Shown piece after piece: positions 1 through 64,000 of a stretch of 64,000 bases of DNA. The DNA is taken from NCBI GenBank assembly GCA_041665625.1, contig JBAYIK010000002.1, positions 33,126 to 97,125 of the forward strand, given 5' to 3'. This DNA is from Minisyncoccota bacterium. GTDB taxonomy: Bacteria > Patescibacteriota > Minisyncoccia > Phycocordibacterales > XYD1-FULL-46-19. The position numbers were made by a program, and so were the translations under genes. How positions within the stretch are numbered: position 1 is the first letter of the stretch; every line of letters starts with the position of its first letter. Below the pieces are notes generated by a model that did not search any database, was not told where the DNA came from, and saw only the letters and a program-made list of their open reading frames with translations.

Positions 1-1254
1 TTTGTAGGTGTAATTATATTTCTTAATCAGAGATTCGATAATTTCTTTGTCAGCAAAGGAACCCCAAGGCAAATAAATAATTCCATCTGTTTCTAGAAAA
101 GATTTTGCTTGTTTGAGAAATTGTTCCAAAGTGGACTCTACTTGGACACCTTGTTCACTCCATACCTCATCTAGAATGGGTAGATTTGCAGTTATAACGT
201 CAAATTTACCCTCAATTCCATCAAATATATTCGTCTTGACAATTTTGACCACATTTTCTACTTCATTACTCAATACATTCAAGCTAGCGTTCTCTATAGC
301 TTTTTCCGAGATGTCAGTAGCAATAACTTTCTTAGCCCCAAGTAAGGCTGCGATGACAGAAATAACCCCACTACCAGTTCCAATATCGGCAACCCGAAGT
401 CCACTTAAATCTTTAAGATTATCAATAATCATTGATGACGAATAAGTTATGTTTGGGTCACAAGTGAAAACTCCGTTATTTACGATAATCTTCGCTTTTC
501 CAAACGTTAATTCTTGTTCGTCGTGGGAAAATAACTTATTCCAGCTACCATCAACTTTATCAGTTTTGATTATTAAAAATGGTGGAGATTCTTTTTCGTC
601 TTTCCAGCCACGCCCATCATTTGGGGCTAATGGTTCTAAAATTTCTGGGTTACCAAAACCTGCTTCCTTGAGCATATCTAGGTAATTTTGTTTAGGCCAA
701 TAGTAATCAGGGATGTTGATGGGCGGGTTGCCTTTTAATAAAGTAATAACTCGGCAACCTGGCTTTAATTCTGGGACATAAACCATCTGATGAGTCATAA
801 AATCTTTACCGTTACTTCTGTCCCAATTTGGATTAAGTATTACTAGTTTTCCGCCCGTTTTTAGAAGAGAATGAATACGCTTAAGTACCTTGATAATCTC
901 TTCCTGAGATGAGATTTCACATAGTACAAAATTTAGCACTGCGTCATCGAAATAATCAGCATATTGTGTCTCTATCTCGGGATGTTCGCTTTCTAGCAAA
1001 TAAACAACGCTATTTTGTGTATCTTGCTCAGCAATCTCAAGTTGATGAGCTGACACGTCAACACCAACAACAGAGGCTCCTTGTTGAGCAAGGTAGATAC
1101 TAAACTTTCCATTGCCACAGCCGTAGTCTAGGATTTTTTTACCCTTTATTGGCTCCAATAGTCCTGCCACGGTTTTGTGGCCCAGCTCCCAATCAGTCGT
1201 CGCCTTCTTGCCGTAGGCCTTGTATTCTTTAGATATTTTATCGTAATCTCCCAT
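1..1254 (-). CDS. Two-domain class I SAM-dependent methyltransferase; ATG at 1254, C-terminus runs off the window start
   Basis: Uninterrupted minus-strand reading frame from the ATG at 1252-1254 to position 1. The ORF track omits it because it is edge-truncated. The N-terminal domain has motif I ILDYGCGNG. The second domain has VADIGTGSGVISV and FDVITANLP. The plus-strand ORFs 113-445, 449-685 and 909-1103 are its shadows. Confidence 0.6.
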   Translation of the reverse strand, partial: MGDYDKISKEYKAYGKKATTDWELGHKTVAGLLEPIKGKKILDYGCGNGKFSIYLAQQGASVVGVDVSAHQLEIAEQDTQNSVVYLLESEHPEIETQYADYFDDAVLNFVLCEISSQEEIIKVLKRIHSLLKTGGKLVILNPNWDRSNGKDFMTHQMVYVPELKPGCRVITLLKGNPPINIPDYYWPKQNYLDMLKEAGFGNPEILEPLAPNDGRGWKDEKESPPFLIIKTDKVDGSWNKLFSHDEQELTFGKAKIIVNNGVFTCDPNITYSSSMIIDNLKDLSGLRVADIGTGSGVISVIAALLGAKKVIATDISEKAIENASLNVLSNEVENVVKIVKTNIFDGIEGKFDVITANLPILDEVWSEQGVQVESTLEQFLKQAKSFLETDGIIYLPWGSFADKEIIESLIKKYNYTYK

Positions 1255-1260
1255 ATCTTT

Positions 1261-1692
1261 TTAATCCAACCACTCTAAAGGATATTCTTGAATCTGTAAA
1301 CCTAAATTCGAAAATAGTTGGCGTTCCCAAGTGGCTCCTTTTGAGCTTTGCCAATCTGGCAAGAACAAGGCAATTTTTATATAGCCAGACTCAAATACTT
1401 TTTTGTAAAATATGTTTAAAATTGGCAGACAGTATCCGTCGGTCTTTGGGTACTTTTTTGCTAGTCTTTGCAGTGTATCTTCAAATGGTGTTTGACTAAA
1501 AACTTGTAAGCCATTCTTGCCCGCGGTCTCAATTGCCTTTTCGAGATGAGCTAAGTTTTTCTCTATGCTACCAAGGCCACCGGTAGAAATTGGGCCACAA
1601 ACAAAGGCTATTGGTTTACCAGACTTGCTTATCTCTTCAAGCATCCCAATAGCTATTTCAGCTAAGTCTTCAAATGTTTCGACTTTATCCAT
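1261..1692 (-). CDS. Hypothetical Rossmann-fold protein; nucleoside 2-deoxyribosyltransferase-like / DUF4406-like is a guess
   Basis: 143-aa ORF. Its stop lies 7 nt upstream of the methyltransferase ATG, so the two likely form an operon. The motif IAFVCGPISTGGLG resembles the YIAGPMTG motif of the deoxyribosyltransferase-like fold. Confidence 0.45.
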   Translation of the reverse strand: MDKVETFEDLAEIAIGMLEEISKSGKPIAFVCGPISTGGLGSIEKNLAHLEKAIETAGKNGLQVFSQTPFEDTLQRLAKKYPKTDGYCLPILNIFYKKVFESGYIKIALFLPDWQSSKGATWERQLFSNLGLQIQEYPLEWLD

Positions 1693-1889
1693 TTCGTAAA
1701 TATGACAAAGTATACCAAAAGTTCTGAACCCTATCCAGGTTGCCCTAAATGGGCCTTATAAAATAAGGCTTAAAAAATGCTCGAATGGAGGGACGCATTT
1801 CGAACGTTTGACTGGGCAAGCTTGTACCCTAACCCTCAATTTCATCTAAATACTATGACTAATTTAATAGCCCTGAGTTTTTAAGTTTT

Positions 1890-2438
1890 ATGGCCAAAAG
1901 CAAAATACGAAAAGTAGAAAAGGACCTTGTCGCTTCCAAGGGCAAGAAAACAAGAGGAAAGAAGGTCTCAAATGTCCCCAAAATGACGGGGGACGATGAC
2001 GGTCTCTTTAAGTTTGTTGACTCCTCTGGGGTTCAAAATCCCCTTATACTATTGGACTTCATTAAGTGGAGTGCAGTACCTAAGGAGACCAGAGAATTAA
2101 AAACCCTTGGCGACTTTGAGACATTTTGTGGCCTCTCAAGAAAAACTCTCTTAAGGTGGACCTCACTTCCTGGATTCTGGGATGAGGTGGCCCTTTACAG
2201 AAACCAAGTAATGCGTAGTTTTTCGACTGAAATGGGTTTTATCTTAGTTAAGAGTGCTCGTCAGAAACTTGACCACAAGCCAGTTGAAATTTTCTTTCGA
2301 CTTTTTGAGGGCCTAAAGAGCGAGACTGAAATCCCCCAAAGGAGTCAGTTGACTGAAGAACAAAAAGAAAAATTAAGAGGGGCACTTAAGCTCACGGGCT
2401 TAGCCTCGATTGTCAAAGATAATCTTGATGACGAGTAG
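1890..2438 (+). CDS. Hypothetical basic protein with an HTH-like segment; possibly phage terminase small-subunit-like
   Basis: 182-aa ORF with a lysine-rich N-terminus, the HTH-like stretch TLGDFETFCGLSRKTLLRW and an acidic C-terminus. The function is an inference. Confidence 0.45.
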   Translation: MAKSKIRKVEKDLVASKGKKTRGKKVSNVPKMTGDDDGLFKFVDSSGVQNPLILLDFIKWSAVPKETRELKTLGDFETFCGLSRKTLLRWTSLPGFWDEVALYRNQVMRSFSTEMGFILVKSARQKLDHKPVEIFFRLFEGLKSETEIPQRSQLTEEQKEKLRGALKLTGLASIVKDNLDDE

Positions 2439-2514
2439 CCTAGAATTTTTTTGCACAACCTCTAAATTATTTCTTAATGGTCGGTCAGGCTGTAGTTTGA
2501 AGTTTTCTCATAAA

Positions 2515-2552
2515 AAGAAAAGGCGGGGTTGGGACCCGCCAATAGTCTTTTT
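2515..2552 (+). terminator. Rho-independent terminator after the 1890-2438 gene
   Basis: A-rich tract, then the hairpin GGCGGG-gttggga-CCCGCC at 2522-2540, then tagtcTTTTT. Confidence 0.5.
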
Positions 2553-2859
2553 GCTTTGGCAATGCCTAAGCTCGCAGACCAAGCGATGGCTTGTTTTTGT
2601 CTGGACGTAGCCACACGTCTCAATTGGGTTGCGGGGATATCGGACACCAGCCAATAAGTCCTTAATCACTACCGCCCTGCCACACTGGCCGAGGAGAAAC
2701 GTCGCGATTGGGCAGAGGCTCCTGGGGCCTCTTCTTAACCCTGACGGGGAGACCTTATCCTAGGCTGGATAGAACAAAAACTCCCTTCTATCTTTATTTA
2801 AGCACCTACTAGCCACTATTACAAGTTTTTTAGTGCCTCCTAATTTTGAGCCAAGGCTG

Positions 2860-2887
2860 TTGAAATAGACCCCCTCTCTGCTATAAT
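2860..2887 (+). promoter_or_regulatory. Sigma70-like promoter: TTGAAA, 16-nt spacer, TATAAT
   Basis: -35 TTGAAA at 2860-2865 and -10 TATAAT at 2882-2887. A highly structured RNA region starts about 7 nt downstream. Confidence 0.5.
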
Positions 2888-2893
2888 GGATTT

Positions 2894-3043
2894 GCGTCCC
2901 ACGTTACCAATTGAATAGTTATTAGCGGTAAAGCACTGCTTTTTTGAGTCCGATTGCGGACTGGAAGGGGCAGTTGACCTCCACAATCGGGGGCTTTACC
3001 GCCTCTGGTAATGTGGGACGCAGGTCGGCTGTCCCTTTTTGTG
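2894..3043 (+). ncRNA. Candidate structured cis-regulatory RNA or small RNA. It has nested long-range helices and an alternative terminator hairpin. The class is unknown.
   Basis: A 15-bp outer helix pairs 2894-2908 (gcgtcccacgttacc) with 3007-3021 (ggtaatgtgggacgc, one G-U). A perfect 10-bp inner helix pairs 2925-2934 (gcggtaaagc) with 2993-3002. Inner hairpins are actgc/gcagt and gtccg-attg-cggac. GGGAC at 3015-3019 can instead pair with GTCCC at 3031-3035, followed by TTTTTGTG, giving a mutually exclusive terminator. No tmRNA, RNase P or SRP motifs were found. Confidence 0.35.
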
Positions 3044-3088
3044 TTATCTAAAAATTAAAATTATTAGCGTCATAATTTTTAATTAAGT

Positions 3089-3532
3089 ATGGAAAAAGAG
3101 TATAAGGGTTATAACGGTTCTGTTATTTTAGGAGACAAGAGTCTTGCCATCAAACGAGGGCTCAGAGGAATTTTATTAGGAGGTGGTGCTATTAGGGGTG
3201 ATAAAACTATCCCTTATTCGAGCATTGTCGCTGTACAACTAAAGAAGGCTGGCTTTGTGGCTGGCTATATTCAGTTTACTCTCTCTGGTGGGTCAGAGGC
3301 TAAAGGTGGATTGTTTCAATCAGCTTACGATGAAAACTCAATCAACTTCCACCGCAAGGGCAATGATAAATTTGCGGAATTAAAAAAGTTAATTGAAGAA
3401 AGAATTGGTAGTGATTCAGTGAGTAGTCACAGCTCTCTGGACGAAATCGCTAAACTGGCAGAGCTAAGAGAAAAAGGGGTTATCACAGAGGAGGAATTTC
3501 AACAAAAGAAAAAACAATTATTAGCTTCTTAA
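3089..3532 (+). CDS. SHOCT-domain protein with a DUF4429-like N-terminal part
   Basis: The C-terminal stretch SSLDEIAKLAELREKGVITEEEFQQKKKQLL is a SHOCT motif. Confidence 0.65.
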   Translation: MEKEYKGYNGSVILGDKSLAIKRGLRGILLGGGAIRGDKTIPYSSIVAVQLKKAGFVAGYIQFTLSGGSEAKGGLFQSAYDENSINFHRKGNDKFAELKKLIEERIGSDSVSSHSSLDEIAKLAELREKGVITEEEFQQKKKQLLAS

Positions 3533-3547
3533 CCATAAAAAATAACT

Positions 3548-4015
3548 ATGGAAGAATTAAAAGGGTGGTTCAAGTTTGAGAATAACCTAAAGAGTATGCG
3601 ATGGTATCACTGGGTTTTACTAGTCGTCTTCTTGGCAGTTTTTGGAAACATAATGTCTGCTGTCTTAATTGATAGTCCAGCTCCAGCACAAAGCCCTAGC
3701 TCAAATCAGCCAAAAACGGAAGAAACGGCAAGCTCTGGCTCATCCATAAATTTTGATAAAGTCGAAAGTGCGGTCAACGCTCTTAAAATTACGGGTCTCG
3801 TTAAAAAAGTAGACTCTAGCTTAAATCAGGCCTACGTTGATGGTCTCAATTGGGGGACGCTTAATGTCGAGGAGAAAAAGACAACAGCACAGGCACTGGC
3901 TTACTACGTCGGCCACGAAGAAGGGACCAACCTCTACTGGGTGGATATCTATGACTGGCAATCTGGCAAAAAATTAGCTAAATTTAGTGATAGTTGGGGC
4001 TTCACGACCTACTAA
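3548..4015 (+). CDS. Hypothetical membrane-anchored extracytoplasmic protein
   Basis: N-terminal TM helix WYHWVLLVVFLAVFGNIMSAVLI, followed by a Ser/Pro-rich linker. Confidence 0.55.
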   Translation: MEELKGWFKFENNLKSMRWYHWVLLVVFLAVFGNIMSAVLIDSPAPAQSPSSNQPKTEETASSGSSINFDKVESAVNALKITGLVKKVDSSLNQAYVDGLNWGTLNVEEKKTTAQALAYYVGHEEGTNLYWVDIYDWQSGKKLAKFSDSWGFTTY

Positions 4016-4020
4016 CTAAA

Positions 4021-4572
4021 ATGTTGCCTAAAAATAAAAGATTCTTCTCCCTATTTTTGGCTTTTGGCCTGTTGTCTTGCGGACAGAGCGTTTTAGCTAT
4101 CCAGACCTCTATCATAGCCCCCGTAGAGGTCCATTTTGCCCCGTACGAGCTAATAACTCCTTTCATAGTCAAAGAGATTAAACAGGCCACTTCGACCATA
4201 CACGGCTCACTTTATGGCATTACAAACAAGGCCGTTGCAGACGCCCTAATTGAGCGAGACAGGTCAGGGGTTGAGGTCAAGATTGGCGAGGATAAACTCC
4301 AGTCGGCTGGCAAGTATGACCTACACAGATATTTATCAAGTAATGGAGTAGAAGTCGTTATCAAGAAGACCTCGGCACTGGAGCACAACAAATGGCTGAT
4401 TATCGACAATCAGGTGGTGCTTGAGGGTTCTTTCAATTACTCCAACAACGCTCAAAGTCAGGACAATAGCTTTATCATCTTTCGAAGTCCACAAATTGCC
4501 AGTCTGTTCGAGCAGAATTTTCTCAAAATTATGGCGAGAGATAAATATCCAGTAGACCCAACCATAAAATAA
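4021..4572 (+). CDS. Phospholipase D (HKD) superfamily endonuclease, Nuc-like, probably a secreted lipoprotein
   Basis: HKD motif HNKWLIIDNQVVLEGSFNYSNNAQ. The signal peptide with a lipobox-like LLSCGQ follows the ATG at 4021. The ORF track's alternative start is 3994. Confidence 0.7.
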   Translation: MLPKNKRFFSLFLAFGLLSCGQSVLAIQTSIIAPVEVHFAPYELITPFIVKEIKQATSTIHGSLYGITNKAVADALIERDRSGVEVKIGEDKLQSAGKYDLHRYLSSNGVEVVIKKTSALEHNKWLIIDNQVVLEGSFNYSNNAQSQDNSFIIFRSPQIASLFEQNFLKIMARDKYPVDPTIK

Positions 4573-4587
4573 AGCAACTAAGATAGG

Positions 4588-5145
4588 CTAAGTTTGGGAA
4601 TCATTGATAAATTGTCTAGCATTTTCGGAAACCCTTCCTGCGATAGAAGCTAAATTTGTTATTGCCGTTATAAAATTAAATTTATGAATAGGTTGAGCGA
4701 TATCTAGACAGCGAAGACTGCTTTTAAGATTCTCCCATTCGTGGAAATAATGTCCATAGAACCACCTATCAATTATTTTCTGAGTGGTCTCAACTTCGTC
4801 ATTAATCACGATTCTAATCATTGGATTGCACATCAGATTATTATAAGACTGCTTACACTTAATTATACTATTTCTCATCGCTGTGTTTTGGTTGCTATTT
4901 AACAACAAATCACAAATTTCTAGTATCGTAAGTCCCTCCTTTTTTAAGGTGATTTTTCTTAAATCAAGCAACATAGACCTTAGCTCATCTTCGTCGAATC
5001 CTGTAATGTCCTGGGATAGGGATTTATCAGTTTTATAATCCAACCTAAAAGCTATATTATCGACTCTCTTAAAAAACCGAGAAGACTGAACTCTCGTCAC
5101 GACATCTATATATGCTTCTATTTTTTCTCTATCTTGCTGGGTCAT
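4588..5145 (-). CDS. Hypothetical protein, 185 aa, translationally coupled to the upstream 821-aa gene
   Basis: The ORF overlaps the stop of 5129-7594 by 17 nt. No recognisable motif. Confidence 0.55.
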   Translation of the reverse strand: MTQQDREKIEAYIDVVTRVQSSRFFKRVDNIAFRLDYKTDKSLSQDITGFDEDELRSMLLDLRKITLKKEGLTILEICDLLLNSNQNTAMRNSIIKCKQSYNNLMCNPMIRIVINDEVETTQKIIDRWFYGHYFHEWENLKSSLRCLDIAQPIHKFNFITAITNLASIAGRVSENARQFINDSQT

Positions 5146-7594
5146 CTGGTGTTTCTTCTTCTGTCTCTTCTGACTTAGCCTTTTCCTGTAAACTTTTTAT
5201 GTCTTCCTCAATATCATCGTTTGCGGGACTATCTGCTGGCCACTTGCCCCATACCTTATAAGTGAACCAATCAATATCTGCTACATCTATCAAGGAGTAC
5301 ATCATAGACTGAGCATCATCCCTTATGCTCATATTACCGTTTAGTTTTTCGTAATCAAAGTTATATCTCCACTTACCCAACTCAACATAAAGTTGTTCTT
5401 TGTTCGGGCTAATCCTGTCTGGGTCAACACCAACAGGTAAATTGCTAAAGTATTTGTCATTATACTTTTTCTCAAAATCTAGAATCTTTAATTTTAATTC
5501 AGCATAGACATCCTCCCACTTATACTTAAGAGCTAAAATTCCTAAGTAGCAAGCCCTTTCAAAGATTCGAGGTTCATCATAACCGTAGCCTTCCGTTGTT
5601 TTATCTATCGCTTGGCCAGCCATAGAGGACAAAGAATTTATTGAATCGCTAGCGAGTTTTTTATTTTGAAGATTTGTCATTACTAGCAACCCCGTTTTTG
5701 CGACACTCTCAACTAAGGACCTAAAATTATTTGAACCGCCATCAAATTTTTCAGCGTGATGGGTAAACCAATAAGGAAGATGAAGATTCCAGCCAAGGTG
5801 TTTATATAGCTCCATTTTCTCGCCAGAGAACTCTGTGTTCTGAGCAATTTCTATAATCAAACTATTAACAGTAAAGAGTAGACGTCCAACGCTCTCTGCA
5901 AGATGGCTGTCGCAATTCTTAATCTTTTCTGATAGAGCCCTCAGACTTCCGTAGAGCTCCTCAAAAAATTCAACTATGTCGTTGCGGTAGCTGTCCTTTT
6001 CTCTTTTTTCTGTGAGAGCAAAATAATAATTTACTATTTGAGCAATCACAATGTAGAGCTGGTCATAGGCTTTTGTCATCGTGAGAGACGAGCTAATGTC
6101 ACTAGGTATATATCCGCTTTGTCTAGACACAAAGACATATTGGGCAATGGTCGCTATATGCTCCAGGGCGGGGTTAACCTGATATCTTGTAACCATTTTT
6201 TTGCTAAAAAACGAAGCCCCAATTATTTTAAGCAAATTGATATTACACTGGTCGATTATAATTAATTGTTTCTCCGCCAATCCATAAAAAGCAATCTCTT
6301 GTAGCTTATCCTGAATACCCCGAAGCATAGGGGTAAGTCCCTTATCTGAAGCGATTTCTCCAATGTTACCTAATTTATCGATACTCTGAAAAACGACCTC
6401 AAGATTTTTGCCCCTCTTCCCGATATCGATGAATTGAGAAAGGTTCCCTTCCAGACTCTCCAGTATTGGATTTTCGTTCGTCTGTCCTACATAAGTTATG
6501 TCCTTTGCTTTTAACGCTAAAAATTCATAAATACTGAGAAAAAGGGTTGCATTACCATCCTTTCCCTCCCTTATAAACTTTTCTCCAGCTTTATTTAAGC
6601 GTTCAAAATTGTTAAAGAGAAACCTCTGGCTATCGCTTTCAACGGCGAGAAAGGCAACAGCTGAAGGCATTGCAATAGAAGATGTCCTACGAACCTCAAG
6701 GAATCTCCCCAATATATTTCTTACAGCAATGAAACCCCTTTTTGTTGTTCCAACTTCCTGTTTGTCTGATAATTTTAAAGATATTTCGACGAGATTCTCA
6801 ATTTGTCTATCAAGATTATTAAAATAGGGCTGTAGAAAGGTATTGTAGGTTTTTGCGAGGGCTTCATTTTCTGACAATTTTTTATCTCTAGATACCATAA
6901 CCTTAGCAATTTTTCTTGCGTCGGATTCTACCAGGTTCAGAAACTGAATAGCTTGTTTTTCTAGAAAATAAATTGCGTTTGCGGGGTTTATCTTTTGTCG
7001 AACTGTTTTGTACTGCCAATCAATAAGGGCAAAGATAGCCCCTGCCAAAATAAGAGAAATTAGGGTTATGTACGAACTTACTGGTTCTAAAATTGTCTCA
7101 AGTCCTCCAACGTATAGACCTGCCCCAAAAAATAAGAGGGTTATAATAATAACAAGCAGGTAAACAATTTTTTCTTTCCAATCGTGTATGTACACGTCAA
7201 AATACTGAGAAGAGTACAGGTCAGAGGCACTTTGTATCATAAAAATAGAGATGGTAAACACTATTGCAATTGCACCCCCAGACATTGCCCCCACAGCGAT
7301 AAGATAATTGCTCAGGATATCTTGAGTTATCGAATGCCCTCCAAAACTAACTAAGAAAATGCCTATAATCAGACCAAGAAAGGCGAAACCAAACCTTAGG
7401 AGAACGTCGAATTTCCTTCCGAAGAAATTCTGTAATCTCCTCCACCTGTTCAGGTAAAGCCAGAAAGTAAGACTATAGCTGTACTGAAGGTAGGATAGCC
7501 AGCTTTGTTCCCAGCCACTCATTTCTTTTAGTAAATCTCTCACTTTTTCATTATTGACCAAAAGACTTGTTCTGTAAAGAATTGTCAAGTACAA
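5129..7594 (-). CDS. Hypothetical large membrane protein: N-terminal 4-TM block plus a roughly 600-aa cytoplasmic domain of unknown function
   Basis: 821-aa ORF. TM helices are FAFLGLIIGIFLVSFGG, LIAVGAMSGGAIAIVFTISIFMI, YLLVIIITLLFFGAGLYVGG and ITLISLILAGAIFALI. The true start may be downstream, for example at MSGWEQ. No catalytic motif recognised. Confidence 0.6.
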   Translation of the reverse strand: MYLTILYRTSLLVNNEKVRDLLKEMSGWEQSWLSYLQYSYSLTFWLYLNRWRRLQNFFGRKFDVLLRFGFAFLGLIIGIFLVSFGGHSITQDILSNYLIAVGAMSGGAIAIVFTISIFMIQSASDLYSSQYFDVYIHDWKEKIVYLLVIIITLLFFGAGLYVGGLETILEPVSSYITLISLILAGAIFALIDWQYKTVRQKINPANAIYFLEKQAIQFLNLVESDARKIAKVMVSRDKKLSENEALAKTYNTFLQPYFNNLDRQIENLVEISLKLSDKQEVGTTKRGFIAVRNILGRFLEVRRTSSIAMPSAVAFLAVESDSQRFLFNNFERLNKAGEKFIREGKDGNATLFLSIYEFLALKAKDITYVGQTNENPILESLEGNLSQFIDIGKRGKNLEVVFQSIDKLGNIGEIASDKGLTPMLRGIQDKLQEIAFYGLAEKQLIIIDQCNINLLKIIGASFFSKKMVTRYQVNPALEHIATIAQYVFVSRQSGYIPSDISSSLTMTKAYDQLYIVIAQIVNYYFALTEKREKDSYRNDIVEFFEELYGSLRALSEKIKNCDSHLAESVGRLLFTVNSLIIEIAQNTEFSGEKMELYKHLGWNLHLPYWFTHHAEKFDGGSNNFRSLVESVAKTGLLVMTNLQNKKLASDSINSLSSMAGQAIDKTTEGYGYDEPRIFERACYLGILALKYKWEDVYAELKLKILDFEKKYNDKYFSNLPVGVDPDRISPNKEQLYVELGKWRYNFDYEKLNGNMSIRDDAQSMMYSLIDVADIDWFTYKVWGKWPADSPANDDIEEDIKSLQEKAKSEETEEETPDDPAR

Positions 7595-7725
7595 TAAAAA
7601 TACTACTGAAAATCAGATAGTCTATATCGTGAAGATGGGTTTTTAGTCTTCTGAATAAGCTCAAGGTAGACAGGAATCTTCGCAAAGGCTAAAGGCTTTA
7701 TTTATAAGATGAAAATGAAAATAAT

Positions 7726-8133
7726 ATGGGTTACCAACCTTACGGTTCGAACTTAGACGACATAGCGTACAGGGTAAATTTCGACCCGAATATACTCTGT
7801 ATTTTAGTAAACGGACACGAACTTAGCCGACTTCACTCTAAGACAGACATAGCTGATTTTTTTGAGTATGTTAACTCTCACCCAAATATAGCTATCAAAC
7901 TGAGCGACCTAAAAAAGCTTAGGCTCAAGAAAGGTCTTGACGATATTTTGAGAGATATTGGTTTTAGAGGAATCTTGGCAAAAATGTTTTTTCCTAAGAT
8001 GACCAACAGTGAAATTATTTTTAGAAATCCTATTTACCAAAAGGACCTAGAGGAACTAGGTATCGACTATGTAGATGCGTGGATACTGCTCCATACCCCT
8101 AAAAGAAAGGGGGCTTTCGACGTAACTTCTTAA
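7726..8133 (+). CDS. Hypothetical protein, 135 aa
   Basis: ORF in the accessory block, divergent from the 821-aa gene. Confidence 0.45.
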   Translation: MGYQPYGSNLDDIAYRVNFDPNILCILVNGHELSRLHSKTDIADFFEYVNSHPNIAIKLSDLKKLRLKKGLDDILRDIGFRGILAKMFFPKMTNSEIIFRNPIYQKDLEELGIDYVDAWILLHTPKRKGAFDVTS

Positions 8134-8191
8134 CACGTTTTAGCCCTCCTCTATAATTATCTGTGTTAGCCTGTCTACATAACCGATAATT

Positions 8192-8437
8192 ATGGAAAAT
8201 GAAAATAAAAAATTCCTGACCAGGGACTTCTACATAACCGCCTTCTTAATAGCGAAGGGGTATAAAGTCTCAGATGTTGATATGACAATCCCAGACAAAA
8301 TGTTCTTCTCCTTTGAGGACTTCAAAGGTAGGGAGCGTTTGGTTAGGGATTTTTTATGTGGGCAAGCTTCAGTTGAGCCCCAGAAATTTATTTCAGGGAT
8401 AAAAATACTGAAGTCTTTGATACACGCAAGAGATTAA
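8192..8437 (+). CDS. Hypothetical small protein, 81 aa
   Basis: ORF. It might be a directionality or regulatory factor because it sits next to the recombinase, but this is speculative. Confidence 0.4.
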   Translation: MENENKKFLTRDFYITAFLIAKGYKVSDVDMTIPDKMFFSFEDFKGRERLVRDFLCGQASVEPQKFISGIKILKSLIHARD

Positions 8438-8454
8438 ACAAGTTAGTAATAAAA

Positions 8455-8928
8455 ATGAAAATGAACAAACCACAGAGAACCAACCCTAAGAGCAATGTTG
8501 TAAAACTGGCCTTATGCACGGTGGGGCTCATATGCGAAAGGAGGAAAAACAAGTTGCCGACTCTTGCCTCCCTTCTGATATGCGTCGCACCGAAAAACTT
8601 TCTTTCTGTGGTCCATATCGTCAAACTTTTTATTTCCTCTAAAATCAGAAGGAAAAGTCGGGCTAATGGTAAAAATAAAATTATAATAGGTAGGTTAATT
8701 GTTCATAAACTAGACGGCAATTTTGATACTGAGGATATTGAGCTGTCTTGTTCAGGACCGAAGCAGTCAATAAGCCCAGAGACAATTAGAGAATTCAAGC
8801 AGATTGTGGAGGAAGAATACGGGCTAGTGATAGACAAGACTGACGCCTCTAGAATACTTTGTGGGTTGACCAACTTTTTCGACTTGCTAGCAAAAATAGA
8901 TTATCGAGAAAAAATAAAAGATGGTTGA
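8455..8928 (+). CDS. Hypothetical protein; the real start is probably internal
   Basis: ORF immediately upstream of the recombinase. Confidence 0.35.
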   Translation: MKMNKPQRTNPKSNVVKLALCTVGLICERRKNKLPTLASLLICVAPKNFLSVVHIVKLFISSKIRRKSRANGKNKIIIGRLIVHKLDGNFDTEDIELSCSGPKQSISPETIREFKQIVEEEYGLVIDKTDASRILCGLTNFFDLLAKIDYREKIKDG

Positions 8929-8973
8929 AAATTATAAGTTGAGTTTAATTCGCTAATTGTTAGAATTAAAATA

Positions 8974-10560
8974 ATGAAAGATAATAATATGGAAAAAATT
9001 ACAAAAATGGTTAAGGCAGTAATCTTCCCCAGAGTCTCTTCGAAGGAACAGGAGGAAACAGGTTACTCCCTAGACGCTCAGCAGGAGCTGTTGAAGAATT
9101 ATAGTGACAAGCACTCGTTTGAAGTGGCCAAGGCCTTTAGAGTTTCGGAATCGGCTAGTGGTAAAAAACAAAGGTCGACCTTCAACGAAATGATGGCCTA
9201 TATGGATAAGAACAAAATAAACATACTCGTCTGCGAAAAGGTCGACAGATTAACTCGTAATTTTAAGGACGCAATTTTTATTGATGAATGGCTTGATAAA
9301 AACGAAAATCGACAGATTCATTTAGTCAAAGACGGTATAGTCTTGCACAAGTATTCTAAATCACAAGAAAAGCTTAATTGGGGAATCAGGATACTGTTCG
9401 CCAAAAATTATACTGATAATCTTTCGGAGGAAGTTAAAAAAGGCCAAAAACAGAAGTCAAAGGAAGGGTGGCTACCAACAAAGCCACCGCTGGGTTATAG
9501 AACGATAGGAGAGAAGGGCCACAAGGTGCACGTTGTTGATGAGAAGGTTGCTCCTTATATCAAAAAAATGTTTGACCTTTATGCCACAGGCAACTACTCA
9601 ACAGACTCTTTGGGGGACAAAATGTATAAGCTTGGGCTAAGAAGCCGTGGTGGTTTTCGAGTAGTTAAAAGCAAGATTCACAAACTTCTCTCTGACCCCT
9701 TCTACTATGGAATGTTTGTCTGGAAAGGTGAGGTCTATCAAGGGAAGCACGAACCGTTAATTGATAAAGACCTCTTTGGCCAAGTCAGGGAAAAAATGAC
9801 CAGGGGTAGTGCTCCCTACCACAACAAACATTTTAAGGAATTAAGAGGTAAGATATTTTGTGGAAATTGTGGCAAGACTGTAACCTGGGAAAAACAGAAA
9901 GGCTCTTGGTATGGGGCTTGCAAACAGTGCAAAGCTCAACTAGCCGACAAGAGGCAATATATTAAACAAGAAAATGTTGAGAACTACTTGCTGGACCTTA
10001 TAATCGCTACAGCACCCAAAAACGAAAGGATTCTTGCTGTTCTTAACAAGGCCCTCAAAGAGAGTCATAGCGAAGAAATTATATATCACGAAACACAGGT
10101 CCAGAGTATAAACAATAGCCTTACTCGTATCCAACAGAGGAAAAAGGTTCTCTATGATGACCGCCTAGATGGTAGAATTTCTCCCTCTGAATATGACCAA
10201 AAAATTGAGGAGTTTAGGCAAGAAGAAACTGACTTAATAAATTCGCTAAGCAAATTGAAGTCTGACAACACAGAATACTATAGAGTTGGTATCGCCCTTC
10301 ACGAGCTCGCTCTACGAGCAAGAGAAATATATTTAAGCAAAAAGGCTACAGTGGAAGAGCGTCGCTTGCTCTTGTCTTACTCTTTCTCGAACGTCTCGGT
10401 TCTACGGGGAGATATAAGGGCAGAGTACACAAAAGCGTTCCAGTTTTTGATTGATTGGATGCCGAAGGTAAATGAAACTCTCGAACTCACAAAAGACGTT
10501 GAGAATAAACAACAAAAGAGCACTTTCGTGCCCTCTTGTCCTATCCTGCTCCGCGGGTAG
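8974..10560 (+). CDS. Large serine recombinase (integrase / resolvase family)
   Basis: The N-terminal catalytic domain VIFPRVSSKEQEE...ILVCEKVDRLTRN carries the catalytic Ser. A recombinase domain follows, then the zinc ribbon CGNCGK...CKQCK and a coiled-coil C-terminus. The stop codon 10558-10560 overlaps the 3' end of tRNA exon 2. Confidence 0.85.
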   Translation: MKDNNMEKITKMVKAVIFPRVSSKEQEETGYSLDAQQELLKNYSDKHSFEVAKAFRVSESASGKKQRSTFNEMMAYMDKNKINILVCEKVDRLTRNFKDAIFIDEWLDKNENRQIHLVKDGIVLHKYSKSQEKLNWGIRILFAKNYTDNLSEEVKKGQKQKSKEGWLPTKPPLGYRTIGEKGHKVHVVDEKVAPYIKKMFDLYATGNYSTDSLGDKMYKLGLRSRGGFRVVKSKIHKLLSDPFYYGMFVWKGEVYQGKHEPLIDKDLFGQVREKMTRGSAPYHNKHFKELRGKIFCGNCGKTVTWEKQKGSWYGACKQCKAQLADKRQYIKQENVENYLLDLIIATAPKNERILAVLNKALKESHSEEIIYHETQVQSINNSLTRIQQRKKVLYDDRLDGRISPSEYDQKIEEFRQEETDLINSLSKLKSDNTEYYRVGIALHELALRAREIYLSKKATVEERRLLLSYSFSNVSVLRGDIRAEYTKAFQFLIDWMPKVNETLELTKDVENKQQKSTFVPSCPILLRG

Positions 10561-10586
10561 GACTCGAACCTACGACCAACCCGTTA

Positions 10587-11133
10587 CACTAATCCTGATG
10601 TTTCCAAAAGGCGTGGACTATATCATCACCCGGTCTGGGTGCAAGGCGCTTCCCCCGTACTTACGGAGTACTCTCTTTCGAGATAGTCTCTGAACCTTCC
10701 CTCTGATTTCTCTCGGGGCTTGGCTGCTGATTACCCTCGTCTTGACGTTAGGGCTTCCAGCAATTCACCTTGTTATTCATTCCTAAATTCCTTTAGGAAG
10801 CTGCGTAATACCTTCGTGTACTTCCATGTGACAATTAGCGCAAAGCAAAACGCATTTAGCAATCTCCTTCTCTATCTTCTCCCAAGATCTAGTTAATCCT
10901 CTTACAGATAAACCGAAATCTTTTTTCTTAGGATCAATATGATGAAAACTGAGAGCGCTCTGACTCTTAGAATAACCACATATCGCACACTTGCTACCTT
11001 TTGACGCACGAGCCATTTCTCTTAATTTTTTACGACGAAGAGATACAGCTTGGCGCAAATAGACAGCACGGTCTTTATAAGTTCTTTTGTCTGGCATACT
11101 CATACAAGTATACCATATTTGAACTCATGTGAC
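10587..11133 (-). other. Group I intron in the tRNA anticodon loop, carrying an HNH endonuclease ORF
   Basis: Reading the minus strand after the ORF: P-like gaattgctggaag, Q-like aatcagcagcc, R element GTTCAGAGACTAT (forward 10683-10696) and S element GATATAGTCCACGC (forward 10611-10624). P7 pairs GACTA with TAGTC. The 5' splice follows a U and the 3' splice follows a G. Confidence 0.7.
10783..11103 (-). CDS. HNH homing endonuclease encoded inside the group I intron
   Basis: 106-aa ORF with CAICGYS...HHIDPKK...CANCHMEVH, which is an HNH motif with a zinc-finger-like Cys/His arrangement. It lies between the intron 5' end and the P3-P9 core. Confidence 0.75.
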   Translation of the reverse strand: MSMPDKRTYKDRAVYLRQAVSLRRKKLREMARASKGSKCAICGYSKSQSALSFHHIDPKKKDFGLSVRGLTRSWEKIEKEIAKCVLLCANCHMEVHEGITQLPKGI

Positions 11134-11262
11134 ACAGCGGGCCGCTCTACCAACTGAGCTACCGCGGAATATAATTTTTAAGGAACTCCTCAATTTTAAA
11201 CAAAAAAGACGAAAAAGGCAAGGATTCAAAACCTCTCGATTTTATGGCTTTTTCCTGTATAA

Positions 11263-13026
11263 TTGGCCCATATGAAATGGAACCTAAAACCCTTATTTAA
11301 GAGCGATACTGACCCCAATATCGCCAAGAAGCAGGCCGAGTCAGTGAAAGCTAGTTATGTCTTTATTAACAAATGGCGAATTCGTAAAGATTATTTGAGT
11401 GACCCTAAAGTGCTCGCGGTCGCCCTCAAGGAGTTCGAAGCCTGGGACGCGCAATCTGGCACCAACGACCAAGTCTGCTATTACTTCTCTCTCCGTGGTG
11501 AATTAGAGAAGGGCAACGCCAAGATCAAGGCCAGTTTCAATCAGGCTAAAGATGTCGCGGTTAAGATTGATAATGATATTCAGTTTTTTACTCTTAACTT
11601 AAGTAAAATTGGAGTAACAACTCAAAAAAAATTCCTCAAGGCGCCAGAGCTTACCCCCTATCACCAATTACTTAAAAAACTTTTTGAGACCGGGCGCTAT
11701 ACCAAGTCTGACGCCGAAGAAAAAATTATTAATCAACTCTCTGACACTAGTTACCACCGCTGGGTTGAACTTATCGAATCACTCCTCGCCGAAGAAGAAC
11801 GTGGGGGCAAAAACTTTCCCACCCTTCTCTCCGAATGTGCTAACCAGGATAAAAAGAAGCGAGATCAAGCCAGCCAAGCAGCCAATGAGATCCTCGCCAC
11901 TTGGGCCCCCGTCGCCGAACAAGAATTAAACGCTGTTCTCGAACACAAAAAGACCATGGATCAAATCCGTGGCGCCGAAGAGCCCGAAACACTTCGTCTC
12001 TTAGGTGACGATATTGATAAAAAGACAGTTGAGGCCATGCTTGAAGCGGTTGAGGATAATTTCAAGCTAGCCAAACGTTACCACCAGCTCAAAGCTAAAT
12101 TACTTAAGCAAAAGAAAATTAGCTATTTCGAGCGTGGAGTACCAGTGGGGAAAATTAACAAAAAGTGGGCCTTCCTTGACGCCCAAAATTTAGTTCAAAA
12201 TCAATTAGCAAAGCTTGATCCCGAACTCGGCCAAATTTTTACTAGCTTTATTAAAAACGGCCAGATCGACGTCTTGCCTAAAAAGGGCAAAAGAGGAGGA
12301 GCCTTCTGTATTAGTCATTCTCCCACTCTCCCAACCTATATTCTTCTTAATTACACTGGAGAATGGCGCGACGTTAAAACTCTCGCTCACGAAGTGGGAC
12401 ATGGTATTAACAATGAGCTCATTCGCAAAAACAGCCGCCCCATTTATTTTGGCACTCCCATCTCCACGGCTGAAGTGGCGAGCACCTTCTTCGAAGACAT
12501 TGTGTTAGAATCTTCAAGAGAAAATGTGTCTGAACAAGAAAAATTAACCTTAATGATGGCCAAGCTTGATGACGAGATTGGTACCATCTTCCGCCAAGTG
12601 GCGGCTTACCGCTTCGAACAAACTCTACACAAGACTTATCGTGAACAAGGCTATCTGTCTAAAGAAGTTATCGGCAAAATGTGGCTGGCCGAGATGAAAA
12701 AATATTTAGGCGAAGCCGTGACTTATCCCAAAGGTAGCGAGAATTGGTGGGTACACTGGAGCCACTTCCGCAACTTCTTCTACGTCTATTCTTATGCCTC
12801 GGGCCTCCTGATCGCCAAAGCCCTGCAAGCTAAAGTAAGAGAAAATCCGAAATTTATAAAAGAAGTAAAAATCTTTCTCAGCACCGGCACCGCCAAGAGC
12901 CCCAAAGATATTTTTTCTGAGCTTGGCCTTAACATCGAAGATCCTAAATTCTGGCAAGCCGGCCTTAATCAATTTGCCAAGCTTCTGAGTGAAGCTGAGA
13001 AATTAGCTAAGAAAATCAAACTCTAA
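11263..13026 (+). CDS. pepF: Oligoendopeptidase F (M3B family)
   Basis: 587 aa with the HExxH zinc motif TLAHEVGHGINNE and typical M3 architecture. Confidence 0.8.
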   Translation: MAHMKWNLKPLFKSDTDPNIAKKQAESVKASYVFINKWRIRKDYLSDPKVLAVALKEFEAWDAQSGTNDQVCYYFSLRGELEKGNAKIKASFNQAKDVAVKIDNDIQFFTLNLSKIGVTTQKKFLKAPELTPYHQLLKKLFETGRYTKSDAEEKIINQLSDTSYHRWVELIESLLAEEERGGKNFPTLLSECANQDKKKRDQASQAANEILATWAPVAEQELNAVLEHKKTMDQIRGAEEPETLRLLGDDIDKKTVEAMLEAVEDNFKLAKRYHQLKAKLLKQKKISYFERGVPVGKINKKWAFLDAQNLVQNQLAKLDPELGQIFTSFIKNGQIDVLPKKGKRGGAFCISHSPTLPTYILLNYTGEWRDVKTLAHEVGHGINNELIRKNSRPIYFGTPISTAEVASTFFEDIVLESSRENVSEQEKLTLMMAKLDDEIGTIFRQVAAYRFEQTLHKTYREQGYLSKEVIGKMWLAEMKKYLGEAVTYPKGSENWWVHWSHFRNFFYVYSYASGLLIAKALQAKVRENPKFIKEVKIFLSTGTAKSPKDIFSELGLNIEDPKFWQAGLNQFAKLLSEAEKLAKKIKL

Positions 13027-13044
13027 TTTGTATTAAAAAAACAA

Positions 13045-13079
13045 GAGCCCCGGCCACAGACAAGCTGCGACAGGGGCTC
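13045..13079. terminator. Bidirectional terminator hairpin between convergent pepF and the 13114-13404 gene
   Basis: GAGCCCC ... GGGGCTC stem. An A-tract sits on the plus side and a T-tract on the minus side. Confidence 0.4.
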
Positions 13080-13113
13080 GACGAACTGGACTAGACCGAT
13101 GCCGGAGCACTGG

Positions 13114-13404
13114 CTAGTATAGCTTCTGGGACAAGGCCCTCCCCCCGAAGAGAAGGACGGCCCCGCCAAACAAGAAGCCTATGATATACTTGGGTCCACC
13201 GCAAGTGTCGACGAAGTCGACATGGCTCATGAAGAGAGAGATGACAAAAGTGATCGGAGAGATCACCCCGTGCCACACTCCAACCAAGAAGCCGGGGGAC
13301 GACTCTTCGCCAGCCTGGGGGAGAATACTTGAACCCCAGATTCCCACTGCTCCACCAAACAGGGCAAGCAAGAGGATGGGAGGAAACAAGAAATGCTTCT
13401 TCAT
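13114..13404 (-). CDS. Hypothetical small membrane protein, 96 aa
   Basis: Two predicted TM helices and a Gly-rich sequence. Confidence 0.45.
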   Translation of the reverse strand: MKKHFLFPPILLLALFGGAVGIWGSSILPQAGEESSPGFLVGVWHGVISPITFVISLFMSHVDFVDTCGGPKYIIGFLFGGAVLLFGGRALSQKLY

Positions 13405-13554
13405 GATGTGTCCTTTCTTGAGGGCTTAATACCCATGTTTTCGAAGATCACCCTTCCTCTTTAATTGTAGCACAATAGCCACCTTTTGTCAACCTATCCC
13501 CTATTTGAGGCTTGCTGAAAAGAAGAAATAAAGGTAAATTATAAGGGCTTGTGG

Positions 13555-13625
13555 GGGCCTATAGTCTAGTGGTACGACGCTACATTCGCATTGTAGAGGC
13601 GCGAGTCCGATTCTCGCTAGGTCCA
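13555..13625 (+). tRNA. tRNA-Ala(CGC)
   Basis: Acceptor GGGCCTA pairs with TAGGTCC through a G3-U70 wobble, which is the alanine identity element. Anticodon loop TTCGCAT, T-arm GCGAG-TCCGATT-CTCGC, discriminator A. Confidence 0.75.
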
Positions 13626-13664
13626 CAAAAATAAGGAGCAAGGCGACGCCACTCCCTTATTTTT

Positions 13665-13738
13665 GCACCTTTAGCTCAGTTGGTTAGAGCGTACGATTCA
13701 CATTCGTAAGGTCGCAGGTTCGAACCCTGCAAGGTGCA
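13665..13738 (+). tRNA. tRNA-Val(CAC)
   Basis: GCACCTTTAGCTCAGTTGGTTAGAGC... with anticodon loop TTCACAT, T-arm GGTTCGAACCC, acceptor AAGGTGC and discriminator A. Confidence 0.8.
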
Positions 13739-13743
13739 CCCGA

Positions 13744-14172
13744 TTAAACGTCCCTTTCCATTCTTATCTCATCTGGTTGGAGCAGGCCTTTAGCACGTAG
13801 ATCTTGAAGCTTTTCCTCGGGCAACATTTTAAAACCAATTTTATCGTGAGCTCTGACAGAAGCGGAATTACTCTTCTCGATTGTGGCATAAAGGGTCTTC
13901 AAACTGTGGAGCTCAATCATTCGATCATAAATTTTACCAATCAAACCCTTACCCCGGAAAGCGGGGGCTAAAAGAATCTGAACAAAACCCGTATCGGACA
14001 TATTCTCCGCTGGGATAAAGCCAACTATCCCCGCCTGATCGCCATCAACAAAAACGGTGTGGTAAAATTTCTCAGTCTTCATTGTCGGAGCCTCGATCCG
14101 ACGGTTATCAGGCAAGGACTCAAAAAACTCTTGATTAAAATCTCCCAAACTTATCTCAAAATAATCACTAAA
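13744..14172 (-). CDS. GNAT family N-acetyltransferase
   Basis: Acetyl-CoA binding motif region VQILLAPAFRGKGLIGKIY. The start is taken at the internal Met of MFSDYFE. The ORF track extends to 14244. Confidence 0.65.
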   Translation of the reverse strand, partial: FSDYFEISLGDFNQEFFESLPDNRRIEAPTMKTEKFYHTVFVDGDQAGIVGFIPAENMSDTGFVQILLAPAFRGKGLIGKIYDRMIELHSLKTLYATIEKSNSASVRAHDKIGFKMLPEEKLQDLRAKGLLQPDEIRMERDV

Positions 14173-14217
14173 CATAAAGTCTTTTGTTAAGTTATAAACT
14201 GTGCTAATTTTAACATA

Positions 14218-14754
14218 ATGAAAAACGAAAAAGAAATAGCCCATATTCTTAAAACCGGCGGGGTGGGAGTCATCCCGACTGATACCCTATACGGTCTGGT
14301 AGCCCAAGCCCTCGACAAAAAAGCTGTCACTAGGGTGAGAAGGCTTAAGAGCCGGGGGCCAAGTAAACCCTTTATTATTCTTATTTCTTCAATCCGAGAT
14401 TTAGAAAAATTCAAAATAAAACTAGATCCTGAGAGTAAGAAGATTTTAACCAAAATTTGGCCCGGGCCAGTCAGTGTCGCTTTTAACAAAAAGCTTTCCT
14501 TCCGCCTTCCAAAGAATAAATTCCTAAATGAGTTAATTAAAAAGACGGGACCACTCATTGCCCCCTCAGCTAACCCCGAGGGATCCCCACCGGCTTCGAC
14601 AATCTCTGACGCCAGAAATTATTTCGGCACTAAAATAGATTTTTATTTATCAAATGGCAAAAAATTAGCCGGACAACCCTCGACATTAATTAGTTTAAAA
14701 AAAGGTCAAATAGAAATATTAAGATATGGAAAATATAAATTACGAGGAATTTAG
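14218..14754 (+). CDS. tsaC: L-threonylcarbamoyladenylate synthase (YrdC/Sua5 family)
   Basis: IPTDTLYGL motif and YrdC-like length. Confidence 0.8.
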   Translation: MKNEKEIAHILKTGGVGVIPTDTLYGLVAQALDKKAVTRVRRLKSRGPSKPFIILISSIRDLEKFKIKLDPESKKILTKIWPGPVSVAFNKKLSFRLPKNKFLNELIKKTGPLIAPSANPEGSPPASTISDARNYFGTKIDFYLSNGKKLAGQPSTLISLKKGQIEILRYGKYKLRGI

Positions 14755-15055
14755 TAAAGTAAAATTAAGAATTGTGGAGATCGTCTCAGCCGAGAGGGTT
14801 GAGGGCTCAGACAAACTACTGAAGCTCGAGGTAAATATGGGAGACGAAAAACGACAAATTATTGCGGGCATTGGCAAAGCCTACGAACCAGAAAAATTAG
14901 TTGGAAAAAAGATCGTCATCGTCGCAAATTTAGAACCGAGGAAATTAATGGGGCTAGAAAGTCAGGGCATGCTCTTGGCGGCCTCAACCGAAAATGAGGG
15001 GCCAGTTCTCCTTATCCCAGACGCCGATATCACCTCGGGAGCCGAAATTCGCTAG
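14726..15055 (+). CDS. tRNA-binding domain protein (CsaA / Trbp111-like)
   Basis: 109 aa with an EMAP/MetRS C-terminal-like OB fold: KVKLRIVEIVSAERVEGSDKLLKLEV. Confidence 0.65.
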   Translation: MENINYEEFSKVKLRIVEIVSAERVEGSDKLLKLEVNMGDEKRQIIAGIGKAYEPEKLVGKKIVIVANLEPRKLMGLESQGMLLAASTENEGPVLLIPDADITSGAEIR

Positions 15056-15137
15056 ATATGGCCTCATTTGGAGAGATTTTGACTTAGCTAATCTTTCCTT
15101 TATAATGGGGTAAATTATAAGGTTAATCAAAATTATT

Positions 15138-15989
15138 ATGGAAGAAAGCAAAAGTTCCTGGTTAGTGCCCGTTGCAATTATTGTCTGCATCCTGCTTATC
15201 GGCGGTGCTGTTTATTTTAAAGATAAATCTGGGACCACCAGTGGGAATAACGCCAGTTCAACTGGAGCGGCCAGCCAAGCCTTAGATAAAATTCTTACCT
15301 TAGACGATGGTCGCGGTGGAATCTTCGACGTTAATCAATTCGACTTAAGCAAATTACGACCTGTCGATAATACAGATCATATCTTGGGTAATGCCAACGC
15401 TCCGGTTAAAATTATTGCCTACACCGATCTAGAGTGCCCAGCCTGTAAGTATTATCACACCCAACTCAAAGGTCTTGAGGCCAAATATGTCGCTACTGGC
15501 AAATTGGCTATTGTCTACCGTCCTTTCCCGCTTGATCAAATTCACTCCAAAGTTCGCGCTGAATTCTTAGCCGCCGAATGTGTGAATGAACTTGGTGGCA
15601 ATGACAAGTACTGGCAATTCGTAGATAAAATTTTTGAAATTACCCCATCCAATAATGGACTCGATCCAGTCAAACTCGGCGAGACCGCCAAGGCACTAGG
15701 TATCAACATGAAGAGCTTCGACGCCTGCGTTGCCGCCAACAAATACGCTGACAAGATCCAGAAGGGTGAGGACGAGGCCATGGCCCTCCGTGCCCCTGGT
15801 ACCCCAACCACCTTCATCATTGATCCTCAAGGCGGTATCTCCCCCCGTGGTTTTGCTTACCAAAGCGAGGCCCTTTCTGCCGCTGTTGACCTCCTCTTAA
15901 CCCTCCCTGCCACAACCGCTCCCGCCGCTGTTGCTCCTGTTGCCACCACCACTGGTGCTGTCGCCGGGACAAGTACGGCGACCCAGTAA
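15138..15989 (+). CDS. DsbA-like thiol:disulfide oxidoreductase, membrane-anchored
   Basis: N-terminal TM helix, the thioredoxin active site CPACKYYH, and a Thr/Ala/Pro-rich C-terminal tail. Confidence 0.7.
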   Translation: MEESKSSWLVPVAIIVCILLIGGAVYFKDKSGTTSGNNASSTGAASQALDKILTLDDGRGGIFDVNQFDLSKLRPVDNTDHILGNANAPVKIIAYTDLECPACKYYHTQLKGLEAKYVATGKLAIVYRPFPLDQIHSKVRAEFLAAECVNELGGNDKYWQFVDKIFEITPSNNGLDPVKLGETAKALGINMKSFDACVAANKYADKIQKGEDEAMALRAPGTPTTFIIDPQGGISPRGFAYQSEALSAAVDLLLTLPATTAPAAVAPVATTTGAVAGTSTATQ

Positions 15990-16002
15990 AAAACTCAAAT
16001 TA

Positions 16003-16135
16003 ACTCAGCCAAACAACACAGAAAACCCCTCCAGCGAGGGGTTTTCTTACGTTTCGTCATGGCCATTTTGTCATAGTTCTGCGAACAAAGGATGACAAAA
16101 ACCGGCTGGCCATAACTACACGAGGTTGTTTGACT
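16003..16135. repeat. Palindromic MITE-like repeat, copy A. It is diverged and in inverted orientation relative to copies B, C and D.
   Basis: caaacaacacagaaaacc plus the hairpin AAAACCCCTCCAGCGAGGGGTTTT (16022-16045) plus ggccattttgtcat...atgacaaaaaccggctggcc...cgaggttgtttgac. Each segment aligns to the reverse complement of the 187-bp element at 45437 and 48706. It lies directly after the DsbA-like gene stop. Confidence 0.6.
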
Positions 16136-16245
16136 GAATTAATTCTCGCTTAATTAAACGAGACCTCACTTTAACGAACAACAGAAAAGCCCCACACGTC
16201 GTGCGCGCGAGACCTCTCTCACGCACCCCGTGTGGGGCCGCTAAA

Positions 16246-16683
16246 TCATTGGGACGGGTCATTCAGCTTCGGGCTAAACGTCCCGTCAATGTCGAACTCC
16301 TTACCTTCGACCAGCAGCTCGAGAGGGATCTTCCTAACCACCCGTTCCCCATAGCCATGTGGCCCGGGGATCTGGAGCAAGGCCGTACCGTCTGACCCAT
16401 TGACGACGTGGACAACCTTGTAGTGCCCAGACGAAAGGTCGTCGTATGTCAGGTACAGGTGGTCTTCCTTGTACTGGATGACCTGCCCCCTGTGGATGGA
16501 CTGAAGCTCGGCCAGGACGGCCTTGTCTTCGACACCCCATCTCGCCTGAAAAATGATGACGGAAAGGAGGGTGATGAAGACAAGGATGGAGACATCGGAT
16601 ATCCACCGAAGGCTCTGCCTCATCTTCACGAGTTCCCCCTTTACTACCTCCTCAAAACTCTTTTCTTCGGGCTTCTCTGCCAT
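16246..16683 (-). CDS. Hypothetical single-TM protein; GC-rich, probably a foreign gene
   Basis: 145 aa with a strong SD (AAGGAG) 8 nt before the ATG. Local GC is well above the surroundings. It is bracketed by repeat copies A and B. Confidence 0.55.
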   Translation of the reverse strand: MAEKPEEKSFEEVVKGELVKMRQSLRWISDVSILVFITLLSVIIFQARWGVEDKAVLAELQSIHRGQVIQYKEDHLYLTYDDLSSGHYKVVHVVNGSDGTALLQIPGPHGYGERVVRKIPLELLVEGKEFDIDGTFSPKLNDPSQ

Positions 16684-16811
16684 GATGGAATTCTCCTTCC
16701 GTTTTGGCGTACTTTTCCATTGTCAGACTCACACGAGCCATAACTTTCTGCCCATTATTATGCACCTATTAAAGCTATTTGTCAATATAAACGTAATGTC
16801 AGCTCCGATAA

Positions 16812-16865
16812 GAAAACCCCTCGCTGGAGGGGTTTTCTGTGTTGTTTTATTGGCTAAGCCGAGCG
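16812..16865. repeat. Palindromic MITE-like repeat, copy B: a partial right end containing a terminator hairpin
   Basis: gaaaacccctcgctggaggggttttctgtgttgttttattggctaagccgagcg matches the right end of the 187-bp element. It lies directly after the rpoD stop. Confidence 0.6.
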
Positions 16866-16867
16866 GT

Positions 16868-18187
16868 CTAATAACCTTGAAGTTTCTTCGCCTTCTCATG
16901 CTGTCTTATCTTCTCATGAGCCTTAGCCTCAATCTGACGAATGCGTTCACGAGTGACACCAAACTCTTTACCCACTTCTTCGAGGGTGCGCATTACCCCA
17001 TCTTTGAGACCATGACGCATCTCCAAAATTCGTTGTTCTTTCATCGTGAGGTCGCTCATGATCTCATCAATCTGATCACGAAGGATACGACGGGAGGTGT
17101 CTTGGTCGGGGGAAGCAATCTTGTCGTCGGCGATGAATTCGCCCAAGGTGCTCTTATCATCATCGTCGTCGGTTGGCTTATCTAAACTTGCAGTGCTCTG
17201 ATCAATCTTCTCAATGGTGTGGATTTTCTCAACCTCAACACCCATCTCGGTAGCAATTTCTTGTGGCAACGGGTCACGACCCAAGTCTTGAGCTAAGCGA
17301 CGATAAACCTGTTTATACTTAGCGATAGTCTCCACCATGTGCACCGGAATACGGATAGTACGTGACTGGTCAGCCAAAGCACGAGTGACAGCCTGACGAA
17401 TCCACCAGGTGGCGTAGGTTGAGAACTTATAACCCTTGCGCCAGTCAAATTTTTCTACGGCCTTGAAGAGGCCGATATTCCCCTCCTGAATTAGATCGAG
17501 TAAGGTTAAGTCTTGACTACGGCCAATATATTTCTTGGCAATCGAGACAACAAGACGAAGGTTGGCATTGGCCAGATCTTTCTTGGCATCATCATCCCCA
17601 GCCAAAATTCTTTTAGCTAAATCCTTTTCTTCATTACCGTTAAGGAGTTTGTGACGGCCAATCTCACGCAAGTACATTTGGACAGAGTCAAGAGAGACAT
17701 CACCTCGTTCATGTTTGATCTTCTCATCCACTTTCATATCTGAATCAAGCAAAGATCCTTCTTCAAGAATATCAATCCCCGACTCTTCAAACTTGGTATA
17801 GAGTTCGTCTAAGAAGATAATATCATTCTCAATATTAGGAAATTCTTTTAGAATCTCTGAGTAAGTTACAAAGTGGCGTTGTTTGCCCTTGCCGATCAAG
17901 TTGTCCATCTTCTGCTTCAGCTTAGACTCCATGGTCTGACCCTCTTTCTTCATGGCGACTACTTCTTTTTTATGGATGACAAAACCCTTACCCGCAGGTT
18001 TCTTGGCTGACTTTTTAGCAACAACTTTCTTCTTTACCACCTTAGCCTTCTTAATAACCTTTTTCACAGCCTTGGCTTTCTTGGTCACCTTTTTCTTGGC
18101 GACCTTCGCCTTCTTAACAACTTTTTTCACAACCTTGGCTTTCTTGACGGCTTTTTTCTTCGCAACGACTTTAGTTTTTTTCTTCAT
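16868..18187 (-). CDS. rpoD: RNA polymerase sigma-70 factor RpoD with an N-terminal lysine/alanine-repeat (histone-H1-like) extension
   Basis: Regions 2-4 are conserved: [33 protein letters not shown] and [14 protein letters not shown]. The N-terminal roughly 60 aa is [10 protein letters not shown]-type repeats. Confidence 0.9.
18001..18187 (-). repeat. Tandem roughly 30-bp coding repeats (K/A/V-rich) at the rpoD 5' end
   Basis: Repeated aagaaagccaaggttgtgaaaaaagttgtt-type units encode [10 protein letters not shown]. Confidence 0.55.
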
Positions 18188-18191
18188 ATAT

Positions 18192-19901
18192 TTAAGACTT
18201 TTTAAAATTATTAATGGCTAAAGTTAAATTTTGACATTTTTGTAAATTACTAGCGAGAGCTTCTCGGTCTCCTTTCTTCTCGGCTACTTGAACCGCCTTT
18301 AAGGCTTCACGGAGCTCTTCTTTTAGACCTTCTTCCTGCCAGGCCTGGGCGAGACTCGCTATCTCTTTTATCAAATCACTAGCAGGATCATACACCAATT
18401 CGGCGGCCAAGGCGAGCCGATCATGGCTCCCCGCATATTCCTCTTTTTTCTTTATAAAATTATCATTTTTGAGTAATTCTGCCAACTTAAGGGCAAGTTT
18501 TTCTTCTTCTCCTCTAGCTATTAACAAGAAATAAAGTCCAAAAAGTCTTTCTTCTATTAATCTAGACCGAGTCATTAAGGGGACGGTCCCGTCCTCAGAA
18601 GAACTAGGCTTTTGAGCCTCGTCAGTATTTACCAAAATCTTTTGTAAATCACCCCAAATAGCTTCTTCCCCGATAGACAAAAGGTTAGCCAACTTAACGA
18701 CAAAGTGGGCTTGCTCCATCTTTTTCTCTAGCGCTTTGATATAAGGAAGGACATGGGTATTGATCGCCAAGTTTAATTCTAAACCTTTTTTCCCTTCTTC
18801 TTGCAAGGCGTCAATCATGAAATCGATATAATGTTTTGCTCCTTCTATCGCCTTTAGCCATTCAGCCGGATCAGCCTTAATTACTTCAGCCGGATCTTGG
18901 CCCGAAGGAAGTTTAGCAATTTTTACATCTAACCCTTCGCTTCTCAAGAGGTCAATCGCCCGACGTGAAGCCGAGAGACCAGCCAAATCATAGTCGTAAG
19001 CCAAGACAACATTATCAGTTAGCCTCTTAATAAGTTGAACATGCTCAGAGGTCATCGCCGTGCCAGAAACCGCTACCGTGTTAGTCATCCCGGCTTGATG
19101 CGACATGATTACATCAAATTGCCCTTCAACAAAAACACAAAAATCTTTTTGCCTCATCGCCTGCTTCGCGCGATCATAGCCATAAAGAAGGCGTGACTTG
19201 TCATAAAGTTCGGTCTGAGGACTATTAATATATTTAGCGGTATCTTCCTGATTAGGCCCAAAGATACGCCCAGAGTAACCGACAACCTTCCCCGTTGGAT
19301 TAAATAACGGGAACATAATACGGGAACGGAAACGGTCATAAACTCGGCCCTGACCAGCATGGGCCGTCTGAGCAACAGCCACCCCAGTCTTAATCATCTC
19401 ATCTTCACGGTATCCGCGACCAAGTAAATATTCACTTAAACTTCGCCAACCTTCGGGCGCGAAACCTAAACGCCAAGTTTTAATTGTCTCTTTGGTTAGG
19501 CCTCTCTCGTAGAGATAATTTAGGGCTTCGGGCTTCCCCACAAGTTGCTTGAAATAAAAATTGGTCGCTTCATCAAGTAGAGTAAACAAACGATTATCCG
19601 TCTTGGGAGCCTGAGCGAGGGTCTCAAGTTCCACCCCCGCTCGTTCGGCCAAGGTCTTAAGAGCTTCGAGAAAATCTACGCCCTCAATCTCCTGAACAAA
19701 GCTGATGATATCCCCACCCCGATTACAGCCAAAACAGTGGTAAGAACCACGGGCGGGAGAGATGAAGAAAGACGGGGTTTTCTCATTATGGAAGGGGCAA
19801 CAGCCCCGATAATTAATACCCGCCTTCTCCAACTTCATATAGGAGCTAACGACGTCAACAATCCCGAGCTTCGATTTAATTTGTTCAACCGAAGATGCCA
19901 T
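18192..19901 (-). CDS. dnaG: DNA primase
   Basis: Zinc-binding [12 protein letters not shown]...CFGC and a TOPRIM region EGQFDVI. It sits in the dnaG-rpoD operon. Confidence 0.9.
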
Positions 19902-19929
19902 ATAATTATCTTAGCAAAAGACTCCTATT

Positions 19930-20535
19930 TTAGATATCTCCCTGAGGTTGACTAGTTTTACAATAATCAGTCCTGAGGATTTGCGTATTGGCCTGATCCA
20001 AGACAAAAACTTTATTATTTTTATCCCAAGAATAAGCCTTGAGGTCACAATTCACTGTTTTTGCGTCAAGGGCTCCCCAACTAGCAAAGTAGATAACCAA
20101 CTTATCTGTATCAATGTCAATTATATCGCTATGGGTAACTGATCCGCCAGAAAGAAAATTATTTCGGTTTTGCCCATCAACAGGAAGGCCCATTACCTGC
20201 AAATTACCATCAATAGACATCACTATGGCTACCTCATTTGTCGAGGCGCCGCCAACACCAAGGTCCACCAAAGCACCATTGGTACCCTCAAAATTGAAAA
20301 CTTTTCCGATACCAAGTGGTCGACTACCCTCCTCGCCAATCCCCTCTCCAGGGAAAGTTGCTTTAACCAAATTAGTTATTTCTAGTAATTTATTCTGCCA
20401 ATCAGTCTTGGTCATAGAAATTTGAACGGGGGTTTTATCATCAGCTGGAGCTGGAGTTATATTGGGACGATAAAAGATTAAGCCAACAATAACAATCACG
20501 AGAACGATAACCAAACCAATCAAAAACTTTTTCAT
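19930..20535 (-). CDS. Hypothetical secreted or membrane-anchored protein
   Basis: The N-terminal TM helix MKKFLIGLVIVLVIVIVGLIFY. Located between rpoC and dnaG. Confidence 0.5.
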   Translation of the reverse strand: MKKFLIGLVIVLVIVIVGLIFYRPNITPAPADDKTPVQISMTKTDWQNKLLEITNLVKATFPGEGIGEEGSRPLGIGKVFNFEGTNGALVDLGVGGASTNEVAIVMSIDGNLQVMGLPVDGQNRNNFLSGGSVTHSDIIDIDTDKLVIYFASWGALDAKTVNCDLKAYSWDKNNKVFVLDQANTQILRTDYCKTSQPQGDI

Positions 20536-20565
20536 TGCGTTTTTTAATTAGCGGATAATTTTAAC

Positions 20566-23500
20566 TTAAGCAACCTCCTCTTCTTTGGCTTTGATTTGAT
20601 CTTCGTAAGCTGATTCAGCGAGAGCCTGTTGAGCCTCCTCTTCTTCGTGGCCGTAGCCAGGAATAAGACCAGTACCAGCAGGGATCAGACGGCCAATGAT
20701 AACATTTTCTTTGAGTCCTCGAAGATGGTCAGTGCTGCCCTTAATAGCAGTCTCGATAAGAACTTTAGTTGTGTGCTGGAAGGAGACAGCGGCAAGGAAG
20801 CTTGAGGTAGATAGGGCCACTTCAGAAATACCGAGAAGGACAATGTCTCCAACGGCTTCTTGTTTACCTTGAGCCGCCATAACGATATTTTCTTCAGTTA
20901 ATTCAACGAGCTCAATAATCTCACCAGTGACAAACTTGGTCTCACCAGGATCCTTAACCTTACGACGAGAGAACATTTGCTTAACGATCAACTCCACGTG
21001 CTTCCTGGCGATATTAACACCCTGCAATTCGTAGATAGCATTAATCTCTTTCATAATGTAATTCTCGGTCGCATCTTTGCCAGCCAACTTGAAGAGGACG
21101 GGCAATTCGACAGAGCCATCAGTCAAGATATCACCCTTCTTAATCTTCGAACCCTTCTTCACGAGAACGGTCAAAATGAAAGGAACGCTATATTCGACGG
21201 TGCTATCAGAAGCCTTCTTGCGATGTTCAGGATCAACTAAAACAGAAATGATATATTCCTTCCCAACATTTCTCACCTCCTGGACTTCACCAGAGACGGT
21301 GGCAACAAGGGCGGGATTTTTCGGAGTGCGACGTTCGAAGATTTCTTCAACACGAGGCAAACCACCGACGATGTCCACACCTCCAGTACTAATACCTCCA
21401 GTGTGCTTTGTTCTCATTGTTAGCTGAGTACCTGGTTCTCCAATAGCTTGAGCGGCGACAATACCAACAGCTTGTCCAAGAGCAACGATAACACCACGAC
21501 CCATATCAAGACCGTAACATTTCTGACAGACGCCCTTAACAGCCTGACAAGAAAGCGGTGAGCGAATCCAAGCTTCAACAGCCCCACCCTCTTCAGCAGA
21601 GAAAGCATCAGCCTTGGTCAAGAAGTCACCCTTCTTGAAGAGGACCTTACCATCAGTACCAACAAGGTCACGAGCTAAGTAACGGCCAGCAATTAATTTA
21701 GCAATACCACTATCAAGCGCTGAGATATTGGCTTTAGAAACATATTTACCCTCCTTATCATTACAGTCTTCTTCGGTCACGATAACGTCTTGAGAGACAT
21801 CAACAAGTTTACGGGTCATATAACCAGCTTTAGCAGTGTTCAAGGCGGTGTCCGCTAAGGTCTTACGAGAACCGTGGGTCGTAATGAAGTATTCAAGTGG
21901 TGAGAGACCTTCTTTGTAAGAAGGGATAATTGGGAAGTCGATCAAGCGTCCAGCGGTGTTAATAATCAAACCCTTCATACCGGCCATCTGCACAACCTGA
22001 CTAACCGAACCTCTCGCCCCAGAGTCGATCATGTAAGAGACAGAGCCATCAACAGGCAAAGCGCTTGGAACAATTTTTTCTACTTTGTTTTTAGCATTGT
22101 TCCAAACTTCAATCACCATTCGATAACGCTCATTGGACGAGAGCAAACCATCTTCATAATTAGATTCAATTGTTTGAACATTCTTCTTGGCTTCGACAAT
22201 AATTTCACCTTTACCAGCGGGGACCTGGACGTCATCAATACCCCAAGTCGTACCAGACTTTGTCGCATATTTGAAACCAAGGCTCTTAATTTTATCAAGG
22301 ACAATGGCTGATTCTTCAGCCCCGTAACGAGCGATAACTTCCTCAACCAACTTAGACATGGCCTTACCACCAATTTCTTTATTTAGATAAGGATAATCCT
22401 TAGGCAAATTATTGTTGAAGAGTAAGCGTCCAACCGAGGTTTCGAATAAAGCTCCGCCGAATTCAGCATAGCGAACTTTGTCTGTGGCCAAGACTTTAAT
22501 CTTAGCGCGCAAATCCACTTCACCAAAATCGTGGGCCAAGATAGCATCGTGGGGAGTGGCGTAGAATTTACCTTCGCCCTTCGCACCATCAATAAGCTTG
22601 GTTACCCAATAACAGCCAAGGACAACGTCCAAGCGCATATTAACAACGGGATCTCCCGAACCTGGCTTTAAGATATTTTTATTAGCTGCGATAATTTCGC
22701 GTGCTTCTTTCTGAGCAACAGCAGAGAGCGGAACGTGAACAGCCATCTGGTCTCCATCGAAGTCCGCGTTGAAGGCGGCACAAGTAAGAGGGTGCAATTG
22801 GATAGCGTTACCTTCGATCAAAACTGGTCTGAAGGCTTGGATACCCAAACGGTGCAAAGTTGGTGCACGGTTCAACATGACATATTTATTCTCAATCACG
22901 TCTTCAAGAATGGCCCAAACTTCTGGTACCCCTTCGTCGATAAGACGACCGGCTCCACGAATATTGTAAGCAAGTTCTTGATTTAGAATTTTAGAGATAA
23001 CAAAAGGACGGAAGAGTTCCAAAGCCATTTGTTTAGGTAGACCACACTGATCAAGAGACAATTCTGGTCCAACAACGATAACTGAACGACCTGAATAATC
23101 AACACGCTTACCAAGCAAGTTCTGACGGAAACGGCCTTGCTTACCCTTAAGGTTGTCAGCCAGAGATTTAAGTGGGCGGCGTTGAGCCTGGCTCATGGCA
23201 CCGTCACCAGCCCCCTGACGCATGGTATTATCCAAGAGAGCGTCAACAGCTTCTTGAAGGATACGCTTCTCATTGCGCAAAATAACATCAGGCGCATTAA
23301 GTTCAATTAATTTCTTGAGACGATTATTACGATTGATCACACGACGATAAAGATCATTAACATCCGAAGTAGCATGACGTCCCCCATCTAGGGCAACCAT
23401 CGGGCGAAGGGCGGGCGGAATAACTGGGATAACCTTCAAGAACATCCACTCAGGGCGTACGCCTGAACGCTCAAGGGAGCGAGCAAGATTATAACGCTTC

Positions 23501-24330
23501 TGCAACTTAGGACGTTCCAAGGAGCTAGCCTTCGCTAACTGAAGAGCTAAGGCCTCAGCCAATTTACCCAAATCAAGACCCTTAAAAATTTGGTAGATAG
23601 CAGCGGCTCCTAACCCAGCCTCAAAGACCGGACCATACTTAAGGGACCAACGGTGATAGGTAATCTCATCAATAACTCGCCATGGTTCAATACTCTCAAC
23701 TTGGCGCTTGGTCTCGATAAAGGAATTCTTGAGTTTCTCTTTCTCCGCTTCGTCCTTAATCATCTTCATCTTCTGCTTGTACTCACCGTCAAGATCCTTC
23801 AAGATTCTAACCTTGTCTTCATCGCTAACCTTAGTAATGATGTAGCCGGCAAAATAAATTACCTTTTCCACATCAGCCACAGTTAGACCTAGGAGTAACC
23901 CAATACGAGATGGGACGCCCCGGACAAACCAAATGTGAGCAACTGGACTGGCCAGCTCAATGTGACCCATACGCTCACGACGAACAATCGAGCGGGTTAC
24001 TTCGACACCGCATTTCTCACAAATAATATCCTTATAACGAATACGCTTATACTTACCGCAATAACATTCATAATCCTTTTCTGGTCCAAAAATGCGCTCA
24101 TCAAAGAGACCCCCACGTTCGGAACGGCCAGACCGGTAGTTAATAGTCTCCGGTTTGGTAACCTCACCATAAGACCACTCAACAATACGTTCAGGCGAAG
24201 CCAATTTAATCGTCACCGCGTTGAAGTCAGTTACCTTCTCGAGAGGACGAGTGGGGCGCTTGATTGGAGCGAGATCCTCATCTGGATCGAGAACTAATTC
24301 TGGCTCTAAGTTTTTGTTTAAATCTTTCAT
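20566..24330 (-). CDS. rpoC: DNA-directed RNA polymerase subunit beta'
   Basis: 1254 aa with NADFDGDQMAVHVP and zinc-binding CxxC motifs. Confidence 0.95.
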   Translation of the reverse strand: MKDLNKNLEPELVLDPDEDLAPIKRPTRPLEKVTDFNAVTIKLASPERIVEWSYGEVTKPETINYRSGRSERGGLFDERIFGPEKDYECYCGKYKRIRYKDIICEKCGVEVTRSIVRRERMGHIELASPVAHIWFVRGVPSRIGLLLGLTVADVEKVIYFAGYIITKVSDEDKVRILKDLDGEYKQKMKMIKDEAEKEKLKNSFIETKRQVESIEPWRVIDEITYHRWSLKYGPVFEAGLGAAAIYQIFKGLDLGKLAEALALQLAKASSLERPKLQKRYNLARSLERSGVRPEWMFLKVIPVIPPALRPMVALDGGRHATSDVNDLYRRVINRNNRLKKLIELNAPDVILRNEKRILQEAVDALLDNTMRQGAGDGAMSQAQRRPLKSLADNLKGKQGRFRQNLLGKRVDYSGRSVIVVGPELSLDQCGLPKQMALELFRPFVISKILNQELAYNIRGAGRLIDEGVPEVWAILEDVIENKYVMLNRAPTLHRLGIQAFRPVLIEGNAIQLHPLTCAAFNADFDGDQMAVHVPLSAVAQKEAREIIAANKNILKPGSGDPVVNMRLDVVLGCYWVTKLIDGAKGEGKFYATPHDAILAHDFGEVDLRAKIKVLATDKVRYAEFGGALFETSVGRLLFNNNLPKDYPYLNKEIGGKAMSKLVEEVIARYGAEESAIVLDKIKSLGFKYATKSGTTWGIDDVQVPAGKGEIIVEAKKNVQTIESNYEDGLLSSNERYRMVIEVWNNAKNKVEKIVPSALPVDGSVSYMIDSGARGSVSQVVQMAGMKGLIINTAGRLIDFPIIPSYKEGLSPLEYFITTHGSRKTLADTALNTAKAGYMTRKLVDVSQDVIVTEEDCNDKEGKYVSKANISALDSGIAKLIAGRYLARDLVGTDGKVLFKKGDFLTKADAFSAEEGGAVEAWIRSPLSCQAVKGVCQKCYGLDMGRGVIVALGQAVGIVAAQAIGEPGTQLTMRTKHTGGISTGGVDIVGGLPRVEEIFERRTPKNPALVATVSGEVQEVRNVGKEYIISVLVDPEHRKKASDSTVEYSVPFILTVLVKKGSKIKKGDILTDGSVELPVLFKLAGKDATENYIMKEINAIYELQGVNIARKHVELIVKQMFSRRKVKDPGETKFVTGEIIELVELTEENIVMAAQGKQEAVGDIVLLGISEVALSTSSFLAAVSFQHTTKVLIETAIKGSTDHLRGLKENVIIGRLIPAGTGLIPGYGHEEEEAQQALAESAYEDQIKAKEEEVA

Positions 24331-24350
24331 AATATTTTTAGTGATGACGA

Positions 24351-27300
24351 TTAATCAAGTTTCTTTAATTCAATGTCCATGGCAAGACCCCGGAGTTCGT
24401 TCAACATAACATTAAACGACGCAGGAATATTTGGTTGCTTAACCGGCTCACCCTTAACAATCGAATCGAAAGCTGACGAACGACCAACGATATCGTCAGA
24501 CTTAATAGTTAACATTTCACGCAAGACGTGAGCGGCACCATAACCTTCAAGCGCCCAGACTTCCATTTCTCCAAAACGCTGACCACCTCCTTGTGACCGG
24601 CCACCAAGTGGCTGTTGGGTAATAAGCGAGTATGGTCCAATTGAACGCATGTGAATCTTGTCTTCAACCATGTGGTTAAGTTTGAGCATATACATTTGAC
24701 CAACGGCGATGCGCTGCCCAAACTTCTCACCTGTCTTACCGTCATAGAGTTCTGTCTTACCATCAGCCTCCCAGCCCGCAGTGACGAGTTCAGCCTTAAT
24801 TTCTTCTTCCGTTACACCAGTAAAGACCGGGGTAATGGCTTGGTAATCAAGGGTATGAGCCGCGAGACCTAAGTGCATTTCGAAAATCTGACCTAAGTTC
24901 ATACGAGAAGGCACGCCAAGCGGGGTAAGAATAACATCGACAGGGCGACCATCGGCCATATAAGGCATATCCTCGACAGGCATAATCTTAGAGATAACAC
25001 CTTTGTTACCGTGACGACCAGCAAGCTTGTCACCGGCTTCGACGTTACGTAATTGAGCGACCTGAACTTTAATTTTCTTAATGATGCCAGACTCTAATTT
25101 GTCGCCATGTTCACGAGAAAAAACTTTGATCCCGATAATGCGACCCTTGCGACCATGGGGCATACGAAGAGAGGTATCTTTAACATCACGGGCCTTCTCG
25201 CCGAAGATAGCGCGAAGTAATCTTTCTTCAGGAGTTAATTCAGTCTCACCCTTAGGAGTAATTTTACCAACTAAGATGTCGTTCGGGCCAACCTCAGCAC
25301 CAACGCGAACGATACCGTCCTCGTCTAAGTTCTTAAGTTTGGTCTCTCCCACGTTAGGAATATCATGAGTTGTAAGTTCGGGTCCAAGCTTGGTATCACG
25401 GACATTTGATTCAAACTCTTCAATATAAACAGAAGTAAATTTGCTGTTCTTGACTAAGTTCTCAGATAAAATAATGGCATCTTCATAGTTTTGACCACCG
25501 AAGGGCATGAAGGCAACGAAGACATTCTGGCCAAGTGATAATTCACCACCAACAGTTGAGGAAGAGTCAGAAAGAACTTCCCCTTTCTTAACTTTATCAC
25601 CAACATTAACAACTGGGCGCTGATGGAAAGAGGTATAATCGTTAGTCATCTTGAAGTTGGCGAGGTCATAAGTATCTTCCTTGTCATCATCCTTCTTGAT
25701 CACAATATGACGACCATCAACTTTCTTAACTGTACCGGCTGACTTAGCCATAATTAAGCGGCCAGAATCGTGGGCAGCCTTCTCTTCCATACCAGTTGAG
25801 ACAAGAGGCAATTCAGGGACAACACAAGGCACAGCCTGCTTCTGCATGTTTGAACCCATGAGGGCACGGTTCGCGTCATCGTGCTCCAAGAAAGGAATCA
25901 TTGAGGTCGCAATCGAGTAAGCTTGGTTAGGAGCGACGTCAATAAAATCAACTTCGTCACGACGAACAAGCCCTGGAGCGGCATTGCGACGGGCTTCGAT
26001 AAATTCATCAAGCAAATTCCCCTGCTCGTCATAACTCACGCCAGCATGAGCCACAACGTGCTTTTCTTCTTCAAGAGCATTTAGGTAAACAACTTCATCG
26101 GTAATTTTACCGTTAACCACCTTTCGATAAGGGGCTTCAATAATACCGTAATCATTAACTCGAGCATAAGATGCTAAGTGAACAATCAAACCAATGTTTG
26201 GTCCTTCGGGGGTATGAATTGGACAAACTTTGCCATAGTGAGAGGAGTGAACGTCACGAACCTCAAGGCCCGCACGCTCGCGAGTAAGACCTCCCGGGCC
26301 TAAGGCTGAGAGAGTACGCAAATGCTCAAGTTCGGCCAAGAGATTCTCCTGACTCATGAATTGAGACAACTGGTTGGTTGAGAAAAACTCTTTAAGACGA
26401 GCTTGGAGAGGACGAGGGGAAATAATTTGGACAGGAAGGACGGTGATAGCATCGACGGTCGACATACGATCCTGGATATTACGCTTCATCTGCATCATAC
26501 CAACCTTCATCTTGGCTTGAAGCATTTCGCCGACACAACGCACCCGACGGAAGCCTAAATGGTCGATGTCATCTTCTTTGGACCCCTTAGTAGTATTCAA
26601 GGTAATAATCTGAGTAACAATCTGAACTAAGTCACTAAAAGATAGAGCCCGTCGTTCTTTCTCAGCATCATCAAGAGCTAGGCCAAAACGTTGGTTAAAG
26701 CGAACACGACCAACAGACGAGAGGTCGTATTTCTCACGATCAAATAAGGTACTAACGAATTCTTTGGAATTAGCCGGGGTTGCAAGGTCGCTATCACGTA
26801 AACGCTTATAGATCTCAACGTAAGAATCAGCGACAGTCTTGGCATGATCCTTAGCAAGGGCCTTCTCAATATAAGTAGCGTCAACTTTAGCATCGGCAAA
26901 AAGTTTAATCAGGGCTTCATCAGCAATCGCCTTCCCCTCTTTATCGGCAAAAGCGCGCAAGAGTGAAGTAACGGGGAATTTGCGCTTGCGATCGATACGA
27001 ACATAGATGACATCGTCAATCTCGGTTTCAAGTTCGATCCAGGCTCCGCGGGCTGGGATGATCTTGGCACCAAAGAATTTGCGACCCTTAAGTTCGTTGG
27101 CAGTAAAGAAGACGCCAAAAGATCGCGCCAATTGTGGCACGACAACACGCTCAATACCGTTAACGATAAAGGTCCCGTGAGTGGTCATCAATGGAAAATC
27201 GGCCAAGAAAATTTCTTGCTCCTTCTCCTGGTTCATCGTTTTATTAATAAGCTTCACGCGCACGCGCAAAGGGGCATCGTAGGAAAGATTATTGTCACGA

Positions 27301-27515
27301 GCATAGTACTCGTCATACTTCGGTTCGTCGATCTGAAAACCGACAAACTCTAAAGCAAATTTCTTCTCGGAGTAATCACGGACTGGGGAGTATTCTGAAA
27401 AAAGTTCCTTGAGACCAGACTTGATGAGCCATTCGTATGAGCGCTTCTGAACTTCGACCAAATCGGGCATCGTCGCGAGCGGCTTCTTGTACCGCGCGAA
27501 GTATTTCTTTTTCAT
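24351..27515 (-). CDS. rpoB: DNA-directed RNA polymerase subunit beta
   Basis: 1054 aa with conserved beta-subunit blocks. Confidence 0.95.
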   Translation of the reverse strand: MKKKYFARYKKPLATMPDLVEVQKRSYEWLIKSGLKELFSEYSPVRDYSEKKFALEFVGFQIDEPKYDEYYARDNNLSYDAPLRVRVKLINKTMNQEKEQEIFLADFPLMTTHGTFIVNGIERVVVPQLARSFGVFFTANELKGRKFFGAKIIPARGAWIELETEIDDVIYVRIDRKRKFPVTSLLRAFADKEGKAIADEALIKLFADAKVDATYIEKALAKDHAKTVADSYVEIYKRLRDSDLATPANSKEFVSTLFDREKYDLSSVGRVRFNQRFGLALDDAEKERRALSFSDLVQIVTQIITLNTTKGSKEDDIDHLGFRRVRCVGEMLQAKMKVGMMQMKRNIQDRMSTVDAITVLPVQIISPRPLQARLKEFFSTNQLSQFMSQENLLAELEHLRTLSALGPGGLTRERAGLEVRDVHSSHYGKVCPIHTPEGPNIGLIVHLASYARVNDYGIIEAPYRKVVNGKITDEVVYLNALEEEKHVVAHAGVSYDEQGNLLDEFIEARRNAAPGLVRRDEVDFIDVAPNQAYSIATSMIPFLEHDDANRALMGSNMQKQAVPCVVPELPLVSTGMEEKAAHDSGRLIMAKSAGTVKKVDGRHIVIKKDDDKEDTYDLANFKMTNDYTSFHQRPVVNVGDKVKKGEVLSDSSSTVGGELSLGQNVFVAFMPFGGQNYEDAIILSENLVKNSKFTSVYIEEFESNVRDTKLGPELTTHDIPNVGETKLKNLDEDGIVRVGAEVGPNDILVGKITPKGETELTPEERLLRAIFGEKARDVKDTSLRMPHGRKGRIIGIKVFSREHGDKLESGIIKKIKVQVAQLRNVEAGDKLAGRHGNKGVISKIMPVEDMPYMADGRPVDVILTPLGVPSRMNLGQIFEMHLGLAAHTLDYQAITPVFTGVTEEEIKAELVTAGWEADGKTELYDGKTGEKFGQRIAVGQMYMLKLNHMVEDKIHMRSIGPYSLITQQPLGGRSQGGGQRFGEMEVWALEGYGAAHVLREMLTIKSDDIVGRSSAFDSIVKGEPVKQPNIPASFNVMLNELRGLAMDIELKKLD

Positions 27516-27689
27516 TAACTAATGTTAAAAATTAGCGGAGCTTATAAAAAATATAACGCCAACGCCTCAGGTAATAACCCGAAGCAATCCGCCACTAAAC
27601 CTGCCTGGGCAGGTTGTGTCAGATTTTGGAAAAAAGTATTTATTAGCAAGCTTAAACGCCAGAAACTCAATCTTGCTGTGCTGGCCCTT

Positions 27690-27718
27690 ATAATATCTCA
27701 GTCAGGGTAAAATGTCAA
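27690..27718 (-). promoter_or_regulatory. Near-consensus sigma70 promoter for the rpoBC operon (minus strand)
   Basis: On the minus strand: TTGACA (27718-27713), a 17-nt spacer, then TATTAT (27695-27690). A roughly 165-nt leader carries the hairpin aacctgcccaggcaggtt. Confidence 0.45.
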
Positions 27719-27762
27719 ACCCGTTTCCTGTCAAGGGGCGTAATCTGTGGATAAATGGCCTT

Positions 27763-28392
27763 TTACTCCTGATAAGGCTCCACGAGCTTGGTCACCACCC
27801 CATTATTGACGTCGACAAGGACAAATGCCTTGGGTTCCTTAAAGGGAGCCTCATACGGGATCCAGCTCTTAATCGTAGCTATAGACTGAGCAAGATTAGA
27901 AAAAGTAATCACAACATTATTATAAACGTCATCGGCAAAATTCTTTTTATCTATCATCTTCAAATTATAAAGAATCAGGTTACTAACAGTAATAGGAGCG
28001 GTAGAAGAAATTTCATAAGTTCTCAGCTGGAGATTTTTATTACGTTGATATCCATTAGGAAAAGATCGGCATTCCTCAACAACAGGGCAACCGCCATCTT
28101 CAATTTGCGCTTGAATAGAGGGAGTCCCGTGGAACCATTCAATATAGTCTAATTCTAAATAATTTTTCCCCTCCTTCGAATAAACGTCGGTGATATAAGC
28201 TGGCTGATTTTTGACATTGGCCTCTTTAGAAATTTGTTCGTCTTTAATTACAAGAGCTTCCGTCTCAACGTTCGCCTCAATAGCAGGAACGACCATTACT
28301 TCATTACTCTTAGGTTTACGTCCTTGCACCCAATATAACCCTATCCCTAAAATTAGAATAACAGCGAGAACTAGATAAATATATTTGTTCAT
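27763..28392 (-). CDS. Hypothetical secreted protein
   Basis: The N-terminal TM/signal sequence MNKYIYLVLAVILILGIGLYWV. Confidence 0.5.
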   Translation of the reverse strand: MNKYIYLVLAVILILGIGLYWVQGRKPKSNEVMVVPAIEANVETEALVIKDEQISKEANVKNQPAYITDVYSKEGKNYLELDYIEWFHGTPSIQAQIEDGGCPVVEECRSFPNGYQRNKNLQLRTYEISSTAPITVSNLILYNLKMIDKKNFADDVYNNVVITFSNLAQSIATIKSWIPYEAPFKEPKAFVLVDVNNGVVTKLVEPYQE

Positions 28393-28399
28393 AACTTGA

Positions 28400-29116
28400 T
28401 TATAAACTATTTTTCTTCAGCTTCCACTTATCAATCTCGGCGTGGTGGCCGGAGAGGAGGACCTTAGGGACGCGATATTTCTTTTTGTTGAAAGTAAGAA
28501 CCTCAGGGCGGGTATAAATCTCCGAAATTGAGATGCGTCGCTCCTCGATTGATTCATCTTTACCTAAGACGCCCGGTAAACGACGAGTGATAGCGTCTAC
28601 GACGATCATCGCAGGAACTTCTCCACCGGTCAGTATATACGGACCGACTGATAAGTCATCAGCTTTAAGAATTTTTTTGACCCGAGCGTCGAGGCCCTCA
28701 TAACGTCCGCAGATCAAGACAATATGTTTAGTCATTAATTTGTCAGACCATTCCCCTTTTCTAAAGCCAGCAAGTTTATCGGCGAGAATATTGTCGAAAA
28801 TTTGGCCAGCGGGAGAAAAAATATAAATTTTGGGCTTAGTCTTCGAAGTCTTCGTTTTAGCGAGAGCTTTACTCACGGCCTTAAGCACTGGCTCAGCCAA
28901 CATCACCATACCGGGACCACCTCCGTAAGGACGACCGTCAGTCTTTTTGTAATCTAATCTACCATCCACTTGTTTGCCAATTGTACCAGCGTAGTCACGC
29001 GGATTATAATAAGAAATTTTTATTTTCTTCTCTTTCTGGGCGCGACCAAGAATCGAGGCGTTTAGATACGCCTCGATGGTCTCGGGAAACAAAGTAATAA
29101 TGTGGAAATTTAACAT
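28400..29116 (-). CDS. trmD: tRNA (guanine37-N1)-methyltransferase
   Basis: SPOUT fold with the TrmD-type N-terminus MLNFHIITLFPE. Confidence 0.85.
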   Translation of the reverse strand: MLNFHIITLFPETIEAYLNASILGRAQKEKKIKISYYNPRDYAGTIGKQVDGRLDYKKTDGRPYGGGPGMVMLAEPVLKAVSKALAKTKTSKTKPKIYIFSPAGQIFDNILADKLAGFRKGEWSDKLMTKHIVLICGRYEGLDARVKKILKADDLSVGPYILTGGEVPAMIVVDAITRRLPGVLGKDESIEERRISISEIYTRPEVLTFNKKKYRVPKVLLSGHHAEIDKWKLKKNSL

Positions 29117-30220
29117 TTAGTGAGCAGGCTTGGCCTCGATATTAATGTTGATATTAAGCCAACCAGTATTACCAAAATTATCAACGACACTTAAAGTAAC
29201 AGGGAAATTCCCAGCTTGAGTCGGGATACCACTAATATCAGCTAGATTGGAAGCATTAACACAAGAAGAGTGGCACTCTTGGCCAGATATACAAGGGAGA
29301 GTAATACATGCAGTTGTTCGGATTGATAAGCTCAAACCTTTAGGCAATTGGCCAGAAGAGACAGACCAAACATAATTACGAGAACTTGAATAATTAGCAA
29401 CAGAAAAGGTTTTAGAGAAATTACCTCCAACATAATCATGCCAATTGGCGGGATCAGCGGGGTAAGTGATAAGCAATTTGTAAGCATCTGCTCCGCCACC
29501 AACCACGACGGTCATACTGGTCTCGGCGGTCTTCCTCACGGTACAAGGGGCCGCTACACAAACGGCACCATTATCAACCATAAAGCGGACAGTATAAGTC
29601 CCCGCCTGACTGTAAGCATGAGTAAAAGTTGAAGTTTGCTTAACTATCGGGGAGACAGCACTTCCGGCAATCTGAGGATAAACCCGATTATCGCCCCAAT
29701 CAACAGTGTAATTTAGATTGGTGTCAGACGGAGCGGTAACTTTAAGTTCCCAAGTACCGGTTTGGTTAACTCCCATTGAGGTTGGGCCAGAAACAGAATT
29801 GATAACAATAGTATTAAGGCCATTATCATTTCGTCCACAAAGAATAGATCGTTCAAGAGATCTAAGGGAGCCAGTAACTTGGATATTGTTGTCTCTCTGC
29901 CAATTACGAAGAGCTGAGCGGGTCATCGTCCCAAAGTAACCAGTTGATTTAGAGATATTGAGATAACCACTAGCTCGAAGAGCATTCTGAATTAAAACAA
30001 CCTGGGAACTCAAGCCGTCGTTCAGGCCCTGACCATAAGAGAGGTCTTTATTGAAAGGACAGGTTGGCATTGGTTGGGACTCCGCCAAAAGTTGTTTTTG
30101 TAAAAGAAGAATCTGGGCTCTTAATTGGGCAATAAGGGCGCTATTGTCTGTTGCTCCATAAGAAAGAGCTGGCACAACGATAAGAGCAAGGAGAACGGCA
30201 CTAATTATATATTTTTTCAT
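29117..30220 (-). CDS. Secreted peptidoglycan-binding (PG_binding_1) protein with PKD-like and Cys-rich domains
   Basis: Signal peptide after the internal start MKKYIISAVLLALIVVPALSYG. PG-binding motif LIQNALRASGYL...GYFGTMTRSALRNWQ. It occupies the position where rimM is usually found. Confidence 0.6.
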   Translation of the reverse strand: MKKYIISAVLLALIVVPALSYGATDNSALIAQLRAQILLLQKQLLAESQPMPTCPFNKDLSYGQGLNDGLSSQVVLIQNALRASGYLNISKSTGYFGTMTRSALRNWQRDNNIQVTGSLRSLERSILCGRNDNGLNTIVINSVSGPTSMGVNQTGTWELKVTAPSDTNLNYTVDWGDNRVYPQIAGSAVSPIVKQTSTFTHAYSQAGTYTVRFMVDNGAVCVAAPCTVRKTAETSMTVVVGGGADAYKLLITYPADPANWHDYVGGNFSKTFSVANYSSSRNYVWSVSSGQLPKGLSLSIRTTACITLPCISGQECHSSCVNASNLADISGIPTQAGNFPVTLSVVDNFGNTGWLNININIEAKPAH

Positions 30221-30319
30221 GATTTTTCGATTAATTAATAAAACAAAAAACTGCACTATAATTATAGCACAGTTTCTTGTTTTTTAAAAGCTCTGAAACT
30301 TGCCCGACCTATCGGCGGG

Positions 30320-30670
30320 TTAGAGATCTTTGAGATCATCCATGGCGGCGTCGACCGAGCTGGTGGCGCTAGGAGCGCTACTAACTGGACCATTACCGTT
30401 AGGGACATAAGCAGGACGGGTAGAACCTTCTGGCTCGTTGATCTTAAGGTTAACGCGAGCGTTAAACTTCATCCCAACAACGCGAAGAAGAGTACGGATA
30501 GCCTTGGCGGTGTTGCCTTGGCGACCAATGATCTTACCCATATCAATCGGATCAACTTCGAGAGTCATTAAGACACCCATCTCATCAACCTTGCGGTCGA
30601 TTTTGACAGCCTCGGGTTTATCGACAAGCGCTTTAACAACAAAGTCGAGGAATTCTTGATCTTGATGCAT
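30320..30670 (-). CDS. KH-domain RNA-binding protein (YlqC/UPF0109-like)
   Basis: KH motif IIGRQGNTAKAIRTLL, in the rpsP operon. Confidence 0.75.
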   Translation of the reverse strand: MHQDQEFLDFVVKALVDKPEAVKIDRKVDEMGVLMTLEVDPIDMGKIIGRQGNTAKAIRTLLRVVGMKFNARVNLKINEPEGSTRPAYVPNGNGPVSSAPSATSSVDAAMDDLKDL

Positions 30671-30750
30671 TGCAGTAAATCTTTTGTTTCTGATAATCTT
30701 TCGACCTGATTAACTTCTTATAATTGTAGAAGAACTAAACTTGAATGTCA

Positions 30751-30798
30751 AAAGAAAGACCGCCTTCGTTGAACGAAGGCGGTCTTTCTTTTTGTTTT
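30751..30798. terminator. Hairpin plus T-tract immediately downstream of rpsP
   Basis: AAAGAAAGACCGCCTTCG-ttgaa-CGAAGGCGGTCTTTCTTTTTGTTTT. Confidence 0.4.
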
Positions 30799-30802
30799 AA
30801 AA

Positions 30803-31294
30803 TTATTCGGCAGGAGTTTCTTCTGGAGCAGCTTCAACAGCTGGAGCTTCTTCAACAACAGGTTCAGCGACAGTAGCCTCAGCCTCTTCTTTGGCTTGAG
30901 CAGCAGCAGTAGCCTCATCTTCCTTAGCTTTAGCCTCAGCGGCCTTCTTGGCTTCGGCCTCCTTAATAGCCTTCTCTTCAGCAGCCTTCTTGGTGGCAAT
31001 AACAGCAGTGGCTTTCTTACCTAATTTCTTAGAGGAAACATCGACAGCCTTGGCCCCTTCGAGAGCACCTTTCTTAACCAGAAGATTATGAACAGTCTGA
31101 GAGGCCTGAGCACCAACCGATAGCCAGTATTTGATACGATCAACTTTGAGTTCGGTGCGGTCGTTACGAGCATCGTGAGAACCCACGACTTCAATGGCTT
31201 TGCCACTCTGAGCCGCTTCCTTAGAATCAACAACGACGACCCTAAAAGAGGGGTCGTTCTTGCGTCCTACACGTTGTAATCTGACCATTAACAT
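30803..31294 (-). CDS. rpsP: 30S ribosomal protein S16 with an Ala/Lys/Glu-rich C-terminal extension
   Basis: MLMVRLQRVGRKNDPSFRVVV ... followed by a roughly 70-aa low-complexity tail. Confidence 0.85.
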   Translation of the reverse strand: MLMVRLQRVGRKNDPSFRVVVVDSKEAAQSGKAIEVVGSHDARNDRTELKVDRIKYWLSVGAQASQTVHNLLVKKGALEGAKAVDVSSKKLGKKATAVIATKKAAEEKAIKEAEAKKAAEAKAKEDEATAAAQAKEEAEATVAEPVVEEAPAVEAAPEETPAE

Positions 31295-31357
31295 ACGGGG
31301 AATAGCTTAACAAAAATAACAACTAACGTCAAATTAAAGACCCCTAAGCTTAAGGAT

Positions 31358-32905
31358 ATGGGGTTTATGTGTTATAATAGCCAAATGATTAAAGACAAAA
31401 AGCCCGATCTTCCAAAAAAGGAGAAGATCTTCGTTGACAGTTCCACCTTAGAAATCCCTTTCCCTGAGGCCGTTATTGCCGAAGCCGAGGCCATCGCCGC
31501 CACTGGCCAAACAAGTATCGAGAAAGAGGCCCCAAATCGTCGCGACTTCCGTGATGTACTCACGGTAACCATTGACCCTGTCCGGGCCCGAGATTTTGAC
31601 GACGCAATCTCTATAAAAGAACTCCCCAATAATCAGTGGGAAATCGGTGTCCATATTGCCGATGTCTCTTTCTACGTCCGCCCAGGCACCAAACTCGACG
31701 CTGAGGCTCGCCTTCGTGCCACCTCTATCTATCTTGTTGACCGCGTTATCCCCATGCTCCCCCACGCCCTCTCAGACGACCTCTGTAGTCTCAAACAAGG
31801 CGTAGACCGCCTCACTTTCTCAGCTGTCTTCACTCTAGACAACGAAGCCAATATCTTGAGTCAATGGTTCGGCCGCACAATTATTAATTCTGATCGTCGC
31901 TTCACTTACGAAGAAGTTGAGAGAATTATAGAAAAAAAATCAGGTGAACATGTTGCTGAATTAACCAAATTAAAAGAACTCGCTCATAAACTCGATAAGA
32001 AAAAAATTAAAGCCGGGGCTCTCGCCTTCGAAGAAGATGAATATGCTTATGAAGTTGATGCCGACGGCAAGCCTATCTCCATTATGAAAGCCGAGCGTCT
32101 TGAGAGTCACAAACTTGTCGAAGATTTCATGCTCCTCGCCAACAAACAAGTGGCTGAATATGTTTCTAAATTAGTTAAGAACCGCGACCACGCCTTCCTC
32201 TATCGTATCCACGACAACCCAGACCCTGAGAAATTACTTGAGTTTATGCGCTTTGTAAAACTCTTCGGTCACAAACTCACTCACGAAGGGAAAAAGATTA
32301 GCCCCCTCGCCCTTAATGCTTTTCTTAAAACTCTCGCCGGCCTCCCCGAAGAAGATGTCTTGAACGACGCGGCCGTCCGAACAATGTCCCGCGCCACCTA
32401 CTCCACCAAAAATATTGGGCACTTCGGCCTCGCCTTCCGCGACTACACCCATTTCACTTCACCGATTCGTCGTTATCCTGACTTGGTCGTCCATCGTCTT
32501 CTCGACATTTATATTAAGAAAGAGAAAATGCCTGATAATTATCTATTAGAACTTGATGGACTTTGTACTCACTCCAGCGAACGTGAACAATTCGCCACCA
32601 TTGCCGAACGCGACTCGATGAAGCTCGCTCAGTGTCGCTACCTAGAACATGAAAAAGAAAAAATCTTTGACGGCGTTATTGCCTGGATGGCCGACTTTGG
32701 CCTCTTCGTGGAAGAACTCTCCACCGGCGCCCGCGGACTCGTGCGTTTCAAATCTCTTCCTGGCGATTACTATCTCTTCGATGAGAAAAAGATGACGGTT
32801 ACCGGCAAACGCCACCGCCTCACTTATCACTTAGGTGATACTGTTAAAATAAAAATACTTTCTTCTGATCCAGCAACGAGGATGATAGATTTCGAGATAA
32901 TCTAA
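31358..32905 (+). CDS. rnr: RNase II / RNase R family 3'-5' exoribonuclease (short form)
   Basis: RNB catalytic motif RDFRDVLTVTIDPVRARDFDDAISI and a C-terminal S1-like domain. The start may be the ATG at 31385. Confidence 0.8.
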   Translation: MGFMCYNSQMIKDKKPDLPKKEKIFVDSSTLEIPFPEAVIAEAEAIAATGQTSIEKEAPNRRDFRDVLTVTIDPVRARDFDDAISIKELPNNQWEIGVHIADVSFYVRPGTKLDAEARLRATSIYLVDRVIPMLPHALSDDLCSLKQGVDRLTFSAVFTLDNEANILSQWFGRTIINSDRRFTYEEVERIIEKKSGEHVAELTKLKELAHKLDKKKIKAGALAFEEDEYAYEVDADGKPISIMKAERLESHKLVEDFMLLANKQVAEYVSKLVKNRDHAFLYRIHDNPDPEKLLEFMRFVKLFGHKLTHEGKKISPLALNAFLKTLAGLPEEDVLNDAAVRTMSRATYSTKNIGHFGLAFRDYTHFTSPIRRYPDLVVHRLLDIYIKKEKMPDNYLLELDGLCTHSSEREQFATIAERDSMKLAQCRYLEHEKEKIFDGVIAWMADFGLFVEELSTGARGLVRFKSLPGDYYLFDEKKMTVTGKRHRLTYHLGDTVKIKILSSDPATRMIDFEII

Positions 32906-32917
32906 AATAAAAAGAAA

Positions 32918-32942
32918 GCCGCCCGACGAAGGTCCGGGCGGC
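32918..32942. terminator. Terminator hairpin between convergent rnr and the Sm-like gene
   Basis: GCCGCCCG-acgaaggtc-CGGGCGGC, with a T-tract on the minus side. Confidence 0.45.
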
Positions 32943-32976
32943 ATCTGCGGGTGGAAAGGGTGCGAGAAGGTCGAGG

Positions 32977-33183
32977 CTAGGACGCCTTGTAGCTGTGAGC
33001 GATGACCTCGTTTCTCCCGACCATGAACGTCTCTTTGGAAGTGGTGAGAACGAGCTGTTCGCCATTTTCTTCCAGGGTAAGCCGACCTTCAAATTTGTGG
33101 CCACCATTCAGGTAAACGGTGACCGTCTTGCCATTCATCCTCTCTGCCTGATCCTTGTTCACAAGAGCACTCCTTTTTCTCAA
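32977..33183 (-). CDS. Small Sm-fold, Hfq-like RNA-binding protein
   Basis: 68 aa. VTVYLNGGHKFEGRLTL...LVLT....FMVGRNEVIAHS resembles Hfq Sm1/Sm2. Elevated GC. Confidence 0.4.
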   Translation of the reverse strand: MRKRSALVNKDQAERMNGKTVTVYLNGGHKFEGRLTLEENGEQLVLTTSKETFMVGRNEVIAHSYKAS

Positions 33184-33311
33184 CGTTGATTCTGCGTTTC
33201 GAAAATATCCAGCAATTGGAGATCTTCTCTGGTTTCAGTTAAACACCTTTTACTCCCTTTTACTAGCAAACCCTTTCCTTTGAAGCTCAGTGGCTAAGCG
33301 AGGCCGAGCGC

Positions 33312-35573
33312 CTACTTTGCATATTGTTCCGCTTCATCGAATTTTATCGATATCAGGCGAGAAACAGAATCCGCACCCATGGTGACGCCATACAAGATGC
33401 CGGCGCGGGACATAGTCTCACGATTGTGAGTAATAAGAATAAGCTGAGAATATTTAGAGAGACCTTCAATCATATCCGCATATTTCTTAGAGTTAGCTTC
33501 ATCAAGAGCGGCATCAGTCTCGTCAAGAATAAGAAACGGCGGTGGGTTCACCTGGGACATCGCAAAGAGAAGGGCAATCGAAGTAAGTGCGCGCTCTCCC
33601 CCCGATAACATGGCGAGACCCTTAATTTTTTTGCGCGGCAAGCTCACGTTTATCTCGATTCCAGACTTCCCTTCTTCGTCTTCTTCCATAATTTCAGGGA
33701 TCTCCCCTTCTTCGCCCATCATTTCTAAATCAATATTCTCCTTCTTTTTGAGAGGCTTCAAAAGTTCCAAATTAGCACTCCCACCACCAAAGAGCACGGC
33801 AAAGAATTTCTGGAATTCTTGATTAATCTTAGTAATACCAGAATTGAATTCCACTTCAATCTTCGCCCGCAAATCAGTCATCACAGAAAGTAATGATTCG
33901 CGGCTAAGAGCTAAGTCTTCAAGTTCCTTGGCTAAGAAGGCGTCACGCTCCACCACCTCATCGTGTTCCTTCAAGACCTCACTACTCTCCACACCCATAT
34001 CCTCTAAGCGAATCTTGATACGCTCGATCTTGCGACGACGGTCTTCTTGCAAAGTTCTCTCTTCATTTCTTACCTCTTCCCAAGAGATGTCATTGGCCTG
34101 ATATTCCAAAACTTCGCGACCAATTAAGGTCCCGGCTTCGCCCAACTCTCTTTTGAAATTTTCTTCCTCAATAGCTAAGGTATCACGCTTAGACAGTAAG
34201 GTACGAACTTTAAGTTCCAAATCACTTTTCTTGGCACGCAATTCATAGAAATCGTGTTCGGCATTTTGGGCCGTCTGCCTCAGGCGAACGATATTTTCTT
34301 TAATATCCCCAATCTCGGTTTGGTGATTCCCCTCTTCTTTATCTAATTCTTGAACTCTTGCCTGAAGATTATGATGCTCCATCTTAATCTTCTCCAACTC
34401 CTCAGTCTGATCATTTCCTTGTTCTGAGCTTGTCGAAGGAGATTCATAGCTCGCAATAAAATCATGCAAACTAGAGCGCAAATTTTTGACAGAATTTTTA
34501 ATATCAATAAGGTCTGTCGTTCTCTCTATCTCTTCAAACCGACTATCTAAATCACCGACAAATTGACGTGCTTCGGTAAGAGAAATTTTAGCCTCTGGGC
34601 CAACATGTTTAACTTCTTTTTCTTTAAATTCCAAAAGACCTTCCAGGCGACCCAGGGCACGAGCTAACTCATCTTTTTGCAGGCGCAAGGTCCGAATCTT
34701 CGTTTCTAATTCACGTAATTTATTTTCTTCGGCAATGATCTCTGTTTGATGGCCACCCGTTTGCTGCTTAGCCTCTCTTTCAGATAATTGTCTTGAGACA
34801 TCAGTCAAGAGAGTCTCTGGACCAGTAATTTCATTAACAATATTTTCTTTGGTAAAAGACAAATAAACTTCTTCACGTTTAAGATAGTCGCGGTAGAGAG
34901 TTTGGAGCTCCACTTTCAATTCACGAACTTTCTCTATCTTCTCCACCTGTTTCTTCAAGAATTTGAGATGGGGCACGATCTCCCGACGGATAGATTCAAC
35001 TTGTTTTATATTCTCTTCGGTCTTGCCAAGCTTTTTCTCACTCTCGCCCAACTTCCATTGGTAAATCTTCAGACCTAAAGCTTCTTCAATCATCAAGCGT
35101 CGTTCAATATTATTCGCATTAAGAATTTTATCGGCTTCACCCTGGCTAATGATATGATGCCCCGAAGCGCCAATTGAAATACCAGCGAGAATCTCAATGA
35201 TGTCACGCAAGCGCACGGTCGAGCCATTAATTTTATATTCGTTTGTCCCGTCACGGAAAACTTCACGCGAGATTACCACTTCGTCAAAATCAATACTAGC
35301 AAAATGTCGATTAGTATTATCAAAGGTCACCGCCACCGAGGCACGAGAAAGACGCCCCAAAGATGAAGAACCGTTGAAGATTAAGTCTTCTCCTTTCTTG
35401 CCACGAAGTGATTTGAGAGATTGCTCCCCCAACACCCACCTAAAGGCCTCGGCCACATTAGACTTGCCCGAACCGTTTGGCCCAACAATGGCAACCACTG
35501 GAGCATCAAAAAAAAGCGTCTCCTTACGTCCAAAAGACTTAAAACCCGACAGCTCTAATTTCTTGAGAGTCAT
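33312..35573 (-). CDS. SMC-family ATPase, short Smc/RecN-like coiled-coil protein
   Basis: Walker A GPNGSGKSN, a long coiled coil, the signature LSGGERALTSIALLFA, and Walker B FLILDETDAALD. Confidence 0.7.
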   Translation of the reverse strand: MTLKKLELSGFKSFGRKETLFFDAPVVAIVGPNGSGKSNVAEAFRWVLGEQSLKSLRGKKGEDLIFNGSSSLGRLSRASVAVTFDNTNRHFASIDFDEVVISREVFRDGTNEYKINGSTVRLRDIIEILAGISIGASGHHIISQGEADKILNANNIERRLMIEEALGLKIYQWKLGESEKKLGKTEENIKQVESIRREIVPHLKFLKKQVEKIEKVRELKVELQTLYRDYLKREEVYLSFTKENIVNEITGPETLLTDVSRQLSEREAKQQTGGHQTEIIAEENKLRELETKIRTLRLQKDELARALGRLEGLLEFKEKEVKHVGPEAKISLTEARQFVGDLDSRFEEIERTTDLIDIKNSVKNLRSSLHDFIASYESPSTSSEQGNDQTEELEKIKMEHHNLQARVQELDKEEGNHQTEIGDIKENIVRLRQTAQNAEHDFYELRAKKSDLELKVRTLLSKRDTLAIEEENFKRELGEAGTLIGREVLEYQANDISWEEVRNEERTLQEDRRRKIERIKIRLEDMGVESSEVLKEHDEVVERDAFLAKELEDLALSRESLLSVMTDLRAKIEVEFNSGITKINQEFQKFFAVLFGGGSANLELLKPLKKKENIDLEMMGEEGEIPEIMEEDEEGKSGIEINVSLPRKKIKGLAMLSGGERALTSIALLFAMSQVNPPPFLILDETDAALDEANSKKYADMIEGLSKYSQLILITHNRETMSRAGILYGVTMGADSVSRLISIKFDEAEQYAK

Positions 35574-35673
35574 TATTAAAATTATAAACCAAAAATGGCT
35601 CTTAGGCTAGAAATATGTTATAAGAAAATTAGAAACAACCAGCTCTTTTAGAGCTTCACAAGGGAGACCAATC

Positions 35674-36009
35674 ATGAGTGAACCGAGAACGATCATCGAG
35701 CTTATCGGCTTCGAAGACGGCAAGGCCCGGCAACTGCGCCGGAGGATTTTCGAAGCCTTGGACAAGAAGACCCACCACATACCAGAAGGTGTGGCCGTCG
35801 CAATCATCCCAGGCGAAGTCAAAGCCTGGCCAGCCGAACCTGGCGACAAGATGGCCCCCTACATCATTGTCAGGGGCACAGACCAGGGCAAGACAATGAG
35901 TCTGGCCCAAGAAATCGGAGCTGGGCTCGAAATGCCTGTTGGGTATGGACAGATTTCCTTCTTCCTGCCCCCTGCCCCGCCTCCAAAAGAAGTCGGCGAC
36001 AAGAAATAA
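35674..36009 (+). CDS. Hypothetical protein; GC-rich, probably foreign
   Basis: 111-aa ORF with a PPAPPPKE tail, followed by a terminator hairpin at about 36010-36065. Confidence 0.45.
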   Translation: MSEPRTIIELIGFEDGKARQLRRRIFEALDKKTHHIPEGVAVAIIPGEVKAWPAEPGDKMAPYIIVRGTDQGKTMSLAQEIGAGLEMPVGYGQISFFLPPAPPPKEVGDKK

Positions 36010-36082
36010 GTTCGCCCGCCGCCAGGATAGCCAGCAAAAGGTCGCTGGTTCTATCCCGGCGGCTTTTTGTTTGATTTAAAAA

Positions 36083-36772
36083 TTATTTTACTAACCACCC
36101 CTTCACTTCAAGTCCGGCTTGGGCAGCGGATTGCTCGGCTTCTTGTTTAGAGTGACCTTGACCTTCAGCAATTTTTTCTTCACCTAAGAACAGGCCGACG
36201 GTAAATTTCTTGTCATGGTCAGGGCCAGTCTCCGAGAGCACTTTATAAGTCGGAGTAATACTCTCCGCTTCTTGAGCTTTGTGCTGGAAGTGACTCTTAT
36301 AATCCTCAGTCAAATTTTTCTTAATTACTTCATCAGCTTTAGGAAAAACTGTTTGCGCGATGAAATCACGTGCAACATCATAACCACCATCAAGATAGAT
36401 GGCACCGACAAAGGCTTCGAAGGCATTGGCCAAAATAATCTGTCTGGCCCGTCCCGTATCCTTGGCTTCGCCACGGGATAACATTAAGAGATCATTCATA
36501 CCAAGTTCAGTAGCAATGGCACTACAAGTATTAGCGTTGACCAAGGCCGCACGATAGGCGGTCAACTCCCCTTCCGGGCGCTCCGGGTGATTAGCAAAAA
36601 GCCAATCAGTCACTACTAGTTCAAGCACGGCGTCACCAAGAAATTCCAGGCGCTCATTATGAGGCATAGTTATATCCTTGTGCTCGTTCAAATAAGAACG
36701 ATGAAGAAAAGCTTGTTTGAGGAGATCTTTATTTTTAAATTGATAACCGATTTTGTCTTGAAAGTTTTTCAT
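36083..36772 (-). CDS. rnc: Ribonuclease III
   Basis: Signature ERLEFLGDAVLELVV and a C-terminal dsRBD. Confidence 0.9.
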   Translation of the reverse strand: MKNFQDKIGYQFKNKDLLKQAFLHRSYLNEHKDITMPHNERLEFLGDAVLELVVTDWLFANHPERPEGELTAYRAALVNANTCSAIATELGMNDLLMLSRGEAKDTGRARQIILANAFEAFVGAIYLDGGYDVARDFIAQTVFPKADEVIKKNLTEDYKSHFQHKAQEAESITPTYKVLSETGPDHDKKFTVGLFLGEEKIAEGQGHSKQEAEQSAAQAGLEVKGWLVK

Positions 36773-36776
36773 GAAA

Positions 36777-37679
36777 TTAGGATACCAGAATTTTGATCGC
36801 TTTGGTAATTATCGGAACCATATCGTCATACATATTAAGTTCAGGCACTTCAGCTAGGGGGAACCATTTGGTATTATCGAGACCGCCCTTCTTCTCAAGA
36901 GTCAATTCAGGCTTGCCTTTAACTTCAGCGAGGAAATAAGTGACCTGACGACGAGTCTTGCCTTTCTCCGGGTCAGAAGCAATGTATTCGTTCGTCCCTA
37001 ATTCTTGGAGTATCTTCATATCGACTCCCATCTCTTCTTTAATCTCACGAATAGTCCCAGCCTCAAGTTCCTCGCCCTCTTCAATATGACCCTTAGACAA
37101 AGTCCAGCGGCCGAAGACATCATGGACCATCGCTAAGAATATTTCATCGCCAACCTTAGAAAAAACAACCGCTCCGCCAAGTTTCTCGATCGGCATCTGG
37201 TCATAGGGAATATCCAAAATCTTTTTCTTCTTAGTTGAGACGTCATTCTTGCCTGGCTCGCCAAGTTCCTTGTAGACCGTACCGAGCACCCCATTCACAA
37301 AGCGACCACTCGATTCGCCACCGAAGGTCTTAGCCAACTCAATTGCCTCGTTGATAGCGACCTTAGCCGGAACATCGGCCCGGTCACTAAAAATAAGCTC
37401 GTACAAGCCAAGCCTTAAAATATTACGATCAACCGCCGCAATTTGTTCAATTGGCCAATCTGGAGCAGCTTTCTCAACGATAGCGTCAATCTTGTCTTGA
37501 TGACTGACGACACCATCAACAATCTCTTTAACATATGACAAATCTTCCATTCCCGGAGCAAACTCGGCGACGACACGCTCAATTGTCTCGTCAATCTTCT
37601 TGGCCGGGCTACCGTCACGAAAGTCGAGCTCAAAGAGAACTTGCATTGCTAAACTCCTACACAAATGACGATTTGCCAT
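36777..37679 (-). CDS. nusB: NusB antitermination factor fused to a C-terminal NUDIX hydrolase domain
   Basis: The N-terminal roughly 150 aa is NusB-like (LFELDF...AINEAIELAKTFGGE..GRFVNGVLG). The C-terminal part has the NUDIX box GHIEEGEELEAGTIREIKEEMG. Confidence 0.7.
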   Translation of the reverse strand: MANRHLCRSLAMQVLFELDFRDGSPAKKIDETIERVVAEFAPGMEDLSYVKEIVDGVVSHQDKIDAIVEKAAPDWPIEQIAAVDRNILRLGLYELIFSDRADVPAKVAINEAIELAKTFGGESSGRFVNGVLGTVYKELGEPGKNDVSTKKKKILDIPYDQMPIEKLGGAVVFSKVGDEIFLAMVHDVFGRWTLSKGHIEEGEELEAGTIREIKEEMGVDMKILQELGTNEYIASDPEKGKTRRQVTYFLAEVKGKPELTLEKKGGLDNTKWFPLAEVPELNMYDDMVPIITKAIKILVS

Positions 37680-37716
37680 ATTTTCAAAAAACTATGTTAA
37701 GTTTTAATAAACTAAA

Positions 37717-37941
37717 TTATTTTTTAGCGGCCAACTTCTTTCTCTTCGCCTCCTTCTTCTCAGTCTTAGCTAAGACATTGATCACCTCGCGGCCTTTATA
37801 AGTTCCGCAATTACCGCAGACAACATGACTCTGCTTAGGAGCGCCGCACTTGGCACACAAAGAGAGCCCCGTAACCTTAAGGGCGTGGTGGGATCGGCGA
37901 TTAGCGGTGTGGGCCCGCGTATGACGCATTCTTACTACCAT
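37717..37941 (-). CDS. rpmF: 50S ribosomal protein L32
   Basis: RRSHHAL...[22 protein letters not shown]. The start is probably the internal Met MRHTRA. Confidence 0.7.
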
Positions 37942-38012
37942 ATGCTTTTAACTATAGCCTAAATGGCTAAAATAATCAAGACGAGAGGGAAATAAGGGGC
38001 AAATGAGGCTCC

Positions 38013-38720
38013 TTAGAAGGTACCCCCGAGATAGGTCTCTCTGTGAATAATTAGGACTCCAAACTCAGTAATTTTCTCATAATGCAATTTTGTCCCATAA
38101 CCTTTGTGTTTATGGAGATAATGATTGGGGTATTTTTTCCCCAGTTTTATCATTTCTCTATCTCTTAAGACCTTAGCCACAATAGACGCAAGTGAGATTA
38201 CTAACTCTTTTTCATCACCTTTAATTATAGTTTGTTGATTGACCCAATCGGGTGGAGCTTTTAACCCCCCGTCAAGAAGCACGAGAGACTCGGACTGGAG
38301 CCCCGAGGGTAACCCTTGAGAGGCCTTTAAAGGGTTACCCTCTAAGCTCCCGAGACAACCGGCAATTCCTTCCCTAATAGCAAAATTTATCCCCTTCTTG
38401 TCTATAACTTTATTACTCGAAAAGGCCTGAGTAAAACTTAGCAAACCTTTTTCCTCCAATTCCTCAATCTTCGCAAACCAAAAGTCTCGCTGTTTAGCTG
38501 TTAATTTCTTCGAATCTTTGCCCACTGGATAATCTATTAATTCCTTCTTGAGCTTAGGCCAATCCTTAATTTCCCAAGCCACCGCCCCCACCGAAACAGG
38601 CCCAGCTAAGGCTCCCCGACCGGCTTCATCAATGCCAATCACCACCTTCCCCGCCAGACCTCTAATGAGCCCGAGGTCTGGCGGGCATAATTTAGTTTTT
38701 TTGTCTTTTTTTGTTAACAT
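38013..38720 (-). CDS. rnhB: Ribonuclease HII
   Basis: Motif GIDEAGRGALAGPV. Confidence 0.85.
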   Translation of the reverse strand: MLTKKDKKTKLCPPDLGLIRGLAGKVVIGIDEAGRGALAGPVSVGAVAWEIKDWPKLKKELIDYPVGKDSKKLTAKQRDFWFAKIEELEEKGLLSFTQAFSSNKVIDKKGINFAIREGIAGCLGSLEGNPLKASQGLPSGLQSESLVLLDGGLKAPPDWVNQQTIIKGDEKELVISLASIVAKVLRDREMIKLGKKYPNHYLHKHKGYGTKLHYEKITEFGVLIIHRETYLGGTF

Positions 38721-41700
38721 ACAGAGTAATTATGACCCCTTTCGTCCATCTCCATAATCACACCCATTATAGCCTCTTGGACGGGCTTATTAAAATCTCG
38801 GCTTTGGTCAAAAAGGCTAAGGAATACGAAATGCCAGCCGTCGCGATTACTGACCACGGGAGCATGTATGGGGTTATCGAATTCTATAAAAAATGCACCG
38901 CCGAAGGCATCAAGCCAATTCTTGGTTGCGAAATTTATGTCGCTGCCCGCAGTCGCTTCAATAAAGAACCACACATTGATGCTCGCCGCTATCATCTTAC
39001 CTTACTCGCAAAAGATTTAACCGGCTATCATAATTTAATTAAAATTGTTACCAAGGCCAACCTTGAGGGCTACTATTATAAACCCCGTGCCGATAAAGAA
39101 TTACTGAGGGAACATAGCGAAGGTCTCATTTGTCTCTCGGGATGTATGGGCGGCGAATTATCACGTGCCCTCACCTATGAACCAGAGAAGGCTGAAGAGG
39201 TCATCAAAGAATACCAAGAAATTTTTGGTGCCGAGAACTATTACCTCGAGATTATGCACCACCCTAAAATTGAGGGGCAACAGGAAGTTACTGATAAAAT
39301 TATTGCTCTTGGGAAAAAACTAAGTATTCCCCTCGTCGCAACTCAAGATACGCATTACCTCAATAAAGATGACGCGATTGCCCACCACACTCTGCTCTCC
39401 ATCCAAACCGGGACGGACCTCTCCGATCTCAAGGGAGTAACTAATACCGAAGAAGATTTTTCTTTTATCTCCGGGGATGAGATGGCTAAAAATTTTGCCC
39501 ACGTGCCCGAAGCGATTGAGAATTCTCTCAAGATCGCTGATCGTTGTAATGTTACTTTAGAACTTGGCAAATGGACCTTCCCTAATTACCCGATTCCAGA
39601 AGGTGCCACTTACGACACAGAGCTTAAGAGAATGGCTGAAGAAGGTCTAATTGGATATCTAAAAGAAAATCCCGAACGTGCTGAAGAGGCCCGACAAAGA
39701 CTCGACTACGAGTTCGACGTTATTAGCAAAAAAGGTTACTCTCCATACTTCTTAGTCGTGTCAGACTTAATTCATCATGCCAACGAGACAGGAATCTTCA
39801 CTAACACTCGAGGTTCAGCCGCTGGTTCTTTTATTTCTTTTATTATTGGGATTACCAACGTTGATCCCCTCTATTACGAACTCCCCTTCGAACGATTCTT
39901 GAATGCCGATCGACCTTCACCTCCCGATATCGATATGGACTATGCGGACAAGAGACGTGACGAGATTATTAGCTATGCCAGACAAAAATACGGCGAAGAT
40001 CATGTCGCCCAGATTGGAACCTTCGGTTCAATGATGGCTCGTGGAGCAGTGCGTGATGTGGCTCGCGCCCTAGGCTATCCTTATGCCGTCGGAGATACTA
40101 TCTCCAAGCTCGTCCCTATGGGCTCACAGGGCTTCCCTATGACACTCACTCGTGCCCTCGAGATGGTGCCCGAACTTGAAGAAATGTATAAGAAGGATGC
40201 CGATACCAAACGCATCATTGATCTCGCCAAAAAAATTGAGGGTTGTGCCCGTCACATCTCCGTCCACGCCGCTGGCGTCGTTATCTCGCCAACTCCTATC
40301 ACCGACTTCACTCCAATTCAATTCGACCCCAAGGGAGGTAAGACCATTACTCAATATGAAATGCACGCCGTTGAAGATGCCGGACTCCTTAAGTATGACT
40401 TCTTAGGCATCCGCAATCTTTCTATCCTTGAGGATGCCGTGAAAATTGTTCGCAAAATTTACGGCATCACCATTGATATCAATAAAATTCCGCTCGATGA
40501 CAAAAAAACTTTTGACATGCTCGCGCGCGGCGAAACCATTGGCCTCTTCCAACTAAACGGTGGTGGAATGACCCGTTGGCTCAAAGAACTCAAACCTTCA
40601 ACGATCTTCGATATCAACGCTATGGTGGCACTCTATCGTCCCGGACCGATGGAAATGATTCCTGAGTATATTAAGCGCAAGCATAACCCCATGATGATCA
40701 AATATCTTGATCCGCGTATGGAACCAATCTTGAAACACTCATTCGGTGTTATCACTTACCAAGACGACGTCATGTTAATCTCGATCAAACTGGCCGGTTA
40801 TTCTTGGGTAGAAGCTGATAAATTACGCAAAGCGATGGGTAAAAAAATTCCCAAGGACATGGAGGCTCAGAAAGAAAAATTGATGACTGGTCTTAAGGCT
40901 AACGGGATGGGCGAGAAAAAGATTGCCGAACTTTGGTCACTGATTGAGCCCTTCGCCGCCTACGGATTCAACAAGGCCCATGCCGCCAGTTATGGACGTG
41001 TCGCTTATCAGACCGCCTACATGAAGGCCAATTACCCGTCAGAGTACATGACCGCCGTTCTCTCTGCTGAAGCCGGCGATACTGACAAAATTGCTGAGGT
41101 CATCCAAGAATGTCGCCGTATGGATCTCCCCGTCTTACCACCAGACGTCAACGAAAGTTTCGAGAACTTTACAGTTGTTAAAGGTCTGGGGGCTGCCGGC
41201 CTCACCCCGGCCGCCGAAATCCTCTCTAAGAAAAATACTGACAATAAAGATAAAATTCGCTTTGGTCTATACACCATTAAGAACCTTGGGGCCGAAATTG
41301 CCAACTTCATTGTGGAAGAAAGAAAAAAGAATGGCCTCTTTGTCGACTTTGCCGATTTTCTCACTCGCGTGCGCCATAAAAATATGAATAAGAAATCACT
41401 CGAGGCCCTCGCCAAGACAGGGGGCTTCGATAGTCTCGGTATGGAACGCGGACAGATTCTCGGTAATGTTGACGAGGCCCTCGCCTACAACCGTCAGGAA
41501 CTAAAGAATAATGCCAACCAAACTTCCCTATTTGGGCTGATGCCTGAGGTAATCAAACCACCAATGTTAAGACTAAAAGATGTCGAGCCCGTCGACCCTA
41601 AAACCAAGCTCGCTTGGGAAAAAGAGTTATTGGGCTTGTATGTTTCAGGTCACCCATTAGAGCCCTTCCGCGAGCGTTTTGCCAAAGCTGAGAACACTAT

Positions 41701-41971
41701 TAAATATCATCGGGAACAAAAAGAAGGCTTCCCCGCTATTACTGGCGGCGTGATTGATATCGTGCGCGAAATTATCACCAAAAATAACAAAAAGATGGCC
41801 TTCATTAAGATGTTCGACTTCACTGACCAAATTGAAGCAGTGGCCTTCTCTGACATCTATGAGAAATACAGGAACCTTCTCCTCCCCGACAAAATTGTCG
41901 CCGTCAAAGGCAAAATCTCTCACCGAAATGGCGAGCCATCTATCATCTTAGAAGCCGTGAAGGAGCTTTAG
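38711..41971 (+). CDS. dnaE: DNA polymerase III alpha subunit
   Basis: 1086 aa with the PHP domain HLHNHTHYSLLDG, palm, fingers and OB domains. Confidence 0.95.
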   Translation: MLTYRVIMTPFVHLHNHTHYSLLDGLIKISALVKKAKEYEMPAVAITDHGSMYGVIEFYKKCTAEGIKPILGCEIYVAARSRFNKEPHIDARRYHLTLLAKDLTGYHNLIKIVTKANLEGYYYKPRADKELLREHSEGLICLSGCMGGELSRALTYEPEKAEEVIKEYQEIFGAENYYLEIMHHPKIEGQQEVTDKIIALGKKLSIPLVATQDTHYLNKDDAIAHHTLLSIQTGTDLSDLKGVTNTEEDFSFISGDEMAKNFAHVPEAIENSLKIADRCNVTLELGKWTFPNYPIPEGATYDTELKRMAEEGLIGYLKENPERAEEARQRLDYEFDVISKKGYSPYFLVVSDLIHHANETGIFTNTRGSAAGSFISFIIGITNVDPLYYELPFERFLNADRPSPPDIDMDYADKRRDEIISYARQKYGEDHVAQIGTFGSMMARGAVRDVARALGYPYAVGDTISKLVPMGSQGFPMTLTRALEMVPELEEMYKKDADTKRIIDLAKKIEGCARHISVHAAGVVISPTPITDFTPIQFDPKGGKTITQYEMHAVEDAGLLKYDFLGIRNLSILEDAVKIVRKIYGITIDINKIPLDDKKTFDMLARGETIGLFQLNGGGMTRWLKELKPSTIFDINAMVALYRPGPMEMIPEYIKRKHNPMMIKYLDPRMEPILKHSFGVITYQDDVMLISIKLAGYSWVEADKLRKAMGKKIPKDMEAQKEKLMTGLKANGMGEKKIAELWSLIEPFAAYGFNKAHAASYGRVAYQTAYMKANYPSEYMTAVLSAEAGDTDKIAEVIQECRRMDLPVLPPDVNESFENFTVVKGLGAAGLTPAAEILSKKNTDNKDKIRFGLYTIKNLGAEIANFIVEERKKNGLFVDFADFLTRVRHKNMNKKSLEALAKTGGFDSLGMERGQILGNVDEALAYNRQELKNNANQTSLFGLMPEVIKPPMLRLKDVEPVDPKTKLAWEKELLGLYVSGHPLEPFRERFAKAENTIKYHREQKEGFPAITGGVIDIVREIITKNNKKMAFIKMFDFTDQIEAVAFSDIYEKYRNLLLPDKIVAVKGKISHRNGEPSIILEAVKEL

Positions 41972-43063
41972 TTATTTTGTTAAAAATTTAAAACTGGCAC
42001 TTATTTCGCCATCAAGACATTTGCTATAAGATTCAGACGGAGTAAAAGAACAGGCTTGGCCCAAGTTCCAGGCCGCCACTAAATTACCAGCGGGAAAATA
42101 CAAAATGCGATAAACATAGTTCACTGGGCATTTAGTCTCATCTAAATCTAGTCCATCACCTTCAATTTTAACAGAAAAAACACCATTTTGAATTGCTGGG
42201 GTTTTACTTCCCAACTTACAAGAAGGCCCATAATTATCTTTTATAAACTTCTCTAAATCAACGTCGGCATAAACTTTTTTTGTCTTTATCTCCCAGCCTT
42301 GAGAATAAATAGACGACGCCTTTTGTAATTCAGTGAGAGAGTTCTGTTCTTTGCCACAAGCGGAATATTTATGAATGCCCCCCAATATTTTCTCCCCACT
42401 TAAGCGATAAAAATATTCGTTAGTAATATAGACGTTTTCTCCATCCTCGAAAATTTTAGTTGGAATCGAACTTCCCACTGGCCGATAAGAATTATCTTCA
42501 CCCGCGATATAACGGCAAGGAGCACCATTTCCAAAATAAGCGGTTCCGGGATATTTAATTGAAAATCCCAATTTCTCATTGTTGTAGGTCGGCCAATTAG
42601 CGGGATTGTCTTGATTTATCCACATACCTTGGGTTGTGGTGCCAGGGTGGCACTTAGCTTCATCCCGCCCCTTACAGGTCGCAACATTCGAAGTAGCCGT
42701 AGAGGTGGCGACTGAGGCTGAGGTCTCCGCCTTCTGTAAGCGTAGTAATACTAAAAGCTGTTTTTGGAGAGTAAGTATCTGTCTAAGGATATTGGCTCTA
42801 AACGAAGACCAATTCGAAGCTAAGGGATTTTTTACACAAGTGTCGACATCGGCTTCAGCCAGACACCCAGGACAAATAGGAAGAGTCGATTTGAAAACAA
42901 GATCGGCGCAACAAACTCGGTTATCTTGACCGCCGGTCGGTAAGGGCATCAGTGACTTCTCTTCCCCCTCCTTGAGGCAATTATTGGTGGCAGCATTAGT
43001 AACAATTGGCAAAACAAAAAAGAGCGCTAATAAAACGGAGACTAAAAATAAGTAATTTTTCAT
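41972..43063 (-). CDS. Hypothetical secreted Cys-rich protein
   Basis: Signal/TM sequence MKNYLFLVSVLLALFFVLPIVTNA at the internal ATG 43063. The ORF track extends to 43255. Confidence 0.5.
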   Translation of the reverse strand: MKNYLFLVSVLLALFFVLPIVTNAATNNCLKEGEEKSLMPLPTGGQDNRVCCADLVFKSTLPICPGCLAEADVDTCVKNPLASNWSSFRANILRQILTLQKQLLVLLRLQKAETSASVATSTATSNVATCKGRDEAKCHPGTTTQGMWINQDNPANWPTYNNEKLGFSIKYPGTAYFGNGAPCRYIAGEDNSYRPVGSSIPTKIFEDGENVYITNEYFYRLSGEKILGGIHKYSACGKEQNSLTELQKASSIYSQGWEIKTKKVYADVDLEKFIKDNYGPSCKLGSKTPAIQNGVFSVKIEGDGLDLDETKCPVNYVYRILYFPAGNLVAAWNLGQACSFTPSESYSKCLDGEISASFKFLTK

Positions 43064-43304
43064 ACCCAAATAATAACGCAATTTGACAATCAACACCAGA
43101 CAGCCTACTATTAAAGTAACGTTAGAGATTGCGGGAGTTACCAATTCCCGACTCGCCAGGCGAGTTTCTTGAAGAACTAATCTAACTAAAAATGAGAACA
43201 AATTCGGGTGGAACCGCGTGATTTTAAAATAATAATCTCGCCCCGATAAAAACACTTTGTGTTTTTATCGGGGCGTTTCGTTTTATAAATTAATTTCAAA
43301 AAAT

Positions 43305-43685
43305 ATGGATTTAAAAAAATACCAAAAAATGTGCGGGGATACCGCTGCTCATTACAAAAGCAAGGATCTAGAAATTGCGACTTGGGGCCTAGGTGTCTCA
43401 GGCGAAGCTGGCGATGTCGCCAGTTGCATCAAAAAATATTACGCCCACAAAAATAAAGATGTTAAGGACGGAATAAAAGAAAATATTGGCGACATGCTCT
43501 GGTATACCGCTATGGTCTGCAATTTCTTTGGTTGGCAATTATCTGACATTCTTGAAGAAAACCAGAAAAAATTAGCTCTGCGTTATCCCAAAGGTTTTAC
43601 TTACAAAAGAGCTCAGAGAAAAATGATCAAGTGGAGCGGAGAAAAAGAAGTTAAAAAAACTATTATCAAAAATAAAAAGAAATAA
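43305..43685 (+). CDS. MazG-like nucleotide pyrophosphohydrolase
   Basis: EIGDMLWY-type helix. The start is at MDLKKYQ. Confidence 0.55.
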   Translation: MDLKKYQKMCGDTAAHYKSKDLEIATWGLGVSGEAGDVASCIKKYYAHKNKDVKDGIKENIGDMLWYTAMVCNFFGWQLSDILEENQKKLALRYPKGFTYKRAQRKMIKWSGEKEVKKTIIKNKKK

Positions 43686-43687
43686 TT

Positions 43688-45433
43688 ATGGAAAATGATA
43701 TAAACAAAATTCGGCACTCGCTCGCCCACTTATTAGCGATCGCCGTGAAGGCTAAATATCCTGAAGCTAAGTTAGGGATTGGCCCAACAATTGAAAATGG
43801 CTTCTACTACGACTTTGACTTCGGAGCAAGTGTCCCGCCAGAGAACGAGCTCTTAGATCTCGAGAAAGATATGCGCGCGCTTGTCTCTAAGAATATCGAC
43901 TTCGTTCGCTCCGAGATTAGCTCCGACGAAGCAAAAAATATCTTTACTGACGAGCCTTATAAGCTTGAATTAATTGCTGATCTAGAGAAGACTGGCGAAC
44001 AAATTTCTACCTACACATCAGACAGCTTGACCGACCTCTGTGCCGGTCCCCATGTAGCAAGTACGGGAGAGATCGCCCGTGACGCCTTCAAGCTCACTCG
44101 CATTGCTGGCGCCTACTGGCGCGGGGATGAGAAAAACAAAATGCTCACCCGTATCTACGGTGTTGCCTTTGCTAACAAAAAAGATTTGGATGATTACTTA
44201 GAGATGATAGTCGAGGCCGAAAAAAGAGATCATCGCAAACTCGGCAAAGAATTAGAAATTTTTACCTTCGACGATGATGTTGGTGCCGGTCTCCCCTTGT
44301 GGCTTCCTAATGGCACTATTATTATCGATGAACTTGAAAAATTAGCTAAAGAAACTGAGGCTGATGGTGGATATCTTCGCGTTCGCACACCTCATTTAGC
44401 CAAAGAATCCATGTATCTCAAGAGTGGTCATTTGCCTTACTATCAAGACAGCATGTTCCCTCCGATGGAATATGAGGGTATGAAATATTACCTTAAGGCA
44501 ATGAACTGCCCCCACCATCACAAAATTTTTGGTCACAAAACTAGGAGTTACAAAGAATTGCCTGTTCGCCTAGCGGAATATGGGACTTGTTATCGTCACG
44601 AAAAATCCGGCGAGCTCTTCGGCTTAATGCGCGTACGCATGATGCAAATGAACGATGCTCATATCTACTGCTCCAAAGAACAATTTGCTCAAGAATTCAA
44701 AGCGGTGAATGAGATGTACCTCAAGTATTTCAAAATTTTTGGTGTGGACAAATATGTAATGCGTCTCTCAACTCATGATCCTAAAAAATTAGGAGAAAAA
44801 TATGTTAACGAACCAGAGCTCTGGCTTGAGACAGAAAAAATGGTTCGAGACACTCTAATCGAAGCCAAGATTCCTTATGTTGAGGTTCCCAACGAAGCAG
44901 CTTTCTATGGACCAAAGATTGACGTCCAAGTTTGGAGTGCTATTGGCCGAGAATTTACCCTCGCAACAAACCAAGTAGACTTTGCTGTGCCTAAGCGCTT
45001 CGGTCTAACTTATGCTGATGCCGAAGGGAAACAAGAAACTCCGCTCTGTATCCATCGTGCGCCCCTTGGCACTCACGAACGCTTTGTTGGGTTCTTAATC
45101 GAACACTATGCCGGTAACTTCCCTACCTGGCTCGCGCCAACACAAGTGAAAATTATCCCTGTGCTAGAAAATCATAATGATTATGCGCAGAGCGTTTACA
45201 AAGAATTAAGAGCTCTCGATATCCGTGCCAGTATTGATGATAGCGATGAAGGTATGGGCAAAAAAATTCGCGAAGGCAAGGTCAACAAAATCCCCTACAT
45301 GATTGTCATCGGCGACAAAGAAATTGAAGAAAAAATGATTACCGTTGAGAAGCGTGGGGGCGACAAGGGAGAATTGATGCCTCTCGCTGATTTTGCGAAA
45401 AATATTGTTGAGGAAATAAAAGAAAGAAAATAA
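43688..45433 (+). CDS. thrS: Threonine--tRNA ligase (short form lacking the N-terminal TGS domains)
   Basis: Editing-domain HxxxH motif IRHSLAHLLA, class II motifs, and a C-terminal anticodon-binding domain. Confidence 0.9.
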   Translation: MENDINKIRHSLAHLLAIAVKAKYPEAKLGIGPTIENGFYYDFDFGASVPPENELLDLEKDMRALVSKNIDFVRSEISSDEAKNIFTDEPYKLELIADLEKTGEQISTYTSDSLTDLCAGPHVASTGEIARDAFKLTRIAGAYWRGDEKNKMLTRIYGVAFANKKDLDDYLEMIVEAEKRDHRKLGKELEIFTFDDDVGAGLPLWLPNGTIIIDELEKLAKETEADGGYLRVRTPHLAKESMYLKSGHLPYYQDSMFPPMEYEGMKYYLKAMNCPHHHKIFGHKTRSYKELPVRLAEYGTCYRHEKSGELFGLMRVRMMQMNDAHIYCSKEQFAQEFKAVNEMYLKYFKIFGVDKYVMRLSTHDPKKLGEKYVNEPELWLETEKMVRDTLIEAKIPYVEVPNEAAFYGPKIDVQVWSAIGREFTLATNQVDFAVPKRFGLTYADAEGKQETPLCIHRAPLGTHERFVGFLIEHYAGNFPTWLAPTQVKIIPVLENHNDYAQSVYKELRALDIRASIDDSDEGMGKKIREGKVNKIPYMIVIGDKEIEEKMITVEKRGGDKGELMPLADFAKNIVEEIKERK

Positions 45434-45436
45434 TCA

Positions 45437-45622
45437 AGCTCGGCGTCGTTCGGTAAAACAACCTCGCGGAGCTACGGCCAGCTGGTTTTTGCCATTTGGT
45501 CGCAGACCGGCAATATCAAGGTCCGACCTTGATATTGCGATGGCAAAATGGCCGTCGCGGAGAGTAAAAAAACCATTCGCAGGAATGGTTTTCTGTGTTG
45601 TTTTACTGAAGCGACGCCGAGC
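45437..45622. repeat. 186-bp palindromic MITE-like element with terminal inverted repeats, copy C
   Basis: TIR agctcggcgtcgttcggtaaaacaac ... gttgttttactgaagcgacgccgagc, an internal near-palindrome ggccagctggtttttgccat...atggcaaaatggcc, and the hairpin aaaaccattcgcaggaatggtttt. About 95% identical to copy D. It starts 3 nt after the thrS stop. Confidence 0.8.
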
Positions 45623-45766
45623 ACCCCTAGGCGTTATCGAACACCCAGTGTTAGATAATAAGAAATATATGTTGCCCACCCAGACCAATCTTCTAAAAAG
45701 TCCTCGGATCTCCTCGTGTATCTCGGCCAGACATTTTTATAAGCTTGTCTGGGCGGGGGCCATCCC

Positions 45767-45800
45767 AAAAGTGGCAAACACCAGGTGTTTGCCACTTTTT
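45767..45800. terminator. Terminator downstream of the 860-aa surface protein gene
   Basis: AAAAGTGGCAAACACC-agg-TGTTTGCCACTTTTTG. Confidence 0.6.
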
Positions 45801-45802
45801 GT

Positions 45803-48385
45803 TTACATTTTCTCAACCACCTTCCTCGTCACCGCCCCAAAGTACCCCTTGGCTGGCTTAATCTTGTTGGCCGTCTGGAACTTGATGAGAGCTTGTTGGG
45901 TAAGTTTGCCAAAGAGAGTTGTCTCATTGCCTAGAGAACCAAGGCCCTTGGTATCAACAGGATAGCCGTGGGTGTTTAAGAATTGTTGGAGTAGTTTGAC
46001 TTCAGAGTGTTTGGTGCCGAGTTTGAGATCACGGGTGAAGTTTGCTGCGCCCCGTGGGAGCAGAGCGACTTTACGGGCGAGGGTGGAAGTAGCAGAATCT
46101 GGCGTGAGATATTTAGCTTTAAGTTCATTAGCCAGTTTAATATTCCCCATGGCGTTGAGATTAGAGATTTGACTTTGGACGGAGTTGCCAGAGGAATGAG
46201 AGGCGGGGGCTTCAGGAGTAACGACAATATCAGGGACTTTAACTAGTTCAAAAGTATGAGTGGAGTAACCTCCTACGTAAGTGAAAGAGATTTTGCCATC
46301 GTCATCGGACATACATACGCCGTTGGTGCATTGGGAGTTGTCGGTGATGGCGGTGGTGGAGGCTGAGCCATCAAGCTTGAAAGTGTAGTTAACATTAGGG
46401 ACTAAGTCTCCAATGGTGTAGGTGGTGGAGGTGGCAACAGATGATGAGGCTGTCCAACTTTTATTTTGATCACCTGACTTGTCCCAAGTATTAATTACAA
46501 CATCAAGATAATCGGAATAGTTATTGGGGTCATAATCGCCAACTGGAGCAACAGCAAAGTCAGCTGTGACAGAGCTTGAGGTTGCTGAAGTGTAACGATA
46601 TTTGCCACTTTTATAAATCTTGATGTTGCCAGTGTGTTGAACAGGAGTACTGGTGGCGGAGTATTGAGGAGAATAATAAAGGTAGGCGGCAGTTGAAGCC
46701 ATCAAATTTTTACCCGTAGAGTTGGGGTGAACATTTTCTGCTATATCATAATAACCATCGGGCGAAGGAGACTGCCAAAGAGGATTTAGCATCATTTGAT
46801 CTAAATATGAACCACAAACATACCCCCTGATAACACAGTTAGCTTCAACCAGCTCATTTATCTCATGAATTTTTTCATCAGTATATAATTGGTTATTATT
46901 GAATGAGCCGTTACCAATCCAAATCGGAGTCGCACCCCAATCATTGATCTTATCCAAGATAGAAGTAATATAGTTAGCGTATTCCTGAGAAGTAGGGTAA
47001 GTGGAATCATAATCAGGGAATCTATTCACAAAGTCATTCACTCCAATTTCTAGAAAAATTGTATTTGGAGGGGAAACCGAGGACATTAATCCATCAATAG
47101 TGCTAAAAATTCTTACCATTGTTCCACCTGACCAAGCCGCTATAGTAGGATCGGAAGCGGAAATCCCAGTCAAAGTTGTAAAATGACCAGCTGGAGATGA
47201 AGCAGAGGCAGAAATAGAATCCCCCGCAAAAGCAACTTTATTTTGTAAGACAGGATGGGCATTATCGCTAGAACATTTATAGGCTCCGACGTCATTACCA
47301 AACCAAGATTCTCCGTTTATGTCAGTTGCAGGAAGAGCTGAAATTTCGCCATGTCCACAAGCAAGAGATGACGCGCTAAGTCTAAAGTCAAATGTGGAAG
47401 TACTGACAATCAAAGGATCCAAGAAATGATTAGAACCGTCTATACTAAAAACATGGCTAGACGATAATCCCGCGTGAGACTGAAAAAGCGGAAAAGTTGT
47501 ATCATAAGGCGAAGCATGGGGATTATAATAAACATTATTTTTAATAACCCATTTATCTGGATTATTAATTGCATAAAGATAGCCATCAACAGAACTTGAA
47601 AATTGGATAAATCCATAGGCGGGGCCCATATCGGTATAGAAAATATTATTTTTTATACTCACAGAAGAGCTAGCCGCCGAATTAAGAATGGGCTGACTAA
47701 ATGAGGGATAATTCAACGCAACAATTGTCGAATTATGAAGAACTAAATTAGTCTTGACTATCATTCCTACCGCAAATTTAAAACCGTAAATAACACTACT
47801 TTCAATTGTTATATTTGCCTCCGGCTCATTAATATTACCGATCGCATACTGCGAGCCTGAAATATTATGAAGAACAGATCGCCTTATTGTAAGATTTGCT
47901 ACACCATCCCCACTACTTATCGAAATTGCTTTTTCCGCAGTAGTATTCGAATCTATCTCGCAATCTTCAAAAGTTAAAGAGCTTGGAGCATAAAGCCAAA
48001 AATAACCCTTGCCAACAGAATTAGAATTAGTGAATTTTATATGCTTAAAGGTTATATCATTAGAAACATTAGTTTGAAAATTCAAAAAAGTATAATTATT
48101 AGTATTAGTTGGCATATCCATAATAACCGTCGCCCCTTCAGGATATGCCTCAACGGTTACTGTCCCCGTACCAACCGCATTATTAATAACGGGGTTAATT
48201 CTAGTGTTGGATCCATAATAAGTGTTATATGTTCCAGCCTCAACTTTAATAGAATCTCCTTTTGCCACTCGAGAACCAGTCAGAGCATAATTTAATGTTT
48301 TCCAAGCTCCTGCACCCGTGGTTGTGCCATGGCTCGTATCATCAGTACCAGTCGTCGAGATATACCAAGTCGCCGCACTCGCCAA
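45803..48385 (-). CDS. Large secreted cell-wall-targeting enzyme: pectate-lyase-like beta-helix, SGNH/GDSL hydrolase domain and C-terminal PG_binding_1 domain. It is predicted to be phase-variable. The two ATG starts lie at 48455 and 48462 in the other two frames.
   Basis: The in-frame start is only a TTG at 48385, which gives no signal peptide. SGNH blocks FAGDSIS, EIGVNDF and DIAENVHPNSTG are present. The C-terminal PG-binding repeat is LLQQFLNTHGYPVDTKG. Both ATGs upstream of the (CT)7 tract encode the start of a signal peptide. Confidence 0.75.
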   Translation of the reverse strand: MASAATWYISTTGTDDTSHGTTTGAGAWKTLNYALTGSRVAKGDSIKVEAGTYNTYYGSNTRINPVINNAVGTGTVTVEAYPEGATVIMDMPTNTNNYTFLNFQTNVSNDITFKHIKFTNSNSVGKGYFWLYAPSSLTFEDCEIDSNTTAEKAISISSGDGVANLTIRRSVLHNISGSQYAIGNINEPEANITIESSVIYGFKFAVGMIVKTNLVLHNSTIVALNYPSFSQPILNSAASSSVSIKNNIFYTDMGPAYGFIQFSSSVDGYLYAINNPDKWVIKNNVYYNPHASPYDTTFPLFQSHAGLSSSHVFSIDGSNHFLDPLIVSTSTFDFRLSASSLACGHGEISALPATDINGESWFGNDVGAYKCSSDNAHPVLQNKVAFAGDSISASASSPAGHFTTLTGISASDPTIAAWSGGTMVRIFSTIDGLMSSVSPPNTIFLEIGVNDFVNRFPDYDSTYPTSQEYANYITSILDKINDWGATPIWIGNGSFNNNQLYTDEKIHEINELVEANCVIRGYVCGSYLDQMMLNPLWQSPSPDGYYDIAENVHPNSTGKNLMASTAAYLYYSPQYSATSTPVQHTGNIKIYKSGKYRYTSATSSSVTADFAVAPVGDYDPNNYSDYLDVVINTWDKSGDQNKSWTASSSVATSTTYTIGDLVPNVNYTFKLDGSASTTAITDNSQCTNGVCMSDDDGKISFTYVGGYSTHTFELVKVPDIVVTPEAPASHSSGNSVQSQISNLNAMGNIKLANELKAKYLTPDSATSTLARKVALLPRGAANFTRDLKLGTKHSEVKLLQQFLNTHGYPVDTKGLGSLGNETTLFGKLTQQALIKFQTANKIKPAKGYFGAVTRKVVEKM

Positions 48386-48421
48386 GGACGGAAAACTAAA
48401 AAGAATACCCAGGGCGATTAC

Positions 48422-48436
48422 GAGAGAGAGAGAGAG
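48422..48436 (-). repeat. (CT)7C dinucleotide tract, a candidate slipped-strand phase-variation switch
   Basis: The forward strand reads gagagagagagagag. Adding one CT unit puts ATG 48455 in frame, giving MKNPLFTLSLSLVIALGILFSFPSLASA|ATW. Removing one CT unit puts ATG 48462 in frame, giving MKYEKSTFYSLSLVIALGILFSFPSLASA|ATW. Confidence 0.7.
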
Positions 48437-48475
48437 TAAAAAGTGGATTTTTCATATTTCATATAATTACCTTAG

Positions 48476-48553
48476 ATTATAGCAACTTAGGGCAATTAAG
48501 AGAAGTGGGGAAAGCTAAATTAACCAAAAATGTTAAACATCGGATGTTTAACA
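48476..48553 (-). promoter_or_regulatory. Extended -10 promoter (TGcTATAAT) plus an upstream perfect 11-bp inverted repeat, a candidate regulator site for the surface-protein gene
   Basis: Minus strand ...gttgcTATAAT with the -10 at 48481-48476. The palindrome TGTTAAACATC-g-GATGTTTAACA at 48531-48553 lies about 50 nt upstream. Confidence 0.45.
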
Positions 48554-48572
48554 TTTTTGGTGTGTTGTAATT

Positions 48573-48617
48573 AAAAACCCGCCACTTGGAGGTTTAACCT
48601 CCAAGTGGCGGGTTTTT
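48573..48617. terminator. Very strong bidirectional terminator insulating gyrB from the surface-protein locus
   Basis: Perfect 20-bp stem AAAAACCCGCCACTTGGAGGTT-taa-CCTCCAAGTGGCGGGTTTTT. Confidence 0.65.
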
Positions 48618-48705
48618 GCAGCTAAGCGAGGCTTAGTAATTATGAAAAGCTCCCCCTTCGCTCTTGCAGAGCTACGGAGGGACAGGCTCGTGAAGCTAGT
48701 ATCTA

Positions 48706-48892
48706 AGCTCGGCGTCGTTCGGTAAAACAACCTCGCGGAGCTACGGCCAGCATGGTTTTTGCCATTTGGTCGTAGACAGGCAATATCAAGGACTCCCCTT
48801 GATATTGCGATGGCAAAATGGCCGTCGCGGAGAGTAAGAAAACCATTCGCAGGAATGGTTTTCTGTGTTGTTTTACTGAAGCGACGCCGAGC
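48706..48892. repeat. 187-bp palindromic MITE-like element, copy D
   Basis: Near-identical to copy C with the same orientation. It ends 2 nt from the gyrB stop codon. Confidence 0.8.
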
Positions 48893-48894
48893 GC

Positions 48895-50967
48895 TTATGC
48901 GTCAACATTTGCGAGTTTAGCATGCGTCTGGATAAAGATTTTGCGAGGTTCAACTTCAGAGCCCATCAAGACATCAAAGGTTTTGTCGGCTTCTTCGGCA
49001 TCGCGAATAGTAATTTGCTTCATCACACGGCTAGCTGGGTTCATGGTTGTCTCCCACAATTCCTCTGGGTTCATTTCTCCAAGACCCTTGTAGCGCTGAA
49101 TTGAGATCTTGCTTGTTCTTGATTTAATATTCCCCTCTTCTTCTGAGATTTCAGCATCCACATCTGTTTCATTGTCTGGCTCATCTTCAGTCTCAACCAC
49201 GGCCACTTCTTCTTCGCCACCACTCATTTCTTTAATCAAACGATTTTTCTCTTCATCACTATAAGCATAATTCATATCCTTGCCCTTCTTAATCTTATAG
49301 AGAGGAGGTTGAGCAATATAAATATGTCCGGCATCGATAAGCGGGCGGTAATAACGGAAGAAGAGAGTCAACAAAAGTGTAGAGATGTGCGCGCCGTCCA
49401 CGTCGGCATCGGTCGCGATAATAATTTTATGATAACGTAGGCGCGAGAGATCCATCATATCGCCAATACCCACACCCATAGCAATGATTAGAGATTTAAC
49501 TTCTTTAGATGCAAGCATTTTATCAAGGCGGGCCTTCTCAACATTCAAAATTTTGCCACGCAAAGGAAGAATGGCTTGGGTGCGACGATCACGTCCTTGC
49601 TTACTCGATCCACCGGCCGAGTCTCCCTCTACAATGAAGATTTCGGATTCCTCGGGGCTACGGCTCTGACAATCAGCGAGCTTACCAGGCAAAGTCATGC
49701 CCTCAAGCGCCCCCTTACGAATCACGCTATCCTTGGCCGCCTTAGCCGCCTTCCTCGCTTTAAGAGCTAAGATAGACTTACTAATGATGGCCTTGGCATC
49801 GTCTGGATTCTCTTCGAGATAAATATTCAAAGCCTCGCCGAAGACCGTCTCGACGGCTCCACGAGCCTCTACGCTACCGAGTTTGGCCTTGGTCTGACCT
49901 TCGAATTGGGGGTTGCGCAATTTGACCGAGACGACAGCGGTCATTCCCTCACGGACGTCATCCCCAGTTAAGCTCCCCTCACTTTCTTTAAGAATATTAT
50001 TCTTCTTACCGTAATCATTTAGGATACGAGTTAAAGCAGTACGGAAACCTGTTAGGTGCATACCGCCTTCGGGAGTGATGGTGTTGTTAGTAAAACTTAT
50101 TTCTTTGAAATCAATATCGTCAACGTATTGCAAAGCAACCTCAACCATAATGTCGTTGGCCTCCTTCTCAACATAAAAGATCTCACGATGAAGCGGTTTG
50201 TCGTGACGATTATAATAACGAACAAGGGATAGTAAACCGCCCTCGAAATAGAAAGATTTGTTAGGGGCCTCAAGACCAAGCTCGGACAAGAAAAAGACTT
50301 TGTCGGTGTCTATTTTCTCTTTGACCTCACGAGCATCAATAACTCTAATTCTTAAACCTTTAACCAAGTAGGCCTGACCACGGAGATGGTTGACCATGCG
50401 GTCCCAATCATAGACGGTCTCAGAAAAAATTGTCGGGTCAGGTTGGAAGCTGATTATAGTGCCATGGAGCTTAGAAGAAGAGACTTTCTTAACATTATAT
50501 TTTTTCTTCCCAATGGCAAACTCTTGCATATACTTACCACCGTCACGATGAACCTCTGCCTTAAGCCAAGTGGAGAGAGCGTTTACCACCGAAGCACCCA
50601 CACCATGCAAACCACCAGAAATTTTATAAGAATCGCCCTCGAATTTACCACCAGCATGGAGGACAGTAAGAACAGTCTCAAGCGTAGAGACCTTGGTCTT
50701 CTTGTGCACTTCAACAGGGATACCGGTACCATTATCAACGACACGGATAGCGTTGCCAGGAAGTATGGCCACCTCAATCTCATTACAAAAACCGTTCATC
50801 GCTTCGTCGCGAGAGTTATCAAAAATCTCAACCATCAAGTGATGGAGACCATCAGGACCCGTTGAGCCAATATACATACCAGGACGCTTGCGCACTGGCT
50901 CTAGACCCTCAAGGACGACGATGTCGTCGGCCCCATAGTGACGTGTTTTTGTGTTGTCTTTAGCCAT
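48895..50967 (-). CDS. gyrB: DNA gyrase subunit B
   Basis: YGADDIVVLEGLEPVRKRPGMYIGSTG, ATPase and TOPRIM motifs. The ATG at 50967 is preferred over the TTG at 50982. Confidence 0.9.
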   Translation of the reverse strand: MAKDNTKTRHYGADDIVVLEGLEPVRKRPGMYIGSTGPDGLHHLMVEIFDNSRDEAMNGFCNEIEVAILPGNAIRVVDNGTGIPVEVHKKTKVSTLETVLTVLHAGGKFEGDSYKISGGLHGVGASVVNALSTWLKAEVHRDGGKYMQEFAIGKKKYNVKKVSSSKLHGTIISFQPDPTIFSETVYDWDRMVNHLRGQAYLVKGLRIRVIDAREVKEKIDTDKVFFLSELGLEAPNKSFYFEGGLLSLVRYYNRHDKPLHREIFYVEKEANDIMVEVALQYVDDIDFKEISFTNNTITPEGGMHLTGFRTALTRILNDYGKKNNILKESEGSLTGDDVREGMTAVVSVKLRNPQFEGQTKAKLGSVEARGAVETVFGEALNIYLEENPDDAKAIISKSILALKARKAAKAAKDSVIRKGALEGMTLPGKLADCQSRSPEESEIFIVEGDSAGGSSKQGRDRRTQAILPLRGKILNVEKARLDKMLASKEVKSLIIAMGVGIGDMMDLSRLRYHKIIIATDADVDGAHISTLLLTLFFRYYRPLIDAGHIYIAQPPLYKIKKGKDMNYAYSDEEKNRLIKEMSGGEEEVAVVETEDEPDNETDVDAEISEEEGNIKSRTSKISIQRYKGLGEMNPEELWETTMNPASRVMKQITIRDAEEADKTFDVLMGSEVEPRKIFIQTHAKLANVDA

Positions 50968-51032
50968 AAAAATAAACGCCAAAAGGCTTAATTTACTCCC
51001 CCATTATAGCATATTTGCCGGCCTTCAAACAA

Positions 51033-52979
51033 CTATTTTCTGACCTCGTAATCCTTGGTTTCGAGAGCATTAATAGCCTTATTTAGCTCAGTATTCGCTT
51101 CATCATCAGAGAGGGTTCGATCATAGGATTGGAAGACGAGGCGGAAGGCGAGAGACTTCCTTCCCTCTTTAGAGAATTCATCAAAAAGAATGGGGCCGAG
51201 AACGCAGAGCTCGCTTACTGATTTTTTAATCAAATCGGCGACCTCTTCGGAGCTGGTCGCTTCGGGAACCCAAACTGCGACATCGCGAATAATGCGAGGA
51301 TAATTGGAAATAGGTTGATAATTAAAAGCGGGAGATAAATAATCGGACAAATTTGCTGGCTCAATCTCTTTTATTTTTTCCAGAAGTTCATCGAGACTAA
51401 ATTCAACGACAGCCGTTGTCTCGGTTGCCTTGAGCTGTGCGAGATCCAATCTCAAGGCTCCCCGAGATTGGATCTCGCACAGCTCTGAAACTTTTTCCAT
51501 TTCTTTTTTTATATCTACCCCTTTAATTTTCTTCCTATACCCAATCCCAATCGCAATATTCGTCTGCTCGGCAAAACCCGTCTTGAAAACTTTTCCAATT
51601 TCAAAAATCTTCACTGGTTCAGTATCAAAGAGAACATAATTCAAATTAAAAGCGATTCTCTCACTAAGCCAATCCGAGAGATTGGTGCGCAAGAAGCCCT
51701 TATCGCTCGCCAGAGGATTGGCCAATTCTACTTCACCCTTGTCAGTTAAAGCGTAACCCATCACTTCAGTGAAGCCTTCTTTAGCAAGAGTTTCTCGCAG
51801 TTTATTTTTAAGAGCAAAACGTTTCTCCGACAAGGAGCCAAAGGACTTTCCTTGAATGGCTCCCAAAGGAGAGTCCTTGGGCGAAGCAAGCAGCTCAGGC
51901 TTTATTTTCTCATACCCATAAATCCGTCCCACCTCCTCAACGATATTCGCTTCTTCTTCAAGATCCACTCGCCAATGAGGGATAATTAGACTTAATTCCG
52001 TTCCCGTAACGGACACCCCAATCCCCAACCTCTCCAAAATACTTTTTATCTCTGAAGCACTCACTTCAACTCCCAAACGGCTATTGATATACTCAGCGGT
52101 AATTTTTATCTCTTTTTTCTCTTGAGGTGACAGATAAACATCCACCACACCACAATATTCCCCACCAGCGATATCTTGAAGCAAGTCAACAAGTCGAATC
52201 ATGGCAAGTAGTGCCGTCTCTGGTGATAAATTATTCTCGAAGGCTTTAGAGGCGTCAGTGCGCACACCAACCTTAGCACTAGTTCTCCGGATTAAAACAG
52301 GGTCAAAATTAGCCGATTCGAGAATCAAGTTCTTAGTATTCGCGTCTACCTCCGCTCTATTGCCCCCCTTAATACCAGCCAAGGCTAAGGGACCTTGACC
52401 ATCGGCAATGACCAAAATACTCTCATCTAAAACCAAATTCTTATTATCAAGAGTGGTCATTGTCTCCCCTTCCTTTGCTCGTCTCACGACAATATCCCCC
52501 TCCAATTTATCGGCATCAAAGGCGTGCATCGGTTGGCCGATGTCGAACATCACATAATTGGTCGCATCAACAATATTATTGATTGAGCGTTGGCCAAGAG
52601 ACTCGAGCGCTTGGGCTAGCCACTTAGGGGACGGACCAACCTTAACACCTCTCACACGCACACCAACATAACGACGACAAGCCTTTCCATCTTCAATCTT
52701 AATATTAAGATCTTGAATTTTGCCCAAAGCCATATCACTCGAAGTCTTAGGAAGAGAAAAAGGTAAATCAAAAATTGCCGAACATTCTCTAGCGACACCC
52801 TCGTGACAGAGACAATCATGAGCGCGATCGGGCAAAACTTTTATTTCTAACAAAGTATCGTCACCTTTCTTTTCTATTCCCTCCACTTCAAAAGCATGGA
52901 AAATAATCCCCTCCTCAACCTTCTCTGGTGGGGGTAAATCGGGAACATATTTTTTCAACCAATTTAATGAGAAAAGCAT
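51033..52979 (-). CDS. pheT: Phenylalanine--tRNA ligase beta subunit (compact form)
   Basis: MLFSLNWLKKYVPD start and B3/4, B5 and catalytic-like domains. Confidence 0.9.
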   Translation of the reverse strand: MLFSLNWLKKYVPDLPPPEKVEEGIIFHAFEVEGIEKKGDDTLLEIKVLPDRAHDCLCHEGVARECSAIFDLPFSLPKTSSDMALGKIQDLNIKIEDGKACRRYVGVRVRGVKVGPSPKWLAQALESLGQRSINNIVDATNYVMFDIGQPMHAFDADKLEGDIVVRRAKEGETMTTLDNKNLVLDESILVIADGQGPLALAGIKGGNRAEVDANTKNLILESANFDPVLIRRTSAKVGVRTDASKAFENNLSPETALLAMIRLVDLLQDIAGGEYCGVVDVYLSPQEKKEIKITAEYINSRLGVEVSASEIKSILERLGIGVSVTGTELSLIIPHWRVDLEEEANIVEEVGRIYGYEKIKPELLASPKDSPLGAIQGKSFGSLSEKRFALKNKLRETLAKEGFTEVMGYALTDKGEVELANPLASDKGFLRTNLSDWLSERIAFNLNYVLFDTEPVKIFEIGKVFKTGFAEQTNIAIGIGYRKKIKGVDIKKEMEKVSELCEIQSRGALRLDLAQLKATETTAVVEFSLDELLEKIKEIEPANLSDYLSPAFNYQPISNYPRIIRDVAVWVPEATSSEEVADLIKKSVSELCVLGPILFDEFSKEGRKSLAFRLVFQSYDRTLSDDEANTELNKAINALETKDYEVRK

Positions 52980-52994
52980 GGCTTAGTTTTTAAG

Positions 52995-53843
52995 TTAAAA
53001 TTGCTTCAAAAAACGCAAATCACCGTTAGTAAAAAAGCGAATATCGTCAATCGCCCACTTGGTCATCGCGAGACGCTCAACGCCGATACCAAAGGCAAAA
53101 CCAGACCAAATTTTCTCATCCAAGCCAACAGCACGAAAGACGTTGGGATGGACCATTCCCGCTCCACCCATCTCCATCCAGCCAGTGCCCGAGCACAGAG
53201 CGCATTGGTTACCCTTCACTGGTTTGCCATGGCCATCATTGCAACGAATGCAAACTAGGTCGAACTCGAAACCTGGTTCAACAAAGGGAAAAAATGATGG
53301 GCGCAAACGAATCGACAAATCAGCGCCATAAAGACTCTCAAAGAATTGTTCGAGGTAACCCTTAAGGTGCGCAACGGTCACGCCCTTATCAACTAGCAAG
53401 CCTTCAATCTGATGGAATTGTGACTCGTGACGAGCGTCAGTGGCCTCTTGACGATAGACTTTGCCAGGAACGACAATGCGGAGCGGGGGTTGGCCGCCAC
53501 TCTTCAACATCTCTTCCATGAAGCGAATCTGGACAGCGCTAGTTTGGGTGCGTAACAAGGTTTTAGGTTTTAGGTTTTGGCTTTTAGGCTCAGCTCCAAG
53601 ATTATCCCTCCCAGCTAAAAGCTCCTCGCTCAAAGCCCCTTTTGGATCTTTGATCCAAAAGGTATCCTGCATGTCACGAGAAGGGTGATCGGCGGGGACA
53701 TTGAGCGCGTCAAAATTATGGAATTCGTCCTCAATCTCCGGCCCCTCAGCCACCTCAAAACCCATGCCGTGGAAGGCGGTGACGACCTGATTGATCACCT
53801 GGGTGAGGGGGTGAATATGCCCTTTTTCTTCAGTATTTTTCAC
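52995..53843 (-). CDS. pheS: Phenylalanine--tRNA ligase alpha subunit (catalytic core only)
   Basis: Class II motifs FPFVEPGFEFDLVC and GWMEMGGAGMVHPNVF. Confidence 0.9.
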   Translation of the reverse strand: MKNTEEKGHIHPLTQVINQVVTAFHGMGFEVAEGPEIEDEFHNFDALNVPADHPSRDMQDTFWIKDPKGALSEELLAGRDNLGAEPKSQNLKPKTLLRTQTSAVQIRFMEEMLKSGGQPPLRIVVPGKVYRQEATDARHESQFHQIEGLLVDKGVTVAHLKGYLEQFFESLYGADLSIRLRPSFFPFVEPGFEFDLVCIRCNDGHGKPVKGNQCALCSGTGWMEMGGAGMVHPNVFRAVGLDEKIWSGFAFGIGVERLAMTKWAIDDIRFFTNGDLRFLKQF

Positions 53844-53962
53844 CTCCTGATTATAGCAAAAACCACCAATCCCGCCACCTCCCCCATCCCTCGCCAGACC
53901 TCAAGTGCCGCGCCCCTCGAAGCTTTAGCGAAGTGGGGAGCCCGAGGTGTTGCGAGGTGAAG

Positions 53963-54697
53963 CTACTTAATAAATTTGACTGTCGAAATAATTTTTTCCA
54001 CTTTAATGTAATCATTGGCATCGTAAGCATCTACACTTAACCCTTGGTAACCGTCTTTGGGTACTCCATACAAAACAAATCCATACACTTTTTCTCCATA
54101 GAAAAATACATATCTTACGTCTCCATCAGGCAAAGTGCCTTCATGCTTAAGAACAGTCAAGCCGTTAATTTCTTTTTCTTCATTTTTAAAACAAACACCA
54201 AAACTACATCCATCTGGATAAAAGAATTTTAAATAATCTTCCTTTGATACTTTGTTTCCTTTTGAATCAACAATTTTCTCTCCAGCGACAAAACCAAGAA
54301 ATTGTTCTTCCCCTTGTTTTACCTTGTCGCTACTGTCCACATACTTTTTTGTAAACATAAGAAGATTATCATCTGAAGTAGACACAAACCAATTATTGGG
54401 GTATTTAAACTCAAATCCGTACTGATCATTTTTATACGTCTTCCAATCTTCTGCTCCAGTAACAACCTTGACAACAGGACACTCCCCTCCTTCGCATGAA
54501 GCTACGGCAGGGCAAGGCGCAAATTCGCAATTAGGGCCTTGGCGCCCGACCGAAGATCCATCGGGGCAAACTTTTGCTTCTTCGGTGCAGGCCTTCTGTA
54601 TTGGGACATTAACAACAGGCTTATTCATTTGATAATAGGTAAACCCCGCGCCAGCAACGATAATAACTAGGACAAGAGCAATTAAATATTTTTTCAT
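53963..54697 (-). CDS. Hypothetical secreted Cys-rich protein
   Basis: N-terminal TM/signal sequence MKKYLIALVLVIIVAGAGFTYY. Confidence 0.5.
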   Translation of the reverse strand: MKKYLIALVLVIIVAGAGFTYYQMNKPVVNVPIQKACTEEAKVCPDGSSVGRQGPNCEFAPCPAVASCEGGECPVVKVVTGAEDWKTYKNDQYGFEFKYPNNWFVSTSDDNLLMFTKKYVDSSDKVKQGEEQFLGFVAGEKIVDSKGNKVSKEDYLKFFYPDGCSFGVCFKNEEKEINGLTVLKHEGTLPDGDVRYVFFYGEKVYGFVLYGVPKDGYQGLSVDAYDANDYIKVEKIISTVKFIK

Positions 54698-54739
54698 AAA
54701 AATTTATTGATTAATAAACCTATCTATATACTAACACAG

Positions 54740-55153
54740 CTAGACCAAATATTCCTTAAGGGTTTTCCGCCATTTTCGCCCCTTGCCCTTGTTTAGATTA
54801 CGGAAATATGGGGTTAAAGAATGGCAATTGGGACACAATAAAATCAAATTAGTCTCAACATTATTGTCGGAATTCCCATCAATATGATCGACTTCTAGCG
54901 GCACTCGACCGGTAATTGGATGTTTTTTGTTCCAGCCACATTTGGCACACTTTTCTTTATATTTATCTAGGAGGTATCTTTTTAGGTGCCCTGAAATATT
55001 TTTTGTTATTGTTCCTTTAACTCCGCCTTCATTACCACTTTTCCATTTTTTTATATAAGAATGATATTGGTAATCATGCTGACACTGATTAGAACAAAAC
55101 TTTATTTTATGCCTTTCAATTAGTTCTTTGGCACAATTTTCACATTTTCTCAT
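54740..55153 (-). CDS. Free-standing HNH endonuclease
   Basis: CENCAK...CSNQCQ plus EVDHIDGNSDNNVETNLILLCPNCH. It lies immediately next to tRNA-Thr. Confidence 0.7.
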   Translation of the reverse strand: MRKCENCAKELIERHKIKFCSNQCQHDYQYHSYIKKWKSGNEGGVKGTITKNISGHLKRYLLDKYKEKCAKCGWNKKHPITGRVPLEVDHIDGNSDNNVETNLILLCPNCHSLTPYFRNLNKGKGRKWRKTLKEYLV

Positions 55154-55213
55154 GTTTTAAGTATACCAAAAGTAACCCTGCTACGGGTATACAAAAAAGA
55201 GGATAATTCTTTG

Positions 55214-55286
55214 AGCCGGTGAGAGGATTCGGACCCCTGGCATCCACTTTACAAAAGTGGCGCTCTACCAACTGAGCTACACCGGC
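55214..55286 (-). tRNA. tRNA-Thr(UGU)
   Basis: The minus strand reads GCCGGTGTAGCTCAGTTGGTAGAGCGCCACTTTTGTAAAGTGG...GGTCCGAATCC...CACCGGC with discriminator U. Confidence 0.85.
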
Positions 55287-55305
55287 ATTTTATTTTCAAA
55301 CAATC

Positions 55306-55728
55306 CTACTTCTCCCCTTCTTCATTCAATGCCTCACTCTGCAACTCGGCCATGGCATTCTCTTTATGATCCTTAATTTCTCTTAAGAAGAAAGAGACTT
55401 TATCGGTCTTGTGGATATCGTCCAACTCGGGCATATTGGCAGCAATCATATTGAAACGTCTCTCAACCTTCACAATCACGAAGCGCGCAGTCGAGATACA
55501 ATTCTTAATGAAGTGCACCGAGAAGAGATAACCCTTAAGCAATATCTCTCTAAAGAAATGAACAATCTTGAAGGCCATATAATCTATTACCAACCCCGTC
55601 ACCGCATAATGCTCGAGACTGCGATAATCAATATTTAATCCACGATTATAGCGAACCTGCCGAGCGAGGATGAAGACCAATCCGGCAAGCGAGATTAAAG
55701 AGAGCACCGCTAAAATGTAATAGACCAT
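55306..55728 (-). CDS. Hypothetical membrane protein
   Basis: N-terminal TM helix and an acidic C-terminus. Confidence 0.45.
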   Translation of the reverse strand: MVYYILAVLSLISLAGLVFILARQVRYNRGLNIDYRSLEHYAVTGLVIDYMAFKIVHFFREILLKGYLFSVHFIKNCISTARFVIVKVERRFNMIAANMPELDDIHKTDKVSFFLREIKDHKENAMAELQSEALNEEGEK

Positions 55729-55746
55729 ATTTTTTAAATCCTCGAA

Positions 55747-56208
55747 CTAGGAATTGGTGGCAAAACGAGAAAAACGAACAACCTCAATGCGCTCACCAAA
55801 TTTCTGCACATAATTCTTAATCAAGGCATCGATAGTAAGACTTGGGTCCTTGATATAAGGCTGAGCTAAGAGTTCATCAATATCAGCGGGATTCATAGCA
55901 GTGATATGCATCGCAATCTCATCGGCCAAGGCCTTGAATTCAGGGTTCTTAGAGACGAAGTCGGTCTCGGAGTGAAGTTGAACCATGGCTCCCATCAAAC
56001 CGTTGCTGTGGAGATAAGCGCTAATAGTCCCAGCCTTAAGTTCGCGAGAAGACTTCTTCTCAGCGATAGCAGCCCCGGCCTCCTTCAATAAGCCAACAGC
56101 CTTGTCCATATCACCACCAGCATCTTCTAAAGCTTGCTTGCATTGAGCGATAGAGATCCCTGTTCGCTCACGTAATTCTTTAATTTGATCCGTAGTGATA
56201 TTTGACAT
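55747..56208 (-). CDS. tsf: Elongation factor Ts (short form)
   Basis: UBA-like N-terminus ITTDQIKELRERTGISIAQCKQALEDAGGDMDKAV. The start is the ATG at 56208. Confidence 0.8.
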   Translation of the reverse strand: MSNITTDQIKELRERTGISIAQCKQALEDAGGDMDKAVGLLKEAGAAIAEKKSSRELKAGTISAYLHSNGLMGAMVQLHSETDFVSKNPEFKALADEIAMHITAMNPADIDELLAQPYIKDPSLTIDALIKNYVQKFGERIEVVRFSRFATNS

Positions 56209-56274
56209 TTTTTTAGTTAAATACTTATCGCCCAAGGGCGAATTATTAAATTGTTAATTTTAAAAATTTAAAAT

Positions 56275-57042
56275 TTAGGCAACAACCTTAGCAGTTTCAG
56301 TAGCCTGAGCGGTAGCCTCAGCGGCCTTCTTATCGCTCTCACGAAGACCCTCCTTATGGGCCTCAGCAATCTCACGAGCAAAGAAATCAATCACTTTAAG
56401 CTGGGCATCGTTAGCAACGATTGGATGAGAGATACCGCGGATATCACAATCAGAGTTGGCAAGAGCAATAACGGGAATACTAAGCTTAATCGCCTCAGCG
56501 ACAGCAATGCTCTCCTTCTTAGAATCAACAACGAAGATAGCGCCAGGGAGTTTGGTCAAAGTGATAAGGCTAGCGAAGTAGCGCTCGAGGTCAGAAACTT
56601 CTTTGGCAATAACACCACGCTCCTTCTTAGTATATTTGGAGAGCTCACCCTTAGCCTCCTGATCCTTAAGGTCGATCAAGCGGTCGATACGGCTACGAAT
56701 TTGCTTGAAGTTGGTCATAGTACCACCAATCCAGCGCTCATTGACGTAAGGCAAATCATATTCAACAGCAATGTTCTGGATAACGGTCGCAGCCTCTTTC
56801 TTGGTACCAACAAGAATAATATTCTTCTTGGCCATGCCAATAGACTTGGCGAACTCACAAGCAGTGGCTAGAGAGTCAGCTGTTTTCTCTAAATCGATGA
56901 TAACGGTCTTATTTTTGAGCCCAAACAAAAAAGGCTTGGTGGAGGCGTGTCGACTCTCGCGGGCGTAGCCAAAATGGGCACCCAAATCGAACATTTTCTT
57001 GACCAATTCGTCCTTGGAAATTTCTTTTATATTTACTGACAT
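56275..57042 (-). CDS. rpsB: 30S ribosomal protein S2
   Basis: MKKMFDLGAHFGY... and a conserved S2 fold. It sits in the rpsB-tsf operon. Confidence 0.9.
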   Translation of the reverse strand: MSVNIKEISKDELVKKMFDLGAHFGYARESRHASTKPFLFGLKNKTVIIDLEKTADSLATACEFAKSIGMAKKNIILVGTKKEAATVIQNIAVEYDLPYVNERWIGGTMTNFKQIRSRIDRLIDLKDQEAKGELSKYTKKERGVIAKEVSDLERYFASLITLTKLPGAIFVVDSKKESIAVAEAIKLSIPVIALANSDCDIRGISHPIVANDAQLKVIDFFAREIAEAHKEGLRESDKKAAEATAQATETAKVVA

Positions 57043-57069
57043 ACAGAAAAGAGTTTAACAGAAAAGCCT

Positions 57070-58041
57070 TTAATTGGCAACAGTCTCGGGCTCCCCAGCC
57101 AAACCAGCCTTTAAATCCGCAATCATTGGCCCCATCTCCCCGGCGAGGATGCGCTCCATACCGTGCCAGTTCTTCTTGATACGGTGGTCGGTGATGCGGT
57201 CTTGAAGATAATTGTAGGTGCGGATTTTCTCCGAGCGGTCGGCGGTGCCAATTTGGCTCTTACGCTCAGCCGAGTACTTAGCCTCTTCCTTCTGGCGCTC
57301 CATATCCTCAATCTTAGCGGAAAGCAGGGCCAAAGCTTTCTCTTTGTTACGAAGCTGGGTGCGCTCACTCTGACTACGAACCATAAGGCCGGTTGGCTTG
57401 TGGACCATACGTACGGCGGTCTCTACCTTGTTCACATTCTGTCCACCGGCTCCACCAGAACGAGTAAATTCTATTTCTAGATCAGCTGGATTAATCTTTA
57501 CAGTACTAAATTCACGAACGGGAAGAACCGCTACTGAGATAGTAGAGGTATGCACACGACCCTGCTTCTCGGTCGCTGGCACTCGTTGCACGCGATGTAC
57601 ACCCATCTCATTCTTGAAGGCATCATAAGCCCCCTCACCAGAAACTTCAAAGGTTGCATCTTTATAACCACCCAGCTCTGAAGGGGCTGAATCAACAAGA
57701 GAGAAACTCCACCCTTGCGAAGCAGCATATTTGGAGTACATCTCCGAGAGCTCGTAGGCAAAAAGGGCCGACTCAGTACCACCGGCACCGGCCCGCATTT
57801 CTATCATCACGGTGCGGGGATCATCATTCTCCCCTTCTTTAGGAGCCAAAATTTCCTCCATCTTCGCAAAAAGATCAGCCTGCTCTTTCTCAAGATTTTT
57901 TACTTCTTCTTCGACAAGCTCTTTGACCGAATCATCGCCCACGGCTAAAGCCTTAGCCTCTTCAATCTGACGCGTAAAATTATCATACAAACCAGCCAAA
58001 TAAGCGGTTTTATTATTAGCTCTAAAATCAGAGATTTCCAT
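57070..58041 (-). CDS. prfA: Peptide chain release factor 1
   Basis: GGQ motif [11 protein letters not shown] and the PAT tripeptide (RF1 type). Confidence 0.85.
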
Positions 58042-58050
58042 TATTGCTAT

Positions 58051-58275
58051 CTACCTGGACTTCTTTTTAGAAGTAGTAGCTTTAGCGGCACGGCCCTTGA
58101 ATTTCTCAACGCGGCCAGCGATGTCTAAGGTTTTCTCGGTACCAGTAAAGAAGGGGTGACAAGCACTGCAGATTTCTACATTCATCTTCTCAACTGTTGA
58201 ACCAATAGTAAAGGTGTTACCGCAAGCGCAGGTAACTTTGGTTTCATAATATTTAGGATGGGTGTCTTTCTTCAT
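58051..58275 (-). CDS. rpmE: 50S ribosomal protein L31
   Basis: [10 protein letters not shown]...CACGNTF...[10 protein letters not shown]. Confidence 0.85.
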
Positions 58276-58300
58276 ACCAAGGAACTATAACAGTATTTTA

Positions 58301-59617
58301 TTAGTTTTGCAAGATGGCAATTTGCTTGTCATACTTGGCCGCAATAGCCATAACCTCGTTGCCATAAAAGGCGTTCTTGGCAAGGCTCCAATTGCCTCCA
58401 GCATAGTATTTAAGGGCGGCCTTGCGCTCGGTGGCATAAGTCTTGCCATCGGCCCCCAAATCTCGCAAATAGAGGCCTGAGGCGGCAAAAGCGTCACGAG
58501 CATTCCACGGGTTTGGGGGGTTATTGCCGGTCACAGCCTTCACCGCACTCGCCATCCCCTGCCAAGTTGAAGGAATGAATTGGGCCGGCCCCATTGCCCC
58601 ACCATAACCACCACGATAAGGACAAGAGACAGGCTGGCCAACGGGATCAATACCCAAGGCCTTACAGATTCTTTCAAATGGTCCTATATCACGGTCAGGC
58701 TTCATCACCGCCTTGTAACTCTTAGAATCAGGATCTTGAGGTCTATTACAGGTCCCAATATTCTGACCAAGATTAGATTCTTGAGTAATAATCGCTAAGA
58801 GGAATGACGGTCGAATCCCCACCTTCGCGGCCACATAATTAGCATGTTCTAAAGCCTGACCAAAGGTAATATTGGCCGAACCACGAAGAGTAAAGAGGGC
58901 ATTCTTGATGGCGGCTTTTTCCTTCTCTTTAGCGGCAATAACCGATTTATAGGAATTTTCCTTCGCCTTACTGGCACTCAAGAGAACATTTTTCTCTTTG
59001 TTAAGCCTCTCAATGTTAGCTTTCTCAGCCTCAATAACTTTCTTGGCATTAAGTTCGGCATCACGGCGATCCTCTAGTGCCGTTTTCTTATTCTCAGTAT
59101 CGGTCTTCGTTGAGCGCACCACCCCTAGCACTGTATGGGTGGATTCTTCAATAAAGCGGAAGCGATCGAGGTCTATAAAGAAATTGTTAACAGACTCTTT
59201 AGCCAGAGCGACTTCAGGGAAAGTGTTGTCGTCTAACTCTCTAGTTTTTCTTAAGAGCTCAGCCAACGAACGCTTCTCGGTATCAAGCTTCCCATCCAAA
59301 ACAACAATCGTCTTGACCTTCTGTTTGATATCCCCGCCAAGACGCTCAATCTCAATTTGCTTCGCCTTAATATTAAGCTGTGCAGTATTAATCTTGTAGG
59401 TCAAAATATCAATATCACGCTTGATACTGGCGGTTTCCTTTTGCTTAGATACAAGCAAGGTCTTTTGTCCAGCAATTTCGGCTTCAACCGAAGCCAACTG
59501 GGCCTGAAGCCGAGTTTCTTTCTCCGCTGTGGTCTCCGCTCTTAATTGTTGAGGGTTAAGTAAAAGTAAAGATAAAATAAACACCCCAAACCAGAAAGAT
59601 ACTGGTTGTCTCTTCAT
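58301..59617 (-). CDS. Secreted coiled-coil protein with a C-terminal lytic transglycosylase (SLT / lysozyme-like) domain
   Basis: Signal peptide, a roughly 230-aa coiled coil, then LAIITQESNLGQN (catalytic Glu) and GAMGPAQFIPSTW (SLT-type). Confidence 0.6.
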   Translation of the reverse strand: MKRQPVSFWFGVFILSLLLLNPQQLRAETTAEKETRLQAQLASVEAEIAGQKTLLVSKQKETASIKRDIDILTYKINTAQLNIKAKQIEIERLGGDIKQKVKTIVVLDGKLDTEKRSLAELLRKTRELDDNTFPEVALAKESVNNFFIDLDRFRFIEESTHTVLGVVRSTKTDTENKKTALEDRRDAELNAKKVIEAEKANIERLNKEKNVLLSASKAKENSYKSVIAAKEKEKAAIKNALFTLRGSANITFGQALEHANYVAAKVGIRPSFLLAIITQESNLGQNIGTCNRPQDPDSKSYKAVMKPDRDIGPFERICKALGIDPVGQPVSCPYRGGYGGAMGPAQFIPSTWQGMASAVKAVTGNNPPNPWNARDAFAASGLYLRDLGADGKTYATERKAALKYYAGGNWSLAKNAFYGNEVMAIAAKYDKQIAILQN

Positions 59618-59692
59618 GAGATTATTATAGCAAAAAACCGCTCAAAGAAAAAACCCGGCCAGCTTAGCTGGTCGGGTTTTTTAAATTTCAGA

Positions 59693-60331
59693 TTACTCAG
59701 CAGGAGCTTCTTCCTCAGTCTTACCCTTCTTCTCAACTTCGATAGCCGAGAGATCAACAGGAGCGGCCTCTTCAACAACTTCTTCGCCGGCTTCAGTGAT
59801 AGAGGCGACAACTTCGTCACCTTCGACAGTCGCAGTGACACCAGCTGGGAGCTTAAGATCACTTACCAAAATCTGGCTATCCATAGCAACCAAAACAGAG
59901 ACGTCAACCTTAATATCGTGAGGCAAATTCTTAGGTAAGGCACTAATTGGGAGTTCATGGAGAACCTTAATCAAACTACCCCCAAGCTCTTTAACGGCCG
60001 GAGGCACGCCTTCGAAGACCAATGGTACATCAACCTCGATCTCTTTGTCCTGACTAACAATATAGAAATCGGCGTGAACAGGTTCATCAGTAACCGGATT
60101 AAACTGGACCTCATGAACAAGAGTATCAGTCTTCTTGCCATCCAAATCGAGGGTAACAATTGAGGATTCGCCAGCTCCTTTGAAGACTTTTTTGAATTCA
60201 ATAGTGTTGACCAAGATATTCTTAGTGTCATCTTTTCCACCATAAATAACGGCTGGCATTTCGCCTCCGTCACGAAGGCCAGAAACCTTCTTCCCAGAAA
60301 TATCGCGTGTTTTAGCGCTTAATTTAAACAT
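59693..60331 (-). CDS. rplY: 50S ribosomal protein L25 / general stress protein Ctc
   Basis: MFKLSAKTRDISGKKVSGLRDGGEMPAVIYG. Confidence 0.85.
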   Translation of the reverse strand: MFKLSAKTRDISGKKVSGLRDGGEMPAVIYGGKDDTKNILVNTIEFKKVFKGAGESSIVTLDLDGKKTDTLVHEVQFNPVTDEPVHADFYIVSQDKEIEVDVPLVFEGVPPAVKELGGSLIKVLHELPISALPKNLPHDIKVDVSVLVAMDSQILVSDLKLPAGVTATVEGDEVVASITEAGEEVVEEAAPVDLSAIEVEKKGKTEEEAPAE

Positions 60332-60388
60332 AACTTGCTTAGTATAAAGGAAATCGGCAAAATTGCAACCCCGTTTAGTGGGCCTTGC

Positions 60389-61273
60389 CTAAACCCTTCC
60401 GAAGAGCTTGAGGCGGTTCGCGGTAACGTCTTTCATCGCCTTAACGGCGGATTTGAGGATTTTGTAGGGGGCCACCTCCTCGGGGTCAGATTGAAGGGCT
60501 TCGCGGAGGGCATTGCGATAGGCCAAGCGAAGTTCGGTATTGATATGGATAATGGAGATACCGGCTTGGATTGCTTCAACAAAGTCGGGATCGGTAATCC
60601 CCGATCCACCGTGCAAAACAAGGGGAACACCAGTGGCTTCCCTGATCTCTGCGATACGCCTGGTAAAGAGTTTGGGATTAGGCATATTCTTAAGCATCCC
60701 GTGGAGATTACCAACAGCTGGGGAGAAGAGGTCAATCCCTGTTTCTTCTACCAGTCTCTTGGCATCTTCTACTTTAGTAATAGCCTCTTCAGAGAGAGCG
60801 GCCCCTTCTGGGATAGCGTCAAGCATTTTGGATGATTTGCCGATATAGCCGAGCTCCCCCTCCACCACGATGTTGGGATTCACCGAACGGGCATATTCCA
60901 CGCATTTCTTGGTCTCGGCAATATTCTCCTCAAGAGGTAACTCAGCCCGATCGAAGACAATCATGTCATAACCGGCATCAATCGCCTCTTTGGCCCGCTC
61001 TAGTGAGTAAGTATGATCAGCCGAGAGCCAAATAGGATAATTGAATTCTTCTTGGATACTCGTGACCAAGGCTCGGGCTTGGCGCACGCCAACAAAATCC
61101 CGCTCGCCCTCAGACACACCAATAATTACCGGCATTGGTTCACCACTTTTTGTCGTCAAATCTTTGGCCGCCCGAAAGATAGCCCAAAGTGCCTCCGTGT
61201 TGGAGATATTGAAGTGACCAATCGCAACCTTAGTCTTATCCGCTTCTAAAATTGTCTCTTTTAAAGTTTTCAT
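60389..61273 (-). CDS. fba: Class II fructose-bisphosphate aldolase
   Basis: GHFN, HGGSG and divalent-metal ligands. The start is the ATG at 61273 (MKTLKE). The ORF track extends upstream to 61417. Confidence 0.8.
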   Translation of the reverse strand: MKTLKETILEADKTKVAIGHFNISNTEALWAIFRAAKDLTTKSGEPMPVIIGVSEGERDFVGVRQARALVTSIQEEFNYPIWLSADHTYSLERAKEAIDAGYDMIVFDRAELPLEENIAETKKCVEYARSVNPNIVVEGELGYIGKSSKMLDAIPEGAALSEEAITKVEDAKRLVEETGIDLFSPAVGNLHGMLKNMPNPKLFTRRIAEIREATGVPLVLHGGSGITDPDFVEAIQAGISIIHINTELRLAYRNALREALQSDPEEVAPYKILKSAVKAMKDVTANRLKLFGRV

Positions 61274-61289
61274 ATTATAATCATAACAT

Positions 61290-62273
61290 ATGACAAAATT
61301 TGATTTAATCTCCGTGGGGGATAACGCTACCGACGCCTTTATTAAGCTCTCTGAGGCCGAACTTAATTGCGATATCAACCGCCCTGAATGCAAAATCTGT
61401 ATGCGCTTCGCTGCCAAGATCCCCTACGAATCCGTCACTGAGGTCCCGGCTGGTGGCAATAGCTCCAATGTTGTCTTAGGTGGAGCTAAGCTTGGCCTAA
61501 AAACCGCCTATCTCTCAAATATTGGCGACGATGCCAACGGTCAGAAGACTTTGGCCAAATTAACCGAAACAGGAGTCGACACGACTTGGGTTAAACAAAA
61601 TGCGGGTGTCCCAACAAACTATAATTATGTCCTCTGGTATGCCGATGACCGCACGATACTGGTTAAACACGAAAATTATTCGAACGACTGGCCCGAGGAT
61701 TTATCAACACCAACCTGGCTGTACCTTTCATCAGTTAGTGACCATGATTTTTCTCTTCATGAAAAGATCGCAGCCTGGCTAGTCGCTCACCCAGAAGTAA
61801 AGCTGGCTTTTAGCCCTGGCACTTGGCAATTAAAAAAAGGGAAAGAGAAGTTAAAAGATATTTACGCCCGCACAGAGATTTTCTTTGGTAATAAACAAGA
61901 GGCCGAAAAGGTTGTTAACTTACCTGGATACGAGGCAAAAGAGTTAGCAATAGAGATAAAAAAAATTGGCCCCAAAATCGTTGTCATCACCGACGGAACA
62001 GAGGGAGCTTATTGTCTAGACCAAGAAGATAAGTGGTGGAAAATGCCCGCCCTCACCACAAAGGCCTTCGAACGCACTGGTGCCGGTGATGGCTTCGCCT
62101 CCGCTTTCCTCTCCGCTATTTTTTATGAACAACCAGTCGAGACAGCTCTCGCTTGGGGCGCCGTTAATGCCTCCTCTGTCGTCGCTCAGGTCGGCCCTCA
62201 TGCCGGACAGCTCACTCGCGACCAAATTGAAGCAAAAATAAAAAGCGATAATCTCATCGCTAAACAAATTTAA
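61290..62273 (+). CDS. PfkB-family carbohydrate/nucleoside kinase
   Basis: C-terminal signature TGAGDGFASAFLSA and an N-terminal GG-type motif. Confidence 0.75.
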   Translation: MTKFDLISVGDNATDAFIKLSEAELNCDINRPECKICMRFAAKIPYESVTEVPAGGNSSNVVLGGAKLGLKTAYLSNIGDDANGQKTLAKLTETGVDTTWVKQNAGVPTNYNYVLWYADDRTILVKHENYSNDWPEDLSTPTWLYLSSVSDHDFSLHEKIAAWLVAHPEVKLAFSPGTWQLKKGKEKLKDIYARTEIFFGNKQEAEKVVNLPGYEAKELAIEIKKIGPKIVVITDGTEGAYCLDQEDKWWKMPALTTKAFERTGAGDGFASAFLSAIFYEQPVETALAWGAVNASSVVAQVGPHAGQLTRDQIEAKIKSDNLIAKQI

Positions 62274-62278
62274 GAATT

Positions 62279-62500
62279 CTAAGATTCAGAAACAAATTTG
62301 AAACGCGGTACTTTTTGCCCCTCAATCTCGACGCCACCTATAAACATCTCTACCGGTCTAGCCCAAAGTTTAGACAACTCATTGTCGTAGAGCGCTTCAT
62401 ATATAACCAAATCCTCTAAAGTCTCACTATGTTTGGCCACGCCAAGCACACGATATTTGTGGCCTTTGTAATGTTCGTAAATACCGATTTTAATTTCCAT
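62279..62500 (-). CDS. DUF1653-like small protein
   Basis: YEHYKGHKYRVLGVAKHSETLEDLVIYEALY pattern. Confidence 0.55.
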   Translation of the reverse strand: MEIKIGIYEHYKGHKYRVLGVAKHSETLEDLVIYEALYDNELSKLWARPVEMFIGGVEIEGQKVPRFKFVSES

Positions 62501-63473
62501 TTTTTCTAGTTATTACTTTTTTAACTGCTTCAACGATATCATCCACGCCAAGGCCATAGTGCTCCATCAATTCAGCCGGCGAACCAGACTGGCCAAAGCG
62601 GTCGGCCACACCAACAAATTCGATTGGCACGGGATAAGCTTGGGCGAGAAATTCGGACACCGCGCTCCCCATACCGCCAGCGATTTGGTGTTCTTCGCAA
62701 GTCACTACTGCCCCCGCCGCCCTTGAAGCTTCAAGAATAGTAACTTGATCTAGTGGCTTAATAGTATGATTATTAATGACCGAAACTTTAATCCCCTCAC
62801 GCTCTAATTTGCGCGCCGCGAGTAATGCACGATGAACCATCAAGCCACAGGCGATAATTATCGCTTCAGGGTTCTCTGGCTCCACCAAGACACTCGCTTT
62901 ACCAATTTCAAATTCTGAATCTTCGGTTGTCACAATTGGACTCTTGTCACGAGCGAGCCGAATATAAGCCGGGCCAACAAATTTAGCAATTGCGAGGGTC
63001 GCCTTCTCGGCTTCAATCGCATCACAAGGGGCGACGACAATCATATTCGGAAGAACGCGAGTAAGGGCAATGTCCTCGAGCATCTGGTGCGAACCACCAT
63101 CGGGACCGACATTTAACCCAGCATGGGCACCCACAATCTTCACATTCGCATTGTTATAACAAATCGTCGTACGGATATGTTCCCAATTACGCCCCGGTGA
63201 GAAAATCGCATAAGAAGAGATAAAAGGAATTTTACCCATCGCCGCCATCCCCGAAGCCACCCCGGCCATATTTTGCTCAGCTACGCCCATCTCCACAAAT
63301 CTCTCGGGAAATTCTTTAGCAAAATCCTCAACCTTCGTTGACTCCTTCAAGTCCGCACACAGCACCACCACATTCTTATCCTTCTCCCCCGCCTTCACCA
63401 ACCCACGTCCGAACCCCGCGCGCAGCGCCTCCTGCTCGACGTCATTATCGTAAATTTTTGGATTGAGATTCAT
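62490..63473 (-). CDS. Transketolase, C-terminal subunit
   Basis: Pyrimidine-binding and C-terminal domains of a split transketolase: FVEMGVAEQNMAGVASG. Confidence 0.85.
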   Translation of the reverse strand: MNLNPKIYDNDVEQEALRAGFGRGLVKAGEKDKNVVVLCADLKESTKVEDFAKEFPERFVEMGVAEQNMAGVASGMAAMGKIPFISSYAIFSPGRNWEHIRTTICYNNANVKIVGAHAGLNVGPDGGSHQMLEDIALTRVLPNMIVVAPCDAIEAEKATLAIAKFVGPAYIRLARDKSPIVTTEDSEFEIGKASVLVEPENPEAIIIACGLMVHRALLAARKLEREGIKVSVINNHTIKPLDQVTILEASRAAGAVVTCEEHQIAGGMGSAVSEFLAQAYPVPIEFVGVADRFGQSGSPAELMEHYGLGVDDIVEAVKKVITRKNGN

Positions 63474-63536
63474 TCGTTCAAATTATAACAAAAGTAAAAA
63501 CTAATAGTAAGAGTAAGAAGCCACTAGACGCCCAAG

Positions 63537-63737
63537 TTAATATAAATAGAACAAGGATAAAAATAATGCCAAGAAAAACGTTATCAGAATTATTTTAATA
63601 AAACTTCTTCGTCTGTTTTTAATTTTTAAAAGCGGAAATCCAATATAAACAAAGATCAAGTAAAAAGAAGGTATAAATATAGCCATGAACACAATGGTCC
63701 ATAAGGCTATTGAGATAATAGCGGATAGATTAATCAT
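63537..63737 (-). CDS. Hypothetical small membrane protein whose ATG overlaps the upstream TGA
   Basis: 66 aa, mostly two TM helices. It could be spurious in this AT-rich spacer. Confidence 0.3.
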   Translation of the reverse strand: MINLSAIISIALWTIVFMAIFIPSFYLIFVYIGFPLLKIKNRRRSFIKIILITFFLALFLSLFYLY

Positions 63738-64000
63738 TTTTTATCCTACCCCCTAAAGTTCTTAATTCTTTGAGCGCTTTTTCTCCTTCTTCGCGATTGG
63801 GAGCTTTGCCATGCCATTCATAATGGCCTTCGAATTCAAGCACGCCTTTGCCCGGAGTGGTATGAGCAATGATGACAGTTGGGCGATTAAAGACGGATTT
63901 GGCTTGGCCGACGGCATCATAAATTTCTTGGAAGCTGTGCCCATCAATCTCGAGAACATGCCAATTGAAAGCACGCCATTTATCGGCCAGAGGTTCTAAG
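63734..64000 (-). CDS. Transketolase, N-terminal subunit (C-terminal end only; 5' part beyond the window)
   Basis: Edge-truncated frame translating to LEPLADKWRAFNWHVLEIDGHSFQEIYDAVGQAK...TTPGKGVLEFEGHYEWHGKAP, then a TGA at 63734-63736. Confidence 0.8.

What the first reader, a model, noticed from the sequence alone, without database searches (positions are those of the whole stretch)
8974..10596. Large serine recombinase whose stop codon overlaps exon 2 of the intron-containing tRNA, marking an integrated element
The 528-aa serine recombinase converges on the tRNA, and its last 12 nt overlap the tRNA acceptor and T-stem 3' strand. This is the classic signature of an element that integrated at a tRNA 3' end and reconstitutes it. 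Everything upstream for about 7 kb is accessory. The accessory cargo is small unknown proteins, an 821-aa membrane protein with its 185-aa partner, a secreted HKD/PLD nuclease, a SHOCT protein and a structured RNA.
Basis: inference. Interest (0 to 1): 0.6.

Follow-up and report, generated by a model that had tools for sequence, protein, structure and literature searches.

The report
Serine-integrase island at tRNA-Asn
An 8.8-kb mobile element sits at the 3' end of the tRNA-Asn gene of an uncultured Patescibacteria (CPR) bacterium, and inserting there cuts the last 33 codons off its own serine-integrase gene and leaves them at the element's far end.

Summary
ORF 8974-10560 (+) is a 528-aa large serine recombinase (LSR). 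Its last 12 nt are antisense to the acceptor and T-stem of tRNA-Asn(GUU). That tRNA is split at position 35/36 by a 547-nt group I intron carrying an HNH gene, a published Patescibacteria feature.

A related metagenome contig joins the window's left flank directly to an intact tRNA-Asn. This sets the crossover in TGCTC (attL 1778-1782, attR 10547-10551) and the element at 8,769 bp. Joining the two element ends gives an attP colinear with contiguous sequence in a 7.7-kb circular relative.

This is not the tyrosine-integrase tRNA signature, because only 5 nt are shared and no tRNA fragment is displaced.

All six related integrated LSRs checked overlap tRNA-Asn. About 106 of the 120 best homologues end in antisense-tRNA residues.

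attP lies inside the integrase ORF. The circular form would encode 559 aa. Integration replaces a conserved 33-aa tail, still intact at 1783-1884, with Arg-Gly-stop.

Activity of this copy is untested. I rate it a new variant of a known kind.

The parts
1709..1777 (.). Host trailer of tRNA-Asn, the B side of the attachment site. It also holds a promoter-like site for the 143-aa gene to its left.
   Evidence: It is 95% identical to L018 3457-3525, which abuts an intact tRNA-Asn. The promoter-like site is at 1737..1709 (-).
1778..1782 (.). attL core TGCTC, which contains the crossover
   Evidence: These are the only bases shared by attL, attR and the unoccupied site in L018. GCTC is invariant in the attP alignment.
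1783..1810 (+). P' half-site of attP, the element's left end
   Evidence: It is conserved at the left ends of the L030, L023 and L024 elements and in the circular L021. CGAAC lies 5 nt further from the core than it does in the tRNA (B') half-site, as in the LSR att-site model (PMC3783163).
1783..1884 (+). Split-off last 33 codons plus stop of the integrase gene (EWRDAFRTFDWASLYPNPQFHLNTMTNLIALSF*)
   Evidence: It is in frame with the LSR across the reconstructed attP, giving 559 aa. The same 33-codon frame and stop position occur in L030, L023 and L024. pN is 0.26-0.34 against pS 0.61-0.82, and the other two frames hold 1-6 stops. The tail matches those of homologues P0019 and P0099.
1890..2438 (+). 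182-aa protein, the first gene after the tail. By my reading of the sequence it looks like a DNA-binding helix-turn-helix protein, so it is a candidate accessory or directionality factor.
   Evidence: It is homologous to the first gene of the L023 element and to the L026 gene that overlaps the LSR start. It has no Pfam, PHROG, PADLOC or NCBIfam hit.
2889..3028 (+). Strongly structured non-coding stretch within the 650-nt gap 2440-3088
   Evidence: The fold of 2860-3040 has MFE -80.7 kcal/mol and z -6.7. There is no Rfam match and no match in related loci.
3089..4572 (+). Cargo: a DUF4429-SHOCT protein (3089-3532), a 155-aa unknown (3548-4015) and a PLD-family nuclease-like protein (3994-4572)
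   Evidence: Pfam SHOCT 8e-11, DUF4429 and PLDc_2 5.6e-17. NucT-like and DrmC-like hits are weak.
4588..7594 (-). Cargo: a 185-aa protein (4588-5145) and an 821-aa protein (5129-7594), both of unknown function
   Evidence: Neither has a family hit. The 185-aa protein has a 42%-identical homologue in the L030 island.
7726..8437 (+). Small unknown ORFs: 135 aa (7726-8133) and 81 aa (8192-8437, DUF5659)
   Evidence: ORFs. DUF5659 is the precomputed annotation of the identical gene in L002.
8767..8928 (+). Conserved small protein (about 53 aa) found upstream of the LSR across the family. It is a candidate regulator or directionality factor.
   Evidence: It aligns with small ORFs upstream of the LSR in L021, L023, L024, L026 and L028. 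The window copy lacks the ATG of its homologues.
8974..10560 (+). Large serine recombinase, 528 aa in the integrated state. Its last two sense codons (Arg-Gly, 10552-10557) and the TAG stop are host tRNA antisense sequence.
   Evidence: There are 1,927 homologues at E<=1e-20, and the source names given are all Paceibacterota/CPR.
10511..10546 (-). P half-site of attP, including a terminator-like hairpin (10540..10511) that now follows the tRNA
   Evidence: The hairpin has 13 pairs, a GAAA loop and a T-rich tail, with z -6.2. It is the most conserved DNA block in the family alignment.
10547..10551 (.). attR core TGCTC, which is G71-A72-G73-C-A on the tRNA strand
10549..10586 (-). tRNA-Asn(GUU) exon 2 (positions 36-73). 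It contains the B' half-site.
   Evidence: It is identical to the intron-less tRNA-Asn in L006, L017, L018 and L019. ARAGORN calls the joined exons tRNA-Asn.
10587..11133 (-). Group I intron at tRNA position 35/36, carrying an HNH endonuclease ORF (10783-11103)
   Evidence: Rfam RF00028 at 78.7 bits. Pfam HNH and PHROG HNH at 5e-29. The type is described in PMC13011429.
11134..11168 (-). tRNA-Asn exon 1 (positions 1-35)

Best explanation
Window 1783-10551 is an 8,769-bp integrative element of a Paceibacteria (CPR) bacterium. Its own large serine recombinase inserted it at the extreme 3' end of the tRNA-Asn(GUU) gene.

Mechanism:
- The recombinase binds attP. The P arm is the last ~35 nt of its own coding region, and the P' arm is what is now the element's left end.
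- It binds attB. The B' arm is the acceptor and T-arm of tRNA-Asn, and the B arm is the tRNA trailer.
- It exchanges strands at a dinucleotide inside TGCTC.

Consequences:
- The tRNA stays intact.
- The tRNA's own trailer ends up 8.8 kb away.
- The element supplies a new terminator-like hairpin that lies inside the integrase coding sequence.
- attP lies inside the integrase ORF. The gene loses its last 33 codons, which stay at the far end at 1783-1884, and instead ends Arg-Gly-stop in antisense tRNA sequence. Excision would restore a 559-aa protein.

Shown here: the domain architecture, both junctions, an unoccupied site in a relative, colinearity of the rebuilt attP with a circular relative, the same arrangement across the family, and protein-level conservation of the tail.

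Inferred: catalysis, the exact crossover dinucleotide, whether this copy still excises, and what the tail does.
For: - LSR domains and catalytic and zinc-binding residues are present.
- L018 joins window 1709-1782 to the tRNA-Asn 3' end with a 5-nt overlap, TGCTC.
- The rebuilt attP (10470-10551 plus 1783-1890) aligns without a break to contiguous sequence in L021, L023 and L024.
- L021 is a 7,798-nt contig with a 127-nt terminal overlap, so it is circular. It carries the LSR in its long form.
- The CGAAC motif sits at +19-23 in P' and (as CGAAA) in P, but at +14-18 in B'. This is the 5-bp shift described for LSR sites.
- Homologues at 54-73% identity (L026, L028, L030) and three lineages at 24-31% identity (L006, L017, second LSR of L024) all overlap tRNA-Asn.
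- 101 of 120 homologues are classed automatically as ending in acceptor or T-arm antisense residues. Five more are classed so by eye.
- The LSR is absent next to the same tRNA in L016, L018, L019 and L020.
- Cargo differs between elements.
- The tail ORF is conserved at four element left ends, with pN well below pS.
- The element's GC is 39.7%, against 44.6% to its right.
- Identical junctions appear in four independent assemblies.
Against: - No empty site and no circular form of this exact element was found. Same-species contigs are all occupied, and the 559-aa sequence is not in the protein collection.
- L018 is not a clean empty site. It also holds a second copy of the 74-nt trailer next to a decayed P'-like end.
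- The B arms of different hosts share no motif.
- No recognisable directionality factor, replication, transfer or packaging gene is present.
- The window's copy of the conserved small ORF lacks its ATG.
- The left flank is also low in GC (41%), so composition does not mark the left border.
- The structure model gives the tail low confidence.
Confidence: 0.85

Rival explanations
1. The element did integrate through the recombinase but is now an immobile relic, and the recombinase gene is simply what is left.
For: No excised or empty form of this element was found. The conserved small ORF lacks its start codon here. No directionality factor is recognisable. L018 shows that relics of such elements exist.
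Against: The LSR ORF is full length with intact catalytic and zinc-binding residues. Both half-sites match the family consensus. The 33-codon tail frame has no stop or frameshift.
Confidence: 0.2
2. The recombinase is a conserved host gene fixed at this position, for example a domesticated resolvase or developmental excisase, and not part of a mobile element.
For: A recombinase lies next to tRNA-Asn in several related genomes.
Against: Those recombinases are only 24-31% identical to each other. They come with different cargo. They are missing from four of the seven loci with the same tRNA. A circular form of a homologous element exists.
Confidence: 0.03
3. The region is a prophage or phage satellite rather than a plain integrative element.
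For: The LSR matches phage integrase family phrog_95. The 182-aa first gene looks to me like the small DNA-binding proteins seen in phages (my reading, not a test).
Against: At 8.8 kb it is too small for a tailed phage. No capsid, terminase, portal or lysis family is hit. Two scans of viral contigs found nothing.
Confidence: 0.07
4. The junctions are a metagenome assembly artefact.
For: The window comes from a metagenome contig. One other assembly breaks at 1708 and 10576.
Against: The same junction sequences occur at 100% identity in ENA, Logan (two runs) and JGI assemblies. Homologous junctions occur in unrelated samples.
Confidence: 0.01

Closest known systems
Large serine integrases of phages and integrative elements (Listeria A118/LI, phiC31, Bxb1, TP901-1; CcrB; XisF)
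   Same: The three-domain architecture is the same: a catalytic Ser domain, a recombinase domain and a zinc ribbon. A model of a homologue shows the coiled-coil insertion. The att sites are short and share only a few central bases. The outer motif is shifted 5 bp between attP and attB.
   Different: Sequence similarity is distant. NCBIfam scores are far below the cut-offs, and the best solved-structure match is the TP901-1 catalytic domain at 5.8e-07. The target is a tRNA gene, which a survey of mapped elements called unreported for serine integrases (14 of 297; PMC7192596). attP lies inside the integrase ORF.
tRNA-gene genomic islands of the tyrosine-integrase type (Islander paradigm)
   Same: The element sits at the 3' end of a tRNA gene, the integrase gene is at the tRNA-proximal end, and the tRNA stays functional.
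   Different: The enzyme is a serine recombinase, not a tyrosine recombinase. The two ends share only 5 nt. No tRNA fragment is displaced. At most 3 nt of the mature tRNA lie in the core.
Archaeal SSV-type 'suicidal' integrases, whose att site lies within their own gene
   Same: The recombination site lies inside the integrase ORF, so integration splits the gene and excision restores it.
   Different: Those are tyrosine recombinases, and a review states that such enzymes occur only in archaea (PMC8371274). They are split so that the enzyme is disrupted. Here only a 33-aa C-terminal tail is removed, and all catalytic and DNA-binding domains remain.
Integration-dependent immunity of some mycobacteriophages (attP inside the repressor gene, C-terminal degradation tags). 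This comparison is recalled from memory and was not checked here.
   Same: Integration changes the C-terminus of an element-encoded regulatory protein, so the integrated and free states make different proteins.
   Different: There the truncated protein is the repressor and the integrase is a tyrosine recombinase. Here the integrase itself is truncated. No degradation-tag function has been shown.
Group I introns at position 35/36 of tRNA-Asn in Patescibacteria (Nakagawa et al. 2026, PMC13011429)
   Same: The tRNA, the insertion site, the HNH gene inside the intron and the failure of standard tRNA finders all match.
   Different: Nothing differs in the intron itself. That paper does not mention recombinases or integrated elements at this tRNA.

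Membership tests
Large serine recombinase (serine integrase) | N-terminal resolvase-type catalytic domain with the nucleophilic serine | tested here: met
   PF00239 at 4.7e-21 over residues 15-165. R20-V21-S22 is present, and R-V-S is invariant in 64 homologues.
Large serine recombinase (serine integrase) | Recombinase domain following the catalytic domain | tested here: met
   PF07508 at 4.9e-14 over residues 191-277.
Large serine recombinase (serine integrase) | Zinc-ribbon domain with four Cys | tested here: met
   PF13408 scores 24.4 bits, just under the 25.3 cut-off. CxxC...CxxC is present at 296/299/316/319. Several homologues carry the precomputed PF13408 hit.
Large serine recombinase (serine integrase) | Coiled-coil motif inserted in the zinc-ribbon domain | tested here: inconclusive
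   The AlphaFold2 model of homologue P0019 (62% identical, mean pLDDT 83) has long paired helices at 345-392 and 398-423 after the ribbon strands. The window protein itself was not modelled.
Large serine recombinase (serine integrase) | Short attP and attB sites sharing only a central core, with the outer motif about 5 bp nearer the centre in attB | tested here: met
   The core is TGCTC. CGAAC lies at +19-23 in P' and +14-18 in B'. The model is from PMC3783163. The B arm shows no motif.
Large serine recombinase (serine integrase) | Catalyses attP x attB recombination, with excision dependent on a directionality factor | not testable with these tools
   This needs a recombination assay. Only candidate accessory genes were found.
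tRNA-gene genomic island, tyrosine-integrase paradigm | Island bounded by the regenerated tRNA gene and a displaced tRNA fragment as a direct repeat | tested here: not met
   No repeat of the tRNA end was found in 1-11300. The junctions share only TGCTC.
tRNA-gene genomic island, tyrosine-integrase paradigm | Tyrosine recombinase as the integrase | tested here: not met
   The only recombinase in the element is of the serine family.
Integrases with the att site inside their own gene (SSV-type, 'suicidal') | attP lies within the integrase ORF, so integration splits the gene | tested here: met
   The core lies 33 codons before the stop of the reconstructed 559-aa ORF. The split-off part is conserved at four element left ends.
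Integrases with the att site inside their own gene (SSV-type, 'suicidal') | Tyrosine recombinase of archaeal elements, with the split disrupting the enzyme | tested here: not met
   This is a serine recombinase in a bacterial (Paceibacterota) host. All domains remain in the 528-aa form.
Patescibacterial tRNA-Asn group I intron (position 35/36) | Group I intron fold, insertion between nt 35 and 36 of tRNA-Asn(GUU), optional HNH gene | tested here: met
   RF00028 at 78.7 bits against a gathering score of 50. The junction was fixed by the intron-less allele in L006. The ORF is an HNH endonuclease. Self-splicing was not testable.
Prophage | Capsid, terminase, portal, tail or lysis genes | tested here: not met
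   No such PHROG family is hit by nine of the element's proteins (the 147- and 155-aa cargo ORFs were not scanned against PHROGs). The element is 8.8 kb.

The most novel reading that the evidence does not exclude
The 33-aa tail that integration removes works as a built-in sensor of the element's state. The integrase made from the free circle (559 aa) and the one made from the integrated copy (528 aa) would then differ in directionality or stability. One option is an integration-proficient long form and an excision-proficient short form. Another is a long form marked for degradation. Small elements could then control direction without, or alongside, a separate directionality factor. This would be a bacterial, serine-family counterpart of archaeal 'suicidal' integrases, which a 2021 review says occur only in archaea. 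It would be shared by at least four deep recombinase lineages that all target tRNA-Asn in CPR bacteria.
Probability: 0.25. Interest if true: 0.8.

Novelty: new variant of a known kind. Interest (0 to 1): 0.62.

Why it matters
Serine integrases are the main tools for inserting large DNA into genomes, and how they choose direction is an active question.

This is a large natural family: 1,927 homologues at E<=1e-20, and every source name given is Paceibacterota/CPR. It has three notable properties.

1. It targets a tRNA gene. A 2020 survey of mapped elements called tRNA targets unreported for serine integrases (PMC7192596).
2. Its recognition appears to rest mainly on the tRNA half-site.
3. Its attP lies inside the integrase gene, so the free and integrated states encode different proteins.

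If the tail affects direction or stability, it offers a simple, directly testable switch. The family also identifies a main integration hotspot and route of gene flow in CPR bacteria, whose mobile elements are poorly known.

The tRNA intron itself is already published and ordinary for this phylum.

Tried and rejected
1. A 7-nt match, CCTATCC (1730-1736 and 10540-10546), together with the ends of contig L002 (1708, 10576), first suggested a different core. L018 showed the true junction is TGCTC at 1778-1782, so the 7-mer is chance. The L002 left end coincides with the start of the 74-nt trailer. Its right end is as expected from a k-mer branch at 10546/10547.
2. A repeat search of 1-11300 found no copy of the tRNA 3' end.
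3. ARAGORN with introns allowed did not find the tRNA.
4. Viral-contig scans with the recombinase and with tRNA exon 2 found nothing.
5. An exact-protein look-up of the left-flank gene found only occupied copies of the same strain.
The exact sequence is not in the protein collection.
7. Reading the left-end TTCGAAC as a decayed tRNA fragment was considered. I set it aside in favour of a P' half-site, because the motif keeps a fixed 5-nt offset across elements and lies in a conserved coding frame.
8. The structure model of a long-form homologue did not place the tail. The linker at 501-527 has pLDDT below 50, and the terminal helix has low confidence.
9. PADLOC, NCBIfam, Pfam and PHROG gave no function for the 821-aa, 185-aa, 182-aa and 135-aa proteins. 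The 155-aa protein was scanned only against Pfam and PADLOC, also without a hit.
10. Literature searches found no description of serine-recombinase elements at tRNA-Asn in Patescibacteria.
Full report
**Observation.**
ORF 8974-10560 (+) encodes a 528-aa protein with Resolvase, Recombinase and zinc-ribbon domains. It matches the PHROG integrase family phrog_95 at 4e-74. It has the R-V-S catalytic motif at residues 20-22 and CxxC...CxxC at 296-319. It is a large serine recombinase (LSR).

ARAGORN sees no tRNA next to it, even with introns allowed. Rfam finds a group I intron on the minus strand (78.7 bits). The flanking sequence reads as two halves of a tRNA.

A Ca. Vogelbacteria genome contig (L006) was found through the neighbouring M3 peptidase, which is 82% identical. 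It carries the same tRNA without the intron. This fixes the parts:
- exon 1 at 11168-11134
- the intron at 11133-10587 (547 nt, between tRNA positions 35 and 36)
- exon 2 at 10586-10549

The joined exons are called tRNA-Asn(GUU).

**The intron.**
It carries an HNH endonuclease ORF at 10783-11103. Group I introns at 35/36 of tRNA-Asn in Patescibacteria, some with HNH genes and missed by standard tRNA finders, were described and shown to self-splice by Nakagawa et al. 2026 (PMC13011429). That part is known. The paper does not mention recombinases.

**Organism and independent copies.**
The window is part of a 135-kb ENA metagenome contig. The LSR is named by NCBI as coming from a Candidatus Paceibacterota MAG. 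The same sequence, including both junctions, occurs at 100% identity in Logan and JGI assemblies. The junctions are therefore not assembly artefacts.

**Boundaries.**
A metagenome scan for exon 2 returned five loci. In L018, a 74-nt stretch that is 95% identical to window 1709-1782 runs straight into an intact tRNA-Asn. The two matches overlap by TGCTC. The junctions are:
- attL: ...AAAAAA-TGCTC-GAATGG... with the core at 1778-1782
- attR: ...CTATCC-TGCTC-CGCGGG... with the core at 10547-10551
- unoccupied site: ...AAAAAA-TGCTC-CGCGGG...

The element is 8,769 bp. On the tRNA strand the core is G71-A72-G73-C-A. The tRNA is essentially untouched, and no tRNA fragment is displaced.

An earlier candidate core, CCTATCC, was chance.

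The element's GC is 39.7% against 44.6% to its right. The left flank is also low at 41%, so composition does not mark that border.

**attP and a circular relative.**
Joining 10470-10551 to 1783-1890 gives a sequence that aligns without a break to contiguous sequence in three loci carrying homologous LSRs. One of them, L021, is a 7,798-nt contig with a 127-nt terminal overlap. It is therefore a circular 7.7-kb element.

The arms show the layout described for LSR sites (PMC3783163):
- An outer motif, CGAA(A/C)GT, lies at +19-25 in both P and P'.
- In the tRNA half-site (B') the same CGAAC, which is the T-loop, lies at +14-18, 5 nt closer to the core.
- The B arms of four hosts share no motif, so recognition seems to rest mainly on the tRNA side.

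**A family habit.**
The LSR has 1,927 homologues at E<=1e-20, and all the source names given are Paceibacterota/CPR.

The 120 best homologues divide as follows by C-terminus:

| C-terminal type | Count |
|---|---|
| Stop within three codons of the conserved ...LL (LRG, LRR, LPG and similar) | 66 |
| Run on as ...RQDSNLRPID, the antisense reading of a T-arm | 35 |
| The same T-arm type, classed by eye | 5 |
| Different tails | about 14 |

Three homologues at 54-73% identity were fetched with their DNA, and all overlap tRNA-Asn. So do three other LSR lineages that are only 24-31% identical to this one and to each other: L006, L017 and the second LSR of L024.

The LSR is absent next to the same tRNA in L016, L018, L019 and L020. 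Cargo differs from element to element. The recombinase is therefore mobile and variable, not a core gene.

A survey of mapped integrative elements found serine integrases at t(m)RNA genes in only 14 of 297 cases and called such use previously unreported (PMC7192596).

**The split integrase gene.**
The core lies inside the LSR reading frame. Read across the rebuilt attP, the ORF continues for 33 more codons and stops at 1884, giving 559 aa. The added tail is EWRDAFRTFDWASLYPNPQFHLNTMTNLIALSF. It resembles the tails of homologues that do not end in tRNA antisense, such as P0019 and the circular P0099.

The left ends of three other integrated elements (L030, L023, L024) keep the same 33-codon frame with the stop at the same place. 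Non-synonymous differences are 0.26-0.34 per site against 0.61-0.82 for synonymous sites. The other two frames hold 1-6 stops. The tail is therefore a real coding sequence maintained by selection, although in the integrated state it lies 8.8 kb from the rest of the gene. This implies regular passage through the circular form.

Integration replaces the tail with Arg-Gly-stop read from the tRNA.

A review states that recombinases whose own gene is split by integration are known only from archaea, where they are tyrosine enzymes (PMC8371274). Here the catalytic and DNA-binding domains stay intact.

An AlphaFold2 model of P0019 has mean pLDDT 83. It gives a disordered linker at 501-527 and a low-confidence terminal helix, so the model does not say what the tail does.

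**Other consequences of integration.**
The tRNA is separated from its native trailer. Directly after the tRNA, the element provides a 13-bp hairpin with a GAAA loop and a T-rich tail at 10540-10511 on the tRNA strand (z -6.2). This hairpin lies within the codons for ...KSTFVPS... and is the most conserved DNA block of the family. It may serve both as part of the P half-site and as a replacement terminator. This is an inference.

**Cargo and accessory genes.**
Recognisable cargo is limited to:
- a PLD-family nuclease-like protein
- a DUF4429-SHOCT protein
- a DUF5659 protein

The 821-aa, 185-aa, 155-aa and 135-aa proteins have no family match in the libraries each was scanned against. No phage structural, replication or transfer genes were found.

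Two genes are shared across the family and are candidates for regulators or directionality factors:
- a ~53-aa ORF upstream of the LSR (8767-8928), which lacks its ATG in this copy
- the 182-aa protein that follows the tail in the circular order

**Limits.**
- No circular form and no empty site of this exact element was found.
- L018 is not a simple empty site. It has a second copy of the 74-nt trailer next to a decayed P'-like end, with 1.6 kb between the copies. I cannot explain this.
- Recombination activity, the crossover dinucleotide and the role of the tail are untested.

**Verdict.**
One correction applies: this is a serine-integrase site with a 5-nt core, not the classic tyrosine-integrase tRNA signature. 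Three features go beyond the ordinary:
- a large CPR family of serine integrases specialised on tRNA-Asn
- attP placed inside the integrase gene
- a conserved tail that integration removes

Noticed in passing
window 10587-11133 (-), ORF 10783-11103 (-): tRNA-Asn(GUU) is interrupted at position 35/36 by a 547-nt group I intron carrying an HNH endonuclease gene. ARAGORN misses the gene entirely. This matches the type published for Patescibacteria (PMC13011429). L016 and L020 hold related intron-containing alleles with no recombinase beside them, so the intron and the element are independent.
   Followed up: yes
L006 4573-4895 (-): Just upstream of the intact tRNA-Asn lies a decayed copy of the tRNA 5' half, broken by two small hairpin insertions. 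It is followed by an 81-aa GIY-YIG endonuclease ORF whose ATG sits in the former anticodon region.
   Followed up: partly
L018 1773-1856 and 3457-3530: The 74-nt tRNA-Asn trailer is present twice, 1.7 kb apart. It is 95% identical to the window, although the neighbouring genes are unrelated or only 71% identical. One copy abuts the tRNA. The other is followed by TGCTCCGCGGGT and a degenerate P'-like end. His_Phos_1 and HAD-like genes lie between the copies. The origin of this duplication is unexplained.
   Followed up: partly
window 2889-3028 (+), within the non-coding gap 2440-3088: A long branched hairpin (MFE -80.7 kcal/mol and z -6.7 for the fold of 2860-3040) with no Rfam match and no counterpart in related elements. 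It could be a non-coding RNA or a DNA-level origin-like structure.
   Followed up: partly
L023 ~969 and ~11570; L024 ~2591, ~11560 and 18465: These contigs hold an attL-type junction plus an internal attP-type junction (an LSR with its long tail). In L024 a second, unrelated LSR also sits at tRNA-Asn. This looks like tandem arrays of elements at the one site.
   Followed up: partly
window 1777-1884 (+): At attL the host base A plus the core TG forms an ATG in frame with the split-off tail. This gives a possible 35-aa micro-ORF (MLEWRDAF...ALSF) in the integrated state. The same holds in L030 and L023 but not in L024, so it may be a by-product of the A-rich trailer.
   Followed up: partly
L006 103-224 (-): A LOOT RNA (RF03000, 82 bits) lies beside the PrimPol/AAA_25 gene of the unrelated LSR element integrated at tRNA-Asn in that genome.
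   Followed up: no
L019, about 77 nt 3' of the tRNA-Asn: A 13-nt copy of the tRNA 3' end (TGCTCCGCGGGTA) lies just downstream of the tRNA. It may be a scar of an earlier event.
   Followed up: no
window 28985-29081 (+): ARAGORN calls a 97-nt tRNA-Lys(UUU) here. Rfam does not see it, and it lies inside ORF 28400-29116 (-). It is probably a false call.
   Followed up: no
window 1709-1737 (-): A promoter-like site (TGGATA-17-TATACT with an upstream TG) inside the conserved 74-nt trailer points toward the 143-aa gene at 1692-1261. In L018 both copies of the trailer also sit upstream of minus-strand genes.
   Followed up: no

What the first reader, a model, noticed from the sequence alone, without database searches (positions are those of the whole stretch)
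16003..16865. Inverted pair of the same repeat family flanks a GC-rich foreign gene between the DsbA-like gene and rpoD
Copy A (16003-16135, inverted, diverged) and partial copy B (16812-16865) carry the same hairpin (AAAACCCCTC-cagcg/cgctg-GAGGGGTTTT) in opposite orientations. They enclose the 16246-16683 ORF, whose GC content is far above the local average, and it has a strong SD. The arrangement looks like a MITE-mobilised or recombination-captured cargo gene. It also gives rpoD and the DsbA-like gene their terminators.
Basis: seen in the sequence. Interest (0 to 1): 0.5.

Follow-up and report, generated by a model that had tools for sequence, protein, structure and literature searches.

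The report
Stop-codon-anchored repeats flank resident gene
The two inverted repeats are copies of a folded element of about 170 bases that Paceibacterota genomes keep directly behind the stop codons of genes, and they did not bring in the GC-rich gene between them, because relatives lacking one of the repeats have that gene at the same place.

Summary
A 39-nt perfect inverted repeat (16011-16049 / 16809-16847) belongs to a repeat family with two more copies in the window (45432-45628, 48701-48898). The enclosed 145-aa ORF has the highest GC3 of 53 ORFs (0.73 against 0.44 +/- 0.09).

The cargo interpretation does not hold. The ORF lies between rpoD and dsbA in four diverged Paceibacterota lineages (47-85% aa identity). 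Two of these have no dsbA-side repeat.

The repeat occurs across Patescibacteria. It is a three-way-junction element with strong covariation (17 of 44 pairs compensatory). Its 3' end lies 0-5 nt from the stop codon of a convergent gene in 29 of 31 copies. rpoD and dsbA converge, so their two copies are necessarily inverted. The shared 39-mer is the family's invariant core, found in at least 12 copies from other contigs, so it is not evidence of recent duplication.

Partial support for "foreign": the rpoD-dsbA interval is a variable slot. Other relatives hold unrelated small GC3-rich ORFs there, or none.

The element has no Rfam match, and five literature searches found no description of it. 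Its wobble pairs favour the strand antisense to the abutting gene. It is lost as a discrete unit. Its function is inferred (terminator or 3'-end module), not shown.

The parts
15138..15989 (+). DsbA-like thioredoxin-fold gene (283 aa). Its stop codon TAA at 15987-15989 is directly abutted by copy A.
   Evidence: Pfam Thioredoxin_4 at 7.6e-25 and DSBA at 1.7e-11. Stop-codon distance measured.
15990..16153 (-). Copy A: a full-length family element (short-P2 variant). The closing stem P1 pairs 16001-16017 with 16124-16140. The central hairpin P2 spans about 16049-16115. The terminator-like hairpin P3 is at 16020-16047. The 5' motif TTAAGCGAG is at 16145-16153. The 3' end abuts the dsbA stop codon.
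   Evidence: nhmmer E 1e-40, profile positions 2-169. Fold -69.1 kcal/mol, z -9.6. Terminator-like site at 16047-16020.
16183..16238 (-). The ORF's own GC-rich intrinsic terminator. It is conserved in L003, L009 and L042.
   Evidence: Inverted repeat 16189-16212 / 16215-16238. Terminator scan. Sequences of relatives.
16246..16683 (-). 145-aa orphan gene. It encodes an N-terminal transmembrane helix, a second helix and a small beta domain. GC3 is 0.726.
   Evidence: No Pfam, PHROG, NCBIfam or PADLOC match. Only 5 relatives among 1.84 billion representative proteins. AF2 model with the beta domain at pLDDT 83-88.
16684..16785 (-). Promoter and 5' UTR of the ORF. The -35 box TTGACA is at 16785-16780 and the -10 box CATAAT at 16762-16757. 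A 5'-UTR hairpin lies at about 16726-16739. The SD AAGGAG is at 16693-16698.
   Evidence: Promoter scan, 11 of 12 matches. The module is conserved in L003 and L009.
16809..16867 (+). Copy B: a truncated element that retains only P3 (16811-16838) and the 3' arm. Its 3' end abuts the rpoD stop codon at 16868-16870. It is orthologous to full-length copies in L009, L042, L003/L027 and L076.
   Evidence: nhmmer profile positions 112-174, E 2e-14..
16868..18187 (-). rpoD (sigma-70, 439 aa).
   Evidence: Pfam Sigma70 r1.1, r1.2, r2, r3 and r4.
45432..45628 (+). Copy C: a full element with a long P2 tip, 93-95% identical to D. Its 5' end lies 2 nt after the thrS stop codon. It is absent from the thrS flank in CAIPHT01.
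   Evidence: (fold z -11.5).
48701..48898 (+). Copy D: a full element abutting the gyrB stop codon. It is orthologous to L025 (CAIPHT01) and L020 (CAZIIR01).
33294..33314 (+). Solo termini or footprint, CTAAGCGAGGCCGAGCGC+CTA, at the SMC-like gene's stop codon. The element body is missing here. Four other genomes carry a full element at the same site.
   Evidence: C-terminus ...SIKFDEAEQYAK* matches L029-, L053+ and L024, with a close variant (...IKFDEAAASWAK*) in L023.

Best explanation
A and B are two members of a repeat family found across Patescibacteria. The element is 160-210 nt long and highly structured. It has a long closing stem P1, a central hairpin P2 with a conserved bulge, and a terminator-like hairpin P3 flanked by an A-run and a T-run.

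Each copy is anchored so that its 3' end (...CCGAGC) lies 0-5 nt from the stop codon of a gene on the opposite strand. B belongs to rpoD and A belongs to dsbA. Because these two genes converge, their elements are necessarily inverted relative to each other.

The gene between them is a separate, self-contained unit with its own sigma-70 promoter, 5'-UTR hairpin, SD, ORF and GC-rich terminator. It has occupied the rpoD-dsbA interval since before the four sampled lineages diverged. It was not delivered by the repeats.

Shown: family membership, the structure and its covariation, the stop-codon rule, synteny, and turnover of copies (truncation of B, loss at SMC, duplication of C).

Inferred: P3 acts as a bidirectional intrinsic terminator or 3'-end guard for the abutting gene. 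The full element also has a strand-specific single-strand (probably RNA) function.
For: Family and structure:
- nhmmer hits for A, B, C and D.
- Folds with z scores of -9.6 to -11.5.
- RNAalifold predicts 44 pairs, 17 of them with compensatory changes.
- 97.5% of cells are paired, against 87.4% in shuffles. The covariation score is 0.304, against 0.117 in shuffles (0 of 500 reach it) and 0.04-0.08 in the slid controls.

Stop-codon rule:
- The reverse-complement stop codon of a long convergent ORF starts 21-27 nt after CTGTGTT in 29 of 31 copies.
- The same holds in 19 of 20 metagenome copies, some of which duplicate the first set.

Orthology of positions:
- The same genes carry the element in several genomes: rpoD in 5, gyrB in 3, SMC-like in 4, and others.

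The ORF is resident:
- Same synteny in L009, L003/L027, L042 and the window.
- There is no dsbA-side element in L009 or L042, where an unrelated terminator sits instead.
- The rpoD-side element co-occurs with an unrelated slot gene in L076.
- Raised GC3 is conserved in the orthologues: 0.70, 0.68 and 0.58.

The 39-mer is family-wide: it is found exactly in at least 12 copies on other contigs.

Terminator-like sites are scored at both P3 hairpins.
Against: - No sampled genome carries the ORF with neither repeat, so a link to the rpoD-side copy cannot be excluded from co-occurrence alone.
- The interval is a gene-turnover slot, so the ORF is not a core gene, and its GC3 excess remains unexplained.
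- The terminator scan scored P3 only in the direction facing the abutting genes. In the gene's own direction the T-tract is shorter (TTTTCTTA).
- No transcript data exist.
- Wobble-pair asymmetry points to the strand antisense to the abutting gene (55 G.U against 8 A.C cells). A pure "3' UTR terminator of the abutting gene" model does not predict this.
Confidence: 0.72

Rival explanations
1. The rpoD-dsbA interval is a recombination hot spot, and the 145-aa ORF is one of several exchangeable accessory cassettes (promoter-ORF-terminator) swapped between Paceibacterota lineages. The conserved flanking genes or elements serve as homology arms. On this reading the gene is 'recombination-captured' on a longer timescale.
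For: Slot content differs among relatives that share the same flanking synteny:
- The ORF145 family occupies the slot in 4 lineages.
- L046 has x153 + x194, although its dsbA is 80% identical to the window's.
- L076 has x157, L047 an unrelated 153-aa ORF, and L078 an unrelated 176-aa ORF.
- L049 and L077 have no ORF.

All slot ORFs are orphans with GC3 of 0.55-0.73 in loci of 43-46% GC.

The cassettes share a promoter module, TTGACA-N12-TAGGTGTATAAT.

The window's ORF is closer to CAIPHT01's (85% aa) than to that of the closer relative L009 (67%).
Against: - Slot content also varies in genomes with no element at all (L046, L047, L078), so the repeats are not needed for the turnover.
- The low identity to L009 is confined to the N-terminal transmembrane part of the ORF and could reflect fast local divergence.
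- No donor was found. The family is confined to these bacteria and is absent from viral contigs.
Confidence: 0.2
2. One reading: A and B form a composite, MITE-bounded unit that transposed or captured the ORF as cargo.
For: The copies are inverted and flank a compositionally atypical gene. The family shows copy gain and loss (C is absent from the thrS flank in CAIPHT01; losses).
Against: - The ORF is present without A in two lineages.
- The B-type copy is present with other slot genes.
- B is truncated and lacks one arm.
- Each copy obeys the stop-codon rule independently.
- The ORF family is found only at this locus on all long contigs.
- No transposase is encoded in the window.
Confidence: 0.03
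3. The 39-bp perfect inverted repeats make the 759-bp segment invertible by homologous or site-specific recombination, which would flip the ORF cassette.
For: The inverted repeats are perfect. Inversion between the two P3 copies would rebuild a full element behind rpoD, as seen in L009 (inference).
Against: Both contigs that carry the identical protein show the same orientation. All four lineages have the ORF co-oriented with rpoD. The promoter would move with the ORF, so inversion would not act as a switch.
Confidence: 0.03

Closest known systems
REP / BIME elements and REPIN-RAYT systems (Enterobacteria, Pseudomonas)
   Same: Both are multi-copy extragenic palindromic elements at the 3' ends of genes. 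Both have lineage-specific sequence variants, persist at orthologous sites and work as terminator or mRNA-end structures. Many E. coli REPs lie within 15 nt of a stop codon and stall ribosomes there (PMC12306157, citing Liang et al. 2015). The fold is strand-specific. No target-site duplication is visible in the filled/empty pairs.
   Different: REPs are simple hairpins of 20-40 nt with a GTAG head, and REPINs are doublets. This element is a three-way junction of 160-210 nt, with three direct TCGC(N)GGAG motifs and an almost invariable position 0-5 nt from a stop codon. No RAYT/Y1 transposase was found in the window. Whole genomes were not searchable.
Correia (CREE/NEMIS) elements of Neisseria and ERIC/IRU elements
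   Same: They have a similar size (100-155 nt) and a long closing stem formed by terminal inverted repeats. They are intergenic and co-transcribed with neighbouring genes, and they have terminator and RNase III-substrate properties. These properties are stated from general knowledge. The window does encode RNase III.
   Different: Correia elements duplicate a TA target and lack internal branches. No stop-codon anchoring is described for either family. Here TA flanks are frequent but not proven to be a duplication.
IS200/IS605-derived palindrome-associated elements (PATEs)
   Same: Both show no target duplication, strand-specific single-strand folding and discrete unit gain or loss. The element also has a conserved sequence on one flank (AAGCGA) that is complementary to an internal repeated TCGC. 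This last point is a lead only.
   Different: No TnpA or TnpB gene is linked to the element. The architecture is one closed three-way junction rather than separate left-end and right-end hairpins. The favoured strand is the one expected to be the leading-strand template, if the abutting genes are co-oriented with replication.
Integron attC sites
   Same: Both lie immediately after the stop codon of an ORF. Both are recognised through structure, are strand-specific, and carry an AAC...GTT pair in the stem.
   Different: The core sites RYYYAAC / GTTRRRY at the base of the stem are not met. The AAC/GTT pair lies at the inner end of P1, in AAACAAC / GTTGTTT. There is no integrase and no cassette array. 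The abutted genes are core genes (rpoD, gyrB, SMC).
Composite transposon or MITE-bounded cargo
   Same: Two inverted copies of one repeat bracket a gene.
   Different: The unit is not mobile as a whole. One arm is truncated. The gene predates the arrangement.

Membership tests
Composite / MITE-bounded mobile cassette | Two terminal copies of one element in inverted (or direct) orientation | tested here: met
   39-nt inverted repeat; both arms are family members.
Composite / MITE-bounded mobile cassette | The whole unit (arm-cargo-arm) is present or absent as a block in relatives, or occurs at other loci | tested here: not met
   The ORF is present without arm A in L009 and L042. The arm-B orthologue is present with a different gene in L076. 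The ORF family is found only at this locus on long contigs.
Composite / MITE-bounded mobile cassette | Target-site duplication flanking the composite unit | tested here: inconclusive
   The outer flanks are the two stop codons (TAA / CTA). Only a TA is shared.
MITE (non-autonomous TIR element) | Terminal inverted repeats | tested here: met
   The P1 arms give 17-27 bp of complementarity. However, the arm sequences differ between copies through compensatory changes. That pattern fits selection on structure better than a shared transposase-binding site.
MITE (non-autonomous TIR element) | Target-site duplication | tested here: not met
   The filled/empty pair L076/L046 has unambiguous junctions with no duplication. 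In the SMC pair, the 7-nt CGAGGCC repeat is part of the palindromic stem base.
MITE (non-autonomous TIR element) | An autonomous partner with the same ends and a transposase gene | not testable with these tools
   None in the window. Complete genomes could not be scanned.
REP / REPIN-RAYT | Short (20-40 nt) palindromic unit with a conserved 5' tetranucleotide, singly or as an inverted doublet | tested here: not met
   The unit is a three-way junction of 160-210 nt.
REP / REPIN-RAYT | A cognate single-copy RAYT (Y1 HUH transposase) gene in the genome | not testable with these tools
   No Y1_Tnp domain in the window ORFs scanned.
Integron attC | R''/R' core sites RYYYAAC...GTTRRRY at the base of the stem, with an integrase or cassette array nearby | tested here: not met
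   AAACAAC / GTTGTTT do not fit the consensus and lie at the inner end of P1. The only recombinase in the window is a serine recombinase at 8974-10560, which is unrelated.
Intrinsic (rho-independent) terminator | GC-rich stem-loop followed by a T-run | tested here: met
   The scan scores 16047-16020(-) and 16811-16838(+). In the opposite direction the tail is TTTTCTTA (read from the sequence). Activity was not tested.
Any Rfam 15 RNA family | Covariance-model match | tested here: not met
   No hit at gathering threshold in the window. The best hit at E<=10 on copy C is RefA9 at 15.9 bits, E 5.8.

The most novel reading that the evidence does not exclude
The repeat is an undescribed class of structured single-strand element of Paceibacterota/Patescibacteria, most likely RNA. 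It is a three-way junction present in roughly ten or more copies per small genome. Each copy is positioned within a few bases of the stop codon of a convergent, often essential, gene such as rpoD, gyrB or SMC. Its structure appears to be selected on the strand antisense to that gene. It evolves in concert within genomes while keeping orthologous positions. This pattern implies a trans-acting partner: a binding protein or an ssDNA/RNA-acting enzyme that recognises the three TCGC(N)GGAG motifs. The function would be a 3'-end control or guard, going beyond a plain terminator.
Probability: 0.3. Interest if true: 0.7.

Novelty: new variant of a known kind. Interest (0 to 1): 0.45.

Why it matters
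For this finding, the analysis removes a false lead. An inverted repeat pair around an atypical gene is not evidence of capture when the repeat family follows a positional rule tied to the neighbouring genes.

Beyond that, CPR/Patescibacteria genomes are small and usually regarded as repeat-poor. This family has four copies, one footprint and one relic in 64 kb. It has deep positional conservation, strong covariation, exact stop-codon anchoring and strand-asymmetric wobble pairs. It would be a useful handle on how these organisms end transcripts, protect essential genes from convergent transcription, or host a REP-like selfish or domesticated element.

The variable rpoD-dsbA slot, with its orphan GC3-rich cassettes, marks a site of accessory-gene turnover in otherwise syntenic core regions.

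Tried and rejected
- **Phage origin.** Neither the ORF family nor the repeat pattern occurs in IMG/VR contigs.
- **Known RNA family.** No Rfam match.
- **Literature.** Five full-text searches found no description of this element.
- **Link between the small GC-rich ORFs.** The 96-aa ORF at 13114-13404 is not related to the ORF that neighbours the distant homologue in L045.
- **Recent duplication of A from B.** Rejected, because the shared 39-mer is invariant across the family. By global alignment, A's nearest relatives are copies on other contigs.
- **Simple inversion as the origin of the A/B layout.** Rejected, because the ORF keeps the same orientation in all lineages.
- **TA target duplication.** TA flanks are common, but the conserved CAG-Y-TAAGCGA extends beyond them, and the filled/empty pairs show no duplication.
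- **Conserved small ORF inside the element.** Rejected, because the candidate ATG is ACG or absent in many copies.
- **Conserved promoter upstream of the element.** None was seen.

Full report
**Source and setting.** The window comes from a Candidatus Paceibacterota (CPR/Patescibacteria) MAG contig. The 145-aa protein is found with identical sequence on ENA ERZ27249449 k141_1276007 (135 kb) and on a JGI contig. The local gene order is sua5 > tRNA-binding protein > dsbA-like > | < ORF145 < rpoD < dnaG < rpoC < rpoB.

**Check of the observation.** The inverted pair is real. Positions 16011-16049 and 16809-16847 are 39 nt long and 100% complementary. The hairpin AAAACCCCTC-N4-GAGGGGTTTT occurs exactly twice in the window and in none of 100 shuffles. 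Two longer copies of the same family lie at about 45.4 kb and 48.7 kb. A profile built from 21 full copies gives these matches:
- A at 15993-16155(-), full length, E 1e-40.
- B at 16808-16869(+), profile positions 112-174 only, E 2e-14.
- C at 45432-45628(+).
- D at 48701-48898(+).

The ORF at 16246-16683(-) has GC 0.550 and GC3 0.726. The mean GC3 of 53 ORFs is 0.439 with sd 0.087, so it is the highest value in the window. Two other small ORFs are also high. The ORF has a near-consensus promoter, an SD and its own terminator.

**Is the ORF cargo?** A search of 5.8 billion proteins found only two other clusters, at 85% and 65% identity. An exhaustive HMMER search of 1.84 billion representatives added three distant homologues (47%, 47% and 36% identity) and one spurious hit. 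Every homologue that lies on a long contig sits in the same place, between rpoD and dsbA:
- L003/L027, which is Ca. Vogelbacteria CAIPHT01.
- L009.
- L042, which is Paceibacterota JBAZMZ01.

The promoter, 5'-UTR hairpin, SD and GC-rich terminator are conserved with the ORF. GC3 is also raised in the orthologues (0.70, 0.68 and 0.58) against neighbours at 0.37-0.52. The composition is therefore an old, maintained property and not a mark of recent transfer.

The repeat complement around the ORF differs between lineages:
- L009 and L042 have a full element behind rpoD and none on the dsbA side, where an unrelated terminator sits.
- CAIPHT01 has a divergent full copy behind rpoD and a truncated copy at the dsbA stop codon.
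- The window has a truncated copy behind rpoD and a full copy at dsbA.

The gene predates the A/B arrangement.

**What the repeat is.** A degenerate core pattern found 30 loci among GTDB species representatives. About 22 of them are in Patescibacteria. They include Ca. Vogelbacteria, other Paceibacterota, and MAGs labelled Saccharibacteria or "Patescibacteria group". CAIPHT01 alone has 9 pattern matches plus the divergent rpoD copy. A JGI metagenome scan added 25 loci. None was found in viral contigs.

The element folds far better than shuffled sequence, with z scores of -9.6 to -11.5. On 21 copies RNAalifold gives a three-way junction:
- a closing stem P1;
- a central hairpin P2 with a conserved 5' bulge (AGCYGG) and a variable tip;
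- a hairpin P3 flanked by A- and T-runs.

Of the 44 predicted pairs, 17 keep pairing through changes on both sides. With that structure, 97.5% of cells are paired against 87.4% in shuffles. The covariation score is 0.304, against 0.117 in shuffles (0 of 500 reach it) and 0.04-0.08 when partners are slid. The junctions and the P3 loop carry three direct copies of TCGC(N)GGAG. There is no Rfam match, and five literature searches found no description.

**The positional rule.** In 29 of 31 copies, the reverse-complement stop codon of a long convergent ORF (76-758 codons) begins 21-27 nt after the core CTGTGTT. In other words, the element's 3' end (...CCGAGC plus 2-5 variable bases) directly abuts that gene's stop codon. 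The same holds for 19 of 20 copies in the metagenome loci, some of which duplicate the first set.

The same genes carry the element in several genomes:
- rpoD in 5 genomes.
- gyrB in 3, including a genome that carries the second subfamily.
- the SMC-like gene ending ...QYAK* (one variant ...SWAK*) in 4.
- genes ending ...FPFKK* (4), ...LPYLAG* (3, one variant ...LPYRAG*) and ...VE[IV]K* (3).
- others in 2 genomes each.

Mean identity is 0.785 between copies in the same genome. It is 0.788 between orthologous positions in different genomes, and 0.725 for unrelated pairs. Vertical persistence and within-genome homogenisation or duplication both seem to operate; C and D, for example, are 93% identical.

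rpoD lies on the minus strand and dsbA on the plus strand, and they converge. One element on each gene must therefore form an inverted pair. The shared 39-mer occurs exactly in at least 12 copies on other contigs, so its perfection says nothing about a recent event.

**Turnover of copies.** Truncated copies always retain P3 plus the stop-proximal arm (B, L013+, L022, L026 and the dsbA copy of CAIPHT01). This fits selection on the terminator-like part.

Two filled/empty comparisons show that the body is lost as a discrete unit:
- Behind rpoD, L076 has 153 nt between TAGAA and TCGCTTGG that L046 lacks exactly, with no duplicated flank.
- At the SMC-like gene, CAIPHT01, Ga922, CAZXCI01 and MHTK01 carry a full copy. 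The window keeps only the joined termini, CTAAGCGAGGCC|GAGCGC-CTA, at 33294-33314.

Copy C lies 2 nt after the thrS stop codon. It has no counterpart in CAIPHT01, where the thrS-gyrB interval holds a single element, the orthologue of D with the same P2 tip.

**Which strand?** On 35 full copies, the consensus structure shows 55 G.U cells in 16 pair columns on the strand I call forward, which is antisense to the abutting gene. It shows 8 A.C cells in 6 columns. Folding the reverse strand recovers only a 40-pair subset of these pairs. The forward strand has the lower single-sequence MFE in 31 of 35 copies. This argues for selection on a single-stranded form of the forward strand.

That result is not what a plain "3' UTR of the abutting gene" model predicts. 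The context on the 5' side is mixed: by a rough automatic classification that mislabels at least copy A, it is 11 convergent, 13 tandem and 8 with no nearby gene. No conserved promoter was seen. I leave this point unexplained.

The terminator scan scored P3 only in the forward direction for both A and B. In the gene's own direction the tail is TTTTCTTA. P3 is therefore plausibly bidirectional but stronger against transcription running into the 3' ends of rpoD and dsbA. An E. coli precedent exists for structured repeats within 15 nt of stop codons that affect translation termination (PMC12306157, citing Liang et al. 2015).

**The slot.** Relatives were sampled through dsbA homologues. The interval between dsbA and rpoD holds different content in the same flanking synteny:
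- the ORF145 family in the window, L009, CAIPHT01 and JBAZMZ01;
- two unrelated ORFs in L046, whose dsbA is 80% identical to the window's;
- a homologue of one of those two in L076;
- other unrelated ORFs in L047 and L078;
- no ORF in L049 and L077.

All slot ORFs are orphans with GC3 of 0.55-0.73. Several share the promoter module TTGACA-N12-TAGGTGTATAAT. The ORF is therefore an accessory gene in a turnover slot, which gives partial support to the "foreign" label. However, turnover also occurs in genomes with no element.

The window's ORF is nearer to CAIPHT01's (85% aa) than to L009's (67%), although L009 is the closer genome. The deficit is confined to the N-terminal transmembrane part. Either fast divergence or allelic exchange could explain this.

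**The protein.** AF2 with six sequences gives a transmembrane helix (residues 10-48), a second helix (54-74) and a small beta domain (about 78-132, pLDDT 83-88), with mean pLDDT 70.7. No informative structural or family match was found.

**Verdict.** The pair is a by-product of a stop-codon-anchored repeat family. That family is the more interesting object, and I rate it a new variant of REP/ERIC/Correia-like intergenic repeats. Its mechanism is unresolved.

Noticed in passing
window 45432-48898: Copies C and D (93-95% identical, direct orientation) bracket a 3.1-kb segment. It holds an 860-aa gene (PG_binding_1 / GDSL-like, GC 0.41) and a partial family relic at about 48615-48700. The relative CAIPHT01 has only 766 bp and a single element between thrS and gyrB. 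This is a second variable interval bounded by the family.
   Followed up: partly
window 33294-33314: The joined termini of the element (CTAAGCGAGGCCGAGCGC + CTA) sit at the stop codon of the SMC-like gene, with no element body. Four other genomes have a full element at this site. This looks like a precise-loss footprint.
   Followed up: yes
window 32977-33138 (-): An unlisted 53-aa GC-rich ORF (MNGKTVTVYLNGGHKFEGRL...) lies between the RNase R and SMC genes. By eye it has an Sm/Hfq-like sequence pattern. It appears to be another small monocistronic GC-rich unit.
   Followed up: no
window 13114-13404 (-) and 35674-36009 (+): Two more small monocistronic ORFs have high GC3 (0.69 and 0.64) and their own GC-rich terminators. 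The 96-aa ORF is conserved and also GC3-rich in L009 (56% aa identity), and it weakly matches phrog_30702. Small GC3-rich genes appear to be a recurrent class in this 44% GC genome.
   Followed up: partly
window 10548-11168 (-): A tRNA-Thr(UGU) gene is interrupted in the anticodon loop by a 547-nt group I intron (Rfam RF00028, 78.7 bits) that carries an HNH-like ORF (10783-11103). A second, intact tRNA-Thr(UGU) lies at 55213-55286, next to another HNH ORF (54740-55153).
   Followed up: partly
window 8974-10560 (+): A large serine recombinase gene (Resolvase + Recombinase domains) lies next to the intron-bearing tRNA and to several orphan ORFs (5129-8928). This may be an integrated element at a tRNA.
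   Followed up: no
L046:2395-3639, L076:3879-4352: The slot cassettes in relatives share near-identical promoter and 5'-UTR modules (TTGACA-N12-TAGGTGTATAAT-AAAACAGAATGAA-hairpin), although they encode unrelated proteins. L046 carries two such cassettes in tandem.
   Followed up: partly
window 18024-18149: A 63-nt tandem direct repeat (81% identity) lies inside the lysine-rich N-terminal extension of rpoD (KKAKVVKKV... repeats).
   Followed up: no

What the first reader, a model, noticed from the sequence alone, without database searches (positions are those of the whole stretch)
45437..48892. 187-bp palindromic MITE-like elements in direct orientation bracket the phase-variable surface-protein gene
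Copies at 45437-45622 and 48706-48892 are about 95% identical. Each has roughly 26-bp terminal inverted repeats (agctcggcgtcgttcggtaaaacaac with gttgttttactgaagcgacgccgagc) and an internal long imperfect palindrome. Each contains a terminator-like hairpin (aaaaccattcgcaggaatggtttt). Each begins within 2-3 nt of a housekeeping stop codon (thrS, gyrB). This is reminiscent of Correia/REP-type elements that donate terminators and promoters. Together they delimit a 3.1-kb cassette, which could be exchanged by homologous recombination between copies.
Basis: seen in the sequence. Interest (0 to 1): 0.65.

Follow-up and report, generated by a model that had tools for sequence, protein, structure and literature searches.

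The report
Palindromic terminator repeats bracketing inserted gene
Two near-identical 187-base hairpin-forming repeats flank an inserted surface-protein gene in an uncultured ultra-small (CPR) bacterium; they belong to a previously undescribed, conserved family of terminator-carrying repeats that sit just after the stop codons of housekeeping genes, and the pair was most likely made when the gene inserted into one such repeat.

Summary
Copies at 45437-45622 and 48706-48892 are 95.7% identical direct repeats with 26-nt inverted termini, a long imperfect palindrome and a terminator hairpin. They lie 3 nt after the thrS stop and 2 nt before the gyrB stop. The repeat is not a local oddity. A covariance model finds 14 full and 2 half copies in the window and nine loci from relatives (Paceibacterota/Vogelbacteria, CPR), and further copies in loci fetched later. 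In 15 of those 16, the hairpin-side arm abuts a housekeeping stop codon within about 0-6 nt. Pairing is conserved with compensatory changes, and orthologous copies are more conserved than the adjacent genes. I found no target-site duplication, transposase or Rfam match, so it has MITE form without MITE hallmarks. At the thrS/gyrB junction, relatives show no element, a plain terminator, one element exactly filling the gap, or one element plus a different small gene. Only the window's strain has element, 3.1 kb, element. The pattern of A/B differences fits a single crossover inside one ancestral element. The cassette is a self-contained, apparently phase-variable surface-protein unit whose homolog sits elsewhere in another genome.

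The parts
45436..45622 (+). Copy A of the repeat. L-arm 45437-45462, inner conserved stem, apical hairpin 45510-45538, terminator hairpin H5 45569-45592, R-arm 45597-45622. Its L-arm lies 3 nt after the thrS stop, which is atypical for the family.
   Evidence: (184.5 bits)
48705..48892 (+). Copy B of the repeat. L-arm 48706-48731, apical hairpin 48780-48808, H5 48837-48864, R-arm 48867-48892. Its R-arm lies 2 nt before the gyrB stop, the family's standard placement. It is orthologous to the gyrB-side copy in L004 and L014.
   Evidence: (188.9 bits)
43688..45433 (+). thrS (threonyl-tRNA synthetase), the anchor gene on the left.
48895..50982 (-). gyrB, the anchor gene on the right, converging on thrS.
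45803..48464 (-). Cassette gene: a secreted or cell-wall-associated protein with a PG_binding_1 domain and a weak GDSL-like hit. The main ORF is 45803-48385. The likely true ATG starts (48455 or 48464) are out of frame with it because of the CT run.
48422..48436 (-). A 15-nt (CT)n run inside the signal-peptide coding region. In the present state the ATG frame stops after 19 codons. Adding one CT unit would restore a signal peptide like that of homolog P0002, which has no such run.
45767..45799 (+). The cassette gene's own terminator-like hairpin, immediately after its stop codon.
48573..48617 (.). A perfect 22-bp hairpin with A and T tracts (a bidirectional-terminator type) at the upstream edge of the cassette.
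   Evidence: I3
48619..48704 (+). The 'left module' attached to the L-arm of copy B. It begins with a second copy of the junction motif (C)TAAGCGAGG. The stretch 48608-48697 is 97.8% identical to the stretch left of the smc-side copy in L007, and diverged versions occur in L007a and L009. Its function is unknown.
15987..16151 (-). Copy C1, a diverged full member without the apical hairpin. Its outer arms have a different sequence but are still complementary. Its R-arm abuts the stop of a DsbA-like gene (15138-15989).
   Evidence: (166 bits)
16767..16870 (+). Copy C2, a half copy with only H5 and the R-arm (recognisable from about 16809). Its R-arm abuts the rpoD stop (16868).
   Evidence: (40.6 bits)
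33291..33311 (+). A remnant, GGCTAAGCGAGGCCGAGCGCC, next to the stop of the SMC-like gene (33312-35573). It consists of the left and right termini of an element fused at the shared AAGCGAGGCC motif. Three relatives (L003, L005, L007) have a full element at this position.

Best explanation
The two repeats belong to a lineage-restricted family of 160-200-nt structured palindromic intergenic elements in Paceibacterota/Vogelbacteria-type CPR bacteria. Each element has five parts: an outer clamp formed by the L-arm pairing with the R-arm (H1), a strongly conserved inner stem (H2-H4), a variable apical segment, and, next to the R-arm, a GC-cored hairpin (H5) followed by TTTTCT on both strands. The standard placement is with the R-arm 0-6 nt after the stop codon of a housekeeping gene. 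H5 would then terminate that gene about 50 nt downstream and, in the other direction, terminate or insulate whatever is transcribed from the variable DNA on the L-arm side. The long hairpin forms only in L-to-R transcripts or single strands, and it is the strand on which pairing has been kept. Elements are mostly inherited vertically and are under purifying selection. They are occasionally lost by deletion between the short AAGCGAGGCC direct repeats at their ends. At thrS/gyrB the ancestral state was one element filling the whole gap between the two converging stop codons. In this strain a self-contained transcription unit for a surface protein with a frame-shifting CT run became inserted by a single crossover inside that element, against a DNA molecule carrying a near-identical copy. 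This left two complete copies in direct orientation. The same repeats could now delete the cassette by loop-out recombination. Shown: the anatomy, family membership, placement rule, covariation, conservation, presence or absence among genomes, and the polarity of A/B differences. Inferred: terminator activity, the RNA-level role of the hairpin, and the crossover mechanism and its enzyme (RecA-type or site-specific).
For: Family and placement. The covariance model finds 14 full and 2 half copies in the window plus L001-L009 and more in L012, L014 and L015. In 15 of those 16 copies the R-arm abuts a stop codon. The anchor genes are gyrB, rpoD, a DsbA-like gene, an RNB-domain (RNase II/R-type) gene, an SMC-like gene, ftsW, rplL, an rpsR-like ORF, efp and rpsJ. 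Structure. 96% of pair cells are standard pairs. 18 of 52 pairs carry compensatory changes, against 6.3 +/- 1.7 in shuffles (0/500) and 1-8 in slid controls. G-U cells outnumber A-C cells 34 to 8, and all 14 copies fold more stably on the L-to-R strand. Terminator. H5 is scored terminator-like and has TTTTCT after its GC core on both strands in all copies. Selection and vertical descent. Copies cluster by locus. Element versus adjacent gene nucleotide identity is 97.7 vs 72.6, 84.9 vs 74.2, 90.4 vs 82.3 and 81.0 vs 70.7%. Junction history. L017 has the two stops 1 nt apart. L016 has a plain 39-nt terminator. L014/L015 have one element filling the 154-nt gap, with the L-arm 5 nt after the thrS stop and the R-arm 2 nt before the gyrB stop. 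L004 has one element plus a different 575-bp insert. The window's thrS C-terminus (KERK) matches the clade, while L004's (KSRS) is derived. Crossover. A/B identity ends at the element tips. The three left-hand A/B differences have A matching the L004 outgroup, and all right-hand ones have B matching it. Cassette autonomy. The cassette has its own terminator-like hairpin. The homolog P0002 lies between infC and smpB without elements. Loss. The fused-termini remnant at 33291-33311 sits where three relatives have the element.
Against: No transcript data exist, so termination and the RNA role are untested. In the L-to-R direction the R-arm lies after the H5 T-tract, so efficient termination would prevent H1 from forming in RNA. 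H1 covariation might instead reflect DNA-level hairpins or templated correction of quasi-palindromes. The polarity pattern rests on only 5 independent events, or 8 sites if the loop cluster is split, so its chance probability is roughly 0.03-0.13. A and B share 11 derived positions relative to L004, so the incoming copy must have been almost identical to the resident one, or later gene conversion must be invoked. A transposition of B that is delimited by the inverted repeats would give the same end state. The 97.7% identity of the rnr-side copies and the 97.8% identity of the left module across genomes that differ by about 25% could indicate recent element-specific exchange rather than constraint. 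Copy number across whole genomes could not be measured.
Confidence: 0.55

Rival explanations
1. This is a classical MITE: a non-autonomous transposon moved in trans by a transposase encoded elsewhere in the genome. Copy A would be a recent transposition of B next to thrS. The pair could then mobilise the 3.1-kb segment like a composite transposon, as described for MITE pairs flanking integrons.
For: The unit is under 200 bp, has 26-nt inverted termini, has no ORF conserved across copies (inspection of the alignment), and forms a very stable hairpin. It is dispersed and multi-copy. Site occupancy differs between related genomes. A/B identity ends exactly at the inverted-repeat tips. C1-like and C2-like copies sit next to different genes in the window and in L002. 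Half copies and remnants occur, as in ageing MITE families (PMC10969869). MITE pairs flanking integrons are a precedent (PMC10969869, Fig. 3).
Against: No copy-specific target-site duplication flanks any of 14 copies; the only flanking repeat is a motif common to the family. There is no transposase in 64 kb or in the loci examined. The termini are the least conserved part and the interior is the most conserved, which is the reverse of what transposase recognition predicts. Copies cluster by locus and are more conserved than neighbouring genes. Only 3-5 exact matches to the conserved-block pattern were found per genome, and few in very large collections. No copy was found on viral contigs. There is no TSD around the A...B unit as a whole.
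Confidence: 0.2
2. The element is the recombination site of a dedicated cassette-capture system, analogous to integron attC sites or the attL/attR pair of an integrated island. A site-specific recombinase would recognise the folded single strand or the repeated AAGCGAGG motif and insert or excise gene cassettes at it.
For: Variable genes always lie on the L-arm side. The same 9-10-nt motif occurs at the start of the left module, at the start of the L-arm and within the R-arm, and it is the junction in the fused remnant. The structure shows strand-asymmetric conservation, as for attC bottom strands. The A-cassette-B arrangement, with the A/B polarity, is what integration at a site gives. A large serine recombinase is encoded in the window.
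Against: There is no recombinase within or beside any cassette. The serine recombinase is 35 kb away, in a separate island next to a group I intron. There are no tandem arrays of cassettes. The AAC/GTT boxes do not fit the attC core consensus RYYYAAC/GTTRRRY on inspection (consensus recalled from memory; sequence). The elements abut housekeeping genes, not cassette genes. In L004 the insert lies outside the element without duplicating it. The cassette homolog in L010 has no element.
Confidence: 0.1
3. The element is primarily a multi-copy structured non-coding RNA gene, transcribed L-to-R from its own promoter and ending at H5. Its position next to housekeeping stop codons would reflect antisense or 3'-end regulation of those genes. 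The bracketing of the cassette would then be incidental.
For: There is significant covariation. The G-U bias and greater stability are on the L-to-R strand in 14 of 14 copies. Invariant sequence blocks lie in the inner stem. A terminator sits at the 3' end. Conservation exceeds that of neighbouring coding DNA. A conserved left module lies upstream in four copies.
Against: No promoter-like site is predicted in or before the elements. The upstream sequence is not conserved across most copies. H1 needs the R-arm, which lies beyond the terminator T-tract. There is no Rfam match. Half copies keep only H5 and the R-arm, that is, only the terminator part.
Confidence: 0.12
4. This is a chance local duplication or a metagenome mis-assembly at a repeat, with no biological significance.
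For: Short-read assemblies do break at this repeat: contig L013 ends 32 nt after the thrS stop.
Against: Two independent assemblies agree over 17.7 kb. The copies differ at 8 positions. The family exists at other loci and in other genomes, with conserved structure.
Confidence: 0.03

Closest known systems
[quoted passage not shown]
   Same: It is a small interspersed repeat whose fold resembles an oversized intrinsic terminator. It is strongly enriched close to CDS 3' ends and thought to be co-opted as a terminator. No target-site duplication could be established for it (PMC3049150). The present family shows the same positional logic.
   Different: SPRITE is AT-rich, has only AAAA/TTTT termini and is a single 18-bp duplex. 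The present element is richer in GC than its genome (about 0.50 vs 0.44). It has 20-26-nt arms clamping an additional conserved ~100-nt stem, a fixed orientation, and 0-6 nt spacing from the stop codon. The sequences and hosts are unrelated.
ERIC / IRU (enterobacterial repetitive intergenic consensus)
   Same: It is a 127-bp imperfect palindrome in transcribed intergenic regions, including gene 3' ends, where it alters mRNA fate (PMC10969869). From my own recollection of Wilson and Sharp 2006 (listed as ref. 44 in that review; I did not read it here): size variants arise from internal insertions at fixed points, copies are largely orthologous between related genomes, and sequence conservation is consistent with constraint on RNA structure. 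The present family shows the same features.
   Different: ERIC has tens to hundreds of copies per genome and contains no dedicated terminator hairpin. It shows no rule of abutting stop codons in one orientation. It occurs in Gammaproteobacteria, and there is no sequence similarity.
Correia repeat-enclosed elements (CREE/NEMIS) of Neisseria
   Same: They are 100-200 bp with 26-nt inverted termini and form long hairpins in transcripts that RNase III cleaves at the TIRs. They influence the expression of neighbouring genes (PMC10969869). The window encodes RNase III, and the A/B clamp is a 26-bp duplex.
   Different: Correia elements have TA target duplications (from memory), carry promoters and an IHF site, lie mostly upstream of genes and number over 100 copies. 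Here there is no TSD, no predicted promoter, a 3'-end location and few copies.
QMITE2 of Coxiella burnetii
   Same: It is about 190 bp with 23-29-nt TIRs and a transcript fold of about -113 kcal/mol. It lies mainly in the 3' untranslated regions of ORFs, and many copies are truncated (PMC10969869).
   Different: QMITE2 has 7-9-bp flanking direct repeats and 78 copies. Neither feature is seen here.
Integron attC sites and cassette arrays
   Same: They are imperfect palindromes that fold as single strands, lie directly after ORF stop codons and bracket exchangeable gene cassettes. Integration leaves a site on each side (from memory).
   Different: Integrons need IntI, attI and tandem arrays, and attC sites follow the cassette genes. 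Here there is no integrase nearby, the copies are single and dispersed, the elements follow housekeeping genes, and the core boxes do not fit.
MITE pairs flanking integrons or resistance genes (Acinetobacter; 'integron mobilization units')
   Same: Two near-identical small inverted-repeat elements in direct orientation bracket a few kb of accessory DNA (PMC10969869, Fig. 3).
   Different: Those units carry a TSD around the whole structure (from memory) and are found at different sites. Here B is an ancestral resident of the site, and A plus B together occupy the footprint of one ancestral element.

Membership tests
MITE (miniature inverted-repeat transposable element) | Length under 500 bp with no transposase gene inside | tested here: met
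   The elements are 159-197 nt. No ORF is conserved across copies; for example, a stop codon falls in winC1 where others are open (inspection of the alignment).
MITE (miniature inverted-repeat transposable element) | Terminal inverted repeats | tested here: met
   A and B have 26-nt arms that are 92% complementary. Helix H1 is present in 13 of 14 full copies. However, the arm sequences vary between copies while the interior is conserved.
MITE (miniature inverted-repeat transposable element) | Flanking direct repeats (target-site duplications) that differ from copy to copy | tested here: not met
   One search found no flanking duplication of 4 nt or more at consistent boundaries in any of 14 copies. 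The only repeat is the family-wide AAGCGAGG(CC) motif, which is internal to the consensus. The review notes that DRs fade in old copies, so this weakens rather than excludes the MITE reading.
MITE (miniature inverted-repeat transposable element) | Filled versus clean empty sites at orthologous positions | tested here: inconclusive
   At the smc site the window has fused termini rather than a clean empty site. At the thrS site, flanks are non-homologous in L004. At the thrS/gyrB junction, L017 and L016 lack the element but are too diverged to define the boundaries.
MITE (miniature inverted-repeat transposable element) | A cognate autonomous IS or transposase with matching termini | not testable with these tools
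   None was found in the 64-kb window or in the fetched loci. Whole genomes could not be scanned.
REP / REPIN with RAYT | 20-40-nt palindromic units, often as inverted doublets, with a RAYT (IS200-like Y1 transposase) gene in the genome | tested here: not met
   The unit is 160-200 nt with a complex multi-helix fold. No Y1-transposase domain appears among the window ORFs. Absence genome-wide was not testable.
Correia element (CREE) | Sequence family of Neisseria with TA duplication, an IHF site and promoter boxes at the ends | tested here: not met
   There is no TA or other TSD and no promoter-like site in the element. The host is a CPR bacterium. An IHF site was not tested.
Integron attC site | Integron integrase (IntI) and attI nearby, with cassettes in a tandem array, each ending in an attC | tested here: not met
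   There is no tyrosine recombinase in the window. The copies are dispersed at junctions of housekeeping genes.
Integron attC site | R''/R' core boxes RYYYAAC ... GTTRRRY at the base of the stem | tested here: not met
   The boxes here are AAACAAC ... GTTGTTT. They share only AAC/GTT, and the palindrome extends about 18 nt beyond them. The consensus is recalled from memory.
Intrinsic (Rho-independent) bidirectional terminator | A GC-rich stem-loop flanked by an A-tract upstream and a T-tract downstream, directly after converging genes | tested here: met
   H5 is called terminator-like in A and B. All 14 copies read AGAAAA-CCnnTCGCnGGAnnGG-TTTTCT, which gives TTTTCT after the stem on either strand. 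The hairpin lies about 30 nt from the abutting stop codon. Activity itself was not testable.
Structured RNA family in Rfam | A match to a curated covariance model | tested here: not met
   There was no hit at gathering thresholds in the window or loci. The only hit on the element was a chance-level one, E = 6.2.
Diversity-generating retroelement TR/VR pair | Adenine-specific differences between two repeats, and a reverse transcriptase nearby | tested here: not met
   A/B differences are not adenine-specific. There is no RT among the window ORFs.

The most novel reading that the evidence does not exclude
The elements are not only terminators. They may also be portable landing pads of a cassette-exchange system peculiar to these streamlined CPR genomes. 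In this reading, a conserved folded strand plus the repeated AAGCGAGG junction motif lets self-contained accessory transcription units, such as phase-variable surface proteins, be inserted into and excised from the terminators of essential genes. The exchange would use either RecA or a recombinase not yet recognised. The near-identity (about 98%) of some elements and modules between genomes that differ by about 25% would then reflect horizontal movement of the pads with their cargo.
Probability: 0.2. Interest if true: 0.75.

Novelty: new member of a known kind. Interest (0 to 1): 0.45.

Why it matters
Small palindromic repeats such as REP, ERIC, Correia, BOX/RUP/SPRITE and QMITE are well known in cultured bacteria. 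I found no description of such a family in CPR/Patescibacteria, either in Rfam or in the searchable literature. In these organisms, whose genomes are compact enough that converging genes can end 1 nt apart, a repeat that persists at fixed sites, evolves more slowly than gyrB or ftsW and keeps a 50-pair fold is very likely functional. It gives a concrete handle on how transcription units are insulated in such genomes. It also marks the few places where accessory genes come and go. The thrS/gyrB series (no element, plain terminator, one element, element plus small gene, element-cassette-element) is an unusually clean natural record of how a variable surface-protein gene was acquired. The covariance model built here could be used to map flexible gene slots in related MAGs. 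It could also flag the repeat as a cause of contig breaks, as seen in L013.

Tried and rejected
(1) Rfam, at gathering thresholds on the window and 10 loci and in e-value mode on the element, found no family. (2) The genome-collection and metagenome pattern scans gave only 6 and 3 loci. (3) The viral-contig scan found no copies. (4) An exact-protein lookup of the window's ThrS and of P0001 was not on record, so the rest of the 134.7-kb source contig could not be fetched. (5) The target-site duplication search was negative. (6) The promoter scan found nothing inside the elements or the left module. My manual attempt to read TTGCAG ... TAGTAAT in the left module as a promoter fails on spacing (12-16 nt). 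(7) A small-peptide reading of the element or left module was rejected, because the reading frames are not conserved across copies. (8) A DGR template/variable-repeat reading was rejected, because the differences are not adenine-specific and there is no RT. (9) A gene remnant in copy A's right flank, which would have shown that the incoming copy came from another gene's 3' end, was not found: there is no open frame. (10) The hit in L010 near the cassette homolog turned out to be an ordinary extended-palindrome terminator, not a family member. (11) Literature searches for CPR MITEs or palindromic repeats returned nothing relevant.

Full report
OBSERVATION. The two copies are real. Positions 45437-45622 and 48706-48892 align end to end at 95.7% identity (BLAST E 1e-83), in direct orientation, with one indel and seven substitutions. 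Each has the quoted 26-nt inverted termini (92% complementary), a central palindrome (arms 45510-45538 and 48780-48808) and the hairpin aaaaccattcgcaggaatggtttt, which the scan calls terminator-like. The unit folds far better than shuffled sequence on both strands (z = -9.9 and -11.3). thrS (43688-45433, +) ends 3 nt before copy A. gyrB (48895-50982, -) ends 2 nt after copy B. Identity between A and B stops exactly at the tips of the inverted repeats. An independent assembly of the same strain (L012, one mismatch in 17,746 nt) shows the same arrangement.

ORGANISM. The window's ThrS is identical to a protein labelled Candidatus Paceibacterota MAG. The nearest genomes are a Candidatus Vogelbacteria MAG (CAIPHT01: L001, L002, L004-L006) and a MAG labelled Saccharibacteria (CAZXCI01: L003, L014). 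The second is in fact syntenic with the window at about 80% amino-acid identity. The genome is compact, with many gene gaps of 0-60 nt.

A FAMILY, NOT A LOCAL DUPLICATION. BLAST within the window found two diverged relatives near 16 kb. One genome-collection scan and one metagenome scan, using patterns made from conserved blocks, gave nine loci. A covariance model (R1) then found 14 full and 2 half copies in the window plus L001-L009, and later copies in L012, L014 and L015. No copy was found on viral contigs, and no Rfam family matches. Only 3-5 exact matches to the conserved-block patterns were found per genome, so the family is small and lineage-restricted.

ANATOMY. The alignment and the consensus fold show five helices. 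H1 is the outer clamp of L-arm with R-arm. H2-H4 form an inner stem with invariant blocks (GGCCAGC, TTTTGCCAT/ATGGCAAAA, TGGCC). An apical segment varies between copies: a 30-nt hairpin is present only in winA, winB and L004, and a different insertion in L003. H5 is a GC-cored hairpin next to the R-arm, reading AGAAAA-stem-TTTTCT, so a T-tract follows the stem on either strand. The consensus termini are (GCAG)YT-AAGCGAGGCC... on the left and ...GAAGCGAGGCC-GAGCGCC on the right. A 9-10-nt direct repeat therefore flanks the palindrome. Four copies, including B, carry an extra 'left module' that begins with a third copy of that motif. The window's version (48608-48697) is 97.8% identical to one in L007, at a different locus in a genome whose genes differ by roughly 25%.

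PLACEMENT RULE. In 14 of 16 copies the R-arm abuts the stop codon of a gene of at least 90 aa that converges on it. A fifteenth (L002a) abuts a short rpsR-like ORF. The anchor genes are gyrB, rpoD, a DsbA-like gene, an RNB-domain RNase, an SMC-like gene, ftsW (twice), rplL, the rpsR-like ORF, efp and rpsJ. The L-arm side carries DNA that differs between genomes: mostly small ORFs without Pfam hits, a glycosyltransferase in L001, and the 860-aa protein here. Copy A is the only copy whose L-arm abuts a stop codon.

EVIDENCE OF FUNCTION. On the 14 full copies, 96% of pair cells are standard pairs. Eighteen of 52 pairs show compensatory double changes, against 6.3 +/- 1.7 in shuffles (0 of 500 reach 18) and 1-8 when partners are slid by 1-3 columns. 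G-U cells outnumber A-C cells 34 to 8, or 24 to 8 without one dominant pair. All 14 copies are more stable as the L-to-R strand. Pairing has therefore been kept on the strand antisense to the abutting housekeeping gene. Copies cluster by locus rather than by genome (gyrB 90%, rnr 98%, smc 84-89%). In four of five ortholog pairs the element is more conserved than the adjacent gene: 97.7 vs 72.6, 84.9 vs 74.2, 90.4 vs 82.3 and 81.0 vs 70.7%. This points to long residence at fixed sites under purifying selection, unlike a currently active selfish transposon. There is one caveat. Templated correction of quasi-palindromes could also create 'compensatory' changes in H1. In A and B the L-arm has become an exact complement of the R-arm right to its tip, unlike in L004.

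MITE TESTS. Size, inverted termini and the lack of a conserved ORF are met. No copy has its own flanking duplication. No transposase, RAYT or tyrosine recombinase is encoded in the window. The only recombinase is a large serine recombinase at 8974-10560, in a separate island beside a group I intron. The termini are the least conserved part. Some turnover does occur. The window lacks the rnr-side and smc-side copies present in relatives. The C1/C2-like pair sits between the DsbA-like gene and rpoD in the window, but between the rpsR-like ORF and efp in L002. At the smc site the window retains GGCTAAGCGAGGCCGAGCGCC, the two termini fused at the shared motif, where L003, L005 and L007 have the full element. 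That is what deletion between short direct repeats flanking a long palindrome would leave.

HISTORY OF THE thrS/gyrB JUNCTION. ThrS homologs led to more genomes. In L017 (ThrS 83% identical) the two stop codons are 1 nt apart. In L016 (80%) a plain 39-nt bidirectional terminator separates them. In L014/L015 (81%) one diverged element (66 bits) fills the 154-nt gap exactly, with its L-arm 5 nt after the thrS stop and its R-arm 2 nt before the gyrB stop. In L004 (95%) the layout is thrS, then 575 bp carrying its own terminator and an unrelated 111-aa ORF, then one element, then gyrB. L004's thrS C-terminus (KSRS) is the odd one out against KERK, KERI and KARK elsewhere, so L004's state is derived. 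The window has A, 3.1 kb, B. Together A and B thus occupy the footprint of one ancestral element. That explains why A alone breaks the placement rule.

A single crossover between a resident element and a near-identical copy on an incoming circular or looped DNA predicts that A equals resident-left plus incoming-right, and B equals incoming-left plus resident-right. With L004 as outgroup, the three left-hand A/B differences have A in the outgroup state. The right-hand ones (a 4-nt loop cluster and one A/G) have B in the outgroup state. This is the predicted pattern, but with 5-8 informative sites the chance probability is about 0.03-0.13. A and B also share 11 derived sites, so the incoming copy was very similar to the resident, or conversion followed. 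A transposition of B delimited by the inverted repeats cannot be excluded.

THE CASSETTE. The 860-aa ORF has a PG_binding_1 domain and a weak GDSL-like hit. It has its own terminator-like hairpin and, by inspection only, a TATAAT-type box upstream. The likely ATG starts are out of frame because of a 15-nt CT run (48422-48436). One extra CT unit would restore a signal peptide like that of the 64%-identical homolog P0002, which has no such run. P0002 lies between infC-rpmI-rplT and smpB, without elements. The cassette is therefore an independent unit found at different places in different genomes.

MECHANISM, MOST LIKELY. H5 terminates the abutting housekeeping gene and, in the other direction, transcription from the variable side. 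The long hairpin, which only L-to-R transcripts contain, may block exonucleases, be cut by RNase III (encoded at 36083-36772; compare Correia elements) or insulate. The 187-nt direct repeats now allow RecA-type loop-out of the cassette. All activity statements are inferences from sequence.

COMPARISON AND NOVELTY. The closest analogues are SPRITE (a terminator-like repeat close to CDS 3' ends with no TSD established), ERIC (a conserved imperfect palindrome at 3' ends), QMITE2 (about 190 bp, in 3' UTRs) and Correia (26-nt TIRs, cleaved by RNase III). The element is not a member of any of these and fails the TSD criterion for MITEs. It is a new family of a known general kind. Its distinctive features are strict orientation and spacing relative to stop codons, an interior more conserved than the termini, modular joins at a shared motif, and a documented insertion of a gene within an element. 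Interest is moderate.

Noticed in passing
window 48422-48464: A 15-nt CT dinucleotide run lies in the signal-peptide region of the cassette gene. The ATG frame (48455 or 48464) stops after about 19 codons, and one more CT unit would put it in frame with the 860-aa ORF. Homolog P0002 has an intact signal peptide and no run. This is consistent with slipped-strand phase variation, currently 'off'. The same-strain assembly L012 has the same run length.
   Followed up: partly
window 8974-11103 (and 1261-8928): A large serine recombinase (8974-10560, +) is followed by a group I intron (10594-10819, -, 78.7 bits) with an HNH endonuclease ORF (10783-11103, -). Upstream lies a run of ORFs that mostly lack Pfam hits, apart from SHOCT/DUF4429, a PLD-like nuclease and an unannotated 821-aa ORF. 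This looks like a separate integrated island. The host gene of the intron was not identified.
   Followed up: no
window 48608-48697; L007 5391-5480: The 90-nt 'left module' is 97.8% identical between two genomes whose adjacent genes are about 72-82% identical, and it sits at different loci (gyrB side in the window, smc side in L007). Diverged versions occur in L007a and L009. In L007 a fragment of another element copy precedes it. Its function is unknown, and the high identity is unexplained: either recent exchange or strong constraint.
   Followed up: partly
L005 2884-3054 vs L007 4478-4648: The rnr-side element is 97.7% identical between two genomes whose rnr genes are 72.6% identical. The high identity is confined to the element plus about 17 nt on its L-arm side.
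   Followed up: partly
window 45680-45758; L002 3262-3343; L010 8665-8745: There is a second hairpin-type repeat (CCCGCCCAGAC ... GTCTGGGCGGG arms) just past the cassette gene's terminator. It is 88% identical over 83 nt to the recA-efp intergenic region of L002. An analogous long hairpin follows the cassette homolog in L010. This may be another small repeat family.
   Followed up: no
window 45640-45652 and 45777-45789; L003 apical insertion; L010 ~8748-8770: The small palindrome AACACC-N-GGTGTT occurs twice in the window (expected 0.01), both times in the cassette's 3' flank. It recurs inside the apical insertion of the L003 element and after the cassette homolog in L010.
   Followed up: no
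window 32977-33183 (-): A 68-aa GC-rich ORF in the rnr/smc slot has weak LSM/Sm-like and RimP-SH3 hits (E about 2e-3) and its own terminator hairpin at 32915-32945. It might be a small Hfq-like protein or it might be spurious.
   Followed up: no
L002 1671-1727 and 2022-2078: Two 57-nt direct repeats (96% identical) each combine a terminator-like hairpin with a TAGAAT -10-like box. They lie inside the variable slot between the two elements and precede GC-rich stretches without convincing ORFs or Rfam hits. These may be unannotated small RNA genes.
   Followed up: no
L017 1780-1795: In this relative the thrS and gyrB stop codons are separated by a single nucleotide, with no terminator structure at all. 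It is a striking example of compaction at a convergent junction.
   Followed up: no
window 28985-29081: ARAGORN calls a 97-nt tRNA-Lys(ttt) inside the trmD ORF (28400-29116). Rfam does not report it. It is probably a false positive.
   Followed up: no
L003 / L014 (CAZXCI010000001.1): This record is titled 'uncultured Candidatus Saccharibacteria', but it is syntenic with the window and the Vogelbacteria MAG at about 80% amino-acid identity over many genes. The label appears to be wrong or very loose.
   Followed up: partly
window 54740-55153; L014 13366-13773: A free-standing HNH endonuclease ORF lies next to tRNA-Thr (55213-55286) and is conserved in position in L014.
   Followed up: no
L013 (Logan SRR6484324 contig), end of contig: This short-read contig of the same strain ends 32 nt after the thrS stop, inside copy A. 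The repeat breaks assemblies.
   Followed up: no
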